Shown: piece by piece, positions 1 through 64,000 of the stretch | How positions within the stretch are numbered: the stretch's first letter is position 1 | Layout: each line of letters begins with the position of its first letter | Source of the DNA: Deltaproteobacteria bacterium | GTDB lineage: Bacteria > Desulfobacterota > Desulfomonilia > UBA1062 | Assembly (NCBI GenBank): GCA_029552245.1 | Contig: JAKPDW010000025.1 | Span: forward strand, 240,104 to 304,103 | DNA: 64,000 nucleotides | Direction of reading: 5' to 3' | Translations under genes and position numbers: made by a program | The notes under the pieces: generated by a model | What the model was told of the DNA's origin: nothing | Seen by the model: only the letters and a program-made list of their open reading frames with translations | Databases searched by the model: none

Positions 1-765
1 GCGAGCTTGTTCTTCACGACCTTGACACGGGTCCTGCTCCCCACGACCCTGTCGCCGTCCTTGATCGGCGCCACGTTCTTTATCTGCAGGCGCACGCTCG
101 CGTAGAACTTGAGCGCGTTGCCGCCCGTCGTCGTCTCGGGGTTGCCGTAGAGCACGCCTATCTTCTGTCGAGTCTGGTTGATGAACACGGCCGTGGTGTT
201 GGTCTTGCTGATGGCGCCGGAGAGCTTGCGCAGGGCCTGCGACATGAGGCGCGCCTGCAGACCCATGTGCGCGTCGCCCATGTCGCCCTCGATCTCGGCC
301 TTGGGCACGAGCGCGGCGACGGAGTCTATGACGACGATGTCCACCGCGTTGGAGCGCACGAGGGTCTCCGCGATCTCGAGGGCCTGCTCTCCCGAGTCGG
401 GCTGGGAGACGAGGAGGTTGTCGATGTCCACGCCGAGCTTCTGGGCGTAGGTGACGTCGAGGGCGTGCTCGGCGTCGATGAACGCGGCGACGCCCCCCGA
501 GGCCTGGGCCGAGGCTATGCAGTGGAGCGACAGGGTGGTCTTCCCGGAGGACTCCGCGCCGTAGATCTCGGTCACCCTGCCCCTGGGGATGCCGCCTATG
601 GCCAGCGCCTCGAAGTCCAGCAGGAGGGACCCGGTGGAGATGACCGGCACGCCCTTGCCTATGGCGTCCGATCCCATGCGCATGATGGAGCCCTTGCCGA
701 AGGACCTCTCTATCTTGCTTATCGCGTCTTCCAGCGCCCGCTTCCTTCCCTCGTCCATGTCAACC
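1..765 (-). CDS. recA: recombinase RecA (C-terminus cut by window edge)
   Basis: Minus-strand translation from ATG (complement of 763-765) reads [29 protein letters not shown]...[35 protein letters not shown]... (Walker A GAESSGKT, RecA core). The ORF has no stop inside the window, so it is absent from the ORF track. Confidence 0.9.
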
Positions 766-1317
766 TCCCGTGCCTTTCAGCCTGCTTTTGTGCAGCGGCG
801 TGTAGCGCGCGCCGCCCGGGGACAGCTCGCTGCGATACAGGACGATCTCCTCGGCCACGAACGCGCCCTGCACCGGTTCGACCCTGAGATCTACCACAGA
901 AGGAACCCTGAGTCTACCGAGGGTGATGTGGCCTGCAAACGGCCTTCGCTCCCTGGGGATTCCGTGAGAGGCGCAGGCCTCGTCCACCCTTTTCGCGAGC
1001 GACCCCAGGGCCTCGGTGTCACCGCTGACGCCCACCCAGACCACCCGGGCCTTCTTGGGGCCGGGAAACGCGCCGAACCCCGACAGGCGGAGCCTCAGCG
1101 GGGAACAAGGGCCGGCGGCGACGTCCAGGTCGCCGGCGATGGGCTGCACATCGGTTTCAGGGATGTCGCCCAGGAACTTGAGCGTGAGATGCATGCCCTC
1201 GGGTCTCACCCACCTCACGCCCCGGTTGCGTTCCGTGAGGCGCTCGACGGCCGCCGCGAGAGTGCCTTTCAGTTCATACGGCAGGTCTAGGGCCACGAAC
1301 GCCCTGATCATGGACAA
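760..1317 (-). CDS. thpR: RNA 2',3'-cyclic phosphodiesterase ThpR/LigT (2H phosphoesterase)
   Basis: 185-aa ORF with two H-x-T-x motifs ([14 protein letters not shown]). Sits between cinA and recA as in the common cinA-ligT-recA arrangement. Its 5' end overlaps the cinA 3' end by about 44 nt, so the true start may be the Met at 1311. Confidence 0.75.
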
Positions 1318-2380
1318 GGTTCCTCAGCATGAAGAGGGCGGTCTTGGCAGCGGCCATCTTGTTGCCCGCCCGGTTGAAGGGGAATTCGTACCGCACGGCG
1401 TCGGCAAAGCCCCTGGTGCCGGCGCAGATCCACACCGTGCCCACGGGCTTGTCCGGTGACCCGCCCTCGGGGCCGGCGATGCCGGTGGTGGCGACGCCGA
1501 CGTCCGCGCCCGTGAGCCTGAGAACGCCCGAAAGCATTTCCCGTGCCGTCTCGCCGCTCACCGCGCCGAAGCTCTCGAGCGTCTCGCGCGCCACGCCGAG
1601 CGTGGAGGCCTTGACCTCGTCGGCGTACGAGACCACCGAGCCCAGAAAGTATGCAGAGCTGCCCGGCACCTGGGTGACGAGGTGGCCCACGAGCCCGCCA
1701 GTGCAGGACTCCGCCGCGGCCATGGTCAGCCCCCTCGATGCCAGGAGCGATCCGAGGTCTGCGGCGAGCCCGTCCGGTGCGAGGGCGTTGTTCCCCAGGA
1801 TGGATCTCACCTCGGGCTCGATGCGTCCCGGGACGACGAGCCTCACCTCCATCTCTGCGGGCAGGAAGGAACACTCCTGCGCGAGGGGGCCCAAGGCCTG
1901 GGCGATGGCGGTCTCCCTCATGCCGAAGACCGGGATCTCCACCAGGACGTCGCCTGAGGCGTCGCGCCCGCCGATCGCGAGGGGCACCATGGCGAGGGCC
2001 TCTTGCGGCACGCCGGGCAGGAAGACCACCCGGCACCCGTCGAACCTGATGTCCACGCCGGGTGCGCTGCCGACGGGGTTCGGTATCTGGGACCGGACGG
2101 CCTCGGGATGCGCCTTGAGGAGGATGCTCACCGCCTCGTGCGTCGTGTCGTCCGGGGTGAGGCCGAGCCCGCCCGTGACGATCACCATGTCCGCCCCTTC
2201 CATGAGCGCGCCCACGGTGTGGGCCACCCTTCCTGCATCGTCCGGCACGAATCTCGCCTCGACCATGGTCCACCCCCTGGCGCAGGCCATGGCCGCGATC
2301 GGGGCGAGGAGGGCGTCGGACCGCCTCCCGGTGAGGATCTCGGTTCCGGTGACGGCAACACAGAGCCTCACGCCAGCCAT
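1274..2380 (-). CDS. cinA: competence/damage-inducible protein CinA
   Basis: Internal Met (complement 2378-2380) of the 542-aa ORF gives MAGVRLCVAVTGTEILTGRRSDALL... (MoCF-binding N-domain) and C-terminal LTMAAAESCTGGLVGHLVTQVPGSSAYFLGSVVSYADEVK (CinA C-domain). The upstream 174 codons of the track ORF are an Arg/Gly-rich artefact over pgpA. Confidence 0.8.
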   Translation of the reverse strand: MAGVRLCVAVTGTEILTGRRSDALLAPIAAMACARGWTMVEARFVPDDAGRVAHTVGALMEGADMVIVTGGLGLTPDDTTHEAVSILLKAHPEAVRSQIPNPVGSAPGVDIRFDGCRVVFLPGVPQEALAMVPLAIGGRDASGDVLVEIPVFGMRETAIAQALGPLAQECSFLPAEMEVRLVVPGRIEPEVRSILGNNALAPDGLAADLGSLLASRGLTMAAAESCTGGLVGHLVTQVPGSSAYFLGSVVSYADEVKASTLGVARETLESFGAVSGETAREMLSGVLRLTGADVGVATTGIAGPEGGSPDKPVGTVWICAGTRGFADAVRYEFPFNRAGNKMAAAKTALFMLRNLVHDQGVRGPRPAV

Positions 2381-2886
2381 CCTTTCCTGCGGACGAGGGC
2401 GAGGGCCGCAGCCGCGAGCAGCCCAGCAGCCACGTCGTCGGCCATGACGCCGATGCCTCCCTTGAGCCTCTTGTCGAGTATGCCCACGGGAGGCGGCTTG
2501 AGGATGTCGAAGAAGCGGAAGAGCGCAGTGCCCACAAGGATCTCCGTTATCCTGCCGGGCCTCGAGACGAGGGCGACGAGCAGCCCGACCACCTCGTCGA
2601 TCACCACCCTCGAGGGGTCTCGTCCCCAGATGCGTTCCATCTCTGCCGAGGCGACGGCCCCCGCGAGGAAGAGCTTCGCGGCGAAGGCGAGGTAGAGCGG
2701 GAGGCTGAGTCTCCTCAGGGCGAGATAGAGGGGCAATGCCGCGAGGGTGCCCACGGTGCCGGGCGCCTTCGGCGAGAACCCGGCCCCGAAGAAGGTCGCG
2801 AGGAGCATGGAGATCAAGGTCCTGGGTTCCGTGCGGGCGAGGTCCATCACCGTGGACGTGGATGGCTTGCCTCCTGCCGTGGTCAT
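2368..2886 (-). CDS. pgpA: phosphatidylglycerophosphatase A
   Basis: Internal Met (complement 2884-2886) gives MTTAGGKPSTSTVMDLARTEPRTLISMLLATFFGAGFSPKAPGTVGTLAALPLYLAL...FDILKPPPVGILDKRLKGGIGVMADDVAAG, PgpA family, 172 aa. Overlaps the cinA start by 13 nt. Confidence 0.75.
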   Translation of the reverse strand: MTTAGGKPSTSTVMDLARTEPRTLISMLLATFFGAGFSPKAPGTVGTLAALPLYLALRRLSLPLYLAFAAKLFLAGAVASAEMERIWGRDPSRVVIDEVVGLLVALVSRPGRITEILVGTALFRFFDILKPPPVGILDKRLKGGIGVMADDVAAGLLAAAALALVRRKGWLA

Positions 2887-3013
2887 GGCCAGAGGATAGC
2901 ACGATCGCGCCCGGGAGAGAAGGGAGACCTCGCCGGTGAATGCTCGGGGCAAGCGCCTCGACACCCCGGGGAGACGCCCTGAATGATCTTGACCTTCGGC
3001 GCGCGAGGGCCTA

Positions 3014-3568
3014 TTGGGGCACGTGAGAGGGGTGCAGGCGGTGGCGGCGAGGCAGGAAGCGAGGGTCCCCAGGGAGATGCGTTCACACCCGGACCTCCCG
3101 AAGGTGGTCGAAGCCCTGTCTCGCTCGTACAGGCCCTTGTGGAGGGAATCCTCTGTCGAGGTGCCCGTGGTGCCTTTCTCTGAAGGTCTCGCCGCAGCCT
3201 TGAGACGGGCGTCGCAGAAGGGGTTTCTGGTGAGGGGCCTCGAGACCGCGTCGGAGGTGCTCGGGAACGAGAAGCGGGGTATCGATCGTTCGTCCTCGGA
3301 AGGGGGGTCCAGCGCCGCAACCGGTATATCACGCCTGATCGTGGCCGCCACCGACGGGTCCGAGCGCTTTTACAGGGCGGTGGAGTCCCTCCTCGTCGCC
3401 CACCGGCCGAGGGTCTTGGCCGTCCTCGCCGAGGCCGACGCTTACAGGTTCGGGGAGGAGGTCTTCAGGACGGGGAGGTTGTGCAGGCTCGTTCTCGTCA
3501 CCCGCAGGAAGGCCGTGGCCGATGTCCTCCTCGCACTGGCTCATGCGGAGACGGCGTGTGGAGGGTGA
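3014..3568 (+). CDS. hypothetical protein (weak L7Ae/L30e-like C-terminal stretch ISRLIVAATDGSERFYRAVESLLVAHRPRVLAVLAE); start uncertain
   Basis: 184-aa ORF divergent from pgpA with no strong motif. May start at an internal Met (MRSHPDLPK, about 3077). Confidence 0.3.
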   Translation: MGHVRGVQAVAARQEARVPREMRSHPDLPKVVEALSRSYRPLWRESSVEVPVVPFSEGLAAALRRASQKGFLVRGLETASEVLGNEKRGIDRSSSEGGSSAATGISRLIVAATDGSERFYRAVESLLVAHRPRVLAVLAEADAYRFGEEVFRTGRLCRLVLVTRRKAVADVLLALAHAETACGG

Positions 3569-3721
3569 GCGGGCGGGCTTCAGGCCGACTCGGGCGCGGA
3601 CATTCCACGGGCGATCCGTTGAGAACCATTGACAAGGCGGGGGAAACGAATTATCTTGATTTTACGTGAACTGTTCCCCCAGCAGGAATATTCCCACAGA
3701 GAGAACGAGGAGGAGGTAGTT

Positions 3722-4762
3722 ATGAAAGTGAAGAGGCTCTTCTTGGCTGAAGCAATCGTGGCATTAGCCCTGTTCGCGAGCGCGACGGGTGCCTTTGCGG
3801 AGAACCGTGAAGGCGCCGTGAACGTGACTCCATGGATCGGAGGCTACAATCTCGACGGCGATCTGCCCTTTGACAACGGTACGGTGTTCGGTCTCGGTCT
3901 CGGGTACAACTTCACCGAGAAGATCGGCGCCGAGCTTTCCCTCTACTATGTGGAGACCGATTACGACGGCCCCCCTCTCATCGACGGCGGGATCGACTTC
4001 AATGACGACGACGCCTCGATCTACCTCGGCAAGCTCGATGCCCTGTACCACATCACCGGCATGCTGCCGGACATGGTGGTCCCGTATCTCGCCGCGGGCA
4101 TCGGCGTGAACACGTACGACAGCGACATGAAGGGCGTGGACTCTGACACGGACCTCATCCTCAACTACGGCGCCGGACTGAAGTTTTTCCTGAAGAGGGA
4201 CATCGCGCTCAGGGCTGACGCCCGCCATGTCCTCGACTTCGACGGCGGCGACACGTACAACAACTTCCTCTATACGTTCGGCCTGTGCTTCGAATTCGGC
4301 GGCAAGACCAAGGAGGCAGAGGTGGTGACCGTGGAGCCCGAGCCGGCCCCCGCGCCCGCCCCGGCCCCTGCGCCCGAGCCCGCCCCTGCGGTCGCCCCCA
4401 CGCCGCCCCCGGTGGAGAAGCAGGGCGCCATCGTCTTCAGGAACATCCAGTTCGACCTCAACAAGGCGACCCTCAAGGAAGAGAGCTACCCGATCCTCGA
4501 CGAGGTCGCTGACTACCTGAAGGCCAATCCTTCCGTGAAGATGGAAGTCCAGGGCCACACCTGCAACCTCGGCAAGGCCGAATACAACCTCAAGCTCTCC
4601 GACCAGAGGGCCAAGGCCGTGAAGGATTACCTGGTCGGCAAGGGTATCGCGGCGGACAGGCTGGATGCGAAGGGTTACGGCCTGACGAAGCCCGCATTCC
4701 CCAACGACTCCGAGGAGAACAGGTCGAAGAACAGGAGGGTCGAGTTCAAGCCCATCCAGTAA
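3722..4762 (+). CDS. OmpA-family outer-membrane protein (beta-barrel N-domain, PA-rich linker, OmpA C-domain)
   Basis: Start ATG 3722 preceded by GGAGGAGG SD. Signal-like MKVKRLFLAEAIVALALFASATGAFA, proline/alanine linker PEPAPAPAPAPAPEPAPAVAPTPPP, and OmpA-like C-domain (NIQFDLNKATL...QGHTCNLGKAEYNLKLSDQRAKAV...RRVEF). Confidence 0.85.
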   Translation: MKVKRLFLAEAIVALALFASATGAFAENREGAVNVTPWIGGYNLDGDLPFDNGTVFGLGLGYNFTEKIGAELSLYYVETDYDGPPLIDGGIDFNDDDASIYLGKLDALYHITGMLPDMVVPYLAAGIGVNTYDSDMKGVDSDTDLILNYGAGLKFFLKRDIALRADARHVLDFDGGDTYNNFLYTFGLCFEFGGKTKEAEVVTVEPEPAPAPAPAPAPEPAPAVAPTPPPVEKQGAIVFRNIQFDLNKATLKEESYPILDEVADYLKANPSVKMEVQGHTCNLGKAEYNLKLSDQRAKAVKDYLVGKGIAADRLDAKGYGLTKPAFPNDSEENRSKNRRVEFKPIQ

Positions 4763-4865
4763 CAGGAAGCATCGTTCCGATCTGGTTCAGGCTGCAGACG
4801 ACGTGGCCCGGGCCTCCGTGCGGGGGCTCCGGCCCGTGTCATCAGGAGAGGGCAAGGGGGTGCAC

Positions 4866-5390
4866 ATGGAGAGTCGGCGGTCCGAGACGCTTGTCATGGC
4901 GCTCTCCAACGAGCGCAGGGAACGTGCGTTCTACCTCGCGCAGGCCGAGAGGACCCGTAACCGTCTCGGCCGGTCCATGTTCCTGAGGATCGCGGACGAC
5001 GAGCTCGAACACGCCGTGCGGCTGGAGAGGATACACGAAGAACTCGCCCGCGGTGGCGCCTGGCCTGAAGGGGTCGAGCTGGGTCTCAAACTGGGCGAGG
5101 TCGGGAGGTCTCTCGATGCCCTCGTCGGCGAACTCGGTCAGGCCGCAGGCGAGGCGGACGCGGACGACCTCGAGGCCGTCGAGACCGCGTGCAGGTTCGA
5201 GGCGGAGGGTGAGAGGCTCTATGCCCAGCTCGCCGGGGCGGCCTCCGAGAAGAGAGAGAAAGCTTTCTTCGAACTCCTCTCGTCCATGGAGCGGGAGCAC
5301 TTCCGGGCCCTGAAGGAGGTGGAGGAGTATCTCCGGGACCCCGCGTCCTACTTCACCGTGAAGGAGCGTCACGGCCTGGACGGGGCTTGA
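4866..5390 (+). CDS. ferritin-like/rubrerythrin-family diiron protein
   Basis: Internal Met with AGGGGG SD. Two E-x-x-H-containing helices (DELEHAVRLE, EREHFRALKE) typical of the rubrerythrin/ferritin-like fold. Confidence 0.55.
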   Translation: MESRRSETLVMALSNERRERAFYLAQAERTRNRLGRSMFLRIADDELEHAVRLERIHEELARGGAWPEGVELGLKLGEVGRSLDALVGELGQAAGEADADDLEAVETACRFEAEGERLYAQLAGAASEKREKAFFELLSSMEREHFRALKEVEEYLRDPASYFTVKERHGLDGA

Positions 5391-5613
5391 AAAGAACAGT
5401 GATTCTCTTGACGTGCAGGCCTTGCCGTGGTATTGCCACCGGTGAAGGCAGGGAGGCGAAGTGTGCTGTTCCCGGCGCGTCGGACAAGCGGGCAGAGGTT
5501 TCCCGGCCTGGTTCGATGCCCGGGGGCTGGACGATGGAATGAGCTGATCGCGCCTCGTGCTCCACGACGGGGTGTGCGCAGGATGGGGATTACCATGTGC
5601 GGGGAGGTGCCTG

Positions 5614-6684
5614 ATGAGGATCATCGCTGTCATCAACCAGAAGGGCGGGTGCGGAAAGACGACCACGGCCATCAACCTGGGGGCGTGCCTTGCCGGTTTG
5701 TCGAGGAGGGTTCTGGTGGTCGACCTCGACCCCCAGGCCCACGCCACCCTCGGGTTCGGGGTCGACCAGGGGGAGTTCCGCCTGAGCAGCTACGATCTCC
5801 TCATGGAAGGCCGAGACGGGCTTCTCTCTTCTGACATGATCATAAGCCTGAACGAGCGTCTCGACCTCATCCCCTCCGACGTCATGCTCAGCGCGGCCGA
5901 ACCCGTACTGCTGCAGCGCGACGGGAGGGAGCACGTGCTGGAGTCCGTCCTCGCACCACTGGACGGGCGCTACGATTTCGTCGTGCTGGACTGCCCGCCG
6001 AACATCGGCGTGCTCACCTTCAACGCCCTGTATGCGTGCACCGAGGCCATCATACCCATGGAGAGCGGCCTGTTCGCGCTTCACGGGCTGGCCAAGCTGC
6101 TCGAGACCATCGATGTGGTCAACGGCAACCGGGAGGTTCCCATCGAGGTTCACGCGCTCGCCACCATGTTCGACAGGAGGACGAGGATCGCCCACGAGTC
6201 CCTGGAGGAACTCAGGAAGCACATGAGGGGCCGCGTCTTCAGGACGGTCGTGAACTTCAACGTGAAGCTCAAGGAGGCCTCCGGCTACGGCATGCACATC
6301 CTCGAGTACGACCCGGACTCCCAGGGCGCGAAGGACTACCTCGCGCTCGCCAGGGAGGTCCTCTCGGCACGGCCCTCGGCGCGCAAGAGGAGGAAGAAGG
6401 AGGGGTTCCTCAAGCCGGTGGTCACCGAGGACGGGGTGCTCTTCACGTACTACTCGCCCGAGGCCACGTCGGTCCACGTGGTTGCGGACTTCAACGGCTG
6501 GGACACGTCGGGTCTCCCCATGGAGAACGTGGCGGGCACGGGCATGTGGCAACGCTTCGTTCCCCTGAAGAAGGGCAGGTACGAATACAAGTTCCTCGTC
6601 GACGGCAGGTGGGTCAGCGACCCTGACAACCCGAGAAGGGCCGCGAACGAGTTCGGCGAGAACTCGATCCTCGAGATAGCGTGA
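5614..6684 (+). CDS. ParA/Soj-type P-loop ATPase fused to C-terminal CBM48/AMPK-beta glycogen-binding (E-set) domain
   Basis: GGGAGGTG SD then ATG 5614. MRIIAVINQKGGCGKTTTAINLG (deviant Walker A KGGxGKT), VVDLDPQ, LDCPP (Walker B). C-terminal 90 aa FTYYSPEATSVHVVADFNGWDTSGLPMENVAGTGMWQRFVPLKKGRYEYKFLVDGRWVSDPDNP matches the AMPK1_CBM/CBM48 pattern (F.W..V.V.G.FN.W...YKF.VDG.W..DP). Confidence 0.8.
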   Translation: MRIIAVINQKGGCGKTTTAINLGACLAGLSRRVLVVDLDPQAHATLGFGVDQGEFRLSSYDLLMEGRDGLLSSDMIISLNERLDLIPSDVMLSAAEPVLLQRDGREHVLESVLAPLDGRYDFVVLDCPPNIGVLTFNALYACTEAIIPMESGLFALHGLAKLLETIDVVNGNREVPIEVHALATMFDRRTRIAHESLEELRKHMRGRVFRTVVNFNVKLKEASGYGMHILEYDPDSQGAKDYLALAREVLSARPSARKRRKKEGFLKPVVTEDGVLFTYYSPEATSVHVVADFNGWDTSGLPMENVAGTGMWQRFVPLKKGRYEYKFLVDGRWVSDPDNPRRAANEFGENSILEIA

Positions 6685-7538
6685 GCATGCGCGACAGGCC
6701 GAGACTGGGCAGGGGCCTGAAAGACGTGTCGAGGTACTTCCTCGCGGACTCGCATCCCCGCGGCGGTCCCGACCCCGTACCTACGAGCGAGGACGCCCGG
6801 CCGATAAGCGTCTTCGTGTTCCACGCGTCGTCCCCCGAGGTCCAGTCTCTGCTCACCCTCGCCCTCGCCATGGAGACCGCCAGGCTCGGGCGAGGCGCCC
6901 TCATATGGGATGGTATGGCCCAAGGGGCGCAGGGGGTCAAGCGCCTGGCAGGGGGGCTCCTGGCCCGGCCCGGCGGCCGGGATAAGGGCGGGGGCTGCTG
7001 CATAAGGCTCTACGGCCTGGGCGCGATCCCGATACACGATGCGGCCTGCCCGGTCTGGTCGCAGGCGGAGGCCAGTTGCCTTGACCTGCCCGGTGACGGC
7101 GATACCGCCCGAGGGGAGCTCCTCGTGTTCGTCAACGCCTCGCCCGACATGGGTTTCTTCACTCGGGGTGACCTCCCCGACCACACGGTCATCGCGGCCC
7201 GTACCGACGAGCGCAGCCTGCTCAAGGCCTACGCGTGCATGAGGGTGATGGACAGGAGGGCCCCTGGGTCGAGGATGTACCTGGTCCTCGAGGCCCACGG
7301 GGGGGAGCCGGCCAACCAGTGCGACCGGACGTTCGAGAAGCTCGCCTCGTTCGCAAGGGAGAACTCGAAGGCGGCCATCGCATACCTCGGGTGCCTGATC
7401 GCCGACGACGAGACGGCCAGGTCCATCCACGAGGCGGACCCGCTCGCGCTCATGATGTCGCAGTCTCCGGCCGGGGCCTCGCTGAGGGGCGTGTGTTCCC
7501 GCTTCCTGGATCTCGTGCTCGCAGGGGAAACGCCGTGA
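6681..7538 (+). CDS. ParA/MinD-fold paralogue lacking canonical Walker A (pseudo-ATPase partner)
   Basis: GTG start overlaps the upstream stop (GTGA). Architecture parallels MinD (ISVFVFHASSPEVQSLLTLALAMETARLGRGALIWD ... ELLVFVNASPDMGFFT ... HTVIAARTDERSLLKAY), but KGGxGK[ST] is replaced by HASSPEVQS. Confidence 0.5.
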   Translation: MSMRDRPRLGRGLKDVSRYFLADSHPRGGPDPVPTSEDARPISVFVFHASSPEVQSLLTLALAMETARLGRGALIWDGMAQGAQGVKRLAGGLLARPGGRDKGGGCCIRLYGLGAIPIHDAACPVWSQAEASCLDLPGDGDTARGELLVFVNASPDMGFFTRGDLPDHTVIAARTDERSLLKAYACMRVMDRRAPGSRMYLVLEAHGGEPANQCDRTFEKLASFARENSKAAIAYLGCLIADDETARSIHEADPLALMMSQSPAGASLRGVCSRFLDLVLAGETP

Positions 7539-8122
7539 GCCCACCCCCAAGGACGCTCCCGCCCCTTGTCGTCACCGACCCGGCCGAGGTCTCGAGGCTC
7601 TGTGCGCGATGGATCACGGACGTGCTCGGGTGCACGATCGTGGACTTCGGCATCGGGAACAGGTTCATCGGGAGCATCGACGTCCTGGCGGTATCGCACG
7701 ACGTGGTCCATCTGGTGACGGTCGACACGGGGAGCTTCGCCGACGCCCTCCTCGGTGCGTTCACGGGGTACTGGTGGTTCGTCGAGAACAGGGCGTTCTT
7801 GGACAGGATCTACGGCTCGGAAGACACCCCGCTTATGGGCGACGTGGTGCTCGTGATCCTCTCCCGCGACCCTCCGCGGGGGATCCAGAGGATCCTGCCC
7901 TCCCTGCTCAAGGTCAAGCTGCGCCTCTTTCGGTATGCGACCATGGGGACCGCCGAAGAGCCCTTCCTGTGCGTGGAGGAGCTCACCCTCGACGAGGACT
8001 CGGGCGGAGAGACCCACGAGGCCGGTGACGTCGAGGCGCTCGTCCGTGAACTGGGCATCGAGGAGGCGGGGCTCGACGGCGACGAGATCCGGCGCCTCAT
8101 TGCTGCGTTGCGGGCTGCTTGA
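7535..8122 (+). CDS. hypothetical protein, third gene of the ParA-CBM48 operon
   Basis: GTG 7535 overlaps the upstream stop (GTGA) in the same frame as the track ORF 7235..8122. 196 aa with no recognised domain and an acidic C-terminus. Confidence 0.45.
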   Translation: MSPPPRTLPPLVVTDPAEVSRLCARWITDVLGCTIVDFGIGNRFIGSIDVLAVSHDVVHLVTVDTGSFADALLGAFTGYWWFVENRAFLDRIYGSEDTPLMGDVVLVILSRDPPRGIQRILPSLLKVKLRLFRYATMGTAEEPFLCVEELTLDEDSGGETHEAGDVEALVRELGIEEAGLDGDEIRRLIAALRAA

Positions 8123-8978
8123 GGCCCGCCACCCCTTCCGTCCCTCCCCGCACAGGGAGTTCCTTCACCCACCTGGCAAAGATCTTTTCGAGGACGCCCT
8201 TTTCCTTGAGCCTTCCCAGTCCCTTGTTGAGGAGCCCGAGGAGCTTCGTGTCGCCCTTCCTCACCGCGATGGCGTACTCCTCTTCAGGGGCCTGGCAGCC
8301 GCCAAAGGCGGGGACGTCGGCCACCCTGAACCTGCCCTTGAACCTCTTGTCGTCGAGGACGTAGTGGGATGCGACCGGCGCCTCGGCCAGGACGCCCGCT
8401 ATGAATCCGTCTGCGAGGTCCACGAACGCCCGGTCTGTCTCGGCCATGGTGTAGTAGGCGATGGAGCACCTCTGGTAGAGTCTCAACGCCTCTGCCTTCG
8501 GGCACAGCCTGAACACGCCCAGCGATTTCCCCTCCAGAGGTTCGGCCGCGCCCTCAGAGCGCACCACGAGCACCTTGCGGCCCGTGAGGTAGGGTTCCGA
8601 GAAATCGAAGCGCTGCTTCCTGGCGTCCGTGACGGCGATCTGTGCGATCACCGCGTCGCACCTGCCCCGTTCGAGCTCGTCGAGGAGTTTCGACCATGGC
8701 CTTTCCACGAATTTCACCTTCAGGCCCGCCTCCTTGGCGACGGCCTCCATGAGATCCACCTCGTAGCCCACCACCCTGCCCTTGGGGCCCTTCATCTCCA
8801 TGGGCGGACACGTCCCCGTGGTTGCGACGGTGATCACCCCGGGCTTCGCCGCGTGTGCGCCCGGCTCAACCCAAGGCGTCAGCACGGAGAACACGAGGCA
8901 GAGGACGACCACGGCGGTGGACACCCCCTGTCTTGAGGCGTCCCGATCGCGTGACTCGATGCGCGAGCATGGCTTCAT
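8097..8978 (-). CDS. periplasmic polar amino-acid ABC transporter substrate-binding protein (family 3 SBP)
   Basis: C-terminal 293 aa of the 721-aa track ORF starting MKPCSRIES... Signal-like TAVVVLCLVFSVLTPWVEPGAHA, SBP_bac_3-like KVLVVRSEGAAEPLEGKSLG...EEEYAIAVRKGDTKLLGLLNKGL. The upstream 428 codons are a GC artefact opposite the DUF362 gene. Confidence 0.7.
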   Translation of the reverse strand: MKPCSRIESRDRDASRQGVSTAVVVLCLVFSVLTPWVEPGAHAAKPGVITVATTGTCPPMEMKGPKGRVVGYEVDLMEAVAKEAGLKVKFVERPWSKLLDELERGRCDAVIAQIAVTDARKQRFDFSEPYLTGRKVLVVRSEGAAEPLEGKSLGVFRLCPKAEALRLYQRCSIAYYTMAETDRAFVDLADGFIAGVLAEAPVASHYVLDDKRFKGRFRVADVPAFGGCQAPEEEYAIAVRKGDTKLLGLLNKGLGRLKEKGVLEKIFARWVKELPVRGGTEGVAGLKQPATQQ

Positions 8979-9191
8979 GGATGCCGGATGGTACCAGGAA
9001 CGAGGGCGCAGGGCAACAGGGTTGCACAGGGGCCCGGTCACTGCAGGGCCACTTCGGGGTGCGTGAGAAGGGGGCCGATCATGGATGGAGCTGCATGCAG
9101 GCGGGCTTGGGGCCGCGCGCGCTTCCCTTCGGGGCCCGCTCGGGCTATGATAGGTCTTGAGGGAGGCCTCTGTCGTTGCCGGGAGGGCGTC

Positions 9192-10169
9192 ATGGACATC
9201 CTCGATCTCGTGATGAAGTGGTGTGCAGAAAACGGCCGCATGGGCGGGGTGGCCTGGTTGAGCAGGCGCGAGTTCATGAGGCGCCAGGGCCTGCTCGCGG
9301 CATCCCTGGCCTTTTCCGGCCTCGCCCCGAAGGTGTCGTGGGCCGCGTCCGACAGGCCGTATCTCAGCGTCGTCACGGGCGCACCCGGGCCGGCCGCGAG
9401 GATGGCCATCGAGCTCTTGGGCGGCATGGGCTCTTTCGTGAAGAGGGGGCAGAAGGTTGTCATCAAGCCGAACATGAGCTTTTCCGGGGGGGTGAGGGAC
9501 GGCGTCACCACGCACCCCGAGGTGGTCAGGGAGATCGTGGCCATGTGCAGCGAATGCCGGGCAGGCCGTATCCTCGTCCTGGACCACACGCTCAGGCCGC
9601 CCGAACGCTGCATCGGCGAGATAAGGAACGCGTGCAGGCCCTTCGGCGGGGACATCGTCCACGGCCTCGACTCGAGGGACTTCTATCGCCAGGCCGCCAT
9701 ACCGCAAGGCGTCGACCTGAAGGGCGCCGAGGTGATGAAGGACGTTCTCGACGCCGACGTCCTCATCGCGGTCCCCGTGGCCAAGTCGCACTCGAGCACC
9801 GGCGTGAGCCTTTCCATGAAGGGGATGATGGGGCTCGTGTGGAACCGGACCGTCATGCACTGGCGTCACGACCTCGACGAGTCGATCGTGGACTTGTGCA
9901 CGCTCTTGAAACCCTCGCTGGTCGTGATCGACGCGACCAGGGTCCTTTCCACGAACGGGCCGTCCGGTCCGGGCGAGGTGATCTTCGCGGACACCGTGAT
10001 CGCATCCAGGGACATGGTCGCGGCGGACGCCTACACCGTTGCAGCCTTCCCCTGGTATGGGAGGAGGCTCCCCCCGGAGAAGGTCAGGCACGTGAGGATC
10101 GCATCCGCCAGGGGACTGGGGCGGATGGACGTGGGGAACCTGGAGGTGAAGAAGGTGACGTTGCGGTGA
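9192..10169 (+). CDS. DUF362-domain protein with twin-arginine (Tat) signal
   Basis: GGGAGGGCG SD then ATG 9192. SRREFMRRQGLLAASLAFSGLAP is a Tat motif. DUF362 hallmarks KVVIKPNMSF, ILVLDHT, LIAVPVAKSHSSTGVSLSMKGMMG. Confidence 0.75.
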   Translation: MDILDLVMKWCAENGRMGGVAWLSRREFMRRQGLLAASLAFSGLAPKVSWAASDRPYLSVVTGAPGPAARMAIELLGGMGSFVKRGQKVVIKPNMSFSGGVRDGVTTHPEVVREIVAMCSECRAGRILVLDHTLRPPERCIGEIRNACRPFGGDIVHGLDSRDFYRQAAIPQGVDLKGAEVMKDVLDADVLIAVPVAKSHSSTGVSLSMKGMMGLVWNRTVMHWRHDLDESIVDLCTLLKPSLVVIDATRVLSTNGPSGPGEVIFADTVIASRDMVAADAYTVAAFPWYGRRLPPEKVRHVRIASARGLGRMDVGNLEVKKVTLR

Positions 10170-11776
10170 GACCGAAACGCCTTGCCCAGGCAGCCTCGCT
10201 CGCGATCTTCTCGGCGCTCGTGGTATGCGCCTCCGAGTCCCTTGTGTGCGGCGTCGCCGCACGGTGGTTCCTGGGGATGGACCCTGCGGGCGTGGTCCAG
10301 GTGGCCTCCGCTGAAAGGGACATTCCCGCAGGGTATGTGCCCGCCCTCTGCGTGCTGGCCCTCACCCTCCTCGCCGGAAGGTTCTTCTGCTCCATGGTAT
10401 GCCCCCTCGGGGCCTTGGTCGACGTGACGGACTCGGTTTTCGGTGCACAAGGAAGGGTGGCGAGGCCAAAGACTGCGGGCATGAGGGGGGGCAAGTACCT
10501 GGTCCTCGGAATCCTCGCCGCATCGGCGGCCTTCGGGCTGGCCCTTGCGGCGTTTCTCTCCCCCCTCTCCATCATGGCGAGACTTGTGGGCCTTGTCCTC
10601 CACCCCCTGGGGATGGACGCGGCAGGCGCCTTCGTGAGGGCGGCTCGGCCCCTTGCGGAAGATCTCGGCATGACGCGGATAGCGTATGCGGCGGTGACGC
10701 CCAGGGACTACGGGCTCGAGGCCTTGAGCGCGGGCGTCGCGGGCATAGCGCTCGCCGGGGTGGTCTTGGGGCCCCGCTTCTGGTGCAGGTGCCTCTGCCC
10801 TGCCGGAGCGGTGTTCGCGCTCTTCTCGGTGAGGCCCCTCTTGGTCAGGAGGAGGGTGAACGAGGGATGCACGTCGTGCATGAGGTGCGTGGAGCGTTGC
10901 CCCATGCTGGCCATCGGCCCGGACCCGAGAAAGACCGACCACGCGGAGTGCATCGCCTGCATGCGCTGCGCGAGGGTGTGCCCGGTCTCGGCGGTCGGGT
11001 TCCTCCCCGGCGGTGGGAGGACGCAGGGTCGGGGAGCGGGTTTCTCGCGCAGCCGGAGGTTCGTGCTCCTCGGTGTCCTGTTCGCTGCGGCATCCGGCGC
11101 CGTCCTCGCGAGGTTCCTGAACCCCGTGGGCCTCGGGGGAAGCCGGGTCGCACGAGCGGGTTTCGGCGTCTTGAGGCCACCCGGTTCCGTCCCCGGCGGG
11201 GGGTTCGAACTGAGGTGCGTCGGGTGCGGGCTGTGCATGACGGTCTGCCCCACCAACATCCTGAGGCCTTCTGGCGCCTTGGCGGGTGCAGGCGCGGCGT
11301 TCAGCCCGACCGTGGACTTCTCGTCCGGGCCGTGCGACACCTCATGCACCAGCTGCACGCAGGTATGCCCGACGGGCGCCATACGACCCCTGTCGCCGGC
11401 CGAGAAGAAGACCGTGAAGGTGGGCACCGCCCGTATCGACACGACGACCTGTATCGCGTGGGCATCCGCGAAGGCGTGCCTCGTGTGCGACGAAGTATGC
11501 CCCGTAGGTGCCGTGGAGTTGAGGCGGGAGCCTCATGCGGCCCTCGCGGTGCCCGTGGTCAGGGAGGATCTGTGCATCGGGTGCGGGTATTGCGAGCATC
11601 ACTGCCCGGTGAGGCCTGAGAGGGCGATCGTGGTGACGGCGGATGGCGCGGGGCTCAGGGTCGAGGGACTCGGCTTGGGGGGTGCGGAGAAGAAGGTGGA
11701 TGGGGGCATCGGGGGTCAGGGCGGGGACGAAGCGCTTCCCGGCGGCAAGCTCTTGCCGCCTGGGTTCTCGGACTGA
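10166..11776 (+). CDS. membrane polyferredoxin, NapH/MauN/CcoG-like (multiple TM segments, about four 4Fe-4S C-x2-C-x2-C-x3-CP motifs)
   Basis: GTG 10166 overlaps the DUF362 stop (GTGA). FFCSMVCPLGAL (NapH-type motif), CTSCMRCVERCP, CIACMRCARVCP, CVGCGLCMTVCP, CTSCTQVCP, CLVCDEVCP, CIGCGYCEHHCP, interleaved with hydrophobic helices. The 5' kilobase of track ORF 9176..11776 is an artefact. Confidence 0.7.
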   Translation: MRPKRLAQAASLAIFSALVVCASESLVCGVAARWFLGMDPAGVVQVASAERDIPAGYVPALCVLALTLLAGRFFCSMVCPLGALVDVTDSVFGAQGRVARPKTAGMRGGKYLVLGILAASAAFGLALAAFLSPLSIMARLVGLVLHPLGMDAAGAFVRAARPLAEDLGMTRIAYAAVTPRDYGLEALSAGVAGIALAGVVLGPRFWCRCLCPAGAVFALFSVRPLLVRRRVNEGCTSCMRCVERCPMLAIGPDPRKTDHAECIACMRCARVCPVSAVGFLPGGGRTQGRGAGFSRSRRFVLLGVLFAAASGAVLARFLNPVGLGGSRVARAGFGVLRPPGSVPGGGFELRCVGCGLCMTVCPTNILRPSGALAGAGAAFSPTVDFSSGPCDTSCTSCTQVCPTGAIRPLSPAEKKTVKVGTARIDTTTCIAWASAKACLVCDEVCPVGAVELRREPHAALAVPVVREDLCIGCGYCEHHCPVRPERAIVVTADGAGLRVEGLGLGGAEKKVDGGIGGQGGDEALPGGKLLPPGFSD

Positions 11777-11985
11777 TGGGAAGCCCGGCCCCGTATCGGC
11801 GGCGTCCTGGGGGGACGGCGGGGTCATACGGGTCAGGTCGCCCTTGCAGGGGGGTTCGGCAAAGGACCGGTTCGCCGGTCGTGAGGCCCGGTGCGCCACC
11901 TGTGTGCCGGGGACACGACACGCACCGGTTACGGTTGACCGCTTCGGTAACGATTCGCTAACGACCGGCACCGGACGGGGAGGCT

Positions 11986-13398
11986 ATGGGAACGTTCACT
12001 GAGGATCGGAAGGGGAAGTGGGCTCGATGCGTCCTGGCCGTCATGGTCGCAGTGACGGTCGTGGGGTCCGGGTGCGCGAGGAAGGTCGTGGTCGTGAACT
12101 ACCTCGGGTCTCCCGCGCTGGCGCCCGGGACCGATCCGGCGATGAACACGGCGGGTTTCTGGATAGACAGGTGCGACGCGGTGGACGAGGTGATCATGGA
12201 TGCTCGTTCCATCGCCCTGTTCAACGAGCAGACCCGGCAGCGTACCCGGGCGGTGACCGACGTGACGAGGCTCTCGGACAAGAGGTCGGGAAAGGCCCTC
12301 AGGGACTCGCTGGAGCGCATGTACGCATCGATCCTCCTCAGGGGGTACGTCGATGCGGACGGCAAGAAGGCCTTGGGCATGCTCGAGGAGATCAAGGGGA
12401 ACATGGCCCTCGACTCGATCCCCGAGACCGTGGACGTCAGGTGGGCCTTGGTCGCCCGGTTCACCGACCAGAGGCTCCTGCCCACCACTGATGCGTTGTA
12501 CAAGGATGCGTCGGACAGATCCATAGACCGCCTCCAGAACAACACCCTCGACCTCGCAAGCGAGGTGGCCGTGTGTCACGAGAGCAAAGACGGCGGGTGG
12601 ACGTACGTCATCGGGCCTTACAGCGAAGGGTGGGTGAGGAGCTCGGACATCGCGGTGTGCGAGAGGGGCCTCATCGAGCGCTACCGCGCGTGGGAGCCCT
12701 TCGTCGTGACTCTCCAGCCCAAGACGGACCTCTTCCTCGACCCCATGCTCAGGCGAAGGGCGGCATGGGTGCAGATGGGGACGAGGCTCCCCCTCCTCGA
12801 GCGCGTAAACGGAGAGGTCTCCAAGGTCCTCGTGCCCGTTCGCGGTCAGGACGGCACGTGCGTCTTCGACGCGGCGTACGTGGCGACGAGGGACACAAGC
12901 GAGGGATACCTGCCCTACACGCCGAGAAACGCCCTCGTCCAGGCCTTCAGGCTCCTCAACGCCCCGTACGGGTGGGGGGGCATGTACGGTGAACAGGACT
13001 GCTCCCGGCTCGTTCAGCAGGTCTTCGCGACCTTCGGGATCCTCATGCCCAGGAACTCGTCCCAGCAGGCAAGGGTGGGCAAGGTGATCGCCGACCTCTC
13101 GGGGGAGGCCGATCCTGCTCAGAGACGGGCTGCGATCACCCAGCTCGCAACCCCGGGCATAACCACGCTGCAGTTCCCTGGCCACATCATGCTCTACATC
13201 GGGCACGTCTCGGGCATCCCCTACGCCATCCACGACCTCCACGCGTACACGGAAAAGGTCGACGGCGAGGAGAGGACCATAGCGCTCGCGCGGGTGTGCG
13301 TGACGAGCCTCGATCTCGGCGGGACCTCCTCCAGGGGGTCGTTCCTCATGCGCATCGCGAACGTGCGGGAAATCGCGCTTGAAGGTCTCACGCCCTGA
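11986..13398 (+). CDS. NlpC/P60-family cell-wall endopeptidase lipoprotein with SH3b-like domains (YkfC/DPP VI-like)
   Basis: Lipobox VVGSGC. C-terminal NlpC/P60 catalytic region YGWGGMYGEQDCSRLVQQVF...GHIMLYIGH (Cys-His). Confidence 0.7.
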   Translation: MGTFTEDRKGKWARCVLAVMVAVTVVGSGCARKVVVVNYLGSPALAPGTDPAMNTAGFWIDRCDAVDEVIMDARSIALFNEQTRQRTRAVTDVTRLSDKRSGKALRDSLERMYASILLRGYVDADGKKALGMLEEIKGNMALDSIPETVDVRWALVARFTDQRLLPTTDALYKDASDRSIDRLQNNTLDLASEVAVCHESKDGGWTYVIGPYSEGWVRSSDIAVCERGLIERYRAWEPFVVTLQPKTDLFLDPMLRRRAAWVQMGTRLPLLERVNGEVSKVLVPVRGQDGTCVFDAAYVATRDTSEGYLPYTPRNALVQAFRLLNAPYGWGGMYGEQDCSRLVQQVFATFGILMPRNSSQQARVGKVIADLSGEADPAQRRAAITQLATPGITTLQFPGHIMLYIGHVSGIPYAIHDLHAYTEKVDGEERTIALARVCVTSLDLGGTSSRGSFLMRIANVREIALEGLTP

Positions 13399-13597
13399 CG
13401 CGGCCCGTGTCGTCGTTGCCCGCCCACCACCTTGTTTTCATGGTGGACGCGCTCGATGGGTTCATGCAGTGGCGCATGCGCCGTCCAGTTCCCGGCAGGG
13501 CTTGAACCTGCTTTTCCCCCGGCAATTTTCACATGTTCAGGCAGCCCGAAAGGACCTCGGCGGCGACAACGTTTCCGTCCACGGTCAAGAAATGAGA

Positions 13598-13626
13598 TTT
13601 CATTTCACATTGATGCTTGCTATAAT
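13598..13626 (+). promoter_or_regulatory. sigma-70-type promoter candidate for the MMPL gene (-35 TTTCAT, 17-bp spacer, perfect -10 TATAAT at 13621-13626)
   Basis: AT-rich island in GC-rich DNA with a perfect TATAAT about 150 nt upstream of the MMPL start. Confidence 0.4.
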
Positions 13627-13776
13627 ACATTGACGCCTGCATGCCGTCTGGCTCGGCCGAAGGTGGGGGGACTACGGTGTATCCCGATGGGCTCGGTACC
13701 CGGGTGTGTCTGAACGATCGCCTGCGTGCGTGGGCGGAGATGCGGCATACTATGGAATGAAGCGGGGGGTTCACCA

Positions 13777-16740
13777 ATGAACAGGCTTCTCGGAAGGATG
13801 AGCGAATTCATCGTCAGGCAGAGGGTCGCGGTCCTCGCCGTGACGGTGGCGGTCACCTGCGTCATGGTCTTCATGATAGCGACCAGGATCACCGTGAACA
13901 ACGACCATGACACCTGGCTGCCGAAGCACAACGAGGTCGCGAAGCTGTTGCGCCAGGCGGACGAGGATTTCTCGTCGAACGTGATGCTGTTCGCCGTGAT
14001 CGAGTTCAAGGACGGGGTGTTCAAGCCCGAGAACCTGGCGGTCGTGGACCGCATCACGAAGGAGCTCGAGAAGATGGACGAGCTCTTCAACGTCACCAGC
14101 GTGACCAACATCATCGACATCAAGAAGACGCAAGACGGCATCGAGGTGTCCGACCTCGTCAGGAGCGTGCCGAAAGACGGCGGGGAGGCGCTGGGGCTGA
14201 GGGATTACGTGATGTCCAAGGAGACCTACGTGAACACCGTGGTATCCGCGGACGAACGGTTCACCTGCGTCATGACCAACATCAAGAGCGACCTGGACGA
14301 GGTCAAGGTGGCGGAGAAGATCTACCGGACCATCGACACCATCGCCGGCGGGCACGTGCGCTATTACGGCGGCGACCCATCGGTGAACTACTACCTGAAT
14401 TACTACATGGTCGAGGACCTGAAGAAGCTGTTGCCGCTCGGCGTGATCGTGGTCATGACCGTGATCTTCCTGGGCCTGAGGAGGGTGTCGGGCGTCGTGC
14501 TCCCCATGACCATCGTCGCGTTCGCCATCGTGTGGACCTTCGGCCTCCAGGCGATCTTCTCCTTCCCCGTGAACATCCTGAGCCCTGCGGTCGTCGTCCT
14601 GCTGATCGCGCTCGGGACCGACTACGCGGTACACTACTACAACCACCACATGAAGCGCGGCGACGTGCGCACCTCCACGGCGGAGATATCGCTGCCCGTG
14701 ACCATGAGCGCGTTCACCACCATCGTGAGTCTCCTCACCTTCGCCACCACGCGCATAGAGGTCTTCAAGAACTTCGGGCTCGAGCTCGCCTTCGGCCTGG
14801 CCGCGGCGTGGATCCTCTCCATCGTGCTCATGGCCGTGTTCATTGCGATCTTCAAGGTCAACCCCCAGCAGGGCGCTGACGATGAAGGCCCCAGGCAGAC
14901 GACCTTCACGCGGGCGACCGACAGCCTGGGGGCCTTCGTGCAGAGGCACGCGAAGGCCATCCTGGTGGTGGTCGGCCTGGCGAGCGTCGGCATGGCGTTC
15001 GGCGTGCCGAGGATAAGCACGAACGTCGACTTCATCGGCCAGCTCCCCAAGGACAGTCCGCCGAGGAGGGGATGTGACATCCTGCAGGAGCACTTCAGCG
15101 GCATGTACCCGTTCAACCTCTACGTGCGCGCCGACATCCAAGACCCCGCCGTCATGAACCGCATGCAATACCTGGAAAACTGCATGCGTACCGAGAATGG
15201 CGCCTCGGGTTTCACCTCCATCAACGCCCTCATAGCGCAGGAGAACTGGCTGCTGAACGGTGTGTACGCCATCCCCGAGACGAGGGAGGGGATAGCGAAC
15301 CTGTGGTTCATGCTCGAGGGTCACGACGTCCTCAAAACCTTCGTCACCGAGGGCAGGGACAAGGCCCTGGTGAACTCCATCGTGAACGAGTCGTCCACCG
15401 AGGACATGCGCTTCGTGGCCGACCGCCTGGATGCCATCCTGCAAGGCCGCTTGTCCGAGGAGATCGTCACGGTGGACCCGTCCAGGCTCACCGAAGAGGG
15501 GCGAGGCGCGCTGGAGAAGGTCATGATCAGGGATGCGGCCGAGCAGGTCGCGTGGCTCGCCAGGTATTACGACAAGAAGACCGTCGTTGACCCGCTCATG
15601 GTGGAGGAGGCCCTCACGAAGGCCCTGCACGGTATCGAAGGGCTCGTGGATGTCGAGGCCGTGAGGAGGGACGTCGAGGCCTTCCTCAAGACAGAGACCG
15701 TGGAGATCCTGCCGGAGGCCCTGGTCGCCGGGATCATGGAGAGGGTCGGCGGACTCGTGGGCGCGGGCCTTACCCGCGAAGCGGCCGACGACATCGAGGG
15801 CATGATCGTCGCGTCCGGCGCCATGGGTGCGGAAGACGCGAAGACCACGGTCGAGGGTATGTCGAGACGCCTCGACTCGAGCCTGAGGATCCAGAAGGCG
15901 GTGGCGCTCGCCAAGGCGCTGACCAGCCTGATACCCGAGGGGATCCGCGGGAACGAGAACTTCGTGAAGAGGACGGAGGGCGTCCTCTGGGGCCTCTTCA
16001 GCCCCCGTCCGGTGATGTTCTCGAGGCAGGTGGAGTCTGTACCGGGCATCTCCGGGGCGATAGCGGGCTCGGTGAGGGCGAAGATCGACCAGGCGGGGAT
16101 GCCCGCGACGGTGAGACTCGTACACCACCTCCTCATCTCAAGCCAGGTCCAGAGCTTGGTCCTGGCCATCTGCGCGGTGCTCGTCATGGTCTCCCTGGCC
16201 CATCGCTCGCTGAGGCGCGGGCTGGCGTCCATGCTGACGGTCCTCGTGCCGCTCGTGTTCATCCTCGGGTTCATGGGGCTCGTGGGCATGCCCCTCGACA
16301 TCGGCACCGTGCTCTGTGGGTCACTCATCGTGGGGCTCGGGATCGACGGGTCGATCCATTTCCTGCACTACTACAGCAGGCTCCACGAGCAGGGCACGCC
16401 CAAGGACACCGCCATACGCATGACCATGGGGCACGTGGGCAAGGCGGTGTGCACGGCGAACGGGACCACGCTGGCCGGTTTTCTCGTGTGCCTGATCTCG
16501 GACGTGACCGCGGTGAGGAACTTCGCCACGTTGAACTCGATCGCCATCGTGTTCGTCACCGCATCGGTCATGACCCTCCTGCCGGCGCTCGTCACCATCC
16601 TTCACCTGGACAGGATGGACGACGTGGAGGAGGGCTCGAGGACCGGGACCACGACGGTGTTCAGGCTCAGGAGGCCCGCCTGCAAAGGGATGGAGAAAGG
16701 GGAAGAGGAACGAAAGGCCGCCCGGGCGGCAGGCGGATGA
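13777..16740 (+). CDS. MMPL/RND-superfamily exporter (two 6-TM sterol-sensing-like bundles with large periplasmic domains)
   Basis: 987 aa. N-terminal TM then large soluble loop, twice. MMPL-typical GLxxxFxLELAFG, LGIDGSIHFLHYY. Confidence 0.75.
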   Translation: MNRLLGRMSEFIVRQRVAVLAVTVAVTCVMVFMIATRITVNNDHDTWLPKHNEVAKLLRQADEDFSSNVMLFAVIEFKDGVFKPENLAVVDRITKELEKMDELFNVTSVTNIIDIKKTQDGIEVSDLVRSVPKDGGEALGLRDYVMSKETYVNTVVSADERFTCVMTNIKSDLDEVKVAEKIYRTIDTIAGGHVRYYGGDPSVNYYLNYYMVEDLKKLLPLGVIVVMTVIFLGLRRVSGVVLPMTIVAFAIVWTFGLQAIFSFPVNILSPAVVVLLIALGTDYAVHYYNHHMKRGDVRTSTAEISLPVTMSAFTTIVSLLTFATTRIEVFKNFGLELAFGLAAAWILSIVLMAVFIAIFKVNPQQGADDEGPRQTTFTRATDSLGAFVQRHAKAILVVVGLASVGMAFGVPRISTNVDFIGQLPKDSPPRRGCDILQEHFSGMYPFNLYVRADIQDPAVMNRMQYLENCMRTENGASGFTSINALIAQENWLLNGVYAIPETREGIANLWFMLEGHDVLKTFVTEGRDKALVNSIVNESSTEDMRFVADRLDAILQGRLSEEIVTVDPSRLTEEGRGALEKVMIRDAAEQVAWLARYYDKKTVVDPLMVEEALTKALHGIEGLVDVEAVRRDVEAFLKTETVEILPEALVAGIMERVGGLVGAGLTREAADDIEGMIVASGAMGAEDAKTTVEGMSRRLDSSLRIQKAVALAKALTSLIPEGIRGNENFVKRTEGVLWGLFSPRPVMFSRQVESVPGISGAIAGSVRAKIDQAGMPATVRLVHHLLISSQVQSLVLAICAVLVMVSLAHRSLRRGLASMLTVLVPLVFILGFMGLVGMPLDIGTVLCGSLIVGLGIDGSIHFLHYYSRLHEQGTPKDTAIRMTMGHVGKAVCTANGTTLAGFLVCLISDVTAVRNFATLNSIAIVFVTASVMTLLPALVTILHLDRMDDVEEGSRTGTTTVFRLRRPACKGMEKGEEERKAARAAGG

Positions 16741-17079
16741 GGGGAGATGCGGGAGGTGAACCGCCCTTTTCTCTCGCGGATCTTCACGGGGACCGCAGGC
16801 CAGGGGGGACGGGGGTGCGGCCTTGGAAGACCGGACTCTTGTTCCCGCGGCTCATCCCGTCGATGGCCGAAGGCGATGGGCGACCCGAGGCCAAAGCGCT
16901 TGTTCTCGATGCCCGATGACGGGAGTCGTTGCAGCATGCGGGGTGGCCCACGAGCAAGGCGGTCAACGATCGAGGGCCTAAGCTGTCTCCACGAAGGGCG
17001 GATGCAGGGGTGACCTGCGGGCTCGGGTGCGGCCGGAGCGTCCGTGCACGGACGACGGGTGACCGCGCCCGGCGCCTCA

Positions 17080-17114
17080 TTGACAGGAAGAAAGAACGTC
17101 TTATTCTTTTCTTC
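17080..17114 (+). promoter_or_regulatory. TTGACA -35 plus 10/11-bp inverted repeat GAAGAAAGAA-N7-TTCTTTTCTTC (operator-like) upstream of histidine kinase gene
   Basis: Seen directly: TTGACA 17080-85; inverted repeat 17087-96 / 17104-14 overlapping the spacer/-10 region (TATTCT). Confidence 0.3.
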
Positions 17115-17158
17115 CAGGGACGCCGAGTACGACGTGCCCCAGGGGGAGAGGAAGGGAT

Positions 17159-20100
17159 ATGGATGCAAGAAGGAAGGGCCGGGGGGCGCCCGGTACGGAC
17201 GGTCCCCGTGTTGCGTCGAAAAGCCATAGGTCCGGGCCCCTGACCTCACGTGTGCTCGCAGCCCTCTTCTCGTCGAACCCCACCGCCATGGCGGTGTCCG
17301 AACTGCCAACGGGAAAGATCGTCGAGGTGAACGAGGCCTTCGTGAGCCTGACCCTCTTCGCCAGGGAAGAACTCGTCGGCCGCGAGGTTACAGGCCTCGG
17401 CATCTGGGCGGACCCACAGGAGAGGGAGCGCTACCTGGAACTCCTGCGCACCGAGGGCGCGGCACGGGAATTCAGGTGCAGGCTCAGGCGCAAGGACGGC
17501 GAGCTGCGAGATGTGGTCCTCAACGGCTCCATGGTCCGCGGCCATCGCTCCGGAGGGATCGTGGTGAGCTTCCTCAGGGACGTGACCGACCAGCTCAGGC
17601 TCCAGAAGGAAATCGCACAGAGCGAGGAGCGATACCGTCGCATCACCTCCGCGGTCACGGATTACATCTACACGGTGCACATCGAGGGCGGCAACGTGGT
17701 GCGCACGGTGCACGGCGCGGCCTGCGAGGCGGTCACCGGGTACACTCCCGAGGACTTCGAGCGAGACCCGTTCCTGTGGTACACCATGATCTTCGAGGAT
17801 GACAGGGAGGCCGTGAGGGAACACTTCAACAGGGTGACGACCGGAGAGCGCTGCCAGCCCATCGAGCACCGCATAAGGCGCAAGGACGGCACGGTCAGGT
17901 GGGTGAGCAACATACCCGTCATCCACAGGGACGCATCCGGGAACATCGTGGGCTACGACGGTGTCTTGAGCGACATCACCGAGCGCAAGCTCGCGGAGAA
18001 GGAGCTCAAAGAGAGCGAGGAGCGGTTCAAGGCCCTGCACGAGGCATCCTTCGGGGGCATCGGGATCCATGACAGGGGCCTCATCCTCGACTGCAACAGG
18101 GGCCTCGAGGTCATCACGGGTTACAGCCGCGAGGAGCTCATAGGCATGAACGGGCTCATGCTCATCGCCCCCTCCTGGCGTGAGCACGTCATGGAGAAGA
18201 TCGTCTCGGGCTACGAGAGGCCCTACGACGTGGAGGGGATCCGCAAGGACGGCACGATCTACCCGCTCGAGATCCAGGGGAAGCAGATCCCCTACCACGG
18301 GAAGACGGTGAGGGTCACGGAGTTCAGGGACATCACCTGGCGAAAGCGGATCGAGGACGAGATCAGGGTGCGCCAGGCCAGGATCGACAGCATCTTCAGG
18401 GCTGCGCCCGTCGGTATCGGGATGGTGGTCGACAGGGTGATACAGGAGGTGAACGACCGCGTATGCGAGATGACCGGGTACAGCAGGGAGGAACTCACCG
18501 GGGTCTCTGCTCGCGTCCTGTACCCGGACGATGACGAGTTCGAGCGCGTGGGCAGGGAGAAGTACGCCCAGCTGGAAAAGGCCGGGGTGGGAACCGTCGA
18601 GACGAGGTGGAAGAGGAAGGACGGGTCCATCATCCACATCATCCTCAGCTCTGCGCCCATTGACCCCCGAGATCCCGGCACAGGGTACACCTTCACCGCC
18701 CTCGACATCACCATGCGGAAGCTCGCCGAAGACAGGCTCAAGGAGAGCGAGGAGCGATACCGCCTCATGGCCGAGCTCACCGGAAAGCTGGTCTACGACG
18801 TCGACCTCGACGCCGGCAGGCACACCTGGGACGGCGCCGTGGAGGTGATCTCCGGGTACACGAGGGAGGAGTTCGCATCGGTGGACATGGCGGGCTGGAC
18901 GCGCATGATCCACCCCGAGGACAGGCCCGGAGTGATCATGGCGTTCGAGAGGGCGCTCAACACGCGCAAGCCCTTCAGGGCCGAGTACCGCATCCTCAGG
19001 AAAGACGACAAGACCATATACGTCGAGGACAACGGCGTGTTCGTGACCGACAAGTCCGGGAGGCCCTACCGCATGCTCGGGAGCATAGGGGACATCACGG
19101 CCCGCAGGCTCTCCGAGCTGGCGCTCAAGGAGAGCGAGGAGCGCTACCGCAACATGTTCGACAACTCGCACGCCGTCATGCTCCTTGTAGACCCGGCGAG
19201 CGGCGCCATCGTGGACGCGAACCCTGCTGCGTGCTCGTACTACGGGTATTCCAAAAACGAGCTCGTCTCGATGAAGATCACGGACATAAACACGCTCAGC
19301 CCAAGGGAGATCTTCGCCGAGATGGAGCGGGCGCGCTCCAGCAGGAAGCGGTACTTCAACTTCAAGCACCGCCTTGCGGACGGAGTCGTTCGGGACGTGG
19401 AGGTCTTCAGCGGGCCCATCACGGTCGAGGGCCGAACCCTCCTGTTCTCCATCGTTCACGACGTGACCGACCGGAGGCTCGCCGAAGAGGCCCTCAGGCG
19501 GAACGAGGAACGGTTCCGGCAGATCCTTCAGAACATAGCGGACATCATCGTGATCCTCGACAGCCAGGGCCGCATCACCTACGAGACCCCTTCCCTGGCG
19601 CGCGTGCTCGGTTACGCGCCGGGCCATCTCGTGGGCGCATCCCCCCTCGACCTCGTCCATCCCGAAGACAAGGAACTCGTGGCCCGCGATCTCACAGGGG
19701 TCTACGAGGGGACGAACAACGGCATCCCCACCGAGTTCCGCATATTGAAAGCGGACGGGACGTGGATCTACCTGGAGGCAATAGGCAGCAGGCTCGAGGG
19801 TGAGAGCCGGCAGGGCAGCGTGATCATCACGGCGCGCGACGTGACCGACCGCAAGAAGGCCGAGGGTGCGAAGATGGAGATGGAGAGGCGGATGCTCCAC
19901 GCGCAGAGGCTCGAGAGCCTCGGCGTGCTGGCCGGCGGCATAGCACACGACTTCAACAACCTCCTCATGGCCATCCTGGGGAATATCGACCTGGCACGGA
20001 TAGACGTCCCCCCCGGGTCCAGGGCGATGACCTTCCTGGACAACGCCATGATGGCGTCCAGGAGGGCCGCGGACCTCACGAACCAGATGCTCGCCTACTC

Positions 20101-21070
20101 GGGCAGGGGCAGGTCGGAGTTCGAGGAGATCGAACTGAGCGGGTTCATTCAGGGGATGACGGACCTCATCAGGGCGTCCATCTCCAAGGGGGCAGTCCTC
20201 ACGGTGAGGGCCGCCGAGGGACTCCCCCCCGTCAAGGCCGACCCGGACCAGATCCGGCAGGTCGTCATGAACCTCGTCGTGAACGCCTCCGAGGCCATCG
20301 GTGATGCACCGGGCTCCATAACCGTTTCAACGGACCTCGTGTACTGCTCCGAGGGCGACCTGAGCCTGAGCCGCCTTCCTGACAAGCCTGCTGCAGGGGA
20401 ATACGTGGTGTTGGAGGTCCGCGACACCGGCTGCGGCATGGACGAGAACACCCTGGAGCTCTTGTTCGACCCCTTCTTTTCCACCAAGTTCACGGGAAGG
20501 GGCCTCGGCATGGCCGCTGTGAGCGGCATCGTGAAGGCACACAAGGGCGCGATCACGGTGGAGTCCGAGCCGGGCAAGGGTACCACCTTCAGGGTGTACC
20601 TGCCTGTGGCCCCCGGAAAGGGGGAGCCCAGAGGGGGGGCGTCGGAAAGGGGCGGGGCGACGGACGGGGATACTGCCCGTGAGGGCATGGCAGGCCCCTC
20701 GGAGGGCTTTCTCGTGCTCGTGGTGGACGACGAGGACCTGGTGAGGGAAACCTGCGCCTCCATGATCTCCCGGCTCGGCCACCGGGTGCTCACGGCATCA
20801 GACGGCATGCAGGCCCTCGAGATCTACAAGGAGAAGCGTGACAAGATCGCCTGCGTCGTGCTCGACCTCACCATGCCGGTCATGGACGGCATAGAGACCC
20901 TCGCCGCACTCAGGCGCATGGACGAGGGGGTGAAGGTCATCCTGTCGAGCGGCTACGACGTCGCGGAGGCGGGCAGGATGTTCGAGGGCCTAGGGGCGAC
21001 CGGTTTCATCAAGAAGCCGTATAGCATGGAACAGCTCAGGCGGGTGCTCGAGGGGGTGAAGCCGGACTGA
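17159..21070 (+). CDS. hybrid sensor histidine kinase with about 6-7 PAS/PAC domains, HisKA-HATPase core and C-terminal receiver domain
   Basis: AGGAAGGG SD. Repeated PAS modules separated by conserved linkers ([72 protein letters not shown]). H-box [23 protein letters not shown]. G-box [18 protein letters not shown]. Receiver DDEDLVRE...[12 protein letters not shown]. Confidence 0.9.
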   Translation: [1303 protein letters not shown]

Positions 21071-21584
21071 GCCCGTGTCGTGACACTATGACGGCGAGGG
21101 GCCTCCTGCGGGGTGGAAACCGGTGAACCTTGCATCCGCAGGGCATGCGAAGGGCGGATGATGCCCTCGGCAGGGGTCGAAGCCCTGCCGGAGGGCGCCT
21201 GAGGCGTGCAGGCCCCGCAGGTGCCGGCCTCCTGGAGAGGCCCGCTTCCCCGCCCTGGCGCTTTGTGCTCCCTCGGCAGCGGAGCCTGCGGGGACGCAGG
21301 CCGGCGATGCCCCCCTCGCGTGTCTGAGGGCGCGAGGGATCCCGAGGGACCCCTGCTTCCGCGCGACCTCGACGGCCAGACCAAGACCGATGAACTCGTC
21401 GAAGAGATTGTATCCCCAGGAACCCCCGCTTCCGGACGACCTCCCCGAGGGAGACCCGACCGTGGTGGACGCCGGTGCAAGAGTCCCTCGTGGAGAAGGC
21501 TCTTCGTTTGCCTAGGCCCAAGCGTCTTGACTGCGCGCCGGGAGGGACCCGAGGCTGCCTGCCGGAGCAGTCCACGGCGCCATG

Positions 21585-22601
21585 TCACTGGGCGCGGTCC
21601 GCTCCGGGTATGAACTCCCTGGGCCTCACCTCGACGAGCTGAATGGCATCCAGAGGGCACGAGTTCGCGCACAGGCCGCAGCCGATGCACGCGGCCTCAT
21701 CCACGACGGCCGTCCCCCCTTCCGGCACACCCATGGCGCCCACGGGGCAGACCTCGGCGCATGCCCCGCACGACGAGCACGTCCCGGCGTCCACCCGGGG
21801 CCTGAATCTGCTCGGCGCCACCACGCCCTTCGTCCTTGTGTCGGTCGCGAACCTGAGCATCTCGCAGCAGCAGCTGCAGCAGTTGCAAAGGACGTTCGAC
21901 CTGCCGGCCGTGTTCTCGGTCATGTGGACGAGGCCGGCGTCCCGGGCGCGCGCGAGGATCTCGAGGGCCTCCCCGACGTCCACGCGCCTGCCCGTGCCCC
22001 GCTTGATGGTGTATTCCGCCCCGCGGTCCAGCTGCAGGCACACCTCGAGGGGCGCGTCGCACCTCCCCATGAGCTTGCGGCACACGCAGGTGGTCACCGC
22101 TATCTCCCGGGCGGACCCCAGCATGGCCGCCGCGTCCTCGAAAGCGAGCACCTGGTTGCGCGCCTCGACGGTCTCGCCGATGGGGATCACCCGCATGAAG
22201 GACGGCAGCTTGAGGCTGGTGACGAGTTCCAGGAGGCCGGGATAGTCGGTCTCCGAGAAGGAGCGCCAGAGGTCGAACAGCTCAGGGGGGGCGTCAGGCC
22301 ACAGGATCGTGGCGTCGTGGAACTGGACGATGTGGCGGGGCCCCCGGTACATCGTGACCCCGTCCTTGACGTAGTCGAAGACGGCGCCCCTGGCGAAGAG
22401 ACCGTCGATGACGGCCTGCATCTCTTCCCTGCCCTTCCCGAACGCCTCGCAGAGCTCGTCCACGGTCGCGGGCATACGGGCGATGATCGCCGCCTCTTCC
22501 TCGGAGCACACGATACGCCAGATCTCGCGCACCGTCTCGGAGTTCTCCATCATGAGCCTTTTAGCGAGTTCCCTGTACACGTCTTGTTCGGCCATGCCCA
22601 C
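21585..22601 (-). CDS. iron-sulfur protein: N-terminal helical domain plus Cys-rich region (CNCCSCCC) and 2x4Fe-4S ferredoxin motifs
   Basis: 338 aa. CVCRKLMGRC, NVLCNCCSCCCE, CSSCGACAEVCP, CIGCGLCANSCP. Confidence 0.6.
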   Translation of the reverse strand: MGMAEQDVYRELAKRLMMENSETVREIWRIVCSEEEAAIIARMPATVDELCEAFGKGREEMQAVIDGLFARGAVFDYVKDGVTMYRGPRHIVQFHDATILWPDAPPELFDLWRSFSETDYPGLLELVTSLKLPSFMRVIPIGETVEARNQVLAFEDAAAMLGSAREIAVTTCVCRKLMGRCDAPLEVCLQLDRGAEYTIKRGTGRRVDVGEALEILARARDAGLVHMTENTAGRSNVLCNCCSCCCEMLRFATDTRTKGVVAPSRFRPRVDAGTCSSCGACAEVCPVGAMGVPEGGTAVVDEAACIGCGLCANSCPLDAIQLVEVRPREFIPGADRAQ

Positions 22602-22659
22602 CTCCTTATAGTTTCATCATAGCCCTGCCGATGAAGTCCATGCAAGGCTGTCGTATGGT

Positions 22660-23565
22660 ATGACATGCATCGAGCGGGTTGTCGGAGGGACGGAAGGCAT
22701 GCACCAGCTCTTCTCGGAAGAAGAGATCAGGAAGACCTACGAGGAGCTCCTCTGGCACAAGAGGAGCAGGGACATCATCCTCGAGTACGCTCTGAACAGG
22801 TCCGACGTGAGGGAGGAGGCGCTGAGGGGGCTCGATCTGGGCGGTGCCAGGGAGGTGATCGACCTCGGGTGCGGCTACGGGTTCTTCACCGAGGCACTCG
22901 GGGGGAGGCTCCACAGGAAGGCCCGCGTCATAGGTGTCGACGTGGTGAATCACCGCAACCGAGAGGCCTTCGTCGACACGGTGACCTGCATGGGGTACGA
23001 GGCGGCGTTCATCCAGGGCAGCGCCGACATCGTGGCTGACCTCGAGACGGCCAGGTTCGATCTTGCGATAGCGAGCTATTCGCTCTACTTCTTCCCCCAC
23101 CTCGTGCCCGAGATCTCGCGCATCCTCAAGGACACGGGGGTCTTCATCGCCGTGACCCACAGCGAGACCTCTCTCGGCGAGATCATCTCCCACGTGGTGC
23201 GGTCGATGGAAGAACACGGGATAGCCCCGGCAGGCGATCTCAGGATCAACAAACTCTTCAAGGCCTTCTCCGTTGAGGGGGGGCGTCAACTCCTCGAGCC
23301 CCACTTCCATCAGGTGGAGTGTATCCCCTTCGCCAACGCGCTGGCGTTTCCCCTGGACCGCTTCGAGGCCTGCATCGACTACCTCGACACCAAGAAGCAC
23401 CTCCTCCTCAAGGAGGTGGCGGACCATAGGCCGGAGGCGCTCGAGGCGGTGATGGACGCGCTCGTGAGGAACCTGTTCGACCACGCGAGATCTCACGGAA
23501 AGGTCGTCGTGAGCAAGGACGACGGCATCTTCAGGTGCCGGAGGCCTGTGAGGAGGGGGCCATGA
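22660..23565 (+). CDS. class I SAM-dependent methyltransferase
   Basis: Motif [16 protein letters not shown], motif post-I RVIGVD. About 300 aa. Stop overlaps the downstream NUDIX start (ATGA). Confidence 0.65.
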
Positions 23566-24571
23566 GGAGAAGCAGGGCGTACTGCGCGTATTGCGGCGCC
23601 TCTCTCGTGAGGCGCGACATCGAGGGGAGGGAGAGGGACGGGTGCCCGGCATGCGGCGCGGTGTTCTACGAGAACCCCCTGCCCGTGGCGAGCGCCATCG
23701 TGGTGGACGATGACCGGCGGATCCTCCTCGTCAGGAGGAACAACGAGCCCTACAGGGGCATGTGGTGCCTTCCCATCGGGTTCGCGGAGGCCGGGGAGGA
23801 GGTCAAGGACGCAGCCCTCCGGGAGCTCGAGGAGGAGACGGGCGTGAGAGGGACGGTCGTGAGGCTCATCGACGTGGACACGGTCGAGAACGACTACTAC
23901 GGGAGCCTCGCCATCGTCACCTACGAGGTCAGGGCCACGGGCGGGAGGCTCAGGCCGGGGGACGAGCCTCGGACGCCGCCTATTTCCCCATCTTCGATCT
24001 CCCGCCGCTGGCGTGGTCGTCCAACGAGAAGGCGGTGGGCCGGTACATAGAGTTGTACAGGGACACCTGGGCCATGATGGACTCGTTCATGCAGCTCTTC
24101 CCTGACCTCGGGCCCGCTCACCCCGCGAGGATGGACGGGCATGGCAGCGGGCCCATCCTGTCGGACGTGCTGGTGAAGGTGATCGAGAAGGACCGCGAGG
24201 CGATCGTCAAGGCCTGGGCCGACGAGGTCAAATCCTCGATCCCCGCACTCGCGCCCGCCATCGACGAGATCGAGAGGCTCAACCGAGCGGTGCTCGAGGG
24301 GGTCCGCTTGGGGCTCAGGGGGCAGAGACACCCCTTCGACCGGGACATGCTCAGGCGGGAGGGCAGGTCCCTCAGGGAGAAGGGGCTGCCCCTGCCCGAG
24401 ATCCTCGACGCCCTGGCGCTCAGCAGGAAGAACATCTGGGTGCACGTGATCGGGAAGCGTATCCTGTCGACCCCGCTGGAGATCTACAGCACCCTGGAGC
24501 TCAACAACCGCATCATCTTCCTCTACGACAAGGTCTACCACCACCTCACCGAGGGTTACACCTCGCCGTGA
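23562..24571 (+). pseudogene. Zn-ribbon NUDIX hydrolase interrupted by an apparent 1-nt frameshift at the G5 run 23957-23961; downstream frame continues the NUDIX fold and adds a roughly 200-aa C-terminal domain
   Basis: Frame 0 (23562..24050): CAYCGASL...CPACGAV zinc ribbon and Nudix box [29 protein letters not shown], then junk ([27 protein letters not shown]). Frame +2 across the same DNA reads [32 protein letters not shown] (canonical NUDIX C-terminal helix) and stays open to 24571. One extra G in CCGGGGGAC restores one ORF. Confidence 0.55.
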
Positions 24572-24742
24572 GCGGGTCCCGGCGGCGTGGCGGGCGGGCC
24601 CTTTCCCGTCGGAAACCTCGGGGCAGGTCTCCCAGGCCCCGGGTATGCGCCGGGGACCGGGTGCTCCGGGTCATCTCTTCTCCGCTGGAAGCCGCCGCAC
24701 CGCTCGTTATGGCCGCTCGGCAGTTCCCGGTCGGCCGTGCGC

Positions 24743-24851
24743 GCCACCGGTCACGCTCGGGGTGGGCCCTGTTCGGACGTTGTGTCAGACCCAAAGGGCT
24801 AAATAATACAGACAGGCCACCGGTCACGCTCGGGGTGGGCCCTGTTCGGAC
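24743..24851. repeat. two perfect 36-bp direct repeats (GCCACCGGTCACGCTCGGGGTGGGCCCTGTTCGGAC) separated by a 37-bp AT-rich spacer; period 73 bp
   Basis: Copies at 24743-24778 and 24816-24851, identical. Spacer gttgtgtcagacccaaagggctaaataatacagacag is far below local GC. The second copy overlaps the last codons of the 2-hydroxyacid dehydrogenase ORF. Confidence 0.6.
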
Positions 24852-25855
24852 CCCAGGGGGTGACCTCCCCGGGGTACGTTCCAGATGAACGTGCCGTGCT
24901 CGAGGAAGTGCAACGCCTGCCGCACGGTCTGGGCCGCCTTTCTCTCCACCGACTCCTGCGTGTTGAACGCGTTGTGCGGGGTGCACAAGACGTCCTTCCT
25001 CATGGCGAGCCTCGAGACCGCATCCGCCCCGGGGTGAACCCCGGGCGCGCCCGATCTCATCGCCTGGGCGAGGGCGCTCTCGTCTGCGTACACGTCGAGG
25101 CCCACACCCGAAAGGTGACCTTCCTCCAAGAGCTTGAGGAGATCGGACTCGCGCACGAACTCCCCCCTTGCCACGTTGATGAACACGGCGCCGGGCTTCG
25201 CCCTCTTGAGGACATCGTAGGAGAAGTATCCTGCGTTGTCGGCGGTCAGGTTCATGGAGCAGACGATGACGTCCGCCCTGGCGAGGGCGTCCTCGAGGTT
25301 CGTGTACCTGACCCAGCCATGCCTCCTGACGATGTCCACACCCAGGACCTCCATGCCCAGCGCGCCGGCGAGGCGGCACACTTCCGAACCGATGGATCCC
25401 ACGCCCACCACCGCGACCGTCTTGCCGAGGCACTCCCACCCGGTGAGACCGTCCCTGTCGAAGCGGGTGAGGTTCTCGATCTGCGCAGGGAGCCTGCGCA
25501 TGAGGGCCATCCACATCATGAGGGCGTGCTCCGCCACGGCCCGGCTGCAGTAGTGGGGGAGGTACCCGGCAGGGATGTCCCTGTGCGATGCCTCGAGAAA
25601 GGAGAGCACGTGGTCGTAACCGGTGCTCCTGGTGAGGATCGCCTGTATATCCCTCTCCCACGCACGGGGGATGACCGACTGCGTCCGTATGCACAGGATT
25701 CCCCCGGGAAGCGTTGTGTGGCCTGACTCCTGGATGGTGAGGGGGAAAAACGCCGCCTTCGTGTTCCCGGGCAGATGCCGCTTGAGGGCCTCGCGCTCCT
25801 CCTTGAAGACCTCGTAGAAGACGATGTCCACCCCCTTCCTGTACCTCAGCCGCAT
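24824..25855 (-). CDS. D-isomer-specific 2-hydroxyacid dehydrogenase family protein (NAD-binding)
   Basis: Internal Met (complement 25853-25855) of the 746-aa track ORF gives MRLRYRKGVDIVFYEV... with Rossmann GKTVAVVGVGSIGSEV and catalytic region ...INVARGEFV...LDVY...CTPHNAF. The upstream 400 codons are an artefact. Confidence 0.75.
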   Translation of the reverse strand: MRLRYRKGVDIVFYEVFKEEREALKRHLPGNTKAAFFPLTIQESGHTTLPGGILCIRTQSVIPRAWERDIQAILTRSTGYDHVLSFLEASHRDIPAGYLPHYCSRAVAEHALMMWMALMRRLPAQIENLTRFDRDGLTGWECLGKTVAVVGVGSIGSEVCRLAGALGMEVLGVDIVRRHGWVRYTNLEDALARADVIVCSMNLTADNAGYFSYDVLKRAKPGAVFINVARGEFVRESDLLKLLEEGHLSGVGLDVYADESALAQAMRSGAPGVHPGADAVSRLAMRKDVLCTPHNAFNTQESVERKAAQTVRQALHFLEHGTFIWNVPRGGHPLGSEQGPPRA

Positions 25856-25993
25856 GCCCCATGGCAACAGGCGCTCGCGGAGGAAGGACCCTTGAAGGGG
25901 GTGAGTCGGTCCGGGCCGCTCAAGTTCGCCACTTGTGCTACCGTAACGATGCACGTGGGCCACCAGAGGCGGCCCGGCGCATGGGTGAGGGAC

Positions 25994-27208
25994 ATGAGGA
26001 AGGTCATGACATTCTTGGTTCCAGGCGGCGTGCTCGCGCTCGCATCCCTCCTCCTCGTCAGGCTCGACGCGATGGAGGGCTGCCTCGACGAGGTCTCCCG
26101 GCTCTACCCTGTCCTCGCCACGGCCCTCGGCGTCGCCTACGGGCTCAGGTTCGACCGCTCCTCGCTCGTCCTCGGTGCGCTGTGTCCCGCAATGGCGCTC
26201 TGGTCGCTCTCTTTCTTCGGGTCCATCCACGATCCCACGGACATGCACTGGCGCGTTGCGTATGTGTCGTGCAGCGTGCTTTTGCCCGTGAACCTGTGCG
26301 TGCTCTGCCTGCTCAAGGAGAGGGGAACGCTGACCGCAAGGGGGATCGCGAGGCTCCTCGCGATCCTTGCGCAGCCCCTCGTCGTGGGGGCGGTCGCGGG
26401 TAGGGACCCCTCCAGGTTCGTGAACGTGCTCGAGCGCGGGGTGATCCCGTGGGGGTTCGCGGAAGCCCTCCCTCTCCCCCAGGTATCGGCGCTTGCGGGC
26501 GCGGTGTGCCTGATCTTGACCGCGGTCCTCTTCGTGGTCAGGGGCGGGGCCAGGGAGGCGGGGTTCTTCTGGGCGCAACTCGCGAGCATCGCGGCCTTGG
26601 CCTCGGGGCCGGACCGAGAGGTCGCGGCCTTTCACCTGGGGAGCGCATCGCTGATACTCCTTGTCTCCATGGTGGAGATCTCCCACGCCATGGCGTTCAA
26701 GGACGAGCTCACCGGGCTGCCCGGGAGAAGGGCGCTCAAGGAAGAGCTCCTGAAGCTCGGCTCCGAGTACTGCCTTGCCATGGTGGACATCGACCACTTC
26801 AAGAAGTTCAACGATACCTACGGTCACGACGCCGGAGACCAGGTGCTGAAGATGGTCGCCTCGCGGCTGGGACATGTGGGTGGTGGGGGCAGGGCGTTCC
26901 GTTACGGCGGGGAGGAGTTCACGATCGTGTTTTCCGGGAGGAATGCCCAGGATGCACTCGAGCACCTGGAGGAGTTGAGGAAGGACGTGGCGTCTTTCCC
27001 GTTCGTGATCCGGTCGGCGCTGAGGCCGATCAGGAGCCCGGACCGAAGGGGTGTCCGTTCGCACGGGCGCAAGAACGTCACGATCACCATAAGCGTGGGC
27101 GCGGCCTGGCCGGGGGGCTCTGCCTCGAAGCCCGAAGAGGTGCTCGAGGCCGCGGACAAGGCCTTGTACAGGGCGAAGAAGAGGGGAAGGAACAGGGTGG
27201 AGTCTTGA
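25994..27208 (+). CDS. membrane-anchored diguanylate cyclase (GGDEF)
   Basis: About 6 N-terminal TM helices then GGDEF domain with RYGGEEF active site and inhibitory-site-like KELLKLGSEY. Start chosen at Met 25994; Met 26006 is also possible. Confidence 0.75.
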   Translation: MRKVMTFLVPGGVLALASLLLVRLDAMEGCLDEVSRLYPVLATALGVAYGLRFDRSSLVLGALCPAMALWSLSFFGSIHDPTDMHWRVAYVSCSVLLPVNLCVLCLLKERGTLTARGIARLLAILAQPLVVGAVAGRDPSRFVNVLERGVIPWGFAEALPLPQVSALAGAVCLILTAVLFVVRGGAREAGFFWAQLASIAALASGPDREVAAFHLGSASLILLVSMVEISHAMAFKDELTGLPGRRALKEELLKLGSEYCLAMVDIDHFKKFNDTYGHDAGDQVLKMVASRLGHVGGGGRAFRYGGEEFTIVFSGRNAQDALEHLEELRKDVASFPFVIRSALRPIRSPDRRGVRSHGRKNVTITISVGAAWPGGSASKPEEVLEAADKALYRAKKRGRNRVES

Positions 27209-27891
27209 TCCCGAGGCCTCGGGCCGGCCTTCAGGGGTGCACGTTTCGGCCGTCTTTCCCGTCAGGTATCCTGGAAAAGGTACTCCTCGACCTCCACGCG
27301 CCTTGAAAGACGTACCCGTCAGTCATCCAGGCAGGGAAGAGGTCTCTCCGAACTCCTGGCAACAACGCGCTCAGGTCCTGCCTTGCCGGGCCGTCGTCCT
27401 TGCCCGGGAAGGGCGCGACCGGGGATCGGGGCGAAGAACCGGCGCGGCTCGGCCGGGCCGGCGCAAGGTGCGCCCAGCCGTGGAGAGCCGCCTGATTCCT
27501 CGGGGGGTGACCGGGGGTGATCCTGTAGGTACCCAAGAAAAACCGTTCCTGGCGGTGACCTGGGGAACATGGAGGTGGTCGGGGTTCCGCCGGTTTCCCC
27601 CTTGCAGGACGGTCGACGAAAGACACCCGATAGAGAGACGGGCTCAGGTTTCATCTTCCTGAAGCGGACAAGCGTTGTTCAACGGCACTCAGCCCTGCCG
27701 ACCGGTGAGGCATCGTAAGCGGGACCTGGGGCGATCCGGTGCCCCCCTGTGTGCCTGGCGCCGAGAGCAGGCCGAGGGCAAGAAAACGACAAGAGTGAGG
27801 AAAAACAATTCCCTCTTGTGGGCCGGCTCGCTTGTGGCTTTATAACATACTGGAATGCCTAATAAAAACTATAAATGAACAGCCGTTAGCC

Positions 27892-27907
27892 TGGCACGGG
27901 TATTGCT
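27892..27907 (+). promoter_or_regulatory. sigma-54 (RpoN) promoter: TGGCAC-gggta-TTGCT
   Basis: TGGCAC at 27892-97 and TTGC at 27903-06 with the canonical 10-nt GG-to-GC spacing, in an AT-rich island (aataaaaactataaatgaac just upstream, IHF-like), 60 nt upstream of the ATG at 27967. Confidence 0.6.
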
Positions 27908-27966
27908 GTCATGAGGGGTAGATTGTTTCATATTATAGCAATAAAAGTGGCGTGGGAGGTGACGGT

Positions 27967-28296
27967 ATGGCAGGTGACGTGAACTTCAAGGACACGAGGG
28001 CCGGCAGGAGGACCTCGGATGCGAGGTGTGCAAGGGCGGCCCAGGCCATCATGGAGATCCTCAAGTACCAGTGCCAGGGGTTCATCCTCCCACCCCCGGA
28101 GGTCAGGCACCTCCTGGGCCTCGATCCCGAAGACAGGGCATGGCACCTGAACGAGCGCGTCGCATTGCTCAAGAAGGAGCTCGCAAGGCGCTTCGTGGCC
28201 ATGGACGTGAGTCCCATCGTGGGTGCCACGATCCAGCTCTACCGCGTGCCCCCCGTGAACGGGGCGCCGTATCCTTCGCGTTACCTGAGGCAGTGA
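27967..28296 (+). CDS. small hypothetical protein (109 aa) downstream of sigma-54 promoter
   Basis: GGGAGGTGA SD then ATG 27967 (internal Met of track ORF 27952). No recognised domain. Confidence 0.45.
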   Translation: MAGDVNFKDTRAGRRTSDARCARAAQAIMEILKYQCQGFILPPPEVRHLLGLDPEDRAWHLNERVALLKKELARRFVAMDVSPIVGATIQLYRVPPVNGAPYPSRYLRQ

Positions 28297-28436
28297 CAGC
28301 CTGCTTCTCGGGCCCAGGCGCCCGTATCTGCCACGGGCCCTGCCTTCCTGCCCGAGGTCTCTTCCACAGTCACATCGCCCTCGGGGTTCGCCCTTGCGCA
28401 GGCCAACGGGCGAGCCGACCTCGGGCATCCCCACCC

Positions 28437-28525
28437 CGCACCCTGCCGCGAACGGGCACGCGGGTGTTCCCGACACTTCATGCCTGTCCCGTGCAGCCCG
28501 CACCCTGCCGTGAACGGCCACGCGT
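28437..28525. repeat. two 27-bp direct repeats (CCGCACCCTGCCGYGAACGGSCACGCG) with 62-bp period, upstream of the DUF362-ferredoxin gene
   Basis: Copies at 28437-28463 and 28499-28525 with 25/27 identical and a 35-bp spacer. Confidence 0.5.
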
Positions 28526-28614
28526 CCTGATGCAAGCGGGGAGGTGAGATGTTGACATGGGGCGGGAATCGGGCACATTGGATATGACGCACAACACAGA
28601 CGCACGAGGTGATC

Positions 28615-29634
28615 ATGGGTATAACCTACGTACCTGCAGAGGCTACCGGCCGGGCAGCGATCGATGCCCTGGATACCCTGCTAGGGATGCTCGATGTCCC
28701 CTTTTCGCGCGGGTCCAGGGTGGGCGTGAAGCTCCACTGGGGGGAAAGGGGCAACAAGAGCTATCTCGAGCCCGCCTACGCGCGCGGGATCGTGCGGTGG
28801 CTCAAAGACCTCGGCATGGACCCTTTCGTGTTCGATACCACCGTGCTCTACTCAGGGGGCAGGAGGAACGCGGCCGACTCCCTCGAGACAGCCGCTTCCC
28901 ACGGATTCACGAGGGATTTCCTGGGATGCGACGTGGTCATAGCCGACGGCATGGACGGCCGGAACGTGGTGGACATCCCTGCCGGCTACAAGCACTTCAA
29001 GACGGTGCAGGTGGCATCCATCGTCCATGAGGCCGACGGCTTCGTGATCTTCTCCCACTTCAAGGGGCACCTCGCAGCCGGCTTCGGCGGCGCCGTGAAG
29101 AACGTGTCCATGGGGTTCGCGTCCCGCGCCCAGAAGCAGCGCATGCACGCGGACGTGAAGCCCGTGCTGAACCAGAAGAGGTGCACGAAGTGCGGGGTGT
29201 GCGCGAGCGTGTGCCCCACGGGGGCCGCGTCCATGCAAGGTGACGGCTACCCGAGCTATGACCTCGAGGTGTGCATCGGGTGCGCCCAGTGCATCGCCCA
29301 GTGCCCCGAGGTGGCGCTGAAGATCCTGTGGGGAGGCGATCACGAGGCCTTCCAGGAGAAGCTCGTCGAGACGGCCAAGGCCGTCTGGGACGTCATAGGC
29401 CGAAGGACGACGGTCATAAACGCGCTCGTGAAGATAAGCGCCGAGTGCGACTGCCTGCCGGGCAAGGTCGAGATCATCTCCGAAGACAAGGGTTTCGTCG
29501 CAGGAACCCACCCCGTGGAGGTCGACGCCGACTGCGTCAGGCGCGTGGGTGAGGACGTGATCACGAAGGCCCACAGCTACCTGCCCTGGCAGAGGCAGTT
29601 TTCCTACGCGAGAGAGATAGGGTTTGTGTATTGA
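28615..29634 (+). CDS. DUF362-domain protein with inserted 2x[4Fe-4S] ferredoxin module
   Basis: GAGGTGA SD then ATG 28615. DUF362 hallmarks VGVKLHWGE, VIADGMDGRN, FSHFKGHLAAGFGGAVKNVSMG. Ferredoxin insert CTKCGVCASVCP / CIGCAQCIAQCP. C-terminal ECDCLPG. Confidence 0.7.
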   Translation: MGITYVPAEATGRAAIDALDTLLGMLDVPFSRGSRVGVKLHWGERGNKSYLEPAYARGIVRWLKDLGMDPFVFDTTVLYSGGRRNAADSLETAASHGFTRDFLGCDVVIADGMDGRNVVDIPAGYKHFKTVQVASIVHEADGFVIFSHFKGHLAAGFGGAVKNVSMGFASRAQKQRMHADVKPVLNQKRCTKCGVCASVCPTGAASMQGDGYPSYDLEVCIGCAQCIAQCPEVALKILWGGDHEAFQEKLVETAKAVWDVIGRRTTVINALVKISAECDCLPGKVEIISEDKGFVAGTHPVEVDADCVRRVGEDVITKAHSYLPWQRQFSYAREIGFVY

Positions 29635-29995
29635 TCCCCGAGACCCAAGGAAGCACCGCGCGGCTGCAGGTGGGAAACGCGCCCTTTTGGGCGTGCTCGC
29701 CTCGTGTGCGCTCTGCGGGTGCGTGATCACCGACGACGGTTGCTGCACCGTCGTCGAGGTGCTCTACAACGAGGGCGGTCTCCAGGTCCACGTAACCCTC
29801 GGGCGTCCCGTCGATCTCCCCCTCGACGAGGACGATGCGACCTACATCATGGTGACGTGCCCCTGCCCCTGCAGGGGAGAGCTTACGAGGGTTGGGGATT
29901 ACTGGCAGTACCCCGGGCGTGATACGGGCGAAGGCTGCCTCATCCGCATCCACGTCCTTACGGGTGAGGTCGAGTGCTTCCCGCAGGATGGGTGA
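29624..29995 (+). CDS. small Cys-rich putative lipoprotein (CPCPC motif); start uncertain (TTG/GTG)
   Basis: Signal-like KRALLGVLASC (lipobox LASC). 11 Cys in about 100 residues, including DDGCCTV and VTCPCPCRGE, ending ECFPQDG. No ATG start; the track ORF begins at TTG overlapping the upstream stop. Confidence 0.3.
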   Translation: MCIDPRDPRKHRAAAGGKRALLGVLASCALCGCVITDDGCCTVVEVLYNEGGLQVHVTLGRPVDLPLDEDDATYIMVTCPCPCRGELTRVGDYWQYPGRDTGEGCLIRIHVLTGEVECFPQDG

Positions 29996-30478
29996 GCAGA
30001 AGGCGGCAGGCGTCGAGACCATGCGCTTCCCGTCGCCGTCTTTTCTCTCCCGGCTTTTTGGGGATACGCCGATCGAGGCGTCGGGGCCGAACCCGGTATA
30101 AGCGGCGGCAACAGGATGGCGGTGGACCGTGCTCGTGGGGAATGCGGGCGTGAAGAGGCGGGACGTGTCGTGCGCGGGGATCGATGGCGCCACATCCACG
30201 GTTTGGGCTCGAGACGAGACGGTCTTAGGTCTCCGGGTAGGCCGTGGGCGCCCATGGGGAAGGGGGAGGGTCTTGAGACGACCCTTCTCGATGCCGTCCG
30301 GTCGGTCTTCGCACTCGGGCGTATCCGCGTTCTGCGACCAAGCGGCGCGGGTCCGGGCATGGCGATGGGTTGATGGGAGAGGCCGCACGCTTTTGGGGCG
30401 CCGTCGAGCCGCTCCGGCTTGATGGAATCCTGTGTGGCGGCTAGAATCCGTGTCTGCAACGCGTGATCGGGGGGATGC

Positions 30479-31405
30479 ATGTCTCTGCGCAAGCTGTCCG
30501 ACATCTTCAGTCTCGAAGAGGTTCTCACCCTGGACATGGCGGTGTTGTTCGCCTTGGCCGCGCTCGCGGCCGGAGGTCCAGCCGGGACGAAAGGCATCTT
30601 GGCGACGAACTGCGTCATCGTGGCATGCATCGTTTCCGCTGCCGTGCTCTGCAGGAACAGCGGCAAGAGGGCGCTCACGGTCTTCAGGGACTGGTACGTT
30701 CTCGTCTTCCTGATCACGATCTACCTGGAGAACAGGACGCTCATCCCGCTGGTCAACCCACGCGAGTACGACGCGCTGGTCATGGCCGCAGACAGACTGG
30801 TGTTTCTCGGAGAAGACCCCACCGTGCTCCTCGAGAAGGTGATGCATCCCTTGCTCACCGAGTTCCTGCAGCTCGTCTACGCGAGCTTCTACCTCCTCCC
30901 GCTCACCCTGTGCATGGCCCTGTACGCATCGCGCACCACCAGGAACGAGTTCCATGTCGCCGCCTCGACCATCCTCATGGGGTTCTACCTGTCGTATCTC
31001 GGGTACTACCTCATGCCTGTGGCGGGCCCCAGGTTCTTCATGGAAGGGCTCCACACGAAGGAGCTGGAAGGGCTCTGGACGTTCGAGTTCGTCAGGGAGG
31101 CCCTCGCCCGGGCCGAGGGGCGGATGCTGGACTGCATGCCGAGCGGCCACGCACTCGTCTCGGTGCTCACGACGTTGCTCGCATACCGGTATGTGCGCTC
31201 TTTTGCGCCGTGGTCCCTCGTTTGGACCGTACTGCTCCTCTTCTCCACCGTCTACCTGCGTTACCACTACGTCCTGGACCTCGCCGTCGGGTCGATGCTC
31301 GGGATCCTGGTCTTTACGATAGGGCCCCGCCTGGCGATAGCCTACCAGGAGGGCTCGGGCTCAAGACGATGCGTCGCAGGCGGGCTGGAGATCCGTGAGG
31401 GTTGA
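30479..31405 (+). CDS. PAP2-superfamily integral membrane phosphatase/phosphotransferase-like protein
   Basis: Six predicted TM helices. PAP2 motifs CMPSGHALVSV (PSGH) and YLRYHYVLDLAVG (SRx5Hx3D-type, His/Asp retained). Confidence 0.6.
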   Translation: MSLRKLSDIFSLEEVLTLDMAVLFALAALAAGGPAGTKGILATNCVIVACIVSAAVLCRNSGKRALTVFRDWYVLVFLITIYLENRTLIPLVNPREYDALVMAADRLVFLGEDPTVLLEKVMHPLLTEFLQLVYASFYLLPLTLCMALYASRTTRNEFHVAASTILMGFYLSYLGYYLMPVAGPRFFMEGLHTKELEGLWTFEFVREALARAEGRMLDCMPSGHALVSVLTTLLAYRYVRSFAPWSLVWTVLLLFSTVYLRYHYVLDLAVGSMLGILVFTIGPRLAIAYQEGSGSRRCVAGGLEIREG

Positions 31406-31692
31406 GGGGGCTCGGGCCTTAGGCATCAGGGTCGCTGGCTGCGGGCATGGTGGTTTTTTTCGCTGATGGTGATCCCAAAGGCTTGAGGGGGCTCGAAAGG
31501 CCGGCGCCAGGGACCGATCGATCGACTCCGGGTGGTCGGCGAAGCCGCCTGTCTCGGCCATGTGCCCGGCGGGCGAGGCGCCGGATGACGTGCGTGGGCG
31601 GGGGTGGTGAACACCATGGCCCCTCTCCCCATCGACCCCGCCTGGGGCGGCATCGCAGTCTGGGGTGAGGGTGGTGCGACGTGGGCCGAGGG

Positions 31693-32862
31693 TCAGTCCA
31701 GGCGCTTCTCGTAGATGCGGTACGTCTTGTACGGCGAGGGCGCCAGGGGCTTCAGTGCGTTGATCATGCGCGTGTTCGTCTCCACGATGAGCGAGCAGTC
31801 GGACTCCGTGTACCCGAGCCTGATCCCGTCCTCGATGGTCATGAGGTAGAAGATGTCGTCTATGTGTTTGCCCCTGTGCTCGGGCAGCACGCCCATGATG
31901 ATCGTGCGGATGCGCTTCGTCTTTCTCGCCTCGAGGAGAAACCTGACGATCCGCCATGGGTAGAGCCTGCCGTTAAGCAGCCTGAGCGCAGGGTTCACGT
32001 CGGGCAGCGACACGATGAACCCGACCGTCTCGCCGTCCTTCTCGGCGAAGATCGCGAGCTCTTCCTTGGCGATCAGCTTCAGATCGGACGCGATCATCTT
32101 CACCTGGGCGTCGGTCAGGGGGAGGTGGCCCCAGTTGCCCTCCCACGCGATGTTGAAGATGCGCTGGATCTCCTTTATCCTCCTGTCCATGTCGCGCTTG
32201 TCGAGCCTCTTGAACGTGAACTCGCTCGAAGAGAGGAGCCTGTCCTTCACGTCCCTGAGGTACGGGGCGTAGACGTCGTAGTCCGATTTCTTCACGAGGA
32301 AACAGTGCCAGTCGATGCACTTCTTCAAGCCGCAGGCCTCGGCGAGTTCCCGGTAGTAGGGCGCGAAGTGGAAGAGGCCCACCGTGGGCATGCGGTGGGC
32401 GCCCTCGACCTCGAAGCCGACCGAGTCATAGATGGAAAAGCTCTGGGGCCCGTTCATGACCTTCTTGCCCCGCGACGTGAGCCAGGCCTCGGCCGTGTCG
32501 AACAGTGCCCGGGCGACCCCGACGTCGTCGATCGACTCGAAGAAGCCGAAGAACCCGGTGTCCCTGTCGTATCGCTGCTCGTAGAGGCGGTTCACGTGGG
32601 CGCTGATCCGACCCACGGGCCTGCCGTCTTGGTAGGCGATGAAGAGCTCCGCCTCGCCGATCTGATAGAAGTAGCCTTTCCTGGGGTCGAGCATGGTGTA
32701 CATGTCGTGGAGCAGGGGGGGGACCCACGCCGGGTCTTTCTCGTAGATACGCGCGCTCCAAGGGAGCATCACGAATTCCTTGAGCATGCCCCTGCCCGTC
32801 ACCCTCCTCACCTCGATCATGGCACCCTTCCCGTGGATGGAGAATACTTGATACGCCATCAT
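31693..32862 (-). CDS. GNAT-fold N-acyltransferase (FemAB/Acetyltransf_6-like, 389 aa)
   Basis: Internal Met pair (complement 32857-32862) of the 541-aa track ORF. Family-typical regions GFFGFFESIDD, GKKVMNGPQSF, GFIVSLPDVNPALR, IIMGVLPEHRGKHID. Confidence 0.5.
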   Translation of the reverse strand: MMAYQVFSIHGKGAMIEVRRVTGRGMLKEFVMLPWSARIYEKDPAWVPPLLHDMYTMLDPRKGYFYQIGEAELFIAYQDGRPVGRISAHVNRLYEQRYDRDTGFFGFFESIDDVGVARALFDTAEAWLTSRGKKVMNGPQSFSIYDSVGFEVEGAHRMPTVGLFHFAPYYRELAEACGLKKCIDWHCFLVKKSDYDVYAPYLRDVKDRLLSSSEFTFKRLDKRDMDRRIKEIQRIFNIAWEGNWGHLPLTDAQVKMIASDLKLIAKEELAIFAEKDGETVGFIVSLPDVNPALRLLNGRLYPWRIVRFLLEARKTKRIRTIIMGVLPEHRGKHIDDIFYLMTIEDGIRLGYTESDCSLIVETNTRMINALKPLAPSPYKTYRIYEKRLD

Positions 32863-33418
32863 CGCACCATTTATCCCCGCTTGCAAGAAGACGCGTTTCG
32901 CGGCCCGCACGAGATGCGAACGAGGCGTCTTCCCACAGGGCTCCCAGCTTGGTGTGGGTAGGGATTGCAGGGACGATGCCTTTGATCCGCAGTGCAAGGC
33001 CACCAGTCCCGGACCTCCACGCTTCTCAGGGGAGGGGTCGCAGGCGCGCCTGTTCCCTGCTGGGATGTCGTCACCGGGGGACCTTCTGCAGGGATCACCG
33101 GGATGTCGAGCACGAGCGCCTGGATCTCCTCGGGCCGCGCCCTGGCGACGAGGCAGGTGGGTATCGATGAGTCGCCGGAGAACCAGGCCGGGACTCGGGC
33201 GGTGGGTCCCTGCCCCTGGCTCGCTCGCCATTGGAGACCCTCGACGAGCACAGGAGGTGCCGCGGAGGATGCCCCCGCGTCTTTTCGGGGGAGGCAGGGC
33301 AAGCCCCCGTGTCCGCATCGCCGGAAGGCATCCTTGTGGCCGTTCCTTGTCTCTTCCGGATCGGATTGACCTGGATGGCCGGTCCTGATACAGGATTGGC
33401 CTCGGGGGACACGGACAG

Positions 33419-34294
33419 ATGGAAGATTACCTCGTGAGGGGCATGACCGAAGGCGGGAACGTGATCGGCCTTGCCTGCGTCACCACGAACCTCGTAGAGG
33501 ATGCCAGGAGAAGGCACAAGACGTGCCCCACGGCGACGGCGGCCCTGGGCAGGGCGCTGACCGGGGGTGGGTTGCTGGGCGCTCTCCTGGACGAGGGGCA
33601 GCGCGTGGCCATCAAGTTCACGGGCGACGGACCGCTCAAGAAGATCGTGGTGGAGGCCGAGGGGGACGGGACGGTGCGAGGCTATGTCCAGGTGCCTCGC
33701 GTCGATCTCCCTCCCGTGGACGGCAAGCTCGACGTGGGAGGCGCCATCGGCAGGCGCGGTTTTCTAACCGTGACAAGGGACTTGAGGATCAGGGCCCCCT
33801 ACAGCGGCATCGTGGAACTCCACACCGGGGAGATCGCGTCCGACATAGCCTACTACCTCAGCGAGTCCGAGCAGGTGCCGTCCGCGGTGGGGCTCGGCGT
33901 GTACGTGGAGGCCGACGAGCGCGTGGGCGCTTCCGGCGGGTTCCTCGTGCAGTCCCTGCCGCCCAGGGACGACGCCCTGATCTCCTCCATCGAGCGCACC
34001 ATCCAGTCCCTGCCGGGGGTGACCACGCTCCTCATGCAGGGGAAAACGCCGGAGGACATCCTGGGCATGATCTTCACCCAGACCCCCTTCAGGATCATCG
34101 AGACGAGGCGGGTGTCTTTCGCCTGTTCATGCTCGGTGGGTCGCATCGAACAGGCGCTCGTCACCCTGGGGAAGAGACAGATCGAGGAAATAGCTGCCAC
34201 CGAGGAGATGTTCGACATCTTCTGCCACTTCTGCAACAAGACCTACGTGTTCACCCGGGAGCACCTCCTGCGCCTCGCACGGGAGATGCACTGA
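33419..34294 (+). CDS. hslO: redox-regulated chaperone Hsp33
   Basis: 291 aa with C-terminal zinc centre CSCS...CHFC. Confidence 0.85.
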   Translation: MEDYLVRGMTEGGNVIGLACVTTNLVEDARRRHKTCPTATAALGRALTGGGLLGALLDEGQRVAIKFTGDGPLKKIVVEAEGDGTVRGYVQVPRVDLPPVDGKLDVGGAIGRRGFLTVTRDLRIRAPYSGIVELHTGEIASDIAYYLSESEQVPSAVGLGVYVEADERVGASGGFLVQSLPPRDDALISSIERTIQSLPGVTTLLMQGKTPEDILGMIFTQTPFRIIETRRVSFACSCSVGRIEQALVTLGKRQIEEIAATEEMFDIFCHFCNKTYVFTREHLLRLAREMH

Positions 34295-34637
34295 TGTCAC
34301 GACGGCCCCGAAACCAGCAGGGACACCTGCCCCACCAAACCCTTGCCGGTGACCTTCGTGCACTCACGGCGTATCACACCCCCAGGCACGAACGCCTTCC
34401 TTGAAGGCTGCCTGGAGCCCTCACCCTTTAGCGCCCGTGACGCCGAGGGCGTCGTCGTGGCTCCAGCCTTCTTGCGTCTGCGCCCGCACCTGTTCCCCCT
34501 TGACATTGGTGTTGCGTGCGAACAAAATTGAATAGTTATGCGTTCGAGCGCCGGGCGTCGAGAGAGAGCCTTGAAAGGCCCGGCGAGGGCTCTTCAAGAG
34601 ACGAAGGCCCGAGCACGCCAGGAAGGAGGACCGATCC

Positions 34638-34775
34638 ATGGGCAAGGGTGACCAGCGGAGCAAGAGGGGAAAGATCTTCAGGGGCACCTTCGGGAAGACC
34701 CGGCCGAAGAGGAAGAAGGCGCCGGAAGCGCCTGCGGCGCGGGGCGCCAAGACGGCCAGGAAGGCCGCAAAGTAG
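34638..34775 (+). CDS. 30S ribosomal protein bTHX
   Basis: GGAAGGAGGA SD then ATG 34638. [45 protein letters not shown] (45 aa) closely matches Thermus THX ([26 protein letters not shown]). Too short for the ORF track. Confidence 0.7.
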
Positions 34776-34883
34776 GCGCGGTCCCCCGGACGCAGCCGTT
34801 TTTTCGTTTCGACACGGCTGCCTGTGGACCTGCGCCGGGTCACCACCCCTGAGGAGGGGCGAGGCAAGGCAGGCTCTCCCGAC

Positions 34884-36146
34884 ATGGAAAGATCGACGCA
34901 CCCCCGCATGCGGAGCGACATCCAGCCCGTATTCGTCACGGTAGAAGGGCGCGAGATGGTCGTATTCATGGATCCCTTGAGGATGGCCGACGAGGGGTTC
35001 GCCGTGGACAGGCGTGCGCTGAGCGTGTTGGCCATGATGGACGGCACGAGGGATCTCCTGGACATCCAGGCGGAGCTCATGCGCGTCTCTGGAGGGTCCA
35101 TCGTGCCCATGGAACACATCGAGGCTTTCCTGGAGAGGCTTGATGAGGCTTTGCTGCTGGACAGCCGGCGCTTCAGGGACAGGAGGAGGGCCGTCGAGGA
35201 GGAGTTCCTGCGCGCGGGCATCCGCCGTACGATACTCGACGGCAGGTCTTACGAGGCGGACCCTGAGGCGCTCGCAGCGTCGATAGAGGAGCTCGAGAGG
35301 AGCCTCCCCCCGCTGCCGGCGGGCACGAAGGACGGGATATCGGGCGTCGTGGCGCCGCACATCGACCTCAAGGTCGCCTTCAGGACGTACGTGGACGTGT
35401 ATCGCAGGCTGAGGGACGCCTCGTTCGACACGGTGGTCGTCCTCGGGGTGAACCACTACGGTTCGGACGGCCTCTACTGCCTCACGGAAAAGGACTTCGA
35501 GACCCCCTTCGGCGTCCTCAAGACCCACAGGGAGATCGTGAGGAGGCTTTCCAGGGGCATGCCGCCGGGCGGCGTCGCGCCCACCGACCTCGATCACAAG
35601 TCAGAGCACTCCATCGAGTTCCAGGCCCTCTTCATCGCCTACTACCTGGGGGTGTCGCGAACGAGGATCGTGCCCGTTCTGTGCGGATCTTTCCACGAGT
35701 TCGTCAGATCGGGCCGCGACCCCGCCGAGGACCCGCGCTTCATCGCGTTCAGGGACGCCCTCTGCGAGGTCGTCTCGGCGGACCCCGGGAGGGTGCTCGT
35801 CGTTGCCGGGGTGGACTTCTCGCACGTGGGGCTCAAGTTCGGCCACGACCAGAGGGCGGATCGTCTCCTGGATAAGGCCATGGAGCACGACCGTGCGCTC
35901 TTGGGGTGTCTCATGGAGGGGGATGCGTCCGGCCTCTTCGGCCGCGCCGCATCCTGCCGCGACGCCTACAACGTGTGCGGTCTGCCGGCCTTGGTCCTCA
36001 TGTCATCGGTCTTGGGAAAGAGGGGGTGCGAGCTCGTGGCGCACGAGGTGTACGACGAGCGGGTCACAGGCAGCGCGGTGACGTATGCCGCCCTCGCCTT
36101 TTCCGGCGCACGGGACACGGCTCAGCGCGTCGGGGAGAGCGGTTGA
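34884..36146 (+). CDS. MEMO1-family protein (AmmeMemoRadiSam system protein B-like) with about 140-aa N-terminal extension
   Basis: Memo-like core GVVAPHIDLKVAFRTY...VVVLGVNHYG...AGVDFSHVG...CGLPALVLM. N-terminal domain of unknown function (PVFVTVEGREMVVFMDPLRMADEGFAVDRRALSVL...). Confidence 0.6.
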   Translation: MERSTHPRMRSDIQPVFVTVEGREMVVFMDPLRMADEGFAVDRRALSVLAMMDGTRDLLDIQAELMRVSGGSIVPMEHIEAFLERLDEALLLDSRRFRDRRRAVEEEFLRAGIRRTILDGRSYEADPEALAASIEELERSLPPLPAGTKDGISGVVAPHIDLKVAFRTYVDVYRRLRDASFDTVVVLGVNHYGSDGLYCLTEKDFETPFGVLKTHREIVRRLSRGMPPGGVAPTDLDHKSEHSIEFQALFIAYYLGVSRTRIVPVLCGSFHEFVRSGRDPAEDPRFIAFRDALCEVVSADPGRVLVVAGVDFSHVGLKFGHDQRADRLLDKAMEHDRALLGCLMEGDASGLFGRAASCRDAYNVCGLPALVLMSSVLGKRGCELVAHEVYDERVTGSAVTYAALAFSGARDTAQRVGESG

Positions 36147-36279
36147 CGCACGCAGGCCCCCGGACGCCCCTTGGGGGCGCACCCGCCAGGCGAGGGCCTC
36201 GTGCATTCCATGAAACGAAGGCCTTCCTTGCAGCGGTCTGCCGCCTTCGAGGTCGATATCGAGAGGAGGTCACGAGACG

Positions 36280-37023
36280 ATGGACATCCCCATGGGACAC
36301 AACCCCTTGTTCGGCAAGTGGTTCCTGACCGACGTGATCCATGCCCTCGAGCGTTACGGGCTCATCGTCGAGGGGGACAAGGTCTGCGTTGCGCTCTCCG
36401 GGGGGAAGGACAGCGTCACCCTCACCTACGTGCTGTGGTACCTGAAAAACTACTCCCACCTCCAGTTCGACGTGTGCGCCGTTCACGTCAAGATCGACGA
36501 GTACGACACCGCACCCCTGAGGGAGTACTGCGAGAAGCTGTCGGTGGAGTACATCGAGACCCCGCTCAAGGTCGATCTCAGGGCGTACCCCCGATCGCCC
36601 TGCCACGTATGTTCATCCTTCAAGAGGGGCGCCATCGGGGAGGCCCTGGAGGGCAGGGGGGTGAGGAAGGTGGCGTTCGGGCACCACGCCGACGACGCCG
36701 CGGAGACGTTCCTCATGAACATCGCCTACAACCGGAGGCTCGCGAGCCTCACCCCCAAGGTGATGGTCCCTGAGGGCTCGTTCGAGATCATCCGGCCCAT
36801 GGTGTACCTTCCCGGACCCACGGTCAAGAGGCTGCACAACCACCTGAGGCTGCCCGTCCTGGACTACCTCTGCCCCCACGGCGAGAAATCCGCGAGAGAG
36901 GTCATGCGAACCGCCATCGCGCGTATCGAGGAGACGGCCGAGCTCCGGGAGTTTTCCCGCATGGTCGTGGACGCACTCGAGAACGTGGACTACTCGTCGC
37001 TCTGGCCCTCGCTCAGGGTGTGA
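36280..37023 (+). CDS. PP-loop ATPase, TtcA-like tRNA 2-thiocytidine synthetase family
   Basis: PP-loop VALSGGKDS. Cys motifs CHVC and LCPHG. 247 aa. Confidence 0.65.
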   Translation: MDIPMGHNPLFGKWFLTDVIHALERYGLIVEGDKVCVALSGGKDSVTLTYVLWYLKNYSHLQFDVCAVHVKIDEYDTAPLREYCEKLSVEYIETPLKVDLRAYPRSPCHVCSSFKRGAIGEALEGRGVRKVAFGHHADDAAETFLMNIAYNRRLASLTPKVMVPEGSFEIIRPMVYLPGPTVKRLHNHLRLPVLDYLCPHGEKSAREVMRTAIARIEETAELREFSRMVVDALENVDYSSLWPSLRV

Positions 37024-37487
37024 CCCGTGTTGCTCGCACGCGAACCCCGGGTCTCTCGCCGGCCTCCGTGTCCCGACTGCGGGGGTGCTCGTTTCTCGTA
37101 CGTTGGCCCGAGTTTCTCCCTGGGGCCCACGGCCGGGCGGGAGGCCCCGGTCACGAAGATGCCAGTACACACACGAACTCGGGTTGTCACCGCTTTGTGC
37201 GACACCGAAAGCGCAGGCGTCAGGCCGCCCGGTCTTTTCTCGCGCGTGCCCCGGGTTCCTTTCCACGACCTGGGCACAGGTGTCCTTTGCTCCCCAGGGT
37301 GCCAGGCACCAGGCGGCCTTCGGTTCGGTCGGTCGTGCACCCTCTTGTGGTGGGCTCCTTGGGTCCGATCGGGCGGCGGTCGGATAGTGCCGGCCGCACG
37401 TCTCACGGGAGAGGGCCCTGGGGGTGTCACCGGCCTGTGGCGTCTGGGATGCCCAGGGGCATGCCGAGGCGCACAGACGGACGCGCG

Positions 37488-37583
37488 CGCCTTCAACGTC
37501 TGGGGAAGACAGAAGGAGATCGATGTCGCCGAGACAGGCGCGATCGCCCACGGAGGCTCACGCCTTCAACGTCTCTGGAAGAC
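37488..37583. repeat. two 23-bp direct repeats (CGCCTTCAACGTCTSKGGAAGAC), period 73 bp
   Basis: Copies at 37488-37510 and 37561-37583 with 21/23 identical. The second overlaps the stop region of the small minus-strand ORF 37566..37967. Confidence 0.5.
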
Positions 37584-37967
37584 GCCGTTCTCGATGGAGA
37601 TCGCCCCCGTGTCGGGGAAGAAGCAGACGCCGTGGGACGAGCTGTATCGCTTCATGACCTCCATGAGCAGCGGGCTCGGAAGGTTCGGGCAGACACTGAT
37701 GCTGAAGGAGGTGGAGCGATCGTTGAACGGGCGGTCTCCCGCCGACCTCGTCCTCTGCGCGCCGCCTATGCCGTCTTCGTCGCCCCAGGCGATCGCGTCG
37801 ATGTGAATGCTGATCGTGACATCCACGAAGATGCTCACGCCGCTCTGGCCGGAGACGAGATCGAGGTCCTCGTCGTTCATGGGTGTCATGGCGAGGCCGG
37901 AAAGGGGGATGGCGGCGCACAAGAGGGCCGCGATGAGCGTCGTTCTCGCCATGAACGCCCTTGCCAT
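37566..37967 (-). CDS. small secreted hypothetical protein (133 aa, signal peptide)
   Basis: C-terminal part of track ORF 37566..38456 from MARAFMARTTLIAALLCAAIPLSGLAMTP (signal-like), then DEDLDLVSGQSGVSIFVDVTISIHIDAIAWGDEDG. Weak evidence in a region otherwise filled by Arg-rich artefact ORFs. Confidence 0.3.
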   Translation of the reverse strand: MARAFMARTTLIAALLCAAIPLSGLAMTPMNDEDLDLVSGQSGVSIFVDVTISIHIDAIAWGDEDGIGGAQRTRSAGDRPFNDRSTSFSISVCPNLPSPLLMEVMKRYSSSHGVCFFPDTGAISIENGVFQRR

Positions 37968-38377
37968 GCCGCTTGCCTCCCGAGCCCCGAGCCGCCCGAG
38001 ACACACGGGACGGCTTGTGGGTTTCCCCGATACTACAGTATTCCTCACCGAAAGTCCACCCGTTCCATACGGAAACCCGGCCGCGACAAACCATGGGGTG
38101 AGACCACGACCGTCGGCCCCGTAGGGCGTCCGGTCGAAGGCGGCATCCTGCCGGTCGCGCATCGCACTGCGCCGGCCCCCAGGCGGCCTCAGGGACCCCG
38201 GTACGGCCCGTGAGCCATTCCGGTTGCACCGCCCGCACAGACCCCTGGGGGGGTCTGCCGCGGCGACACGGCCCTTGTCACGGGCATGGCCGCATGGCCT
38301 CGAGGTCTTCGGGGAACGGGGTCGCCTGTCGAATGCGGCCTGCCGGTCACCCGGGAGACCGCCGCATGCAGAGCCCC

Positions 38378-39079
38378 TCACCCCGTCTCGTAGGGGCCTG
38401 TGCCCATGCATGCGGGGCAACGCTGGCCGAGGTCGGCCATGTAGGCCTCCCCGCACGAAGGGCAGAGGGACACCGGCCTATGCCTTCTGGTCCTGGATGC
38501 GAGGAAGTCCCGCTTCACGCGCACGTGCTCGATGCCGTAGATGCTCCTCCCCGCCTTCTTGATCTCCTCGACGATCTCGGCCTGGTCCTGCTCGGCCTTC
38601 GCTTTCTCCTTGAGGAACCAGGCGCGAAGGGCAGGCCACGGACCGAGGGCGGAGGCGTCAAGGAACACGCGGACGCCCTCTCCCGTGTACTTGTCGAAGA
38701 ACGCGAGCGCGTAGCGCGAGGTCTCGCATACCTTGAGCCAGCCGTTCCCCAGGGTGCACGGCGTCAGGAGCTGGACCGCGTCCGGCAGGCACTTCGCGCT
38801 CTCGCAGACGACGTCGTAGAGCTTGCCCTGGGGAAGGTGTTCCCTGGCGATGTCCACCATGACGCCGCCCGCTATGACGCCCGGCGCGGCGCTGCCGTGA
38901 AACTCCCTCACCTTGTCCACGAACTCGTCGAATGCGTACTGTCCGATCTTCACCGCCGCCTCCCTGTCTCGAACGTCCCGAGGGCCCGCCTGTGGTTCAG
39001 CGAGGGCCGCATGCGCGGTGCCCGTCTTTCGGTACAGGCGCCGCATCGACATCTGGGATCGCGAACAGCACCTGGACAC
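38378..39079 (-). CDS. FmdE/FwdE-domain protein with C-terminal C4 zinc ribbon
   Basis: FwdE-family core FHGSAAPGVIAGGVMVDIA...PCTLGNGW and C-terminal CPSCGE...CPAC. Start may be the Met at 39052. Confidence 0.6.
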   Translation of the reverse strand: MSRCCSRSQMSMRRLYRKTGTAHAALAEPQAGPRDVRDREAAVKIGQYAFDEFVDKVREFHGSAAPGVIAGGVMVDIAREHLPQGKLYDVVCESAKCLPDAVQLLTPCTLGNGWLKVCETSRYALAFFDKYTGEGVRVFLDASALGPWPALRAWFLKEKAKAEQDQAEIVEEIKKAGRSIYGIEHVRVKRDFLASRTRRHRPVSLCPSCGEAYMADLGQRCPACMGTGPYETG

Positions 39080-39521
39080 GAGGGGTCCCTTGACGTGCCC
39101 TCGGGCGCCGGGGACGTGCGCCCCTGTACGAAGGCGCCCCCAGGTTCTTCCCTTTTCTCTCGCCCGCTTTCTTCCTGGCAGGGGGAAACCGGCCGATCCG
39201 GATGTCTACCGGGTCGTCTCCCGGCTCTGCCACGAAAGCGGCGCCGTGCGCTCATGGAGAGAACCGCCCGGTCCCGTCGGGCATGCCCGCCTCGGCCTCC
39301 TGGTGCGTCGTCGTCCCGCAAGCGGTACACACAGCCTGTCTCTTTCCCGTCACCCCCGATCGTAGCCGCCCGGCCCCGGCGCGTCAAGGAGGACCCTGAC
39401 GGGCCTGATCCCCGCTCGGGCGCATGCCCGGGAAAACGCCGTGCGCGCCGCCGTGCCGGATCCAAAGTCCTCGTGTTCGTGAATGCACGCACGGTCCTCT
39501 CGCCGGCCCGCCCCTTGCGGC

Positions 39522-40766
39522 TCACGGTGCATCAGGGCTCACGAGCCTCGCCCGTCTGCCGAGGCGCCAGAGCACGGTTCCCGCGATCAGCCCTATCACG
39601 TACCCGTAGGGGAGCCCGGCTGCCACCAGGCCCACGAGAACGGTGACGGGGAAGCCGTTCGCCTCGCCCACGACGTCCCGGATGAGCCAGATGAGGGCGA
39701 GGGCCTCGAAGAGCAGCAGCACGCCGAGCATGGGCAGGGGGAACGCCTTCACGACGTGGTCGAAGCCGGTCCCCAGAAAGAGCCCGCACGTGACGAGCAG
39801 GGCGCCGTAGATGACCACCGACCCGCCGGTGCGCCCGCCGAAGGCGAAGTGGCCGGCCATGCCGCCGGAGCCGTGGCAGGTGGGCACGCCGCCGAACCAC
39901 GGGTTGACGAGGTTCATGACGGCGTAGGTGAGCCCGATCCTCTTGATCGACAGGGGGCGCTCCGGGAAGAGGTCGACGGCGAGCTGGCGCGTGGCGAGCA
40001 CCGAGTTGCACAGCGACAGGGGGATCTGGGGCAGGGCGAGCACCACGAAGCCGGTCGCCATGTCCGCGGGGCTGAACGAGGCGAGCGATGGCAGGTGGAA
40101 GCCGAGGCTCGAGGCCAGGGCGTCGCCCTCGAGATTGAAGGCGAAGGCGTAGACGAGCCCCATGACGACCACCGCGAGCGCGGCCGGGAAGCGCCTGTTC
40201 CCGAGGAGCGCCACGGTGGCGACGAAGGCGGCCAACGCCAACACATAACCCATGGCACCGTCCGACAGCACGAACTTGCCGAGCGCCACGCCTGCCAGCT
40301 GGAGCCCGAGCCCGAGCTGGATACCCCTGATCACGCACTTGGGTACCACCCTCCCCAACCAGTCGAGCATCCCGGTGAGCGCGAGCAGGAGCATGACGAG
40401 GCCGATGGCAAGCCCCGCGCCGTGGAGCTGGGCGGCCGTGACCTGCTGGGATATCACTATGGCTGCCATGGCCTTCAGGGGTTGAACCGGCATGGGCATC
40501 CTGTAGGAAAGCCCCGTGAAGACCTGCATCAGGCCGAACATGACGAGCACGCTCGTCGCGTCCAGCCCGCAGGCAAGCGTCACCCCGATGAGCAGGGGGA
40601 TGTCCGTGCCCATGTCCCCGAACGCGCCCGCGAGCTCGTTCCTGTTGAACCGTATCCTGGCGCCGGCGGCACCACCGCTCACGTGGGGGCGGTCCACCGG
40701 TGCGGCCTGCAGGGGCTGCGTCACCCGGGCCTTGGGGTCGGGCGCGGTGCCCGGTTGCGTGTTCAT
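39522..40766 (-). CDS. polytopic anion transporter, putative molybdate/sulfate transporter (MOT1/SulP-like, 414 aa)
   Basis: C-terminal part of the 873-aa track ORF from MNTQPG... About 11 TM helices with a two-repeat organisation (MFGLMQVFTGLSYRMPMPVQPLKAMAA ... TCHGSGGMAGHFAFGGRTG). ATG overlaps the stop of the upstream molybdoenzyme gene (ATGA). Family assignment is tentative. Confidence 0.5.
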   Translation of the reverse strand: MNTQPGTAPDPKARVTQPLQAAPVDRPHVSGGAAGARIRFNRNELAGAFGDMGTDIPLLIGVTLACGLDATSVLVMFGLMQVFTGLSYRMPMPVQPLKAMAAIVISQQVTAAQLHGAGLAIGLVMLLLALTGMLDWLGRVVPKCVIRGIQLGLGLQLAGVALGKFVLSDGAMGYVLALAAFVATVALLGNRRFPAALAVVVMGLVYAFAFNLEGDALASSLGFHLPSLASFSPADMATGFVVLALPQIPLSLCNSVLATRQLAVDLFPERPLSIKRIGLTYAVMNLVNPWFGGVPTCHGSGGMAGHFAFGGRTGGSVVIYGALLVTCGLFLGTGFDHVVKAFPLPMLGVLLLFEALALIWLIRDVVGEANGFPVTVLVGLVAAGLPYGYVIGLIAGTVLWRLGRRARLVSPDAP

Positions 40767-43000
40767 GCGGGCTCTATCCTGCAGGGCACGTACCTGTGGA
40801 TGGGCGTGGCTGCGAACCTGTCGCGGTTCGTGGTCTTCGTGAGCCGGTTCACGTTGGCTCCGTAGGCCCTGCCCTGGTAGACGAGCCCGAACCCGTGGGG
40901 TATGAGGACCTGTCCCTTCCTCGTCGCCTCGGTCACCTCGGCCTCCACCTCGACCTCGCCGGCCTCGGTGATCACGCGCACGATCTGGCCGTCCGAGATG
41001 CCGATCCTGCCGGCGTCCTCCGGGTGGACGCTCACGGTGCAGGCACGTCTGCCCTCGTTCCATGCAGGGTCGCGCATGAGGGTGTTCGCGTTTGCGCTCA
41101 TGTGTCTGCCGGCCTGGAGGATGAGGGGGTAGTCTGGGTGGGGCGCCAGCGCCTCTTCTTCGCGGCCGGGCTCGATCTCCCTCACCCAGGGGTCCATCTC
41201 CGGGATGGAGACGTGGAGTTTCTTGTCCTCGTGGGCGATCATCGAGAAGTTGTCCTCCTTGTCGGCGAGCCCCAGGATCAACCCCTCCGGGTGGTCGAGG
41301 ATCGCCTGGAAGATCTCCTCCCCCATCGTGATGCCGGGCGTGAACCCGGCCCTCGCAGCCGCCTTCCTGAAGGACTTGGGCGCCGTCTGGAGGAGTCCCC
41401 ACAGGGCGGCCAGGTTGGGTGAGCCGAGCCGCTCTCCCAGGGTCTTCGCGAGGATGAACGGCATGTTCGCAAGCGCCCTCGGCTCGGCGGTCGCGTAGTT
41501 CATGAGCTCCGCGCCGAAGGTGAGACGGTCCTTGGAGGCGGCCTCGACGAGAGAGTCGGGTATGGGAGGGACGATGCCGAGTTTCTCGGCGAGCATCGTG
41601 TGGATGCTGCTCAGCTCCAGCCTCTCGCCCTCGGGCTCGACCACGGGCCGCCTCATCTGGAAGTAGATCTCGGGGAAGGTCCAGGCGAAGAAGGTCCCGT
41701 CCCACGACTCGTAGCCCGAGCGCGCGGGCAGGACGTAGTGGGACAGGCGCGCCGTCTCGGTCATGGAGAGCTCGCAGGTGACGAGCAGGTCGAGCCTTCC
41801 GAACGCCTTCTCGTACATGGTGGTGTCCGCGAACGACCTCAGCGGGTTCGACTGGCAGCACAGCACCGCCCTGAGCCGCTCCGGGTGGTCCGAGAGGATC
41901 TCCTCGGGCATGACGTTGGGGGGGTACACGCCCATGAGCGCAGGGAACCCCGTGGTCACGGTCTTCCAGTTCTTCGGGTCGCGCTCGTCGGTGTGCGCGC
42001 CGATGGGCATGAGGTGGCCGGGGATCACGTTGCCGCCCGGCACGCAGAGCCTGCCGCAGACGGCGAGCAGGAGGAGCAGGAGGTAGGTGGTCGCCGTGCT
42101 GTGGCGGTTCATGTACACGCCGAGGTCCGTGTGCATGCACCACCTGCGCGTGGTCATGAGTCTGCAGAGCCCACGCACGGCGTCATAGTCGAGCTCGCAG
42201 ACCCTCACCGCGTCGCGGGCGTCGAACCCCCTGAACCAGGGCTCGATCTCCTCGAAGCCCTGGACATGCAGCTCGAGGTACTCCCTGTCCTGCCAGCCCT
42301 CCTCGAGGATGATCGAGATCATGGCCCTGGCGAGGAGCGCGTCCGTCCCGGGCCTCACGGGAAGGTGGATGTCGGCGATCTCGGCCGTCTCGGACCTGCG
42401 CGGGTCGATGACCACGAGCAGCTTGTCCGGGTTCTTGGAGAACTCCCTCAAGACCAGGGGCGCGCGCGGCATCTGGTGGCTCTGCATGCCGTTCCACCCC
42501 ACGGCCACGAGCATGTCCGCTTCCTCCTCGTGGGGGATGGCGTAGAGGTACTGCCTGCCCGCGAGCCTGCCCGAGGCCCAGAAGATGCCGGTAAGCTCCT
42601 GGGCGAGGGCGTTGTAGTGGTAACGGGAGCCGAGCGCCCGCATGAGCCTCACACCGAATGCGGCCTCGAAGTGGCAGCCCTGTCCCCCTCCGCCCATGTA
42701 TGCGAGGCTCCTCGGGCCGTGGGTCTCGACGATCGCCTTGAGCCTCTCGGCGATCTCCCCGATCGCCTGGTCCCAGGAGATGCGCTCGAAGCGGTCGCCC
42801 ACCCTCTTGAGGGGAGAGGAGATCCTGTCCGCGTGGTGCTGGTGGAAGGCGATGTTGGCGCCCTTGCGGCACAGGTAGCCCTTGGAGCGGGGGTTGTCCC
42901 TGTCGCCCCTCGCCTTGACGATGCGGTTGTTCTCCACGTACACCTCGAGCCCGCAGTTCTGCGCGCAGAGCACGCACCCCGTCTTCTTCCATTCACCCAT
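40763..43000 (-). CDS. molybdopterin-dependent oxidoreductase (formate-dehydrogenase-like, MopB superfamily) with N-terminal 4Fe-4S
   Basis: 745 aa. N-terminal CVLCAQNCGL...CRKG cluster motif and MopB-type domains. No in-frame TGA, so a Cys rather than Sec form, if homologous to Sec enzymes at all. Confidence 0.8.
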   Translation of the reverse strand: MGEWKKTGCVLCAQNCGLEVYVENNRIVKARGDRDNPRSKGYLCRKGANIAFHQHHADRISSPLKRVGDRFERISWDQAIGEIAERLKAIVETHGPRSLAYMGGGGQGCHFEAAFGVRLMRALGSRYHYNALAQELTGIFWASGRLAGRQYLYAIPHEEEADMLVAVGWNGMQSHQMPRAPLVLREFSKNPDKLLVVIDPRRSETAEIADIHLPVRPGTDALLARAMISIILEEGWQDREYLELHVQGFEEIEPWFRGFDARDAVRVCELDYDAVRGLCRLMTTRRWCMHTDLGVYMNRHSTATTYLLLLLLAVCGRLCVPGGNVIPGHLMPIGAHTDERDPKNWKTVTTGFPALMGVYPPNVMPEEILSDHPERLRAVLCCQSNPLRSFADTTMYEKAFGRLDLLVTCELSMTETARLSHYVLPARSGYESWDGTFFAWTFPEIYFQMRRPVVEPEGERLELSSIHTMLAEKLGIVPPIPDSLVEAASKDRLTFGAELMNYATAEPRALANMPFILAKTLGERLGSPNLAALWGLLQTAPKSFRKAAARAGFTPGITMGEEIFQAILDHPEGLILGLADKEDNFSMIAHEDKKLHVSIPEMDPWVREIEPGREEEALAPHPDYPLILQAGRHMSANANTLMRDPAWNEGRRACTVSVHPEDAGRIGISDGQIVRVITEAGEVEVEAEVTEATRKGQVLIPHGFGLVYQGRAYGANVNRLTKTTNRDRFAATPIHRYVPCRIEPA

Positions 43001-43619
43001 GCCTTTTCCCTCCTCTCTTGCGCGCGTGCGCGTCAGCCCCGGCCAGGATGCGCTCGAAGACCATGCGCCTGCATATCCTCAAGGGGCGGGTCGACTTCGC
43101 GAGCTTCATGTGCATGATGGCGCCCTCCCAGCTGTCGAGGATGAACCATGCCGTCTCTTCCGTGTCCAGGTGCCCGGCCACCTGGCCCAGGCCCTTCGCC
43201 TCGTCGAGGACCGCCTGTATGGCGGCGTGCATGCCCTCGTAGGCCCGTGCGACCCTCTCCCTGAATGCCTCGCTCACGTCGCTCATCTCCTGCATGAGGT
43301 TGCCGATGGGGCAGCCGCGGCTGAACCCCATCTTCTCGAACATGTTCTCGTAGGCGTCCATGAAGCGAGCGAGCCTTTCCAGGGGGGGAGTCCCCTGGTC
43401 GCCGAGGAGTTTCTCGCCCGCCGACTCGATGAGGCTCTGGAAGTGGTCCACGAGGGCGAGCCCGAAGTCCTCCTTGCTTTTGAAATGGAAGTAGAACGAT
43501 CCCTTGGGCACGCCCGCGGCATCCAGTATCTCCTTGAGCCCGGCCGCCCTGAAACCCCGGGCGTGCACGATGCGCGCGCCTTCTTCGATGATGGTCTGCC
43601 TCGAGGGGGTGCGGGCCAT
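42993..43619 (-). CDS. TetR/AcrR-family transcriptional regulator
   Basis: Internal Met (complement 43617-19). HTH region GFRAAGLKEILDAAGVPKGSFYFHFKSKEDF. Overlaps the oxidoreductase start by 8 nt. Confidence 0.7.
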   Translation of the reverse strand: MARTPSRQTIIEEGARIVHARGFRAAGLKEILDAAGVPKGSFYFHFKSKEDFGLALVDHFQSLIESAGEKLLGDQGTPPLERLARFMDAYENMFEKMGFSRGCPIGNLMQEMSDVSEAFRERVARAYEGMHAAIQAVLDEAKGLGQVAGHLDTEETAWFILDSWEGAIMHMKLAKSTRPLRICRRMVFERILAGADAHARKRGGKRHG

Positions 43620-43625
43620 GGGGGA

Positions 43626-43645
43626 TATAATAGACCGGTCGTCTA
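43626..43645. promoter_or_regulatory. TATAAT box abutting perfect palindrome TAGAC-CGGTC-GTCTA in the TetR/pgm divergent region (candidate TetR operator)
   Basis: Seen directly at 43626-43631 (TATAAT) and 43631-43645 (palindrome). Confidence 0.35.
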
Positions 43646-43771
43646 CATCCGTCAACCCCGTTTCTCGCCCGAGGTTTACCGGTGAGCACAATTCGGGTAC
43701 AATGGCGGGGTCGTTGCCGGATGTCCCGCGTTCGGACGTTTTTCGATCCACGATTGACAGGAGGGTGAGTC

Positions 43772-45439
43772 ATGGCCGTCCATGACCTGGCAGGGAAGCC
43801 CGTGCCAAGATCGATGCTCGTGGACACCGCCTCGCTGGTGGATGCGTACTACCGCACCAGGCCCGACCCGGCCCACCCGGGGTGCCGCGTGTCGTTCGGC
43901 ACCTCGGGACACAGGGGGTCGTCGATCGCCGCCAGCTTCAACGAGGACCACATCCTGGCCATCACGCAGGCCATCTGCGATTACAAGAGGGAATTCGGGA
44001 TCACGGGCCCCGTGTTCGTGGGCAGGGACACCCACGCGCTGTCGGAGCCGGCCTTCAAGACCGCGATCGAGGTGCTTGCAGCCAACGCTCTCACGGCGAT
44101 GGTGGACGAGGACCTGGGGTTCACCCCCACGCCGTCGGTGTCCAGGGCCGTCATCGAGTACAACCGCTCGAGGTCATCGGACCCCGCGGACGGGATCGTG
44201 ATCACCCCTTCGCACAACGGCCCCGAGGACGGCGGGTTCAAGTACAACCCGCCGGAGGGAGGCCCCGCGGACACCAAGACCACGGGGTGGATCGAGAAAC
44301 GCGCGAACGCCCTGTTGGAGGGCCGCCTGGCCGGTGTCAGGCGGATCCCCTACGAACGGGCGCTGTCAGCCCCCACCACCACCAGGTACGACTTCACCGG
44401 GCCGTATGTCGAGGGGCTCGCCTCGGTCATCGACATGGGATCCATCGCATCTTCCGGCCTCAGGCTCTGCGCCGACGCCCTGGGCGGTTCGGGCGCGTCC
44501 TACTGGCACCGGATAGCCGAGCGCTACGCCCTGTCCATAGATGTCCTGCACGACACCGCGGATGCGACCTTCGGCTTCATGACCCTCGATCACGACGGCC
44601 GGATCCGCATGGACTGTTCGTCGCCGTACGCCATGGCGTCCCTCGTGGCGCTGAAAGACCGCTACGACCTCGCCTTCGGCAACGACCCGGACTTCGACAG
44701 GCACGGGATCGTGACCGGGAAGGCCGGGCTCATGAACCCGAACCACTTCCTGGCGGCGGCCGTGGTGCACCTCTTTTCCTCGAGGCCCTCCTGGCTGCCG
44801 TCCTCGGGCGTGGGCAAGACGCTCGTGAGCAGCGCCATGATTGACAGGGCCGCGGAGCTCGTCCGAAGGGAGCTCTTCGAGACCCCGGTAGGGTTCAAGT
44901 GGTTCGTCGAGCCCCTGATCGGGGGCCGCGTGGCCTTCGCGGGAGAGGAGAGCGCAGGCGCGTCGCTCGTGTGCATGGACGGCTCGGTGTGGACCACGGA
45001 CAAGGACGGCATCGCCATGGCGCTCGTCGCGGCGGAGATGCTCGCGCGCACGGGCAAGGACCCCTCGGATCTCTACCGGGAACTCGAAGAACGCTTCGGC
45101 GTGTACCACTACGAGAGGATCGACGTGCCTGCGGGCCCGAGGGAGAAGGCGGCGCTCTCGGGAATCACCCCGGACATGGTCGAGGCGAGGGTGCTGGCCG
45201 GCGATGCGGTGACAGCCGTCCTCACGAGGGCGCCGGCGAACGGCGCGGCCATCGGCGGCATAAAGGTCGTAACGGCCTCGGGCTGGTTCGCTGCTCGGCC
45301 CTCGGGCACGGAGGACGTCTACAAGATCTACGCAGAGAGCTTCAGGGGTCCCGACCATCTGGCCCTCATCCAGGAAGAGGCGCGCTCGCTCGTAAGCACC
45401 GTCTTCGGCCGCCAGGCCTCCACGGGGGGTGGGGCGTGA
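43772..45439 (+). CDS. pgm: phosphoglucomutase (alpha-D-glucose phosphate-specific)
   Basis: 555 aa. GTSGHRG, Ser-loop region, SHNGPEDGGFKYN, GEESAG motifs. Confidence 0.9.
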   Translation: MAVHDLAGKPVPRSMLVDTASLVDAYYRTRPDPAHPGCRVSFGTSGHRGSSIAASFNEDHILAITQAICDYKREFGITGPVFVGRDTHALSEPAFKTAIEVLAANALTAMVDEDLGFTPTPSVSRAVIEYNRSRSSDPADGIVITPSHNGPEDGGFKYNPPEGGPADTKTTGWIEKRANALLEGRLAGVRRIPYERALSAPTTTRYDFTGPYVEGLASVIDMGSIASSGLRLCADALGGSGASYWHRIAERYALSIDVLHDTADATFGFMTLDHDGRIRMDCSSPYAMASLVALKDRYDLAFGNDPDFDRHGIVTGKAGLMNPNHFLAAAVVHLFSSRPSWLPSSGVGKTLVSSAMIDRAAELVRRELFETPVGFKWFVEPLIGGRVAFAGEESAGASLVCMDGSVWTTDKDGIAMALVAAEMLARTGKDPSDLYRELEERFGVYHYERIDVPAGPREKAALSGITPDMVEARVLAGDAVTAVLTRAPANGAAIGGIKVVTASGWFAARPSGTEDVYKIYAESFRGPDHLALIQEEARSLVSTVFGRQASTGGGA

Positions 45440-46260
45440 GGGGACCCGGGACCGCGGCCCGACCACCCGGCACAACCGCCAAACGGTTCGGGCTCGCCGG
45501 GGACCTCGCCTGGTACCTCGCCTTCGTAGGGGTCGTCGCGTTGATTGTGGGGAAGGGGATTGCCTCGTCGGGGTACACCTGGCAGTGGTACCGGGTCCCG
45601 AGGTTCTTCGTGGAGTTCACGGCGGCGGGTGTCGTGCTCGGGCCGCTTTCGAGGGGACTGCTCGTGACCTTCAAGATCACCCTGGCCAGCCTCGTGCTCG
45701 CCTTCGCCTTCGGGGTGGCGGCCGCCCTCATGAGGCTCTCGGGGTCCGTGGCGGCCCGGGCGGCCGCCCGGGTGTACCTCGAGCTCGTGAGGAACACGCC
45801 GCTCATCATCCAGATCTTCTTCATGTACTTCGTCGTCTCTCCCCTGGTGGGACTCGACTCGTTCCTCACCGCGGTGCTGGCGCTCAGCCTGTTCGAGGGG
45901 GCGTACCTGTGCGAGATCTTCCGCGCCGGGATCCTGTCGGTCGCGAGGGGCCAGTGGGAGGCGGCGCAGAGCCTCGGGTTGAGCGCGGCCGAGACGTACC
46001 GCCACGTGATCCTGCCCCAGGCCGTACGCAAGATCGTCCCCACGGTGACCGGCCAGACCGTGTCCCTCGTGAAGGACTCCGCGCTCGTGAGCACCATCGC
46101 CGTGTACGACCTCGCCATGCAGGCGCAGGCGATCGTCGCGGAGACCTTTCTCGTGTTCGAGGTGTGGCTTGCGGTGGCCGCGGTCTACCTGGCCGTCACG
46201 ATGAGCCTGTCGGCCGCGGCGCACGCAGTGGAGGAGAGGTTCAGGCGGTTCGGGGCGTGA
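45436..46260 (+). CDS. polar amino-acid ABC transporter permease
   Basis: GTG overlaps the pgm stop (GTGA). EAA-like loop EGAYLCEIFRAGILSVARGQWEAAQSLGLS. Five TM helices. Confidence 0.7.
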   Translation: MRGPGTAARPPGTTAKRFGLAGDLAWYLAFVGVVALIVGKGIASSGYTWQWYRVPRFFVEFTAAGVVLGPLSRGLLVTFKITLASLVLAFAFGVAAALMRLSGSVAARAAARVYLELVRNTPLIIQIFFMYFVVSPLVGLDSFLTAVLALSLFEGAYLCEIFRAGILSVARGQWEAAQSLGLSAAETYRHVILPQAVRKIVPTVTGQTVSLVKDSALVSTIAVYDLAMQAQAIVAETFLVFEVWLAVAAVYLAVTMSLSAAAHAVEERFRRFGA

Positions 46261-46290
46261 CCCCCGCATCGGGAATCAGGGAGGTGAACC

Positions 46291-47121
46291 ATGATGAAAC
46301 GGTTGACGGTCGTATGCACGATCCTGGCGTTCGGACTCGGATGCGCTCTGTCGCCCGCCTACGCGAAGAGCCTCAGGGAGGATCTCGCAGGCCAGAGCAC
46401 CATCGAGCAGGTGCTGAAGAGGGGGGTCCTCAGGGTGGGCATGTCCACCTTCGTCCCCTGGGCCATGAACGACAAGAAGGGCAACCTCATCGGCTTCGAG
46501 ATCGACGTGGCCAAGAGGCTCGCCGCCGACATGGGGGTGAAGGTCGAGTTCGTGCCCACCAAGTGGTCGGGCATCATCCCCGCCCTGCTCACGGGCAAGT
46601 TCGACATCATCATCGGGGGCATGGGCATCACCCCGGAGCGTAACCTCAAGGTGAACTTCTCGAGACCATACGACTACACGGGCATGTCCATCGTGGCCAA
46701 CAAAAAGCTCGCCAAGGGCTTCTCGAGGCTCGAGGACTTCGACAAGCCCTCGGTCGCAATCGCCGCCCGCACCGGCACCACGGCGGCCGCGGCGGTGAAG
46801 AAGTACCTGCCGAAGGCCTCGCTCAGGCTCTTCGACGACGAGTCCCAGGCCGTGCAGGAGCTCTTGAACGGCCGCGTGCACGCGCTCGTCGCCTCGGCCC
46901 CGCTGCCGGCCTTCAAGGCGCTCGAATACCCCGACAGGCTCTTTATGCCGGTGAAGGGGGACTTCACCAGGGAGCCCATCGGGTTCGCGGTGGTCAAGGG
47001 GGACGTGGACACCCTGAACTTCCTGGACAATTGGATCACCGTGGTGGAGGCCGAGGGCTGGTTCAAGGAGAGGAAGCACTACTGGTTCGAGACCAAAGAC
47101 TGGAAAGGCCTCGTGGAGTGA
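46291..47121 (+). CDS. polar amino-acid ABC transporter substrate-binding protein (family 3)
   Basis: Signal peptide then SBP_bac_3-like LRVGMSTFVPWAM...GFEIDVAKRLAADMGVKVEFV...DIIIGGMGITPER. Confidence 0.8.
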   Translation: MMKRLTVVCTILAFGLGCALSPAYAKSLREDLAGQSTIEQVLKRGVLRVGMSTFVPWAMNDKKGNLIGFEIDVAKRLAADMGVKVEFVPTKWSGIIPALLTGKFDIIIGGMGITPERNLKVNFSRPYDYTGMSIVANKKLAKGFSRLEDFDKPSVAIAARTGTTAAAAVKKYLPKASLRLFDDESQAVQELLNGRVHALVASAPLPAFKALEYPDRLFMPVKGDFTREPIGFAVVKGDVDTLNFLDNWITVVEAEGWFKERKHYWFETKDWKGLVE

Positions 47122-47145
47122 CGGACCGCAGGGGGGCGTCTCGAG

Positions 47146-48027
47146 GTGAGCAGGAGGCCCGTGGGTTGGATCGATGTGGTCGTCGGGGCGGCGTGTGCCG
47201 CCTTGGTGCTGTGGCTCGGCTACCTCATGGGATCCAGGGTCAGGTACAACTGGAACTGGTCCGTGATCCCCCAGTTCTTCTTCTACTACGACGAGGCCGG
47301 CTCGCGCTGGGTTCCGAACCTCATCGTGAAGGGGTTCCTCATGACCATCAAGCTCAGCGTGTGGGCGACCCTGCTCGCCACGCCCCTGGGCGTCCTGACG
47401 GCGCTTCTCAGGATCGGCAGGAACCTGGTCGGGAGACTCCTGGGCAGGACCTACGTCGAGCTCGTCAGGAACATGCCGCCCCTTGTGCTCGTCTACATCG
47501 TGTACTACTTCGTGAGCGACCAGCTCGTCCGGGCGCTCGGCGTCGAGACGCTCCTCTTGTCGCTCGGTCCCGGCATGCAGGGATTCCTCGAGGGCTGCTG
47601 CGCCCCGGTGACCAAGATGCCCGTGTTCGCCTCGGCGGTCTTCATGCTCGCCATCTACGAGGGAGCATACATCGCCGAGATCGTCCGGGCAGGGGTCCAG
47701 TCCATCGACAGGGGCCAGTGGGAGGCATCGAGCGCCCTCGGGTTCACTAGGCTCCAGCAGCTCCGCCACGTGATCTTCCCCCAGGCCCTGGCGCGCACGC
47801 TGCCCCCCTATGCCGGCCAGGTGATCTCCACGATCAAGGACTCGGCCATCGTCTCGGTCATCTCGATCCCGGAGCTCACCTTCCAGGGCCTGGAGATCAT
47901 GGCGTCCACCTACCGGACCTTCGAGATCTGGATCACGATCACCGCCTTGTACTTCGTCCTGACCTTCACCTGCTCGCTGGGTGTGCAGAGGCTCGAGGCG
48001 GCGCTCGGCGCCCGCAGGGGCTATTGA
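47146..48027 (+). CDS. polar amino-acid ABC transporter permease (second copy)
   Basis: EGAYIAEIVRAGVQSIDRGQWEASSALGFT EAA loop. No ATPase gene adjacent. Confidence 0.75.
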   Translation: MSRRPVGWIDVVVGAACAALVLWLGYLMGSRVRYNWNWSVIPQFFFYYDEAGSRWVPNLIVKGFLMTIKLSVWATLLATPLGVLTALLRIGRNLVGRLLGRTYVELVRNMPPLVLVYIVYYFVSDQLVRALGVETLLLSLGPGMQGFLEGCCAPVTKMPVFASAVFMLAIYEGAYIAEIVRAGVQSIDRGQWEASSALGFTRLQQLRHVIFPQALARTLPPYAGQVISTIKDSAIVSVISIPELTFQGLEIMASTYRTFEIWITITALYFVLTFTCSLGVQRLEAALGARRGY

Positions 48028-48391
48028 TGCCGGGCGGGGTGATGGGCGGCCCCGGCAAGCGGACACCCTTTGATGGGGCCGCTTCGAGTCGGCCCTCGCA
48101 TCCGGCGGGGCAGGGGATAGGTCGGTGTGCCCGAGCCTGCACGAAAGAGACGGGGGCCTCGAGGGCCCCAGGTGGGGTCGCAAGCGGGGTACCGAAGACC
48201 GTGCTCGACCCGTCGGGAAAAGAGAGAGCCCGCGGCCGCGCAAAGAAGGCTGAGGCCGCCTTGCTCCCCACGTCCACCTGCCCCTGGGTCTTGGGCCCAG
48301 GGTGTGGTTGTCGAGAGGGGGAAGGCGGGCCCGGTCTCCGCTGCCTTTTCCCGTGCAGGCCAGGATACCTGAGGTGCCCGCCGTAGACGCG

Positions 48392-49051
48392 TCAGCGGTG
48401 GGAAATGATCGGCCAGTTCCTCTTCAGGGCCTCGACCCTGAGCCTTTGGGTCGGCTCCACGGCGACGGGGTGTCCCACGAGTTCCAGCATGGCGAGGTCG
48501 GCCTCGTGGTCGCCGTATGCGTAGGACGCACGCAGGTCGATACCCTCCCTTTCGGCCAGGCGCCTCACGAGTTCGCCCTTGACCGCTCCCGAACAGATAG
48601 GGCCGACGGTCCCGCCGGTGAACGAGCCGTCCGGACCCTTTTCGAGCTCCGTGCAGAGGAGGTGGTCGAAGCCCAGCTCGGCCGCAACCGGCGTGAGCAG
48701 GTACCTGAGCCCCGCCGAGACGAGGACGGTCACGTGCCCCGAAGCCTGGTGCTCCCTCAGCCTGTGCACTACGGCGGGGGCGAGGTGCGGCCTGATCACC
48801 TCGCGCCAGTAGCCTTGGGCCCCCTCCTCGAAGGGCGCAGGCTGCCTGCCCTTGTAGAAGCCGATGAGGATCCTCGCCATGGCATGGTCGCTGATCGCAC
48901 CCCTCTTGTACAGGAGGTTCGCGCATGCGACCTTGAGGAGGAAGGCGGGCCCGATCAGGCGGTGCCGCCTGAGGTAGAGGATGCCGAGCCTCGGGCTCTC
49001 GACGTCGATGAGCGTCCTGTCGAAGTCGAAGAATGCGCCTGTGGATCCCAT
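48392..49051 (-). CDS. HAD-IB family hydrolase (phosphoserine-phosphatase-like)
   Basis: Internal Met (complement 49049-51). Motif I FFDFDRTLI, motif IV YGDHEADLAML. Confidence 0.65.
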   Translation of the reverse strand: MGSTGAFFDFDRTLIDVESPRLGILYLRRHRLIGPAFLLKVACANLLYKRGAISDHAMARILIGFYKGRQPAPFEEGAQGYWREVIRPHLAPAVVHRLREHQASGHVTVLVSAGLRYLLTPVAAELGFDHLLCTELEKGPDGSFTGGTVGPICSGAVKGELVRRLAEREGIDLRASYAYGDHEADLAMLELVGHPVAVEPTQRLRVEALKRNWPIISHR

Positions 49052-49402
49052 GGGTGTTTCCCTGTCACAACGTACAGGAAACCGGCCGACCTGTGCAACG
49101 GCGACGAGCGGCGTGAAGTGCTCGATGACGTTCCAGCGCCTCGCGGCATGGAGGCCTTTCCCTCCAGGGGCGCTCTTTTCGGTGTCGCGAGGTGAAGCTG
49201 GGCATCCAGCCCCCACCCGGTCGTCTTCGCGAGGCGCCTCCCCCTCTCAGGGGGCCCCGGTCTCTCTCGCGTCCGCCGACTTGGTCCGGGGGCTCCCCTC
49301 GAAATGAGGCATCCGGCAGCTTGAAGCCTGGGTATGATCCTGCGCCGAGGTTGACTTCATGGGGCATGGCCCGTAGAATGCCCCAAAGGACGCGAAGGGG
49401 GC

Positions 49403-50185
49403 TTGGCGATGGCATCCATAGAAGAACTTCTGCGCGACAAGGGGTTGCAGCCGCCCAAGGCGACGAGGAGGGGCGACAACAGGGCCCCGGACGAGATGAG
49501 GCGCGCCGTCATCACGAGGCATTATTGCAAGCACGCCCTGGGCTCGTGCCTCATCGAGATAGGCGACACGAGGGTGGTGTGCACCGCGAGCGTGGAGAAC
49601 AAGGTGCCACCCCACCTCAAGAACACGGGTCTGGGATGGATCACGGCCGAGTACGGGATGCTCCCCGCCTCGACGAGCACGAGGACCGCCCGCGAGGCCG
49701 CGCGCGGGAGGCCCGCCGGGAGGACCCACGAGATCCAGCGGCTCATCGGCCGCTCGCTCAGGGCTGCCGCGTCCCTTGCCGACCTCGGCGAGCGGACCGT
49801 GTGGATAGACTGCGACGTGCTCCAGGCCGACGGCGGGACCAGGACAGCGGCCATCACCGGCGCCTACGTGGCGCTCCACGACGCCGTGGCGTGCATGCTG
49901 AAAGACCAGCTCATCGCGAGGAGCCCCCTCCTCGAGCAGGTGGCCGCCGTGTCCGTGGGCATCGTGAACGGGCAGGTCCTCCTCGACCTCACCTACGAGG
50001 AGGATTCGAACGCGAGCGTCGACATGAACGTGGTCATGACGAGGTCGGGAAGGATCATCGAGGTCCAGGGGACTGCCGAGAAGACGCCGTTCACCTTGGA
50101 CGAGCTCATGGCTCTCATCGGTATGGCGAAAAAGGGGATCGGCGAGCTCATCGAGAGCCAGGAGCTCGCGCTCAAGGGCACGTGA
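49403..50185 (+). CDS. rph: ribonuclease PH
   Basis: [30 protein letters not shown]...[14 protein letters not shown]...[13 protein letters not shown] aligns with RNase PH. Start may be the second Met (49409). Confidence 0.85.
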
Positions 50186-50799
50186 AGATCCTGGCTGCCA
50201 CCTCCAACCCGGGAAAGATCTCGGAGATCAGGCGTATCCTGGGGGCCGGCGGCATCACCGTGGTGACCCCCGGCGAGATGGGCATCGAGATCGACGTGGA
50301 GGAGAACGGGGACACCTTCGAGGACAACGCCGTGGCGAAGGCCGTGGCCTACCTCAGGGCGAGCGGCATGCCCAGCCTCGCCGACGACTCGGGGTTGTGC
50401 GTGGAGGCCTTGGGCGGCAGGCCCGGGGTGAGATCCGCGCGTTTCGCGGGACAGGGGGCCTCCGACAGGGAAAACTACGAGCTCCTGCTCAGGCTCATGG
50501 AGGGCGTGAGCGACAGGAGGGCGGCCTTCGTGTGCACGGCGGCCCTCGCGCTCGAAGACGGCCGCATCGTAACGGCCACGGGCAGGTGCGAGGGCCTGAT
50601 CCTCGAAGCGCCCAGGGGCGCCTCGGGCTTCGGGTACGACCCGGTGTTCCTCGAGCCCGCAAGCGGGAAGACCTTCGCCGAGCTCGCGGAAGACGAGAAG
50701 AACGCGATCAGCCACCGGGGAAGAGCGCTCGTCGCCCTCATGGCGACCCTCGAGGAGATGGGCCTGCTTCCGGGCAAGGATCCCGCATCGTGTGCATAG
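50182..50799 (+). CDS. rdgB: dITP/XTP pyrophosphatase RdgB (Ham1 family)
   Basis: GTG overlaps the rph stop. [20 protein letters not shown]...EDNAVAKA...SGFGYDPVF. Classic rph-rdgB pair. Confidence 0.85.
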
Positions 50800-50919
50800 G
50801 GTGGCCGGGCTCGGCGAAAGCCTGGTGAGCCTGGGGCGGGGAGCGCACCGCGGCCGCCCGCTCTCCCGGGTCCACCCCTTCCTGCCGGGCGGGGCCCGGG
50901 TTCTCAGCGAACCCTGAGA

Positions 50920-51133
50920 CTGGACCCCGTTCGCATGTGGGTGAATCGGGGGGGCCCACCAGAAAAAGACCACCCCTAGGCCTGGACATCGTGCGCACGA
51001 GGGTGAATCCGCCCTCCAGTACCGGGAAGCGAGCGACGACAGGGCTGGACCCCGTGCGCATGAGGGTGAATCTTCCCCGCCCGCAGGTCGTGGAGGCGCG
51101 CTGGACTGGGCCTTGTGCGCATGAGGGTGAATC
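50920..51133. repeat. CRISPR-like degenerate direct-repeat array: four 28-bp repeats (consensus CTGGACCCCGTGCGCATGAGGGTGAATC) with 33-35-bp spacers, period 61-63 bp, plus more-degenerate copies to about 51290
   Basis: Repeat ends at 50947, 51009, 51072 and 51133. Copies differ at 2-4 positions. Spacers are unrelated GC-rich sequence. A 62-bp period is not a multiple of 3 and the region has no credible ORF. Sits between rdgB and archease. No cas gene in the window. Confidence 0.5.
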
Positions 51134-51401
51134 TCGGGCGGACTTTTACGGTCCGTCTGTGCAATCCGCATCTTCCATGGGGAGCGTCCCTGCGGCTTTG
51201 TGCAACGAGCGCAACGTGAGGGCGCGGGGCGACCCCGTCCTTTCAAGCGCTCTCCCCAGGTTTCGTGCAACCGCAGGCCCGCCTTCGAGGGGGATGCACC
51301 GCCTGCCGTTCGGGCATGGGAGGTCGATCGCGTCTTTTGCCTGCGGGCATGCTGGATGTGTACAAGCAGCCCCTGTTGTGATAGCATTTTCTTTTCCGGC
51401 C

Positions 51402-51803
51402 ATGCCGTACGCTCTCGTGGACCATACCGCGGATATGGCGCTTCGGGTCAGGGCCCCGTCTATCGAGGCCCTCTTCGCCGAGGCCGCCCTCGGCCTCTGC
51501 GAGGTGCTCGACGCCCGTACCTCGTATCCCGAGGAGACCCTGCGCGTGGAACTCGAGGGCATGGACATGGAGGACCTCCTCGTGAGGTGGTTGCAGGAGG
51601 TGCTCTACCTGGTGGGGGTGAAGGGGTTCAGGGTGTACACCGTGGGCCGCATCGCCGTTGCGGGAACTTGCCTGGCGGCGGAGCTCGAAGGCGCGTTCGG
51701 GTGCGGGACTCTCGCCCTCGAGGTGAAGGCCGTGACCTACCACGGGCTCTCGATCGAGCGCGACGGGGGGGACGTCACGGCCACCGTCGTTCTCGACGTG
51801 TAA
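51402..51803 (+). CDS. archease (RtcB activator)
   Basis: MPYALVDHTADMALRVRAPSIEALFAEAA... 133 aa, archease signature. Confidence 0.8.
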   Translation: MPYALVDHTADMALRVRAPSIEALFAEAALGLCEVLDARTSYPEETLRVELEGMDMEDLLVRWLQEVLYLVGVKGFRVYTVGRIAVAGTCLAAELEGAFGCGTLALEVKAVTYHGLSIERDGGDVTATVVLDV

Positions 51804-51814
51804 TGGGGGGATCC

Positions 51815-53257
51815 ATGCCTCAACCGGTCAAACGCCGCATCGACGAGTACCGCATCGAGATCGAGCGTGTCCCGCCCATGAGGAGCAGGGGGCTCGTGTA
51901 CGCCAACAGGGCGATCGAGCGCACGATCGAGCACGACAACGTGCTGCAGCAGGTGGTGAACGTGGCGTGCCTGCCGGGCATCATCGGGCCCTCGATCGCC
52001 ATGCCCGACATCCACTGGGGCTACGGGTTCCCCATCGGCGGGGTGGCCGCCTTCTCCCTTGACGAGGGGGTCATCTCCCCGGGAGGGGTGGGCTACGACA
52101 TCAATTGCGGTGTGGGGTGCATCCTCACCGGGCTCGAGGAGAAGGACGCCGCCTTGCATACGGAGGTCCTGCTGGCGGCGCTCTTCAACGAGGTCCCCTC
52201 GGGAGTGGGGTCCAAAGGCGGCATCACCGGCGTCACCGAGAAGGAGTTCAGGAGGGTGCTCGAGCAGGGGGCCGGCTGGGCCGTGAGGAAAGGGTACTTG
52301 CCGGCCGAAGACCTCGACGCCTTCGAGGACGGGGGGTGCATCCCCGGCGCCGACCCCGATGCAGCCTCTGCCAGGGCCTACGAGAGGGGCATGCCCCAGC
52401 TCGGGACCCTGGGTTCCGGAAACCACTTCCTGGAACTGGACGTGGTCCAGGAGATCCATGACCGGAAAACCGCCGAAGCCTTCGGGCTCTTCGAGGGACA
52501 GGTCGTGGTGCTCGTGCACACGGGGTCGCGGGGGTTCGGGCACCAGGTCTGCGACGAGTACGTGCGGGACATGATAGCGGCGTCCGCCAGGTACGGCATA
52601 GACCTGCCGGACCGCCAGCTCGCCTGCGCGCCCGTGCGGAGCAGGGAGGGCAGGGAGTATCTCGGGGCCATGGCCGCCTCGGCCAACTTCGCCTTCGCGA
52701 ACCGGGCGATCGTGGCGTATCTCGTGAGGCGCGCGTTCGAGCGCGTCTTCGGCCTCTCCTTCGAGAGGCTCGGCATGCGCATGCTCGTGGACTGCTGCCA
52801 CAACGTGGCCAAGGTCGAGCGGGTGGAGTGGGAGGGCCGGGTGGTGGAGGCCTGTATCCACCGCAAGGGCGCCACGAGGGCCCTGCCCGCAGGCGATGTG
52901 AGGCTGCCCGCGAGGTACGCGGTCACGGGCCAGCCCGTGCTCGTTCCCGGCGACATGGGCAGGATGTCCTTCATCCTGTGCGCCCTCGACGGCGCCAGGG
53001 AGACCTTCTTCAGCGCCTGCCACGGCGCCGGGAGGCTGCTGTCGAGGCACGAGGCGAAGAGGGTATCCAGGGGCAGGAAGATCCTGGACGAGCTCAGGCA
53101 CAAAGGGATCCGGGCCATGGCGGCCTCGAAGGCCACGCTCGCGGAAGAGATCCCGGACGCCTACAAGGACGTTTCCGATGTCGTGGACACGGTCTCGGGC
53201 GCGGGCATCGCCAGGCCCGTGGCCCGGCTCAGGCCGTTCGCCATGGTCAAGGGGTGA
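51815..53257 (+). CDS. rtcB: RNA-splicing ligase RtcB (3'-phosphate/5'-hydroxy nucleic acid ligase)
   Basis: GGGGGGA SD. RtcB motifs PDIHWGYGFPIGGV, GYDINCG, GSGNHF, HTGSRGFGHQV, CHNVA, ACHGAGR. An alternative ATG at 51803 overlaps the archease TAA. Confidence 0.9.
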   Translation: MPQPVKRRIDEYRIEIERVPPMRSRGLVYANRAIERTIEHDNVLQQVVNVACLPGIIGPSIAMPDIHWGYGFPIGGVAAFSLDEGVISPGGVGYDINCGVGCILTGLEEKDAALHTEVLLAALFNEVPSGVGSKGGITGVTEKEFRRVLEQGAGWAVRKGYLPAEDLDAFEDGGCIPGADPDAASARAYERGMPQLGTLGSGNHFLELDVVQEIHDRKTAEAFGLFEGQVVVLVHTGSRGFGHQVCDEYVRDMIAASARYGIDLPDRQLACAPVRSREGREYLGAMAASANFAFANRAIVAYLVRRAFERVFGLSFERLGMRMLVDCCHNVAKVERVEWEGRVVEACIHRKGATRALPAGDVRLPARYAVTGQPVLVPGDMGRMSFILCALDGARETFFSACHGAGRLLSRHEAKRVSRGRKILDELRHKGIRAMAASKATLAEEIPDAYKDVSDVVDTVSGAGIARPVARLRPFAMVKG

Positions 53258-53258
53258 G

Positions 53259-53897
53259 TCAGCCCTCCTGGGCTGCTTCGGTCCCCTCGGCGGCCTCCGC
53301 CTCCACGGTCTCCGGCGCGGCCTCGGCGACGCGCGCCGAGACGAGCGATGCGATCACCTTGCGGTCGCTCACGCCGTGGCCGAGGTGGACGCCCTCTGGG
53401 AGCTTGAGGTCGGCCGCGTGTATCACGTCGTGCTTGCTCTTGATGACCGAAACGTCCACCTCGATGGACTCCGGGATCCTGTCCGGGGCGCACCTGAGGT
53501 GGATGGAGGTCTCCTCGTGGGTGATCTTGCCCAGCCCGGACTTCTCGGCAGGGGAGACCCCGACGAAGACGAGCGGTACCTCGACGGTGACCTGCCTCTT
53601 CAAGTCCACCTTGAGGAACTCCACGTGCAGGGGCCTGCCGGTGATCTTGTCCCGGTGTATGGAGTGGATCAGGACGTCGGTCTTCTTCCCGTCGACGTCG
53701 ACGGTCACGATGGAGGTCTTGTGGGCCTTGCGGTACAGCAGCTCGAAGTCGTGCTCGTCGACCTGCACATGGAGGGGTTCCACGTCCTTGCCGAAGATCA
53801 CCCCGGGCAAGACGCCCTGCCTTCTCAGCGCCCTCACCTTCTTCTTTCTCAGCTCCCGCGTCTTACCTTCGAGCGTGAACCTTTCCTGTGCAGTCAT
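53259..53897 (-). CDS. rplY: 50S ribosomal protein L25 (general stress protein Ctc form)
   Basis: 212 aa. L25 N-domain plus Ctc C-terminal extension with acidic tail. Confidence 0.8.
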   Translation of the reverse strand: MTAQERFTLEGKTRELRKKKVRALRRQGVLPGVIFGKDVEPLHVQVDEHDFELLYRKAHKTSIVTVDVDGKKTDVLIHSIHRDKITGRPLHVEFLKVDLKRQVTVEVPLVFVGVSPAEKSGLGKITHEETSIHLRCAPDRIPESIEVDVSVIKSKHDVIHAADLKLPEGVHLGHGVSDRKVIASLVSARVAEAAPETVEAEAAEGTEAAQEG

Positions 53898-54155
53898 GGT
53901 CTCCTCCGGGAATGCAGTAGAGTGTCCCTATAGCGGCAAACGCCACGCCAAGTCAATGCCCAACTCCCTTGCCCCACCCCCCGGGACCCCGCCGTGCCAT
54001 GCGTGGTGGGTGCGCCGCGCACGAGGAAACCCCTTCCCTGGGATCCGCTCGCGTCCCCGGAAGTCACCGCAGAGCACAGGCCCCCGGGAGAGTGCCGCGC
54101 CCCTTCCCCGTGCCCGGTACGTGGGCTGCCCCGTCACCACCCGGCCCGTTTTCCC

Positions 54156-54185
54156 TTGACACACAGGCCGCCTTTTGTCGATAAT
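54156..54185 (+). promoter_or_regulatory. sigma-70 promoter for greA (TTGACA-18-GATAAT)
   Basis: TTGACA 54156-61, GATAAT 54180-85. Confidence 0.45.
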
Positions 54186-54194
54186 CCCGTCATC

Positions 54195-54230
54195 GATACT
54201 GGTAGTGCCCTACCGGTATCTTTTTCTTTT
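54195..54230 (+). terminator. intrinsic terminator/attenuator in greA leader (GraL-like): 11-bp stem, 4-nt loop, T tract
   Basis: GATACTGGTAG-tgcc-CTACCGGTATC followed by TTTTTCTTTT, located between the -10 box and the greA SD (GAGGAAG) and ATG. Confidence 0.5.
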
Positions 54231-54244
54231 GTGAGGAAGCGAAC

Positions 54245-54724
54245 ATGGCCATGAAACGCAACCCCATAACCCGGGAAGGATACGCGGCGCTTAGGGAGGA
54301 GCTCGAGAGGCTCAAGAAGCACGAGAGGCCCAAGATCATCGCGGCCATAGAGGAGGCACGCGGCCACGGCGACCTGTCCGAGAACGCAGAGTACATCTAC
54401 GCCAAGGAACGCCAGGCCTTCATCGAGGCGCGGATGCAGGATCTCGAGAACAAGCTCGGCAACGCGGAGATCGTCGACACGAGCAGGCTTCCCACGGACC
54501 GCATCGTGTTCGGGTCCACCTTCGTGCTCGTCAACGTCGACACGGGCGAGGAGAGCCGCTACCAGATCGTGGGGGTGGACGAGTCCGACATCTCGAAGGG
54601 GAAGATCTCGGTCGAGTCCCCCATGGCAAAGGCCCTCATCGGCAAGAGGGTGTCGGACGAGGTGGTGGTGGAGACGCCCGCCGGCAGGCGCGAGTTCGAG
54701 GTCGTGGAGATCGTCAGCGGCTGA
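54245..54724 (+). CDS. greA: transcription elongation factor GreA
   Basis: 159 aa, typical GreA N-terminal coiled coil and C-terminal FKBP-like domain. Confidence 0.9.
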   Translation: MAMKRNPITREGYAALREELERLKKHERPKIIAAIEEARGHGDLSENAEYIYAKERQAFIEARMQDLENKLGNAEIVDTSRLPTDRIVFGSTFVLVNVDTGEESRYQIVGVDESDISKGKISVESPMAKALIGKRVSDEVVVETPAGRREFEVVEIVSG

Positions 54725-55439
54725 CGACCGGCTCCGCCTCGCGCTTCCCGAAGAGGTACGTCACCGCGACGCTCAGTTCGAACAGCGCGTAGAGCGGCAC
54801 ACCCAAGAGGGCCATGCTGAGCACGTCCGGCGGGGTCAGCACCGCAGCCGCTATGGCGATGATCAGGATCGCGTACTTGCGGTTCTTCGTCAGCGTCCTG
54901 TGGGTGACGACACCCATCCTCGCCAGGAAGAACATGACCACCGGCAGCTCGAAGGTGACCCCGAAGGCGATGATGAGGCTCATGCACAGGCTCAGGTACT
55001 CCTTCATCGAGGGCAGCGCCCGGATGTGGTCCGTGGAAAAGCTGAGGAAGAACCTGAAGCCGAAGGGGAAGGCCACGAAGAACGCGAAGGACGCCCCCAA
55101 GAGAAAGAACAAGATCGCCGCGGCCATGAAGGGGTGCACGTACCTCCGCTCGTTCGGGTAGAGCCCTGGCATCACGAACTTCCACGCCTGGTAGAAGACC
55201 ACCGGCGCCGCGAGGAAGAGACCGGCGAAGAAGGACACCTTGAGGTAGGTGACGAACGCCTCCTGGAGCGAGGTGTAGATGAGGGTGCTCCCTTCGGGCA
55301 TGGCCTGCACGAGCGGCCAGGTGAGCAGGTCGAAGATCCGGCTCGCGAAGGAGTAGGACAGGGCGAAGCCGACGCCGATCGCGGCCAGGCACTTGAGGAT
55401 CCTCCGCCTGAGCTCCTCGAGGTGCTCGGTGATGGGCAT
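54714..55439 (-). CDS. tatC: twin-arginine translocase subunit TatC
   Basis: Internal Met (complement 55437-39) gives MPITEHLEELRRRILK... with 6 TM helices. The upstream 74 codons of the track ORF are an Arg-rich artefact. Confidence 0.85.
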   Translation of the reverse strand: MPITEHLEELRRRILKCLAAIGVGFALSYSFASRIFDLLTWPLVQAMPEGSTLIYTSLQEAFVTYLKVSFFAGLFLAAPVVFYQAWKFVMPGLYPNERRYVHPFMAAAILFFLLGASFAFFVAFPFGFRFFLSFSTDHIRALPSMKEYLSLCMSLIIAFGVTFELPVVMFFLARMGVVTHRTLTKNRKYAILIIAIAAAVLTPPDVLSMALLGVPLYALFELSVAVTYLFGKREAEPVVSR

Positions 55440-55476
55440 CCGTTCCTCGTCCACGCGCCTTCTCCCCGAGCCCCGC

Positions 55477-55719
55477 TCACTCGGCGGCCTTCTGTGGGTC
55501 GTCCCTCTCCGGCCGTCTCTCGTCGTCCTTCTTCGCTTCCGGCGAGGGCCTCTCGGTGAGGCTCGACTCGAACTCCCGCTTGATGTCGTCCGTGGCCCTC
55601 TGGAACTGGCCGAACGCCCTGCCCAGGGTGCGTGCGATCTCCGGGAGGTTCTTGGGGCCAAGCACGATGAGCGCTATCACGAGTATCACGAGGAGTTCCT
55701 GGCCGCCTATGCCGAACAT
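55477..55719 (-). CDS. tatA: twin-arginine translocase TatA/TatB-family subunit
   Basis: MFGIGGQELLVILVIALIVLGPKNLPEIARTLGRAFGQF... 80 aa. C-terminal end of the 732-aa track ORF, the rest of which is an artefact. Confidence 0.8.
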   Translation of the reverse strand: MFGIGGQELLVILVIALIVLGPKNLPEIARTLGRAFGQFQRATDDIKREFESSLTERPSPEAKKDDERRPERDDPQKAAE

Positions 55720-56337
55720 GTCCCACCGTCTAACCCATGGGCAGGCCAAAGTCAAACGGGTGCTCGCAGGCAGGGCGGCCCGGCGCCCGGCGATCGCCGG
55801 GACCACAACCGTGCGGCGGAAGCGGGCCCTGGTCCGGGGAAGACGGCAGGGCATGGGGGGCGGGGTCCTTGAAGGGCGCCGAGCGCGGGGTCTCGCGCGT
55901 GCCTGCCGAGGACTCGGTGCGTGCAGGCTGACCCCTCGGGACATCCGGCGCCTTCGCCGTGGGCCGCGAAGAGGGCCGCGCCCGTGTGCACCGGAGGTCT
56001 GTTCAGGGCCGTGTATCCCGAGCAGGATGTGGACCCTCTCGCCCGCGCACACCGGGGGTCTGGTGGGAGATTTGATTCCATAGGCAGGCTGGACGCCGTC
56101 ACGCACGTACTCACCGGAATTGGGAGGAAGGTCCCTCCGGAACGAGGCCCACGAACAGGCGTCGCGCCCCCGCACATCGGGGTTGGGTGGGTGGCCTGTC
56201 TCCAGTCGATCTACGTCCTCAGTCTGGCCCGTGCACACCTGCGGTCTGGCCCCGGAGCGGTCTTTCCCCGGGGCAAGGCTGCCGGCCTTGACCCCGGATG
56301 TTCCGGGGGTTACTATGCCCAGCGGGATACCGAGAGC

Positions 56338-57453
56338 ATGAGGCGCCTGATCGTAGTCTTCGTAGCGACCATCCTGGCGCTGGAGGTGTGCGCCGTCCCC
56401 GGCGCGCGCGCGGAGACGCCGGTGGTGGGGCTCGTCGTCCCGCTGAGCGGGAGGTGGGAGGCGGTCGGCCAGAAGATTCTCCGCGGGGTCATGTGCGCCT
56501 CCGGGGTCTTCGGGGGCGAAGGGCTGGGCATCGAGTTCGTGGTGAAGGACTACGGGGACGACATGGGCAAGCTCGCATCCATCGTGGACGGGCTCGCCTC
56601 TGACGACAGGGTCCTGGCCGTCATCGGGCCGGTGGGCGAGAAGGCGGTCGAGGTCGCCTGCTCGCATGCCACGCCGGCCGGCCTGCCTGTGATCTCGTTC
56701 ACGCAGGCGGAGCCGGCGGGGTCGAAAGGCACGGTGTGCTTCAGGAACTTCCTCACGGTCGAGACGCAGGCGCATGCGCTGCTGGCCGCCGCCGCCTCGC
56801 TCGGGGTCACGAGGTTCGCGGTCTTCGGCCCGGACGACCAGTTCGGCAAGACCCTCGCGCACCACTTTACCCGACTCGCGCCCACCTACGGCGTGCGCGT
56901 CCTTGCCGCAAGGACCTACCCTCCCACGCACCCCGACTTCCAGCTCGAGCTCAGGGAGCTGTTCAAGGGCATGGGCGAAGGGGCACGCCAGGTGCAGGCG
57001 TTGCTCGTGCCGGACGAGGCCGCGAACGCGGGCATGATCGCCTCGTACCTCGCCTACCTCAAGAGGCAGGGCATAAGGCTCTTCGGCCCCAGCCTGTGGG
57101 ACAGCCCCGACCTCATGCGGGCAGGTGGGGCGAACGTCGAGGGCGCGGTCTTCTTGAGCGGGTTCTTCCCGCACGGCTACTCGTCCGCCGCGAGGGATTT
57201 CGCGGAGGCGTTCAGGCCGTACGGCGCGAACCCCGGGGTGTGGGAGGCGAGCGCCTACGACACGGCGCGCATCGTCTCGAACATCCTGCAGGAAGGGGTG
57301 CGTTCCCGCAAGGGCGTCGCCGCGCGGCTCGCTTCCGTCAGGCGGTACGACGGCGCGAGCGGCCTCACGAGCCTGTTCCCCGACGGGTCGCTCGAGAAAC
57401 AGCCGAGGGTGCTCTCGGTGCGGGGCGGCGCCGTGGTGGAGATCTTCCCGTGA
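56338..57453 (+). CDS. periplasmic ligand-binding protein, type 1 PBP (LivK/branched-chain amino-acid binding-like)
   Basis: Internal Met at 56338 with signal peptide MRRLIVVFVATILALEVCAVPGARA. Leu/Ile/Val-BP-like fold. No cognate permease or ATPase adjacent. Confidence 0.6.
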   Translation: MRRLIVVFVATILALEVCAVPGARAETPVVGLVVPLSGRWEAVGQKILRGVMCASGVFGGEGLGIEFVVKDYGDDMGKLASIVDGLASDDRVLAVIGPVGEKAVEVACSHATPAGLPVISFTQAEPAGSKGTVCFRNFLTVETQAHALLAAAASLGVTRFAVFGPDDQFGKTLAHHFTRLAPTYGVRVLAARTYPPTHPDFQLELRELFKGMGEGARQVQALLVPDEAANAGMIASYLAYLKRQGIRLFGPSLWDSPDLMRAGGANVEGAVFLSGFFPHGYSSAARDFAEAFRPYGANPGVWEASAYDTARIVSNILQEGVRSRKGVAARLASVRRYDGASGLTSLFPDGSLEKQPRVLSVRGGAVVEIFP

Positions 57454-58017
57454 TCTCGCATCCGTAAGCCTGCCCCTGGGGGAGCCGGGCCAAAGGACGC
57501 CTTTTTGGGTCGTGGAGGGGGCCTTCTCTCGGCGCCCATGTCTGCGTGGGGGGCGCGGGAGGCCGGCGCCGCCACGGTGCAGGCGTCGCCGCCTTCGCCC
57601 GTTGCTTGGCGGCGGGCTGTGCATCGGGCTTGCGCGGGCCGAAAGCGGGTGGGCCCTCGTGATGCGGCGGCGCATGGTTTCTGAAAGAGGAGCAGCCCCG
57701 TCGCCCTCGCCCGTGGCGGTGTGATCGTGGGCGCCATGCGACAGGGCCTGAGGCCGTTTTTAGGCAAATCCTGTGAAGGGCTGCCCTGCATGCCGCGCCT
57801 TGGGGGCGAGGCAGCTGGGACGACACCTCGCACGTCCCACGGGGCGGCCATGCGCGCGTCGATCGAGCGCGTATCCAGAAAAAGGCGTCGTACTCGGAAA
57901 CCACGTGCGGGGGTGCGTGCGGGCCCGTCCCGGGCTCGTCCTTGACTGAGGCCGGCCGGGCGTGAGGCCAAAAATCCCTTGATCGCCCACGTGATCTGTC
58001 CTAGTCTTGGTGGCCGT

Positions 58018-58695
58018 ATGGGCCGAACGGCAGCGCTGATCGTGATCGTCGCCATCCTTGCCTGTGTGTCGGGGTGCGCCCACGAGCCCGAGGGCAAGAG
58101 GCCCGCCTCCGAGCTCTTCGAGGAAGGGGCTTCCCTTGCGAGGGAGGGCAAGGTGGAGAAGGCGGCCGAGGCCTTCATGAAGGTGAGGACGTACTACCCG
58201 TCAGACGAGCTCGCGCGCAGGGCGCTCCTGGCCACCGCAGACCTCTACTTCGACACCGGGGACTATGCTTCGGCCCTCAAGTCGTACCAGGAGTACAGGC
58301 TCCTCTACCCCACGGACGCCCAGGCCGGGTACTGCCTCTTCCGCATCGGCATGTGCCACTTCAACCAGATGTCCACCTACGACCGTGACCAGACCGAGAC
58401 CAACAGGGCGGTGACCGCCTTCGAGTCGTTCCTCGCCGCCTACCCGTCTTCCCCCCACGTCGAGATGGCCAGGGCATGCCTGGGGGAGGCAAGGGCGAGG
58501 CTCGGCCAGAACATGCTCTCGGTGGGGAGGTTCTACCTCAGGAAGGGCAACCTCGAGGCCGCATGCGCGAGGTTCAGGGCGGTGAGGGAGAAATACCCCG
58601 AGGCCGCTCCCCGAGACGAGCTGGACGAGCTCGTCGCCCGGGCCTGCTCGAGTGGCCCTGCGCGGGCGGACAACCCCGCCGACAAGCGTCAATAA
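58018..58695 (+). CDS. bamD: outer-membrane protein assembly factor BamD (TPR lipoprotein)
   Basis: Lipobox LACVSGC then TPR-like repeats typical of BamD/YfiO. Confidence 0.75.
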   Translation: MGRTAALIVIVAILACVSGCAHEPEGKRPASELFEEGASLAREGKVEKAAEAFMKVRTYYPSDELARRALLATADLYFDTGDYASALKSYQEYRLLYPTDAQAGYCLFRIGMCHFNQMSTYDRDQTETNRAVTAFESFLAAYPSSPHVEMARACLGEARARLGQNMLSVGRFYLRKGNLEAACARFRAVREKYPEAAPRDELDELVARACSSGPARADNPADKRQ

Positions 58696-58778
58696 ATCGA
58701 CATATCAAGGGTCTCCCGGGCCGCCATCTCCCCTGTCAAATCTCATAGTGTACCGAAATTATTGTTCTATGTAATTTC

Positions 58779-58794
58779 TGGCACGGAAATGGCA
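58779..58794 (+). promoter_or_regulatory. sigma-54-like promoter element TGGCAC-ggaaa-TGGCA (1 mismatch in -12 box)
   Basis: Correct 10-nt GG-to-GC spacing, in an AT-rich patch 42 nt upstream of a small ORF. Confidence 0.35.
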
Positions 58795-58835
58795 TTCCTC
58801 CGTATGTGGCCAGGAAATTGACGGAGGAATGCCCC

Positions 58836-58943
58836 ATGACGAAGAGGGAGATCATTCGCGCGCTCGTGTTGAGCCCGCTGTACTGGAAGCTCAAGCTCAG
58901 GGACAGGGCGTTCCTCGTCCGCAAGCTGATGCCGAGGAAGTGA
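58836..58943 (+). CDS. small basic ORF (35 aa) with strong SD; SD lies in 3' arm of a perfect 13-bp hairpin
   Basis: ACGGAGGAATGCC (58821-33) pairs with GGCATTCCTCCGT (58791-803). ORF MTKREIIRALVLSPLYWKLKLRDRAFLVRKLMPRK. Confidence 0.3.
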   Translation: MTKREIIRALVLSPLYWKLKLRDRAFLVRKLMPRK

Positions 58944-59043
58944 GGCCCTGGGGCAGGGTCCTGATCCCGGGTTTGACGCCCCCGGTGAAAGCGCGGGGCT
59001 CGCCCGCCGGGCGTGGCTTGCGGCCGTTCCCCTCGAAGCCGCC

Positions 59044-60918
59044 TCACGTGTTCGGCGCCGATGCGAGCCTTCGCACATCCCCCACCCTGAGGGTGAAGCG
59101 GATGCGGTCCAGGTACTCGAGGTAGGGGATTGCGTATTTCCTGGACACGCCCAGGACATCCTTCATGTCCACCGGCGTCATGGATCCGCGCTCTTCGAGG
59201 AACTCCCGCACCCGGCGCCTGAGGGTCTCCTCGTTCCTCCTCGAGATGTGGATGTCGTCCTTGACCTTCACCACGAGGCCTTCCCTCGAGAGGAACCCCA
59301 CGATCTCCTGCACCTCCTTCAGGGCTATGTCCAGCGACTGGGCAAGCTCCTGGAGGCGTGGCGGCTCGAAGCCGGCCTCGTCGATGATACCGGCGATCTT
59401 CCTGCCGAGGTCAGTGCGCCGTGACTCGAGGCCCGGCCTGAACCCCGAGCGGGCGAGCACCGGCCCGTCCTGCGCGACCGCCCCCTTCTTGGCGAGGTTC
59501 AAGATCGCCTTGTGGAAGAGCTTCGCGTCCGCCCCGGGGGCGACCGAGCTGCGCAGGTGCTCGCGCGGCATGCCCGGCGAGGCGGGGAACTCCGCGTGGA
59601 AGCGGTCGAGCTCGGCCGTTATCTGCTCCTCGAGCCGGTCGAGGTACCTTCGGTGGACGTACAGATCGGCGGTCGCGTCGTACCTCACGATCCTGCCCGA
59701 GGACGCAAGGGCCTCGACCCCGCGGACGGCCTGCTCGGGGTCCCGGGCGAAGGCGGCCTCGATCTCCTGTTTGGACAGGCCCCTGACCCCCGCGTCCACG
59801 GCCAGGCCTTCCACCTGTCGCTGGATGTCGTCCGAGCAGAGGGCCTCCATGACCTCGAGGGAGAACCTCCTCTTCGGGTGCGGGTTCAGCACCACCCCGC
59901 CTGCCACGGTGAGGGCGCCGTTTCCCGATCTCAGGATGAACCGGTCCCCGAAAGCGGCCACGACCGGCCTCTTCAGCCGTACCCGCGCGTAGACGGCCTC
60001 TCCGGATGCGTGGACGCTCATGGTGCCCTGCACCTCCGCGGTGCCGATGTGCATGCGGATGCCGCTCTTGGGCGGCCGGCCCACCAGGGTGACCCTTGCG
60101 TCCACGGCCTTTGTCGGCCTGAAGACGCCGGAGGGCGCGACCCACTGGCCGCGCTCGATCTCGGAGGTGGACACGCCCTGGAGGTTCACGGCCGTGCGCA
60201 GCCCCGCCAGAGCCTCCTGGACGTCGGTATCGTGCACCTGGATGTTCCTGATCTTCGCGGAAGTGCCCGACGGGAGGATCTCCACGTCCATGCCCGGGGC
60301 CAGCGATCCCCTCGCGAGCGTGCCGGTGACGACGGTGCCGAACCCCTTGACGGTGAAGACGCGGTCCACGGGGAGCACGGGTATGCCCGTCGCGCGCCGC
60401 TCCGAGGCGAGCCCCACCTGCTCCTCGATGGTCCTCATGAGCTCGGGGATCCCCTCGAGCGTCACCGAGCTCACGGCCACGACAGGTGCGTCTCTCAGGG
60501 ACGTGGCGGAGAGGAAGTCGCGGACCTCGGATGCGGCGAGCTCGAGCAGGTCGTTCTCCACCAGGTCCTTCTTGGTGAGCGCCACGACCCCCCGCTCTAT
60601 GCCCAAAAGCTCCAGGATCTGCACGTGCTCGCGCGTCTGGGGCATGACGCCCTCGTCGGCCGCGATCACGAGGAGCACGAGGTCGATGCCCGAGGCGCCC
60701 GAGAGCATGTGCCTGATGAAGCGCACGTGGCCCGGCACGTCCACCACGCCGACGCGCTCGCCGGAGGGCAGGGTCATGGAGGCGAACCCGAGCTCGATGG
60801 TGAGCCCGCGCTCCTTCTCCTCCTTGAGCCTGTCGCAGTCTATGCCCGTGATGGCCTTTATGAGCGAGGTCTTGCCGTGGTCCACGTGCCCCGCGGTCCC
60901 GATGACGACCCTCTTCAT
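59044..60918 (-). CDS. selB: selenocysteine-specific translation elongation factor SelB
   Basis: GTP-binding G1-G4 (AGHVDHGKTSL, DVPGH, TKKD) plus long C-terminal winged-helix SECIS-binding extension. 624 aa. Confidence 0.85.
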   Translation of the reverse strand: MKRVVIGTAGHVDHGKTSLIKAITGIDCDRLKEEKERGLTIELGFASMTLPSGERVGVVDVPGHVRFIRHMLSGASGIDLVLLVIAADEGVMPQTREHVQILELLGIERGVVALTKKDLVENDLLELAASEVRDFLSATSLRDAPVVAVSSVTLEGIPELMRTIEEQVGLASERRATGIPVLPVDRVFTVKGFGTVVTGTLARGSLAPGMDVEILPSGTSAKIRNIQVHDTDVQEALAGLRTAVNLQGVSTSEIERGQWVAPSGVFRPTKAVDARVTLVGRPPKSGIRMHIGTAEVQGTMSVHASGEAVYARVRLKRPVVAAFGDRFILRSGNGALTVAGGVVLNPHPKRRFSLEVMEALCSDDIQRQVEGLAVDAGVRGLSKQEIEAAFARDPEQAVRGVEALASSGRIVRYDATADLYVHRRYLDRLEEQITAELDRFHAEFPASPGMPREHLRSSVAPGADAKLFHKAILNLAKKGAVAQDGPVLARSGFRPGLESRRTDLGRKIAGIIDEAGFEPPRLQELAQSLDIALKEVQEIVGFLSREGLVVKVKDDIHISRRNEETLRRRVREFLEERGSMTPVDMKDVLGVSRKYAIPYLEYLDRIRFTLRVGDVRRLASAPNT

Positions 60919-61172
60919 GGCAGGCAGTATAGCCGCATCACGCGCTCCCGGTCAATTCCGGCAGGCGGGCTCGGTGGGGAACAGAGGGGTTTTGTGCCGT
61001 CCGGGTGGTCGAGGGTGCTCGGGGCCGCTTAAGACCCGTCAGGGGCGGATAACCCGTGCGGCGGAGCCCGCCGCCGAGTCCCAAGTGCGGGTGAGCGTCA
61101 GGGGAGTGAGGGGGCGGACCCTTGCCCGGGTTTCTTGCAACACGGGTGTGTTTCCTTCTATATGTGGGAGAC

Positions 61173-61772
61173 ATGGACAGGGCCGTAAGGGCGATCGTGC
61201 TCGTGTGCGCGGTGGAGGCGGCCTTCCGCCTCGCCTCGCCGCTCGTACCCATCGATGTCCTTGCCTGGACGCTCGTCGCGAGGGTCGTGGAGGCGGCCTG
61301 CATCCTGGCCACGGCATTCGGCGAGAGCGGCATCAAGGCAGCCTCCATCCCCTTCGAGCTCGCCGTCGGCCTGGGGGCCTCGGCCGCCTTCGGCTGCCTC
61401 GTGTTGCTCGCGGATGCCGCCTGGCTCGCCCTCTTCGGGGTCAGGCCGCTTGCGGCTCTCCGTGCGGGAGGTCCCGCAACGTTTACGCCCGTTTACCTGT
61501 CGGCCGCCTGCCTCGCGGGGCCGTTCACCGAGGAGCTCTTCTTCAGGGGGCTCGTCTACGGCCGGCTGAGGAAGGTGTTTCCCGCATGGGCGTGCGTGCC
61601 CGTGACCGCCGCCGCCTTCGCCTCGCTCCACGGCGGGCTGCCCCTGGTCCCGTTCACGGGGGGTGTCGTGTTCGCCCTCCTGTTCGAGTGGAGGCAAAAC
61701 GTCTGGCCCGGCTTCGTCGTGCACGCGGCGGGAAACGCGGCGCTGTGGCTGTTGCCGCTGGTGTGGCCATAG
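61173..61772 (+). CDS. CPBP-family (CAAX/Abi) intramembrane metalloprotease
   Basis: Motif 1 EELFFRG, motif 2 FASLHG, motif 3 HAAGN, in a polytopic membrane protein. Confidence 0.7.
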   Translation: MDRAVRAIVLVCAVEAAFRLASPLVPIDVLAWTLVARVVEAACILATAFGESGIKAASIPFELAVGLGASAAFGCLVLLADAAWLALFGVRPLAALRAGGPATFTPVYLSAACLAGPFTEELFFRGLVYGRLRKVFPAWACVPVTAAAFASLHGGLPLVPFTGGVVFALLFEWRQNVWPGFVVHAAGNAALWLLPLVWP

Positions 61773-61995
61773 CGCTGACCCCTCGAGGGCGGCTTCGCCG
61801 TGGCGTCCGGCGCCCGTGAGCGGACCCGCTCGGCGTGTGTCTTGCGGGTGGGAGGCCGACCGTGTTCGCGGGCGCACCCGTGGCATCGGCGGACAGCGAG
61901 GCGCTCCGGCCGTGCCGCTGGAGCGGCCTTCTCGCAGAGGGGGGCTTCACAGCGGCGACAGGCTCCCCGGGCAGGCGCGCACTGCGCATGTCCGG

Positions 61996-62103
61996 CCGGG
62001 TGGTATGGCGGAGCCGCGCTGAATGCCGCTTCCCCACCCTGAGAGAAATCCCCGAGTGAACGGACTATCCAGGGTGGTATGGCGCAGGCGCGCTGAAGGC
62101 CGC
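61996..62103. repeat. two 34/35-bp imperfect direct repeats (GGGTGGTATGGCGSAGSCGCGCTGAAKGCCGC), period about 73 bp, in about 750 bp of non-coding DNA
   Basis: Copies at 61996-62029 and 62069-62103, about 31/34 identical. Confidence 0.45.
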
Positions 62104-62542
62104 CCCGGCCGGCGGCGCCATGGGCGCTCGGCCTCTCGGCGGCTCTGCGGCCGAGCCCCTTCTCTCGGGGGATGCCCGTGGCGCCATCGATACCTTGAAG
62201 GACCGGCCGTGGGCGGGTGCGCGGGGAGGGCCGGGCTGCCCGACGTGCCCGCGGCTTGAATGCATTGACGTCTCGAGCAGCCGGTTCCGTGGACGCGCGC
62301 ACGGGCACGCACGCTTTGCCCCAGGCATCCAAGGACAGGGCCGCATCGTGCCTGTGCCACAGTCTCGGCCTGCCTTCGGTGCAGGCGGAAAGCGCAATGG
62401 TCTGCATCTCAGGCCCGCCGCGATGCCTGGGGGCGTCTTGCTTCGTCTTGCCCTCGGGACGCTTCGTGCCGGAAGCGGCGGGAGGGATCCCCGAAGTTCA
62501 CCTGCGCCTGCGGGCCCTGCCCACGGGGGATAAGGAAAGGCG

Positions 62543-62630
62543 TGGTGCCGGAGAAGGGAATCGAACCCCCACGGACGTAACGTCCATCGGATTTTGAGTC
62601 CGACGCGTCTACCAGTTCCACCACTCCGGC
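62543..62630 (-). tRNA. tRNA-Leu (anticodon CAA), type II with long variable arm, CCA encoded
   Basis: Reverse complement folds as GCCGGAG (acceptor) / D-arm / anticodon stem TCGGA-CTCAAAA-TCCGA (anticodon CAA) / long variable arm TGGACGTTACGTCCG / T-arm GGGGGTTCGATTCCC...CTCCGGC ACCA. Confidence 0.8.
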
Positions 62631-62898
62631 ACACCGAGCGTTTTACCAGAGCCCGGCTCCGCGCGCAAGGGCGTCGGGTGTGTACGCGCCGCGTCGCACT
62701 GTGTCGGATTTCCCACAGGCCGGCGCGCGTCCTTGCAGATAACATAACGGTTTTACTCGTATATCTGGAAGGCATGCATGTTGCATCCAGAATGCACGAT
62801 GCAAATGTGTTGCTGTGTAGCCACGTCACGGGTGCATGGTGGGTCGAGAGGTGCGTGCATCGCGTGCGTTCTCGGCGGAAACCCGAAAGATTTCCTTG

Positions 62899-62926
62899 TT
62901 GACAAACAGGGTCCGCCATTTATAAT
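62899..62926 (+). promoter_or_regulatory. near-consensus sigma-70 promoter TTGACA-16-TATAAT for the downstream lipoprotein gene
   Basis: TTGACA 62899-904, TATAAT 62921-26, in an AT-rich patch; ATG at 63008 with GGAGGAAGA SD. Confidence 0.5.
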
Positions 62927-63007
62927 AGACCCTGATGTGGCATGGCGGCGATGACGCGTAGTGTGTGAGGCTGGTCCCAGAGAAAATAAATTAAGTAGAG
63001 GAGGAAG

Positions 63008-64000
63008 ATATGGCTAAGAGGTTCCTGACTTTGGTCGCACTGCTCATGCTCGGCTTCTATGTGGCAGGCTGTGCGGAGGGCGATGAGAGCGCGAGCGTGG
63101 TGAACCCGAATCCTTCGGTCTTCACGCCCACGGGCTCCATCTCGGGCGTCGTGGTAGACGCGTGCACCGGGGCTCTCATAGAGGGTGCCACCGTGTCCGT
63201 GGCCTACAACGGCAAGGTCTACAAGGTGAAGACGAGCGCGCAGGGTCAGTTCACGTTCAACAACGTCCCGGCGAACTACAAGGGGCCCTACTTCGTGAGC
63301 TGCGACCTGGGCACCGTGACCGGTGACCCGTACGACGGCGCTTCGTTCATCGAGTATGCATACGTCGGCTACTCGGACCTGAACGACGGCGACAACGACA
63401 GTGATGTCGAGGAGAGCGGCAGCGGCGCGGACACGCCGGTCGACAAGCTCAATTCCTCCATCGTGTTCGAGGTGAGCAACCCGACCAACTCCGTGGCGGG
63501 CGTGGTCTATGACAAGACCTACGGCACCAACCCCCTCGCCGACGCCACCGTGGCGCTGTTCGACGATGACAGCAACCTGATCAGCTACGCCACCACCGCC
63601 GCGAACGGCACGTTCACCATCTCCAACGTCCCGGCGGGCGATGGCTACTACCTCCAGGTCATCAAGTCCGGCTACGTCTACAGGAACGTTACCGCTGCCT
63701 CGGATTGCGAGGGACCCGACTGCAGCAAGCTCTGGCTGCCCTGTGAGGTCGGCTGCAGCTCGATCCCGGTCAACGCCGGCGCGATCTTCGTCATGCAGAG
63801 CGTGGTCAGGGACAACATCATCCCCTTCATCTCCAACATCGACGTCCAGATCGGCACCTTCGCGGCGAGCGGCGCCTTCAGCGGCGACAAGTTCATGTAT
63901 GACGACGAGGGCGACGTCCTCTCCCCGCTCGTCACCTCTTTCGGCATCACCTTCAGCGAGCCCATGCTCACCGGGCACTCCAGCATCTATGACGCAGTCC
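63008..64000 (+). CDS. large secreted lipoprotein with carboxypeptidase-regulatory-like/Ig-like beta-sandwich repeats (partial; continues past window end)
   Basis: Lipobox YVAGC. Repeated GxVxD..TG.P..GATV... modules (GSISGVVVDACTGALIEGATVSV, VAGVVYDKTYGTNPLADATVALF). No stop before the window end. Confidence 0.55.

What the first reader, a model, noticed from the sequence alone, without database searches (positions are those of the whole stretch)
5614..8122. Three-gene coupled operon: ParA-type ATPase fused to a CBM48 glycogen-binding domain, a Walker-A-less ParA paralogue and an unknown 196-aa protein
Seen in sequence:
- Gene 1 is a canonical ParA/Soj ATPase (KGGCGKTT deviant Walker A) whose last ~90 residues match the AMPK-beta/CBM48 glycogen-binding fold (FNGWD...YKFLVDGRWVSDPDNP).
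- Gene 2 starts at a GTG inside gene 1's stop (GTGA) and has a MinD-like fold, but the P-loop lysines are replaced (HASSPEVQS).
- Gene 3 again starts at a GTGA overlap and has no recognisable domain.

Inference: ParA/MinD ATPases position cargos such as chromosomes, carboxysomes and chemoreceptor arrays through adaptor proteins. Here the cargo-binding module is built into the ATPase itself. It may target a polysaccharide or glycogen granule, or serve as a protein interaction domain, with a catalytically dead paralogue and a small partner. pgm is about 36 kb downstream. I know of no characterised ParA with this architecture, so this is the best candidate in the window for an undescribed positioning system.
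Basis: partly seen in the sequence, partly recalled or inferred. Interest (0 to 1): 0.75.

Follow-up and report, generated by a model that had tools for sequence, protein, structure and literature searches.

The report
Glycogen-binding ParA positioning module
Three tightly coupled genes encode a chromosome-partition-type ATPase fused to a glycogen-binding domain, an inactive relative of that ATPase with a ParB-like activating tail, and a dead nuclease-fold protein; the set recurs in several bacterial phyla, I found no description of it, and it may be the first machine that positions sugar-storage granules in bacteria.

Summary
Gene 1 (5614-6684) is a Soj/ParA ATPase with an intact KGGCGKTT Walker A. 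Its C-terminus is a CBM48/AMPK-beta glycogen-binding domain, above Pfam's cut-offs, and the sugar-contact residues are conserved in about 140 homologues.

Gene 2 (6681-7538) has an FlhG/MinD fold without a P-loop. New here: its disordered N-terminus carries RPRLGRGL, the same core as the ParA-activating peptide of 42 canonical ParBs.

The trio recurs with unrelated flanks in Desulfomonilia-type, Syntrophobacteraceae, Myxococcota and Gammaproteobacteria MAGs. In a Tepidisphaeraceae MAG, genes 2 and 3 are fused. ParA-CBM48 alone occurs in more phyla with other partners. Genes 2 and 3 have no relatives on plasmids, gene 3 none in phages, and there is no parS-like array. Nine literature searches found no description.

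Best reading: a nucleoid-based ParA system coupled to glycogen, with gene 2/3 as the ATPase activator. The cargo is inferred, not shown. It is a new variant of a known kind, and worth experiments.

The parts
5614..6684 (+). Gene 1: a Soj/ParA-type ATPase fused to a C-terminal CBM48 (356 aa).
   Evidence: Pfam gives AAA_31 1.2e-49, CbiA 1.1e-18, CBM_48 1.2e-12 and AMPK1_CBM 7.4e-10. More than 100 full-length homologue clusters at 42-76% identity share the architecture.
5614..6378 (+). ATPase domain of gene 1 (aa 1-255). It has the deviant Walker A K10-GGCGK15-T16-T17 (nt 5641-5664), the D37/D39 motif and the Walker B D126. R189 and K218 sit at the positions of DNA-binding residues of Soj and ParA.
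   Evidence: Best solved relatives are M. xanthus ParA 8ray (6e-56), T. thermophilus Soj 1wcv/2bek and H. pylori Soj 6iub. These motif residues are invariant in alignment A3, except K218, which is K or R. K218 aligns with M. xanthus ParA R238, the residue changed in the paper's ParA-R238E variant; that R238 contacts DNA, and that R189 matches B. subtilis Soj R189, are from my own knowledge.
6415..6681 (+). CBM48 / AMPK-beta-type glycogen-binding domain of gene 1 (aa 268-356). A roughly 12-aa basic linker (ARKRRKKEGFL) joins it to the ATPase.
   Evidence: PDB matches are AMPK beta-2/beta-1 CBM at about 1e-6, a pullulanase and GlgB. W296, K326, W333, G348 and N350 correspond to AMPK beta-1 W100, K126, W133, G147 and N150. 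They are conserved in 140/140, 135/137 (K or R), 137/137, 136/136 and 131/136 homologues. The mutational role of the AMPK residues other than N150 is given in PMC6274970; N150 is from my own knowledge.
6681..7538 (+). Gene 2: a P-loop-less FlhG/MinD-fold pseudo-ATPase (285 aa). The GTG start overlaps gene 1's stop; an alternative ATG lies at 6687.
   Evidence: The family profile matches FleN/FlhG at 3e-10 in the PDB. The AF2 model has pTM 0.76, and Foldseek gives FlhG at 4.5e-11 followed by FleN, MinD and Soj. Local profile iteration merges the family with true ParAs.
6696..6746 (+). N-terminal peptide of gene 2 (aa 6-22, RPRLGRGLKDVSRYFLA), a ParB-like putative ParA-binding and activating motif within a disordered 38-aa tail.
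   Evidence: It is conserved as (K/R)P(K/R)LGRGLx(D/E)(V/I)SxxFLS in the close family. Residues 1-38 have pLDDT below 50. The role of the ParB motif is described in PMC12462528.
6822..6848 (+). Degenerate P-loop of gene 2 (aa 48-56, HASSPEVQS). Neither the signature lysine nor the Walker A lysine is present.
   Evidence: It lies between strand 42-48 and helix 52-68 of the model. S51 and S56 are invariant, and the lysine positions are variable or Q/E in A1 and A5.
7535..8122 (+). Gene 3: an acidic protein with a PD-(D/E)xK nuclease-like fold (195 aa). The GTG start overlaps gene 2's stop.
8030..8116 (+). C-terminal two-helix tail of gene 3 (aa 166-194, consensus LRxELGIExAxLSDEEIxxFL), reached through an acidic linker.
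   Evidence: It is conserved across A2 and A4. Model confidence here is lower, pLDDT 62-72.

Best explanation
This is a self-contained, chromosomally encoded spatial-organisation module of the ParA/MinD kind. The proposed mechanism has three parts.

1. Gene 1 is a working Soj-type ATPase. As an ATP-bound dimer it binds the nucleoid non-specifically. Through its CBM48, on a short linker, it also holds alpha-glucan (glycogen) particles.
2. Gene 2 is a catalytically dead FlhG/MinD-fold protein. Its flexible N-terminal ParB-like peptide docks on the ParA dimer and triggers ATP hydrolysis and release.
3. Gene 2 works as a unit with gene 3, an acidic, inactivated nuclease-fold scaffold.

Cycles of binding and stimulated release would spread or partition glycogen granules over the nucleoid, or tie the ParA gradient to glycogen.

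Shown here: the domain identities, intact catalytic motifs in gene 1, loss of the P-loop in gene 2, conservation of the sugar-contact residues, the ParB-like motif, conservation of the trio, and the gene 2-gene 3 fusion.

Inferred: nucleoid binding, glycogen binding, activation of the ATPase by the peptide, and that glycogen granules are the cargo.
For: - Gene 1 is 40-45% identical to chromosomal Soj/ParA proteins. It has an intact deviant Walker A and Walker B, and basic residues at the DNA-binding positions.
- The CBM48 scores above the curated cut-offs. It aligns to AMPK beta CBMs solved with sugars.
- The residues whose mutation abolishes AMPK-glycogen binding (W100, K126, W133, G147; PMC6274970) are nearly invariant in 140 ParA-CBM48 proteins.
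- The nearest plasmid-borne relatives of the domain are GlgB CBM48s.
- Gene 2 has an FlhG/MinD fold without a P-loop. Its N-terminus matches the core of the ParB ParA-binding motif, which on its own, together with DNA, stimulates ParA ATPase (PMC12462528).
- Part of the ParB-peptide pocket is kept in gene 1: I131-G132-V133 and Y60-D61 correspond to M. xanthus L150-G151-L152 and Y81-E82.
- The trio is conserved with unrelated flanks.
- The Tepidisphaeraceae locus L008 fuses peptide, gene 2-like and gene 3-like parts into one 524-aa protein. L011 joins the peptide directly to a gene 3 domain.
- Genes 2 and 3 have no plasmid homologues and gene 3 has no phage homologue. There is no centromere-like repeat array.
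Against: - No glycogen-metabolism gene is linked to the module in any of about 30 loci.
- In canonical systems the cargo carries the activator and ParA stays on the matrix. A ParA that itself binds the cargo is unprecedented, and the dynamics are unclear.
- A Nitrospirae locus (L028) has genes 2 and 3 with a ParA that lacks the CBM48, so the gene 2/3 pair does not need the CBM48.
- In Omnitrophota and Planctomycetia, ParA-CBM48 has quite different downstream partners.
- The LGRGL core is restricted to part of the family. Distant members keep only a basic and hydrophobic xx(V/I)xx(F/Y)FL pattern.
- Three residues of the M. xanthus ParB-binding surface are not conserved in gene 1: L192 corresponds to R173, D110 to M91 and E117 to V98.
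- Alignments for genes 2 and 3 are shallow (6-14 sequences). The gene 2 model has a mean pLDDT of only 70.
Confidence: 0.45

Rival explanations
1. The cargo is not glycogen but the gene 2/3 protein assembly, or whatever structure it marks, positioned on the nucleoid by ParA. The CBM48 would be a regulatory or sequestration handle. Glycogen granules would act as a sink or as a nutritional sensor for ParA, much as AMPK is tethered to and inhibited by glycogen, or as ParA is parked on polar scaffolds.
For: - The gene 2/3 pair also occurs with a ParA that lacks CBM48 (L028), so the pair may define the cargo.
- ParA-CBM48 pairs with different partners in other phyla, as expected if the CBM48 is a general add-on.
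- The AMPK CBM is a documented glycogen sensor (PMC6274970 and PMC2642990).
Against: - Neither gene 2 nor gene 3 has a recognisable cargo-binding feature. There is no membrane segment, no coiled coil and no DNA-binding motif. Gene 3 is acidic.
- The reading still requires the CBM48 to bind glycogen.
Confidence: 0.25
2. This is an atypical DNA-segregation system. The gene 2/3 pair would replace ParB, with the nuclease-fold protein acting as a centromere-binding subunit and the gene 2 peptide activating ParA.
For: - Gene 1 is closest to chromosomal Soj/ParA.
- Gene 2 carries the ParB-type LGRGL peptide.
- PD-(D/E)xK folds commonly bind DNA.
Against: - Gene 3 is acidic throughout, with a core pI near 5.
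- There is no HTH, RHH or ParB/Srx domain.
- There is no repeat array or parS-like site in or beside the operon.
- Genes 2 and 3 have no homologue in 72,556 plasmids, and gene 3 has none in 50,697 phage records.
- Flanks differ in every lineage, and the window is ordinary chromosomal housekeeping sequence.
- This reading gives the conserved CBM48 no role.
Confidence: 0.1
3. The CBM48-like domain no longer binds carbohydrate. It would serve as a protein-protein interaction or auto-regulatory domain, for example docking on gene 2/3 or on the ATPase, as the AMPK CBM docks on the kinase lobe.
For: - The AMPK CBM does make protein contacts (own knowledge).
- The linker to the ATPase is short, about 12 aa.
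- There is no genomic link to glycogen enzymes.
Against: - The two stacking tryptophans, the lysine and the Gly-x-Asn loop needed for sugar binding are kept in 131-140 of 140 homologues spanning 33-100% identity. That is hard to explain without a sugar ligand.
- The domain also persists with entirely different partners.
Confidence: 0.1
4. This is an anti-phage defence or mobile-element module, combining a ParA-like ATPase with a nuclease-fold effector.
For: - Several of the closest folds to gene 3 are defence nucleases such as Shedu, HamA and Can2.
- There are weak PADLOC matches for gene 1 (PDC-M28B, E 2e-4).
Against: - The (D/E)xK catalytic positions are not conserved.
- Genes 2 and 3 match no PADLOC family.
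- Genes 2 and 3 have no plasmid relatives and gene 3 no phage relatives.
- Neighbours are housekeeping genes, with no integrase or transposase.
- GC content is uniform across the window.
Confidence: 0.03

Closest known systems
Chromosomal ParABS (Soj-Spo0J / ParA-ParB)
   Same: - Gene 1's ATPase domain is a close homologue of Soj/ParA (8ray at 6e-56), with the deviant Walker A and basic residues at the DNA-binding positions.
[quoted passage not shown]
   Different: - The partner is a MinD/FlhG-fold pseudo-ATPase, not a ParB/Srx CTPase with an HTH.
- No parS was found.
- ParA carries a CBM48.
- There is a third, nuclease-fold protein.
- The genes are not found on plasmids.
Cargo-positioning ParA/MinD systems with adaptor proteins (McdAB for carboxysomes; PomXYZ for the division site)
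   Same: - A nucleoid-based ParA-type ATPase works with one or two dedicated ATPase-activating partners encoded next to it.
- In PomXYZ, two activators act together, and one does so through an N-terminal peptide (PMC13170346, PMC7993993; listed).
   Different: - Here a cargo-binding domain sits on the ATPase itself.
- The partners belong to unrelated folds (a dead MinD fold and a dead PD-(D/E)xK fold).
- No sequence similarity to McdB, PomX or PomY was seen. That was not tested directly.
FlhG / FleN (MinD-like regulators of flagellar number)
   Same: They are the best sequence-profile and structural matches of gene 2.
   Different: - Gene 2 lacks both P-loop lysines.
- It has no extra C-terminal segment that could be a membrane-targeting helix (the model's last helix, 263-280, is part of the fold).
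- It is not in a flagellar locus.
- It carries a ParB-like N-terminal peptide instead of the FlhF-activating helix.
CBM48 targeting modules (AMPK beta subunit; plant PTST and SEX4; GlgB/GlgX N-domains)
   Same: The fold is the same and the sugar-contact residues are conserved. In those proteins the domain targets a non-glycoside-hydrolase or enzymatic partner to glycogen or starch.
   Different: Fusion to a ParA ATPase has not been described, as far as nine literature searches show.
PD-(D/E)xK nuclease superfamily (NucS C-domain, FokI cleavage domain, XisH-like, AF1548, YraN/UPF0102)
   Different: - The (D/E)xK positions are not conserved.
- The protein is acidic.
- It has a conserved C-terminal two-helix tail.
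- It is probably a non-catalytic scaffold.

Membership tests
ParA/Soj deviant-Walker-A ATPases (gene 1) | Deviant Walker A KGGxxK[ST] with the signature lysine | tested here: met
   The motif is K10-G-G-C-G-K15-T16. N8 to T16 are invariant or nearly so in 24 homologues.
ParA/Soj deviant-Walker-A ATPases (gene 1) | Walker A' and Walker B aspartates, and overall family-level sequence similarity | tested here: met
   D37, D39 and D126 are invariant. AAA_31 scores 1.2e-49 and 8ray ParA 6e-56.
ParA/Soj deviant-Walker-A ATPases (gene 1) | ATP-dependent non-specific DNA (nucleoid) binding | not testable with these tools
   Only the residues could be checked. R189 and K/R218 align with residues I take from my own knowledge to be DNA-binding (B. 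subtilis Soj R189; M. xanthus ParA R238, the residue changed in the paper's R238E variant) and are conserved. Biochemistry is needed.
ParA/Soj deviant-Walker-A ATPases (gene 1) | A cognate partner whose N-terminal basic and hydrophobic peptide stimulates the ATPase | tested here: inconclusive
   Gene 2 has RPRLGRGLKDVSRYFL in a disordered N-terminus. Its core is identical to that of 42 ParB N-termini. Stimulation itself was not tested, and the ParB pocket in gene 1 is only partly conserved.
CBM48 / AMPK1_CBM glycogen-binding modules (gene 1 C-terminus) | Score above the curated family threshold | tested here: met
   PF02922 scores 48.4 bits against a cut-off of 22.4, and PF16561 scores 39.3 against 26.8.
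CBM48 / AMPK1_CBM glycogen-binding modules (gene 1 C-terminus) | Conserved sugar-contact residues (AMPK beta-1 W100, K126, W133, G147, N150) | tested here: met
   The equivalents W296, K326, W333, G348 and N350 are conserved in 131-140 of 140 homologues. Their roles, other than that of N150 (own knowledge), are given in PMC6274970.
CBM48 / AMPK1_CBM glycogen-binding modules (gene 1 C-terminus) | Actual binding of glycogen or alpha-glucan | not testable with these tools
   This needs a pull-down or ITC with glycogen, amylose or cyclodextrin.
ParABS partition system | A ParB/Srx CTPase (or other centromere-binding protein) as the partner | tested here: not met
   Genes 2 and 3 have no ParB, HTH or RHH match. 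Gene 2 has a MinD fold and gene 3 a nuclease fold.
ParABS partition system | A centromere (parS or iteron array) near the operon | tested here: not met
   Only chance-level repeats inside coding sequence were found. A distant site cannot be excluded.
MinD/FlhG ATPases (gene 2) | MinD-type fold | tested here: met
   The profile matches FleN/FlhG at 3e-10. Foldseek gives FlhG at 4.5e-11 with probability 1.00.
MinD/FlhG ATPases (gene 2) | A functional Walker A (GKGGxGK[ST]) | tested here: not met
   It is replaced by HASSPEVQS. The lysine positions are variable or Q/E across the close family. A distant homologue in L012 still has GDRTPGKST.
MinD/FlhG ATPases (gene 2) | A C-terminal amphipathic membrane-targeting helix | tested here: inconclusive
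   The protein ends 5 residues after the last helix of the fold (263-280), so no extra segment is seen. No amphipathicity analysis was done.
PD-(D/E)xK nucleases (gene 3) | Restriction-endonuclease-like alpha-beta-beta-beta-alpha-beta core | tested here: met
PD-(D/E)xK nucleases (gene 3) | The catalytic D...(D/E)xK triad | tested here: not met
   D49 is invariant. The positions equivalent to (D/E)xK on the third strand (T63 and D65 in the window protein) vary freely in 14 homologues. The register was assigned by eye against NucS, not by superposition.

The most novel reading that the evidence does not exclude
Bacteria from several phyla actively position or partition glycogen granules with a dedicated ParA machine. 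The ATPase itself grips the polysaccharide through a CBM48 while riding the nucleoid. It is reset by a ParB-mimicking peptide displayed on a dead MinD-fold and dead nuclease-fold complex. This would be the first active positioning system for a carbohydrate storage granule, and the first ParA with a built-in cargo-binding domain.
Probability: 0.35. Interest if true: 0.85.

Novelty: new variant of a known kind. Interest (0 to 1): 0.7.

Why it matters
- **New cargo class.** ParA/MinD ATPases are the general bacterial solution for placing large objects: chromosomes, plasmids, carboxysomes, chemoreceptor arrays, flagella and the divisome. As far as my searches and knowledge go, whether storage polysaccharide granules are actively positioned has not been addressed.
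- **Directly testable.** One domain, the CBM48, predicts the ligand. One 17-residue peptide predicts the activator.
- **New design principles.** The system shows cargo binding on the ATPase itself. The ParB activation peptide sits on an unrelated pseudo-enzyme scaffold. Two dead enzyme folds serve as adaptors.
- **Breadth.** ParA-CBM48 occurs in Desulfomonilia-type and Syntrophobacteraceae MAGs, Myxococcota, Planctomycetota (including the anammox bacterium Kuenenia), Omnitrophota, Acidobacteriota, Gemmatimonadota and Gammaproteobacteria. The biology would therefore not be a curiosity of one lineage.
- **Unnamed families.** Genes 2 and 3 belong to no Pfam or NCBIfam family.

Tried and rejected
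- Word-indexed homologue searches for genes 2 and 3 found almost nothing: self only for gene 2, and two proteins for gene 3. Homologues had to be recovered from the neighbourhoods of gene 1 homologues and by local HMM iteration.
- A full HMMER scan of 1.84 billion representatives with gene 3 gave only 15 clusters.
These served as a ParB control set. The taxonomic survey is therefore a sample, not a census.
- hhalign of the gene 2 family against the gene 1 family was weak (20% probability, E 1e-3), although in register. The PDB profile search and the fold search settled the question.
- The PDB profile search with gene 3 found nothing meaningful (PhoQ, E 0.18).
- PADLOC gave no meaningful matches, so the defence reading was rejected.
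- Plasmid searches for genes 2 and 3 and the phage search for gene 3 found nothing. A plasmid-partition or phage origin was rejected.
- The promoter and terminator scan and the repeat scan around the operon were uninformative.
- The afdb50 fold library was unavailable.
This was bypassed by using cluster-member ids.
- No glycogen genes are in the window. The pgm link was dismissed because pgm is about 36 kb away.
- Nine literature searches found nothing on a ParA fused to CBM48 or linked to glycogen.
- No multimer prediction tool was available. The gene 1/gene 2 heterodimer idea and the peptide-docking idea remain untested.

Full report
**1. What is in the sequence**

Three ORFs lie head-to-tail on the + strand at 5614-6684, 6681-7538 and 7535-8122.

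- Gene 1 starts at an ATG five bases after a GGAGGTG Shine-Dalgarno sequence.
- Gene 2 and gene 3 each start at a GTG that overlaps the preceding TGA (GTGA).
- For gene 2, an ATG 6 nt downstream (6687) is an equally good start. Homologues begin M(K/R)(D/E)(R/K)P(K/R)LGRGL or MSTRERPRLGRGL. The coupling stands either way.
- The window is uniformly 63-70% G+C.
- It carries ordinary chromosomal genes: a PAS histidine kinase, DUF362/ferredoxin proteins, phosphoglucomutase at 43772-45439, RtcB, Hsp33, SelB and a tRNA-Leu. There is no sign of a mobile element.
- Exact-sequence look-up identifies gene 2 as HPP80603.1 (locus tag PLQ43_06880). The source is a 'Deltaproteobacteria bacterium' MAG whose nearest relatives are Desulfomonilia MAGs.

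**2. Gene 1 is a working-looking Soj/ParA fused to a sugar-binding CBM48**

- Pfam gives AAA_31 at 1.2e-49 and CbiA at 1.1e-18. At residues 271-346 it gives CBM_48 (1.2e-12, 48.4 bits against a cut-off of 22.4) and AMPK1_CBM (7.4e-10, 39.3 against 26.8). No NCBIfam model covers the whole architecture.
- The ATPase domain's best solved relatives are M. xanthus ParA 8ray (6e-56), T. thermophilus Soj and H. pylori Soj.
- In 24 homologues the deviant Walker A (N8-QKGGCGKT-T17), D37/D39, the Walker B D126 and R189 are invariant or nearly so. From my own knowledge, R189 sits at the position of B. subtilis Soj R189.
- K/R218 aligns with M. xanthus ParA R238. The paper uses an R238E variant; that this residue contacts DNA is from my own knowledge.
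- The C-terminal domain matches AMPK beta-1/beta-2 carbohydrate-binding modules (about 1e-6), a pullulanase and GlgB N-domains in the PDB.
- AMPK beta-1 mutations W100G and K126Q abolish glycogen binding, and W133L and G147R weaken it (PMC6274970). These residues align with W296, K326, W333 and G348.
- Across 140 ParA-CBM48 proteins, conservation is W 140/140, K/R 135/137, W 137/137, G 136/136 and N350 131/136. Such conservation of surface sugar-stacking residues argues that the domain still binds an alpha-glucan.
- The two domains are joined by a short, mostly basic linker of about 12 aa.

**3. Gene 2 is a P-loop-less FlhG/MinD-fold protein with a ParB-like tail**

- No Pfam, NCBIfam or PADLOC family matches.
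- A profile of six family members collected from neighbourhoods matches FleN/FlhG structures at 3e-10 over positions 55-251.
- Local HMM iteration eventually merges the family with all true ParAs.
- The AF2 model (11 sequences, pTM 0.76, mean pLDDT 70) gives Foldseek matches to FlhG (4.5e-11), FleN, MinD and Soj.
- Between the first strand (42-48) and first helix (52-68), where GKGGxGK[ST] should be, the protein reads HASSPEVQS. Both lysines are lost across the close family.
- Some source pipelines already name homologues 'MinD/ParA family protein', and others 'hypothetical protein'.
- New here: residues 1-38 are predicted disordered and contain RPRLGRGLKDVSRYFL. This is conserved as (K/R)P(K/R)LGRGLx(D/E)(V/I)SxxFLS.
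- As an internal control I extracted the ParB genes that follow ordinary Soj genes in 42 of the loci fetched. All begin (K/R)(K/R)(G/A)LG(K/R)GLxAL(F/L/I). The basic-LG(R/K)GL core is therefore shared.
- This ParB motif is the ParA-binding element. A 20-residue peptide, together with DNA, is enough to stimulate ParA ATPase, and the central R/K is needed for stimulation (PMC12462528).
- Part of the mapped pocket is conserved in gene 1: M. xanthus L150-G151-L152 corresponds to I131-G132-V133, and Y81-E82 to Y60-D61.
- Part is not: L192 corresponds to R173, D110 to M91 and E117 to V98.
- In distant family members the LGRGL part decays. A basic-xx(V/I)(S/G/A)x(F/Y/L)FL pattern remains, for example NLSEIGHLFLS, RLARISHHFLS and RELADVLHYFL.

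**4. Gene 3 is an acidic, probably inactive PD-(D/E)xK fold**

- There is no meaningful family match: nothing in Pfam or PADLOC, only a meaningless NCBIfam MotA match (E 0.03), and nothing by profile search of the PDB.
- A full HMMER scan of 1.84 billion representatives found only 15 clusters.
- The AF2 model built from 14 of these sequences is confident (pLDDT 85.4, pTM 0.80). Its core is alpha-beta-beta-beta-alpha-beta-alpha-beta-beta over residues 16-150. A less confident two-helix tail covers 166-194.
- Only I48, D49 and N85 are invariant. The positions where (D/E)xK should sit (T63 and D65) vary freely.
- The family is acidic, including the core (pI 4.5-5).
- I read it as a non-catalytic scaffold and an unlikely DNA binder. 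The catalytic register was assigned by eye.

**5. Conservation and modularity**

- The same trio follows ParA-CBM48 in close relatives (L001-L004, 69-76% identity).
- It also follows ParA-CBM48 in L005 (53%), L006 (47%) and L007 (Syntrophobacteraceae, 45%). The flanking genes there are completely different.
- Local HMMs also find it in L012, two Myxococcota MAGs (L013, L018), Thiogranum (L034) and another gammaproteobacterium (L043).
- In a Tepidisphaeraceae MAG (L008), one 524-aa protein contains the peptide, a gene 2-like segment and a gene 3-like segment in that order. This is a Rosetta-stone argument that genes 2 and 3 act together.
- In a Vicinamibacterales MAG (L011), the peptide KPLGRGLEDISHLFL is joined directly to a gene 3 domain.
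- A Nitrospirae locus (L028) has genes 2 and 3 behind a ParA without CBM48.
- ParA-CBM48 in Omnitrophota and a Planctomycetia MAG is followed instead by two other proteins. One is a roughly 105-aa membrane protein. The other is lysine/arginine-rich with a conserved 80-aa C-terminal domain.
- The ATPase-CBM48 fusion is therefore the widespread constant. It is seen in at least eight phylum-level groups, including Kuenenia. The gene 2/3 pair is one of several partner sets.
- No neighbour other than the trio is conserved. No other CBM48 protein (GlgB or GlgX) lies within 4-6 kb in about 30 loci.

**6. Mechanism**

The best-supported reading is a nucleoid-based ParA cycle.

- ATP-bound gene 1 dimers bind DNA and, through two CBM48s, bind glycogen particles.
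- The gene 2/3 complex presents ParB-like peptides that trigger hydrolysis and release.
- Repeated cycles distribute or partition the granules, or tie the ParA gradient to glycogen.

The domain facts are shown. DNA binding, sugar binding, ATPase activation and the identity of the cargo are inferred. I put about 0.7 on 'a ParA-type spatial module with gene 2 as activator' and about 0.45 on the full statement that includes glycogen as cargo.

The rivals, and why each ranks lower:

- **Gene 2/3 assembly as cargo, with the CBM48 as a glycogen sensor or sink (0.25).** L028 and the partner swapping favour it. It still needs the CBM48 to bind sugar.
- **Atypical DNA segregation (0.1).** Against it: gene 3 is acidic, there is no DNA-binding motif, there is no parS-like array, and genes 2/3 are absent from plasmids.
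- **CBM48 as a pure protein-interaction domain (0.1).** Against it: conservation of the sugar-contact residues.
- **Defence system (0.03).** Against it: degenerate catalytic site, no PADLOC match for genes 2/3, housekeeping context.

**7. Comparison with known systems and novelty**

- It works like a ParABS, McdAB or PomXYZ-type system. It is not a member of ParABS: there is no ParB and no parS.
- Gene 2 is not a functional MinD/FlhG, because it has no Walker A. Gene 3 is not a functional PD-(D/E)xK nuclease.
- Nine full-text searches found no description of a ParA fused to CBM48 or of ParA-dependent glycogen positioning. The library misses many subscription papers, so absence is not proof.
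- I rate it a new variant of a known kind.

**Limits**

- Alignments for genes 2 and 3 are shallow.
- No multimer modelling was possible.
- All hosts seen are MAGs or enrichment organisms.

Noticed in passing
L014:2012-2728, L015:5068-5834, L022:5106-5417, L023:5182-6021, L021:4276-4962: In Omnitrophota MAGs (and for the second protein a Planctomycetia MAG), ParA-CBM48 is followed by different partners rather than genes 2/3. The first is a conserved ~105-aa membrane protein. The second is a lysine/arginine-rich protein ending in a conserved ~80-aa domain (ITHYFPHV...GHTTDF...VYK). This may be an alternative activator or adaptor set.
   Followed up: partly
L028:3989-6410: A Nitrospirae MAG has clear gene 2 and gene 3 homologues (E 4e-84 and 7e-43 to the iterated profiles). 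They sit behind a KGGCGKTT ParA that has a ~50-aa C-terminal tail and no CBM48. The gene 2/3 pair is therefore not strictly tied to the glycogen-binding domain.
   Followed up: partly
L012:1123-2085: The distant gene 2 homologue in this 'bacterium Meg19' MAG keeps a classical Walker A (VVTGGDRTPGKST) together with the N-terminal TLADVSHLFFS peptide. The pseudo-ATPase probably descends from an active FlhG-like ATPase, and some members may still hydrolyse ATP.
   Followed up: no
L008:7413-8987 and L011:4172-4918: Two domain shuffles were seen. A Tepidisphaeraceae 524-aa protein fuses the peptide, a gene 2-like part and a gene 3-like part. A Vicinamibacterales ORF joins the LGRGL peptide directly to a gene 3 domain with no MinD-fold part.
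   Followed up: yes
L019:1851-2507, L025:5111-6016, L026:5102-5845: ORFs directly after ParA-CBM48 in these loci begin with variants of the same peptide (KGFEDISHYFLS, HISSIAHHFLPG, IRSIGHYFLSG). Otherwise they diverge: L019 has Cys-rich motifs, and L026 looks like a remote gene 2. The peptide may be the universal signature of partners of this ParA clade.
   Followed up: partly
L016:6045-6605: About 2.6 kb downstream of a Planctomycetia ParA-CBM48, a short ORF begins MNRKLGRGLSNL, a ParB-type motif, on a protein far too small to be ParB.
   Followed up: no
window:3629-5390 and L001-L004: An OmpA-family outer-membrane protein (with an Ala/Pro-rich linker) and a rubrerythrin-like protein sit immediately upstream of the trio in the window. 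The same is true in the Desulfomonilia-type relatives but not in more distant lineages, so this is lineage synteny rather than part of the module.
   Followed up: yes
window:51200-53257 and window:24824-27064: The longest ORFs for RtcB (685 aa, with the RtcB domain only at 251-685) and for a D-2-hydroxyacid dehydrogenase (746 aa, with the domain only at 464-726) have long N-terminal extensions with no family match. These are probably over-extended ORF starts in this high-GC sequence, or possibly extra domains.
   Followed up: no
window:59044-60918 (-), window:40763-43000 (-), window:38378-39079 (-): A SelB selenocysteine elongation factor, a molybdopterin oxidoreductase and an FmdE-like protein point to a selenoprotein-using anaerobe. 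The only tRNA in the window is tRNA-Leu(CAA) at 62543-62630.
   Followed up: no

What the first reader, a model, noticed from the sequence alone, without database searches (positions are those of the whole stretch)
9192..11776. Tat-exported DUF362 protein translationally coupled to a NapH-like membrane polyferredoxin
Seen in sequence: the DUF362 gene has a twin-arginine signal (SRREFMRRQGLL). Its stop overlaps the GTG of a polytopic protein carrying the NapH/MauN-type FFCxxxCPLGA motif and at least five ferredoxin-like Cys clusters.

DUF362 has no assigned function. This pairing suggests a periplasmic redox enzyme fed by a quinol-oxidising or electron-channelling membrane ferredoxin, like NapGH or NosR-type modules. 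A second DUF362 gene in the window (28615) carries its own 2x[4Fe-4S] insert and sits behind a sigma-54 promoter, so the organism seems to use DUF362 in regulated redox roles.
Basis: partly seen in the sequence, partly recalled or inferred. Interest (0 to 1): 0.5.

Follow-up and report, generated by a model that had tools for sequence, protein, structure and literature searches.

The report
Exported DUF362 enzyme with membrane polyferredoxin
Two overlapping genes encode a protein of unknown function that is exported across the cell membrane and an iron-sulfur "wire" spanning that membrane; the pair recurs in hundreds of anaerobic bacteria, and the unknown protein has the fold and key residues of nickel-dependent lactate racemase, which gives a testable idea of what it does.

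Summary
Gene A (9192-10169) is a DUF362 protein with a twin-arginine (Tat) export signal. Its TGA stop overlaps the GTG start of gene B (10166-11776).

B is more than NapH-like. It is a NapH-NapG fusion: two CX3CP membrane motifs, two cytoplasmic [4Fe-4S] clusters, an internal RR motif before a fifth membrane helix, and four periplasmic clusters. This matches the "PFD" polyferredoxin family that Tooke et al. 2017 showed is inserted by both Sec and Tat.

The pairing is conserved in three diverged subfamilies. B follows A in 72 of 78 genome loci with room and in 53 of 56 metagenome loci. The experimentally studied MLMS-1 PFD also has a Tat-DUF362 gene directly upstream. No third gene is conserved.

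Most likely this is a periplasmic LarA-fold oxidoreductase wired to the quinone pool or the cytoplasm. Substrate, cofactor and direction of electron flow are unknown. I rate it a new variant of a known kind, of moderate interest.

The parts
9192..10169 (+). Gene A: Tat-exported DUF362 protein, 325 aa, LarA N-domain fold
9192..9344 (+). Tat signal peptide (aa 1-51): roughly 23-aa n-region, S24-RREFMRR, h-region, then SWA with a predicted cleavage site after A51
   Evidence: TIGR01409 20.3 bits against cutoff 16.7. RRxF in 119/120 homologues. The cleavage site is inferred from the sequence only.
9783..9860 (+). Putative active-site stretch K198-x-H200 ... K210 ... H223
   Evidence: K198, H200, K210 and H223 are invariant or nearly so in 134 diverse sequences. 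They align with H154/K164/H180 of the window's second DUF362, and H200/K210 align with LarA H174/K184.
10166..10169 (+). GTGA: start codon of B overlapping the stop codon of A (translational coupling)
   Evidence: Read directly. The same kind of overlap occurs in 57/72 related loci.
10166..11776 (+). Gene B: NapH-NapG fusion polyferredoxin (PFD type), 536 aa, five membrane helices
   Evidence: NCBIfam NapH model matches aa 183-279 and NapG model aa 328-491. BLASTP to the MLMS-1 PFD membrane region: 30% identity, E 7e-20. AF2 model pTM 0.76 with helices at 2-23, 55-93, 109-122, 185-220 and 295-318.
10382..10414 (+). First NapH-type motif FFCSMVCPLGA (C75, C79-P80) at the cytoplasmic end of TM2
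   Evidence: Pfam Fer4_5. C75, C79 and P80 are invariant in 40 PFDs.
10778..10810 (+). Second NapH-type motif FWCRCLCPAGA (C207, C211-P212) at the cytoplasmic end of TM4
   Evidence: C207, C211 and P212 are invariant.
10868..10984 (+). Cytoplasmic 2x[4Fe-4S] ferredoxin domain (C235-C245, C262-C272)
   Evidence: Fer4_9/Fer4_10 match aa 231-276. All eight Cys are invariant. The cytoplasmic location is inferred from NapH topology and the positive-inside rule.
11045..11119 (+). Internal twin-arginine motif (SRSRRF, R297-R298) and the Tat-dependent fifth membrane helix
   Evidence: RR is invariant in 40 sequences and at least 95% conserved in 120 homologues. The equivalent element of MLMS-1 PFD was shown to be Tat-dependent (PMC5449189).
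11168..11638 (+). Periplasmic NapG-like domain with four [4Fe-4S] motifs, preceded by the RPPG motif
   Evidence: NapG NF007012 E 2.3e-21 and MauM/NapG TIGR00397 E 3.1e-20, both below cutoff. All 16 Cys are invariant.
11645..11773 (+). Disordered C-terminal tail ending in the conserved LPPGF motif (aa 530-534)
   Evidence: pLDDT below 50 for aa 494-536. PPGF is found in 110/120 close homologues and is absent from the two other PFD subfamilies. Its role is unknown.

Best explanation
The two genes form a self-contained, translationally coupled operon for an electron-transfer module at the outer face of the cytoplasmic membrane.

Gene A. It is folded, and presumably loaded with a cofactor, in the cytoplasm. 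It is then exported by the Tat pathway. It has the fold of the N-terminal domain of lactate racemase (LarA). Its invariant polar site includes a His/Lys/His triad (H200, K210, H223).

Gene B. It is a NapH-NapG fusion polyferredoxin.
- The Sec pathway inserts four helices carrying two CX3CP motifs.
- A 2x[4Fe-4S] domain stays in the cytoplasm.
- The internal RR motif then directs Tat-dependent insertion of helix 5 and export of a folded four-cluster domain.

Together. The periplasmic clusters dock on A and pass electrons between A's active site and the menaquinone pool, as in NapGH, or the cytoplasmic clusters.

What is shown: gene structure, motifs, fold, conservation and synteny.

What is inferred from a homologue (30% identical over the membrane region): dual Sec/Tat insertion.

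What is inferred only: the physical A-B complex, electron transfer, its direction, the substrate and A's cofactor.
For: Gene structure and export
- The A/B start-stop overlap is seen here and in 57/72 related loci.
- The Tat signal scores above the TIGR01409 cutoff and is conserved in 119/120 and 122/133 relatives.

B as a PFD
- B matches NapH and NapG models in successive halves.
- It is homologous to MLMS-1 PFD (E 7e-20), whose fifth helix and C-terminal domain are Tat-dependent in reporter assays (PMC5449189).
- The internal RR and every cluster cysteine are invariant.

Pairing
- B lies directly downstream of A in 71/83 loci, or 72/78 with room, from 529 species-level genomes that carry the gene.
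- The same holds next to the MLMS-1 PFD itself and in Desulfurivibrio. In a Nitrospirota MAG the two genes lie within 3.3 kb.
- B follows A in 53/56 loci of a remote lipoprotein-type subfamily.
- No third gene recurs.

Link to redox chemistry
- A distant cytoplasmic DUF362 in the same window has a 2x[4Fe-4S] domain inserted right after the third residue of the triad. DUF362 domains are therefore repeatedly joined to Fe-S electron carriers.
- NapH-like proteins are known modular electron conduits to periplasmic oxidoreductases (PMC8238504).
Against: - No experiment links any DUF362 protein to redox chemistry. All characterised LarA-fold enzymes are redox-neutral racemases or epimerases.
- Tat-DUF362 has no conserved cysteine motif: C119 is kept in 79%, C140 in 51% and C148 in 19% of sequences. 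No redox cofactor is recognisable.
- Six genome loci (four of them labelled Desulfococcaceae or Desulfobacterales) and three metagenome loci have A without B nearby.
- B scores far below the NapH and NapG family cutoffs (75 against 213; 73 against 179). Quinol oxidation cannot be transferred to it by orthology.
- In the window protein, TM5 is not less hydrophobic than TM1 by a rough Hessa-scale sum (+1.1 against +2.2), unlike most of the family.
- No solved structure of a NapH-type membrane domain exists to check the model.
Confidence: 0.6

Rival explanations
1. A is a redox-neutral LarA-like isomerase or a non-catalytic binding protein in the periplasm. It does not exchange electrons with B. 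The two are co-expressed because B needs A for assembly or stability, or because both serve one envelope process without electron transfer between them.
For: All characterised structural relatives are racemases or epimerases. A has no cluster-binding cysteines. Nine loci have A without B.
Against: Tight translational coupling in three diverged subfamilies. A six-cluster wire with no other conserved partner would have nothing to reduce or oxidise. The cytoplasmic paralogue carries its own 2x[4Fe-4S] domain inserted next to the conserved triad.
Confidence: 0.15
2. The module is not a quinol dehydrogenase. It is a transmembrane exporter or importer of electrons. Cytoplasmic donors such as ferredoxin reduce B's cytoplasmic 2x[4Fe-4S] domain. 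Electrons then cross the membrane through the CX3CP-bound centre to the periplasmic clusters and A, bypassing the quinone pool.
For: B keeps an invariant cytoplasmic di-cluster domain. B has no haem and no recognised quinone site. Méheust et al. describe NapH-like proteins as passing electrons across the membrane via Fe-S clusters, with a quinol donor only 'in some cases' (PMC8238504).
Against: The only biochemically studied relatives (NapGH of E. coli and W. succinogenes) act as quinol dehydrogenases, as cited in PMC5449189. No cytoplasmic partner gene is conserved nearby.
Confidence: 0.2
3. B is a general electron hub serving several periplasmic enzymes, and A is just one client, or a regulator of the hub. 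The adjacency then says little about A's chemistry.
For: NapH-like modules are reused with many different oxidoreductases (PMC8238504). Some genomes have A without an adjacent B.
Against: Across about 220 loci in three subfamilies, the only gene that recurs with B is A. Stop/start overlap implies fixed stoichiometry.
Confidence: 0.05

Closest known systems
PFD polyferredoxin of delta proteobacterium MLMS-1 (UniProt Q1NSB0), a dual Sec/Tat-inserted membrane protein (Tooke et al. 2017, eLife, PMC5449189)
   Same: Same architecture: a NapH-like four-helix part with two CX3CP motifs, a cytoplasmic di-cluster domain, an RR motif directly before TMD5, and a four-cluster NapG-like periplasmic domain. 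Homologous over the membrane region (30% identity, E 7e-20). The MLMS-1 gene is also directly preceded by a Tat-DUF362 gene.
   Different: A different subfamily: about 33% identity over the full length. The window type has a 45-aa disordered tail ending in LPPGF, where the MLMS type ends in GESRSxxNQLLL. The paper does not mention DUF362 and assigns no function or partner.
NapGH quinol dehydrogenase of periplasmic nitrate reductase (E. coli, Wolinella succinogenes); also MauMN and NosGH
   Same: A NapH-type membrane protein plus a Tat-exported four-cluster NapG ferredoxin that passes electrons to a Tat-exported periplasmic enzyme. The motifs CX3CP, RPPG and 4x CxxCxxCxxxCP are shared.
   Different: Here H and G are one polypeptide. 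HMM scores are far below the NapH and NapG cutoffs. No napA/B/C/D, nos or mau genes are nearby. The partner is DUF362, not a molybdo-, copper- or TTQ-enzyme.
NapH-like flavinylated conduits (NosR, PceC and relatives; Méheust et al. 2021, PMC8238504)
   Same: The PF12801 membrane Fe-S module is used as a modular conduit between membrane or cytoplasmic electron pools and an extracytoplasmic oxidoreductase.
   Different: In those systems the periplasmic relay is an ApbE-flavinylated FMN-binding domain. Here it is a tetra-[4Fe-4S] NapG-like domain, and no FMN_bind or ApbE gene is seen.
LarA lactate racemase superfamily (DUF2088/Lar_N), nickel-pincer nucleotide enzymes
   Different: No LarA_C domain. 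No Lar_N hit for gene A. The second catalytic His (H108) is not conserved: H132 is kept in 39% of sequences. The SDHTRP motif is replaced by KPN. The protein is exported and paired with an Fe-S wire. Cofactor binding is untested.

Membership tests
DUF362 (Pfam PF04015) | Match to the family HMM above the gathering score | tested here: met
   142.4 bits against a cutoff of 24, aa 89-283 on profile positions 1-199/200.
Tat (twin-arginine) substrates | N-terminal S/T-R-R-x-F-L-K motif followed by a hydrophobic region and an AxA-type cleavage site | tested here: met
   S24-R-R-E-F-M-R, h-region aa 32-46, SWA at 49-51. TIGR01409 20.3 bits against a cutoff of 16.7. The motif is in 119/120 homologues.
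Tat (twin-arginine) substrates | Export abolished by RR-to-KK substitution or in a tat mutant | not testable with these tools
   Needs reporter fusions of the kind used in PMC5449189.
NapH (TIGR02163 / NF007013) | Score above the curated family cutoff | tested here: not met
   75.3 bits against 213, and 72.6 against 234. NapH-like, but not a NapH orthologue.
NapH (TIGR02163 / NF007013) | Four membrane helices, two CX3CP motifs and a C-terminal cytoplasmic 2x[4Fe-4S] domain | tested here: met
   C75/C79-P80 and C207/C211-P212, with clusters at C235-245 and C262-272. Helices are in the AF2 model.
NapH (TIGR02163 / NF007013) | Encoded in a nap (or mau/nos) operon | tested here: not met
   The neighbours are SBP_bac_3 and SH3_6/NlpC-P60. 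No nap, nos or mau genes were found among the window ORFs scanned.
NapG/MauM (TIGR00397 / NF007012) | Score above the curated cutoff, as a separate Tat-exported protein | tested here: not met
   72.7 bits against 178.85, and 76.1 against 269. The domain is fused to the NapH-like part, and its RR motif is internal.
NapG/MauM (TIGR00397 / NF007012) | Four [4Fe-4S] binding motifs after an RPPG motif | tested here: met
   R337-P-P-G, then Cys groups at 351-361, 390-401, 429-445 and 470-480, all invariant.
PFD dual Sec/Tat polyferredoxins (Tooke et al. 2017) | Homology to Q1NSB0 with the same domain order | tested here: met
   BLASTP E 7e-20, 30% identity over aa 29-284 of B against the published aa 1-364 construct. 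Full-length alignment with MLMS-type PFDs.
PFD dual Sec/Tat polyferredoxins (Tooke et al. 2017) | Conserved RR directly preceding TMD5 | tested here: met
   R297-R298, then helix 295-318. RR is invariant in 40 sequences and at least 95% conserved in 120.
PFD dual Sec/Tat polyferredoxins (Tooke et al. 2017) | TMD5 only weakly hydrophobic, with positive charges after it | tested here: inconclusive
   A rough Hessa-scale sum gives a family mean of +3.96 for TM5 against +0.97 for TM1 (33/40 sequences). In the window protein TM5 is +1.13 and TM1 +2.2. R313, R324 and R327 follow the helix. No proper delta-G predictor was available.
PFD dual Sec/Tat polyferredoxins (Tooke et al. 2017) | Experimental dependence on both Sec and Tat | not testable with these tools
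   Shown only for the MLMS-1 protein in E. coli reporters (PMC5449189).
LarA superfamily (nickel-pincer nucleotide enzymes) | Lar_N and LarA_C domains above Pfam cutoffs | tested here: not met
   Gene A gives no Lar_N or LarA_C hit even at E <= 10. The window's second DUF362 hits Lar_N at 22.6 bits against a cutoff of 23.3. Gene A is therefore not filed as a LarA.
LarA superfamily (nickel-pincer nucleotide enzymes) | LarA N-domain fold | tested here: met
LarA superfamily (nickel-pincer nucleotide enzymes) | Catalytic His174, cofactor-tethering Lys184 and Ni-binding His200 | tested here: inconclusive
   H200, K210 and H223 are invariant. H200/K210 align with H174/K184 in hhalign (E 0.018) and in an HMM alignment that is not significant on its own. 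In the paralogue, H154/K164/H180 have the same 10/16 spacing as LarA and fall in the Lar_N-matched stretch. A second hhalign with larger profiles chose a different, insignificant alignment.
LarA superfamily (nickel-pincer nucleotide enzymes) | Binds the nickel-pincer nucleotide made by LarB/LarE/LarC | not testable with these tools
   No lar genes were seen in the window ORFs scanned or recurring near the module. Genome-wide co-occurrence could not be computed.

The most novel reading that the evidence does not exclude
Tat-DUF362 is an extracytoplasmic nickel-pincer-nucleotide (or related pincer) enzyme. The cofactor is attached at K210 and H223 in the cytoplasm, which is why export goes through Tat. 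Its two-electron hydride chemistry is coupled through the six-cluster polyferredoxin to the quinone pool, so a LarA-type 'hidden redox' site works as a true respiratory dehydrogenase or reductase. DUF362 as a whole (about 7,800 clusters at 50% identity), including the ferredoxin-fused cytoplasmic forms, would then be a second large family using this cofactor. It would also be a candidate for the 'missing' users in genomes that have larB/E/C but no larA.
Probability: 0.15. Interest if true: 0.85.

Novelty: new variant of a known kind. Interest (0 to 1): 0.55.

Why it matters
Two open questions become linked and testable.

1. The PFD polyferredoxins were used as a model for Sec/Tat cooperation, but they had no known function or partner. 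They now have a near-universal candidate partner.

2. DUF362 is a large family that remains uncharacterised in the literature I could search. It gains three things:
- a location, the periplasm, for a clade of more than 500 50%-identity clusters;
- a probable electron supply;
- a concrete active-site hypothesis taken from LarA.

The module occurs in at least 529 species-level genomes. The best-matching ones are sulfate-reducing and syntrophic Desulfobacterota, and Nitrospirota also carry it. It may therefore be an unrecognised branch of anaerobic respiratory chains.

If the pincer-cofactor reading were right, it would extend nickel-pincer chemistry outside the cytoplasm and into electron-transport-coupled catalysis. 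Researchers are currently searching for new users of this cofactor (PMC11796402, PMC13524815).

Tried and rejected
- An Fe-S cluster or disulfide in DUF362 bound by C119/C140/C148. Rejected: these are kept in only 79%, 51% and 19% of 134 diverse relatives, and MLMS-type proteins have just two Cys.
- A third conserved component such as a chaperone, regulator or substrate-related enzyme. All-against-all clustering of ORFs in 86 genome loci and 41 metagenome loci found only A, B and antisense shadow ORFs. SBP_bac_3, NlpC/P60 and the ParA-like genes recur in only 15-17 loci.
- Sequence search of A, and of its profile, against the PDB: no significant hit (two chance matches at E about 0.8; none for the profile).
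- Profile-profile comparison with LarA. One run was collinear but weak (E 0.018). A run with richer profiles picked a different, insignificant alignment. I therefore do not claim sequence-level significance beyond the Pfam cross-hits.
- Foldseek and sequence search for a solved NapH-like membrane domain: only soluble polyferredoxin modules such as FwdF, RnfB and MvhB.
- Sigma-70 promoter and terminator scan of 8700-12200: nothing useful, one minus-strand site and no terminator.
- Sigma-54 pattern: not enriched in the window.
- Co-variation between the PFD LPPGF tail and a WYGRR insert in DUF362. The tail is subfamily-specific, but a strict WYGRR pattern matched in only 28/78 loci, so there is no clean signal.
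- Literature: 14 papers mention DUF362, none functionally. PF04015/COG2006 searches gave nothing relevant.
- Model coordinates are not exposed by the tools, so distances between H200, K210 and H223 could not be measured.
Full report
**1. What is in the sequence**

ORF listing and direct reading show two plus-strand genes.

Gene A runs from ATG 9192 to TGA 10167-10169 and encodes 325 aa. A GGGAGGG Shine-Dalgarno-like stretch lies 5 nt upstream.

Gene B starts at GTG 10166, so GTGA is shared with A's stop. It ends at TGA 11774-11776 and encodes 536 aa.

A minus-strand SBP_bac_3 gene lies upstream, transcribed divergently. An SH3_6/NlpC-P60 gene follows 210 nt downstream. The region is 66-69% G+C, like the rest of the window. 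Both proteins are 100% identical to entries in public protein collections. The same locus appears on a 42.8-kb metagenome contig.

**2. Gene A**

Pfam gives DUF362 at E 2.5e-41. NCBIfam's Tat-signal model passes its cutoff, 20.3 bits against 16.7. The signal reads S24-RREFMRR, then a hydrophobic stretch, then SWA.

The motif is conserved: 119 of the 120 closest homologues carry RRxF, usually at residues 22-23 after an n-region of about 20 residues. This also supports ATG 9192 as the start. The public gene call of 357 aa starts further upstream and is probably too long.

A profile search of 1.84 billion representative proteins found 7,805 clusters at E <= 1e-3 and 525 at E <= 1e-30. Of the 133 full-length best representatives (28-54% identical to A), 122 have the RR motif. 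Several others have RK variants, and many have a lipobox cysteine and a Pro/Thr-rich linker. Export by Tat is therefore a property of a whole large clade.

**3. Gene B**

B has the following parts:
- two NapH-type motifs, FFCSMVCPLGA and FWCRCLCPAGA;
- two ferredoxin clusters at C235-C272;
- the sequence SRSRRF followed by a helix;
- an RPPG motif and four further cluster motifs.

NCBIfam places NapH models on aa 183-279 and NapG/MauM models on aa 324-502. All score far below the family cutoffs.

This is the architecture of the "PFD" protein Q1NSB0 of delta proteobacterium MLMS-1. Tooke et al. (eLife 2017, PMC5449189) describe it as a NapH-NapG fusion. They showed with MBP, AmiA and Bla fusions that its fifth helix and C-terminal domain need the RR motif and the Tat system.

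I took the published aa 1-364 construct from their supplementary file. BLASTP to B gives 30% identity over aa 29-284, E 7e-20.

In 40 PFDs from both subfamilies, every cluster cysteine, both CX3CP motifs, R297-R298 and R337-P-P are invariant. An AlphaFold model (pLDDT 73, pTM 0.76) has helices at 2-23, 55-93, 109-122, 185-220 and 295-318, and a disordered tail from residue 494.

The charge distribution fits N-in topology. That puts both CX3CP motifs and the di-cluster domain on the cytoplasmic side and the four-cluster domain outside, as in NapH plus NapG.

A rough hydrophobicity sum agrees with the "weakly hydrophobic TMD5" rule for the family. For the window protein itself it does not clearly agree.

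No solved structure resembles the membrane part.

**4. Is the pairing real?**

A scan of one genome per species with a profile of A found relatives in 529 genomes. The 80 best loci are all Desulfobacterota/Thermodesulfobacteriota MAGs.

With three loci from exact-protein look-ups, that gives 83 loci:
- 71 have a B homologue directly downstream on the same strand;
- 5 end too soon to tell;
- 1 has an extra 272-aa gene between A and B;
- 6 have room but no B.

A start codon of B overlaps A's stop in 57 of 72 loci.

Flanking genes differ between lineages. Desulfonema ishimotonii shares only the pair. A Syntrophaceae MAG shares the window's SBP/A/B/NlpC-P60 order.

The MLMS-1 PFD, represented by a 99%-identical protein on a 4.9-kb contig, is directly preceded by a 301-aa DUF362 with a DRRKFL signal. 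The same holds in Desulfurivibrio alkaliphilus. In a Dissulfurispiraceae (Nitrospirota) MAG, the two genes lie 3.3 kb apart on one strand, separated by toxin-antitoxin genes.

I then took a third, remote subfamily: lipoprotein-type signals, about 40% identical to A. A metagenome scan returned 80 loci. Of the 56 with at least 500 nt downstream, 53 have a PFD gene downstream.

Clustering all ORFs in these loci found no third recurrent gene.

The module is therefore A plus B and nothing else, conserved across deep divergence. The Tooke paper does not mention DUF362, and none of the 14 papers that contain the word gives a function.

**5. What DUF362 looks like**

An AlphaFold model built from 37 homologues is confident: pLDDT 90.6, pTM 0.82.

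It proved identical to PDB 5HUQ chain A, with H108, H174, K184 and H200 at the published positions.

LarA hits the DUF362 HMM at 23.9 bits against a cutoff of 24. The window's second DUF362 hits Lar_N at 22.6 bits against a cutoff of 23.3, over a stretch containing H154, K164 and H180. Their 10/16 spacing is the same as LarA's H174/K184/H200.

An HMM of 134 Tat-DUF362 sequences aligns A's K198, H200, K210 and H223 with the paralogue's K152, H154, K164 and H180 (E 5e-7). It also aligns H200/K210 with LarA H174/K184 through a shared SHxxxGxSxxxK pattern. That second alignment is not significant on its own.

One hhalign run agrees (E 0.018). A second run with richer profiles chose another, insignificant alignment.

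Residues N94, K198, H200, K210, H223, G256-P257 and D279 are essentially invariant in 134 diverse sequences. The cysteines are not, and H132, the possible counterpart of LarA H108, is kept in only 39%.

My conclusions:
- The fold relationship is firm.
- Retention of the His/Lys/His triad is likely.
- Whether a nickel-pincer cofactor binds is unknown.

In the cytoplasmic paralogue, the 2x[4Fe-4S] insert begins three to five residues after H180. That places electron carriers next to this site.

**6. Mechanism proposed**

A is folded and probably cofactor-loaded in the cytoplasm, then exported by Tat. In some lineages it is lipid-anchored.

B is inserted by Sec up to helix 4. Tat then inserts helix 5 and exports the folded four-cluster domain.

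The periplasmic clusters connect A's active site either to the menaquinone pool, as in NapGH, or to the cytoplasmic di-cluster domain.

This follows from:
- the architecture;
- the experimentally characterised homologue;
- the conserved coupling;
- the general use of NapH-like proteins as modular conduits (PMC8238504);
- the repeated association of DUF362 domains with ferredoxin modules.

The direction of flow, the substrate and the cofactor are not known. I give this overall model a confidence of 0.6.

The rivals are:
- a redox-neutral or accessory role for A (0.15);
- a quinone-independent transmembrane route (0.2, a variant rather than an opponent);
- B as a general hub (0.05).

**7. Comparison with known systems, and novelty**

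B is a member of the described PFD family, but of a different subfamily from the tested protein. It has a subfamily-specific disordered tail ending in LPPGF.

It is NapGH-like in how it probably works. It fails the NapH and NapG membership cutoffs and lacks a nap context.

A is a DUF362 member with a LarA-like fold. It is not a LarA: it has no Lar_N or LarA_C hit.

The conserved A-B module and the LarA-type triad in DUF362 are not reported in the literature I could search. I rate the finding a new variant of a known kind.

The most novel reading still open is that DUF362 proteins use a nickel-pincer type cofactor wired to Fe-S chains. This is of interest because about 15% of genomes have larB/E/C without larA (PMC11796402), and new cofactor-using families are being sought (PMC13524815). 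I put it at about 15%.

**8.

The second DUF362 gene (28609-29634) does carry a 2x[4Fe-4S] insert. It is only remotely related to A (BLASTP E 0.08).

The one good sigma-54-like site (TGGCACGGGTATTGC, 27892-27906) is about 700 nt upstream, with a 114-aa ORF between. The loose pattern is not enriched in the window.

Noticed in passing
window 28609-29634 (+): The second, cytoplasmic DUF362 gene has a 2x[4Fe-4S] domain (aa 184-235) inserted a few residues after H180. Its H154/K164/H180 have exactly the 10/16 spacing of LarA H174/K184/H200, and the stretch hits Pfam Lar_N just below threshold (22.6 against 23.3 bits).
   Followed up: partly
window 27892-27906 (+) and 27952-28296 (+): A good sigma-54-type element, TGGCACGGGTATTGC, sits 45 nt upstream of an unannotated 114-aa ORF that precedes the second DUF362 gene. 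If the element is real, it would drive that ORF first. The ORF was not searched against any library.
   Followed up: partly
window 11645-11773 (+), B aa 494-536: A disordered C-terminal tail (pLDDT below 50) ends in a conserved GLPPGF[ST][ED] motif. It is present in 110/120 close PFD homologues and absent from the MLMS-type PFDs (which end GESRSxxNQLLL) and the lipoprotein-type subfamily. It looks like a tethered short linear docking motif. Its partner is unknown.
   Followed up: partly
window 9192-9260 (+), A aa 1-23: Window-type Tat-DUF362 proteins have a conserved-length n-region of about 20 residues before the RR motif, predicted helical at aa 3-14. MLMS-type proteins lack it. It could be a binding site for a Tat proofreading chaperone of the kind known for NapA and TorA signals. 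No candidate chaperone gene was found nearby.
   Followed up: no
L018 3226-4044 (Desulfobacteraceae MAG): In one genome a 272-aa gene with a Cys-rich N-terminus (CRECGEKTCLAFAG...) is inserted between the DUF362 and PFD genes. It was not identified.
   Followed up: no
L022, L023, L028, L041, L034, L039; L127, L136, L159: These loci carry an intact Tat-DUF362 gene with at least 1.5 kb of downstream sequence but no PFD gene nearby. L022, L023, L028 and L041 are labelled Desulfococcaceae or Desulfobacterales. Whether a PFD is encoded elsewhere in those genomes could not be checked.
   Followed up: partly
window 9192-10169; NCBIfam NF052623: Gene A matches the cyanobacterial 'Npun_F2552 family' model at E 1.3e-16, far below its cutoff. 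Most cyanobacteria make the nickel-pincer cofactor yet lack LarA (PMC11796402), so this DUF362-like family may be worth examining as a candidate user.
   Followed up: no
window 40763-43000 (-): A molybdopterin oxidoreductase (Fe4S4, Molybdopterin and Molydop_binding domains) whose Fe4S4 domain starts at residue 3. It therefore has no Tat signal and is presumably cytoplasmic. Its subtype was not determined.
   Followed up: no
window 5557-8122 (+), 8097-8930 (-), 11986-13398 (+): A block recurs around the module in 15-17 related genomes but not in other lineages. It comprises a ParA-like ATPase with a CBM48 domain, two ORFs with no Pfam match, a divergent SBP_bac_3 gene and an SH3_6/NlpC-P60 gene. 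This reflects lineage synteny rather than part of the module.
   Followed up: partly
window 9096-10169; public protein P0001: The public gene call for A is 357 aa and starts 32 codons upstream of ATG 9192. Alignment with homologues, which have RR at residue 22-23, indicates that the shorter form is correct.
   Followed up: yes
window 13726-16740 (+) and 17159-21070 (+): A 1004-aa MMPL/RND-type transporter and a 1303-aa hybrid histidine kinase with multiple PAS domains and a receiver domain lie just downstream. No link to the module was seen.
   Followed up: no

Follow-up and report, generated by a model that had tools for sequence, protein, structure and literature searches.

A probable young pseudogene formed by a one-nucleotide deletion in a zinc-ribbon NUDIX gene with a C-terminal globin-fold domain

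The window, the whole 64,000-nucleotide stretch of DNA analysed here, contains a conserved NUDIX gene that is very probably a young pseudogene, broken by a genuine, recent and strain-specific deletion of a single nucleotide. The missing base is a C between positions 23965 and 23966 (GACGA[C]GCC), the third base of codon D135. Intact alleles of the gene are present in near-identical strains, and the deletion allele recurs in at least eight separate assemblies. Comparison with homologues indicates that the two adjacent open reading frames now found at the locus are the halves of one gene of 336 codons, which pairs a zinc ribbon and a Nudix domain with a globin-like domain.

Results

The window has a GC content of 65%. 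The features of the locus are as follows, with residue numbers referring to the 336-aa protein.

22660-23565, plus strand: class I SAM-dependent methyltransferase of 301 aa from the ORF list, the upstream operon partner; its TGA stop overlaps the NUDIX ATG (ATGA)
23562-23965, plus strand: N-terminal portion of the native NUDIX gene, read in frame 0 (codons 1-134 and the first two bases of codon 135)
23583-23654, plus strand: C4 zinc ribbon (C8, C11, C28, C31), the four Cys being invariant in 100 homologues
23778-23846, plus strand: Nudix box G73-V95, read from the translation and fitting GX5EX7REUXEEXGU, with the box residues invariant in alignments
23957-23961, plus strand: G5 run, in frame as CCG GGG GAC (P132 G133 D134), with G133 and D134 invariant
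23964-23966, plus strand: site of the 1-nt deletion, GAC GAC GCC (D134 D135 A136) in the intact allele versus GAC GA-GCC in the window
23966-24050, plus strand: out-of-frame tail of ORF1 from E135 onward, ending at TAG 24048-24050; GC3 of frame 0 falls to 0.40-0.53
23966-24571, plus strand: C-terminal portion of the native gene, read in frame +2 (codons 136-336 and TGA), without a native start codon
23966-24097, plus strand: elements of the Nudix fold severed from the catalytic part, namely strand 136-143, the invariant LAWSSNEKA and helix 153-179 (AF2 model of the orthologue P0001)
24146-24562, plus strand: globin-fold sensor-like domain of six helices, residues ~196-334

A previous sequence-only reading of this DNA had described a frame 0 that encodes the zinc ribbon and an intact Nudix box before turning into P/R/S-rich junk, a frame +2 that stays open across the junction with the NUDIX C-terminal helix and further residues, and an ATGA overlap between the gene start and the methyltransferase stop. 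The sequence and its translations bear out all three descriptions. No stop interrupts frame +2 between 23762 and its TGA at 24569-24571, and about 190 residues follow the junction segment. Between 23922 and 23967 the GC3 signal switches from frame 0 (0.93-1.0) to frame +2 (0.90-1.0), which indicates a genuine coding signal in both halves. In a GC3 frame-switch scan of the 64 kb, this site was the only same-strand switch without a stop. Two other candidates from the scan, at ~43000 and ~55480, were rejected as minus-strand gene boundaries. Insertion of one base yields a single protein, whose length is 336 aa if translation starts at ATG 23562 and 345 aa if it starts at GTG 23535. Gene callers start the downstream frame, ORF2, at GTG 24035 (178 aa) or at TTG 24053 (172 aa). 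A second copy of the gene was sought by tblastn in the 64-kb window and none was found.

The frameshift had been assigned to the G5 run, with one extra G proposed to restore a protein of about 345 aa. In alignments of 17 and 100 sequences, G133, D134 and A136 never vary and D135 hardly does, which defines a P-G-D-D-A family motif; since the window reads PGD in frame through the G5 run, the break must fall at codon 135/136. The run is GGGGG in the intact and the broken allele alike and the lesion lies three bases past it, as is seen when the window allele, GACGAGCC, is set against the intact allele, GACGACGCC. Thus the assignment to the run was mistaken. The proposed repair was right in that a single added base restores 336 or 345 aa and wrong in the identity of the base, which is a C. 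An extra G in the run does restore the frame, but it replaces the invariant PGDDA with PGGRA and was rejected.

Intact alleles were identified at both the protein and the DNA level. The 178-aa C-terminal ORF falls in the same 90% cluster as two full-length proteins of 336 aa (P0129) and 345 aa (P0128), both of which correspond to the window protein repaired with D135 and read PGDDASDAAYF. Over 11,239 bp, Logan assembly SRR31392930 (L028) shares 99.973% identity with the window, the differences being two SNPs (20052 and 21699) and one indel, the extra C. A sister strain that is 99.3% identical, in Logan assembly SRR16606022 (L027), has the same C and otherwise shows no difference over 23500-24590. 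The orthologue P0001, with an overall amino-acid identity of 79%, reads GGC GAC GAC GCG at the site. Taken together, the intact allele in both Logan strains and the GAC GAC of P0001 indicate that the window allele is the derived one and that a C was deleted.

Both halves of the gene remain well preserved. The N-terminal part (residues 1-135) is 78.5% identical to P0001, and the C-terminal part is 82-84% identical to P0001 with no substitutions relative to the 99.3% strain. Among columns conserved at 95% or more, the repaired protein departs from the conserved residue at 1 of 61 in the N-terminal part and 1 of 50 in the C-terminal part, which is typical of intact members, and no signal of relaxed selection was found at the conserved columns. 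The lack of substitutions relative to the 99.3% strain and the lack of decay lead to the conclusion that the event was recent. Recent inactivation, one of the options that the earlier reading had left open, is therefore supported by these results together with the intact alleles in near-identical strains.

The deletion allele was recovered base for base, with identical flanks, in JGI assemblies 3300010338 (a 303,695-bp contig), 3300009712 and 3300025605. It is also present in ENA assemblies ERZ27257400, ERZ27257413 and ERZ27257437, which have MEGAHIT-style names (k141), in ERZ795046, which has a SPAdes-style name (NODE), and in Logan assembly SRR5007227; additionally, the same truncated product occurs in three NCBI MAG protein records. 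The carriers amount to at least eight separate assemblies, several of which may re-use the same reads, produced by four pipelines (JGI, MEGAHIT, SPAdes and Logan). The deletion is found on two haplotypes distinguished by T or G at 22801, with G in two of the assemblies. Within the Logan pipeline, SRR5007227 yielded the broken allele, and the intact one came from SRR31392930 and SRR16606022. Searches of the GTDB representative contigs for exact matches to the junction, with the base optional, or to a 58-mer inside the gene returned none. A junction pattern scan of metagenome contigs also gave no matches, and a protein-based scan returned only more distant, intact loci.

The gene is continuous in the homologues listed and aligned. 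A search with the repaired protein returned 772 homologues, and the best 120 listed were all single ORFs, nearly all of ~335 aa. More than 100 homologues that were listed and aligned are continuous, none needing a frameshift. The syntenic orthologue P0001 is likewise a continuous ORF, and seven more distant loci were each spanned by one tblastn segment. The neighbourhood of P0001 is the same as that of the window, with a 4Fe-4S protein, the methyltransferase-ATGA-NUDIX pair, a 2-hydroxyacid dehydrogenase and a GGDEF protein. At the level of sequence comparison, these results establish the 336-aa zinc ribbon-Nudix-globin-like fusion as the ancestral form, and the idea that the native form is a fusion, raised in the earlier reading, is upheld by the orthologues.

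The Nudix assignment extends across the break. On the repaired protein, PF00293 matches residues 41-154 with E = 3.8e-21 and 75.9 bits (cut-off 21.1), and ORF1 alone is without residues 136-154 of this match. The Nudix box reads G73-x5-E79-x7-R87-E88-L89-x-E91-E92-x-G94-V95. The Pfam family Zn_ribbon_Nudix (PF14803) scores 24.1 bits, slightly below its cut-off of 25.6, with a precomputed match in several homologues, and the zinc ribbon matches the fold of the Zn-ribbon NUDIX protein 3cng and of NudC. In an AF2 model of P0001 (pLDDT 82), the zinc ribbon and Nudix fold extend to about residue 150, with a strand at 136-143, a helix at 153-179 and a six-helix domain at 193-334; the strand and the 153-179 helix both lie beyond the break.

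Two solved structures provide the closest comparison. The Nitrosomonas europaea NUDIX hydrolase (PDB 3cng) and E. coli NudC, an NADH pyrophosphatase and NAD-RNA decapping enzyme, each also have a C4 zinc ribbon before a Nudix fold with a canonical box, and they are the best matches in sequence and fold (3cng profile E = 1.1e-17 and Foldseek E = 2e-11; NudC about 1e-10). However, identity to either is only 20-26%. In the window family a C-terminal globin-fold domain is added, and a methyltransferase is either encoded in the same operon or fused to the protein. NudC carries the signature SQPWPFPxS after its Nudix box (PMC6856373). The window family differs from NudC in lacking this signature, which was sought after the Nudix box of the window protein and is absent there. 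The NCBIfam NAD(+) diphosphatase model scores 40 bits versus a cut-off of 158.

The C-terminal part had been suggested to resemble a helical sensory or regulatory domain, and its globin fold is in agreement with a domain of this type. Its score against RsbRD_N (PF14361) is 14.2 bits versus a cut-off of 24.3, and the precomputed matches to this family are only 'weak'. We compared it with globin-coupled sensors (DosC, BpeGReg, HemAT and GsGCS) and with non-haem sensor globins (the RsbR N-domain and B. anthracis pXO2-61), to which identity is 9-12%. No His is conserved in the F-equivalent helix (261-273), and the only near-invariant His is H295, in helix 278-298. Because the F-equivalent helix has no conserved His, haem binding by this domain appears doubtful and a non-haem sensor globin seems the likelier assignment. 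Classical globin-coupled sensors carry the globin domain at the N-terminus and the output domain at the C-terminus. In contrast, the order here is reversed, with the Nudix domain at the N-terminus and the globin-like domain (~196-334) at the C-terminus. A pairing of a Nudix hydrolase with a sensor globin was not found in the searched literature. The domain is rare, with 86 representative clusters at E <= 1e-3 among 1.84 billion, and homologues of it exist as ORFs of about 140-190 aa.

The methyltransferase was examined through an identical JGI gene, which matches Pfam Methyltransf_11/23/25/31; NCBIfam gave generic class I matches only, none at the curated cut-off. In all 7 family loci (at least 52% identity) for which enough upstream sequence is available, the gene immediately preceding the NUDIX gene is a methyltransferase, and the two genes overlap by 4 nt where gene calls existed. 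Furthermore, one protein of 629 aa (P0133) holds the methyltransferase, the Zn-ribbon NUDIX and the C-terminal domain in one chain, a three-part fusion that argues for a functional link between methyltransferase and NUDIX. The Nudix family has an invariant Tyr 18 residues past the box and is without the NADH and ADP-ribose signatures.

Sites that could support separate expression of ORF2 were also sought. A scan of 22400-24900 found no promoter-like site within the operon. By inspection, neither GTG 24035, where GAGAAGG stands only 2 nt upstream, nor TTG 24053 is preceded by a good Shine-Dalgarno sequence.

Three other broken copies of the gene, from other species, surfaced through the globin-like-domain search. 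Ascertainment is biased towards breaks after which a short C-terminal ORF remains. In one copy (L033), TTTCCC[C]ATC contains an inserted C at codon 142/143; the name of its contig suggests a long-read assembly. In a second (L034), an A has been inserted immediately behind PGDDA, at codon 136/137, and there is another frameshift near codon 41-45. In a third (L036/L037), a C-run is one C longer at codon 131/132, a shift near codon 160 compensates for it, and the methyltransferase contains an internal stop. With the window included, four lineages are broken within codons 131-143, and C/G runs arising from the conserved P-G and F-P codons account for two of the four breaks. The gene appears to have been lost repeatedly, at positions that are possibly non-random.

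Discussion

Based on these results, we propose the following course of events. The ancestral gene would have encoded 336 aa, comprising a C4 zinc ribbon, a predicted Nudix pyrophosphohydrolase and a C-terminal globin-fold sensor-like domain, and would have been translationally coupled through the ATGA overlap to the upstream class I SAM methyltransferase. Loss of the C from the third base of codon D135 (GAC GAC GCC), three bases after the G5 run, would then cause translation from ATG 23562 to continue through 28 out-of-frame codons to the stop at 24048-24050. The ORF1 product would keep the zinc ribbon and the Nudix box and would lose the last beta-strand, the LAWSSNEKA sequence, the Nudix C-terminal helix and the whole globin-like domain. 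Given what the structural model and sequence conservation place beyond the break, the truncated 162-aa enzyme is probably inactive. The downstream ORF of 172-178 aa is likely to be poorly expressed or unexpressed.

The locus could also be read as a functional gene split that supplies two useful polypeptides. A standalone globin-like protein would then start at GTG 24035 or TTG 24053, perhaps because ribosomes reinitiate once they have reached the stop at 24050. Such a split would fit the position of the predicted 178-aa or 172-aa ORF2, which overlaps or abuts the ORF1 stop, and the existence of globin-like-domain homologues as ORFs of ~140-190 aa, several of which are nevertheless broken genes and not standalone ones. 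It would also fit a deletion allele old enough to occupy two haplotypes and an ORF2 free of substitutions. However, the N-terminal part is equally substitution-free, so that recency alone accounts for the conservation of ORF2. Furthermore, LAWSSNEKA and half of the long helix are missing from both products, and ORF2 is served by no good Shine-Dalgarno or promoter-like site. Thus we regard a functional split as improbable.

An artefact, in which the organism truly carries GACGACGCC and the base was dropped by a systematic sequencing or assembly error, is very unlikely. The site does lie 3 nt from the G5 run in DNA of 65% GC, the intact alleles come from other runs, and many of the deletion-carrying assemblies may stem from the libraries of one project and share a platform error. 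Yet the deleted base is outside any homopolymer, and one pipeline recovered either allele depending on the run. The SNPs at 20052 and 21699, by which the intact strain differs, co-segregate with the deletion, and the GC3 scan found no further frame break in the 64 kb. Recurrence of the same deletion across the four pipelines, at least three JGI sample ids and both haplotypes argues that it is real and shared between assemblies, and the homopolymer sequencing error suggested earlier can be set aside. Programmed recoding or phase variation, whether by -1 ribosomal frameshifting, transcriptional slippage at the G5 run or tract-length switching, is in our judgement extremely unlikely. Its appeal lies in the G5 run 3 nt upstream with GGGAGG 8 nt ahead of it, in the intact downstream frame and in the breaks of other lineages that cluster close by. 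As in a programmed -1 frameshift of the dnaX type, the window needs a -1 shift to join the frames and has a G-rich stretch nearby. In contrast to dnaX, it lacks a slippery heptamer, a stimulatory structure and a conserved frameshift, and an intact allele is present in the same species. The G5 run is unchanged between the on and off alleles, with no variation in tract length, and the sequence AGG CCG GGG GAC GAG CCT contains no in-frame X XXY YYZ heptamer. Against shuffles, the RNA fold at 23930-24030 scores z = -0.04, which offers no stimulatory structure, and a slip at the run would produce PGGRA instead of the invariant PGDDA. In addition, the homologues listed and aligned, more than 100 in number, each have a single ORF, and the breaks of the other lineages run in opposite directions (-1, +1, +1) in unrelated sequence contexts. 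The earlier suggestion of a slippage-prone site is thus contradicted by the invariant run, the missing heptamer and the unremarkable fold.

A recent inactivating deletion remains the explanation we favour, and the window locus matches an ordinary strain-specific frameshift pseudogene in every essential respect. It arose by a single-base indel, the intact allele persists in strains that are 99.3-99.97% identical, secondary lesions are lacking and the gene is annotated as two adjacent ORFs. The only oddity with respect to such pseudogenes is that three other lineages are broken within 12 codons of this site.

The results have practical consequences for annotation. The public 162/171-aa 'NUDIX hydrolase' and the 172/178-aa 'hypothetical protein' (NCBI MAG HOM28319/HOM28320) are the halves of one gene. 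Additionally, a frameshift that is assigned to the nearest homopolymer can miss its true site by a few bases, and the interpretation changes with it.

A broader and more speculative proposal concerns the intact locus, which may be an uncharacterised module of three components: the class I SAM methyltransferase, the Zn-ribbon Nudix domain and the C-terminal, probably non-haem, sensor globin. In such a module, Nudix activity might be gated by a ligand and might act on a nucleotide that resembles a dinucleoside polyphosphate or a cap, an idea suggested by the invariant Tyr and the missing NADH and ADP-ribose signatures. The repeated breaks at codons 131-143 might then have been selected to disable or uncouple the hydrolase. 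Taken as a whole, we consider this proposal rather unlikely and put it forward as a tentative one.

Together, the results indicate that the break is a polymorphism between strains, so that a natural knockout and a near-isogenic intact strain are present in public metagenomes, ready for comparison. The methyltransferase-Nudix-sensor-globin module is a more interesting by-product of this analysis than the deletion itself, as the intact family is an unstudied and compact pairing that is widespread in anaerobic Desulfobacterota-type MAGs.

Divergence from the sister strain

The window was compared with L027, the Logan SRR16606022 contig of the sister strain (99.3% identical) that carries the intact allele of the NUDIX-globin gene. 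The longest stretch without substitutions between the two covers 1,140 nt (window 23500-24638) and contains the NUDIX-globin gene, whose 1,006 nt carry 0 substitutions. The corresponding counts are 9 in the methyltransferase, 21 in the 2-hydroxyacid dehydrogenase and 11 in the 252-nt spacer 3' of the NUDIX-globin gene. This spacer (window 24572-24823) is a substitution hotspot (4.4% between the two strains) and also holds a 1-nt indel at 24591; further small indels cluster at window 27731-27749, 3' of the GGDEF gene. Recent recombination, strong constraint or chance are each possible explanations for the lack of substitutions over the NUDIX-globin gene.

Broken copies in other species

Independently broken NUDIX-globin copies were identified in three other species, at the following loci.

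L033, 2514-3522: +C at codon 142/143
L034, 2640-3639: +A at codon 136/137, with a second shift near codon 41-45
L036/L037, 1642-3492: in L036, +C at codon 131/132 and a back-shift near codon 160

In L036 the methyltransferase is also interrupted by a stop. Together with the window, where the break is at codon 135, the breaks of the four lineages all fall inside 13 codons, a pattern for which ascertainment bias and C/G runs account in part.

Annotation and gene boundaries

Public MAG annotation ('Deltaproteobacteria bacterium', MAG TPA) treats the two halves of the split gene as separate genes and not as one disrupted gene. In the following record pairs, the 162-aa product is named 'NUDIX hydrolase' and its partner, of 178 or 143 aa, 'hypothetical protein'.

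HOM28319.1/HOM28320.1
HPP79322.1/HPP79323.1
HOJ12995.1/HOJ12994.1

Over-extension of ORFs is typical of high-GC DNA, and the boundaries of several other features in the window were assigned as follows.

24824-27064, minus strand: 746-aa ORF, an over-extension
25775-27208, plus strand: GGDEF diguanylate cyclase gene, a real gene
40763-43751, minus strand: molybdopterin-type oxidoreductase (745 aa) and TetR-like regulator (252 aa)
54714-55720, minus strand: TatC-like and TatA/B-like genes ([33 protein letters not shown]...)
62543-62630, minus strand: tRNA-Leu(CAA)

Only the C-terminal third of the 746-aa ORF (about 24824-25855) represents the 2-hydroxyacid dehydrogenase, and the ORF overlaps the GGDEF gene on the opposite strand. 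The TatC-like and TatA/B-like genes are each nested in a far longer spurious high-GC ORF. A frame switch flagged by the GC3 scan at the oxidoreductase/TetR-like junction proved to be an ordinary gene boundary, where the two genes share 8 nt (42993-43000). The tRNA was the sole Rfam or ARAGORN match within the 64 kb.

The methyltransferase partner

A class I SAM methyltransferase lies directly 5' of the NUDIX-globin gene (pair at window 22660-24571) in all seven family loci with at least 52% identity and sufficient upstream flank (L001, L007, L009, L010, L011, L013 and L014), and the two genes overlap by 4 nt in loci for which gene calls were available. Furthermore, P0133, a 629-aa representative, joins methyltransferase, Zn-ribbon NUDIX and globin-like domain in a single polypeptide. 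The adjacency and the P0133 fusion point to a joint, uncharacterised function.
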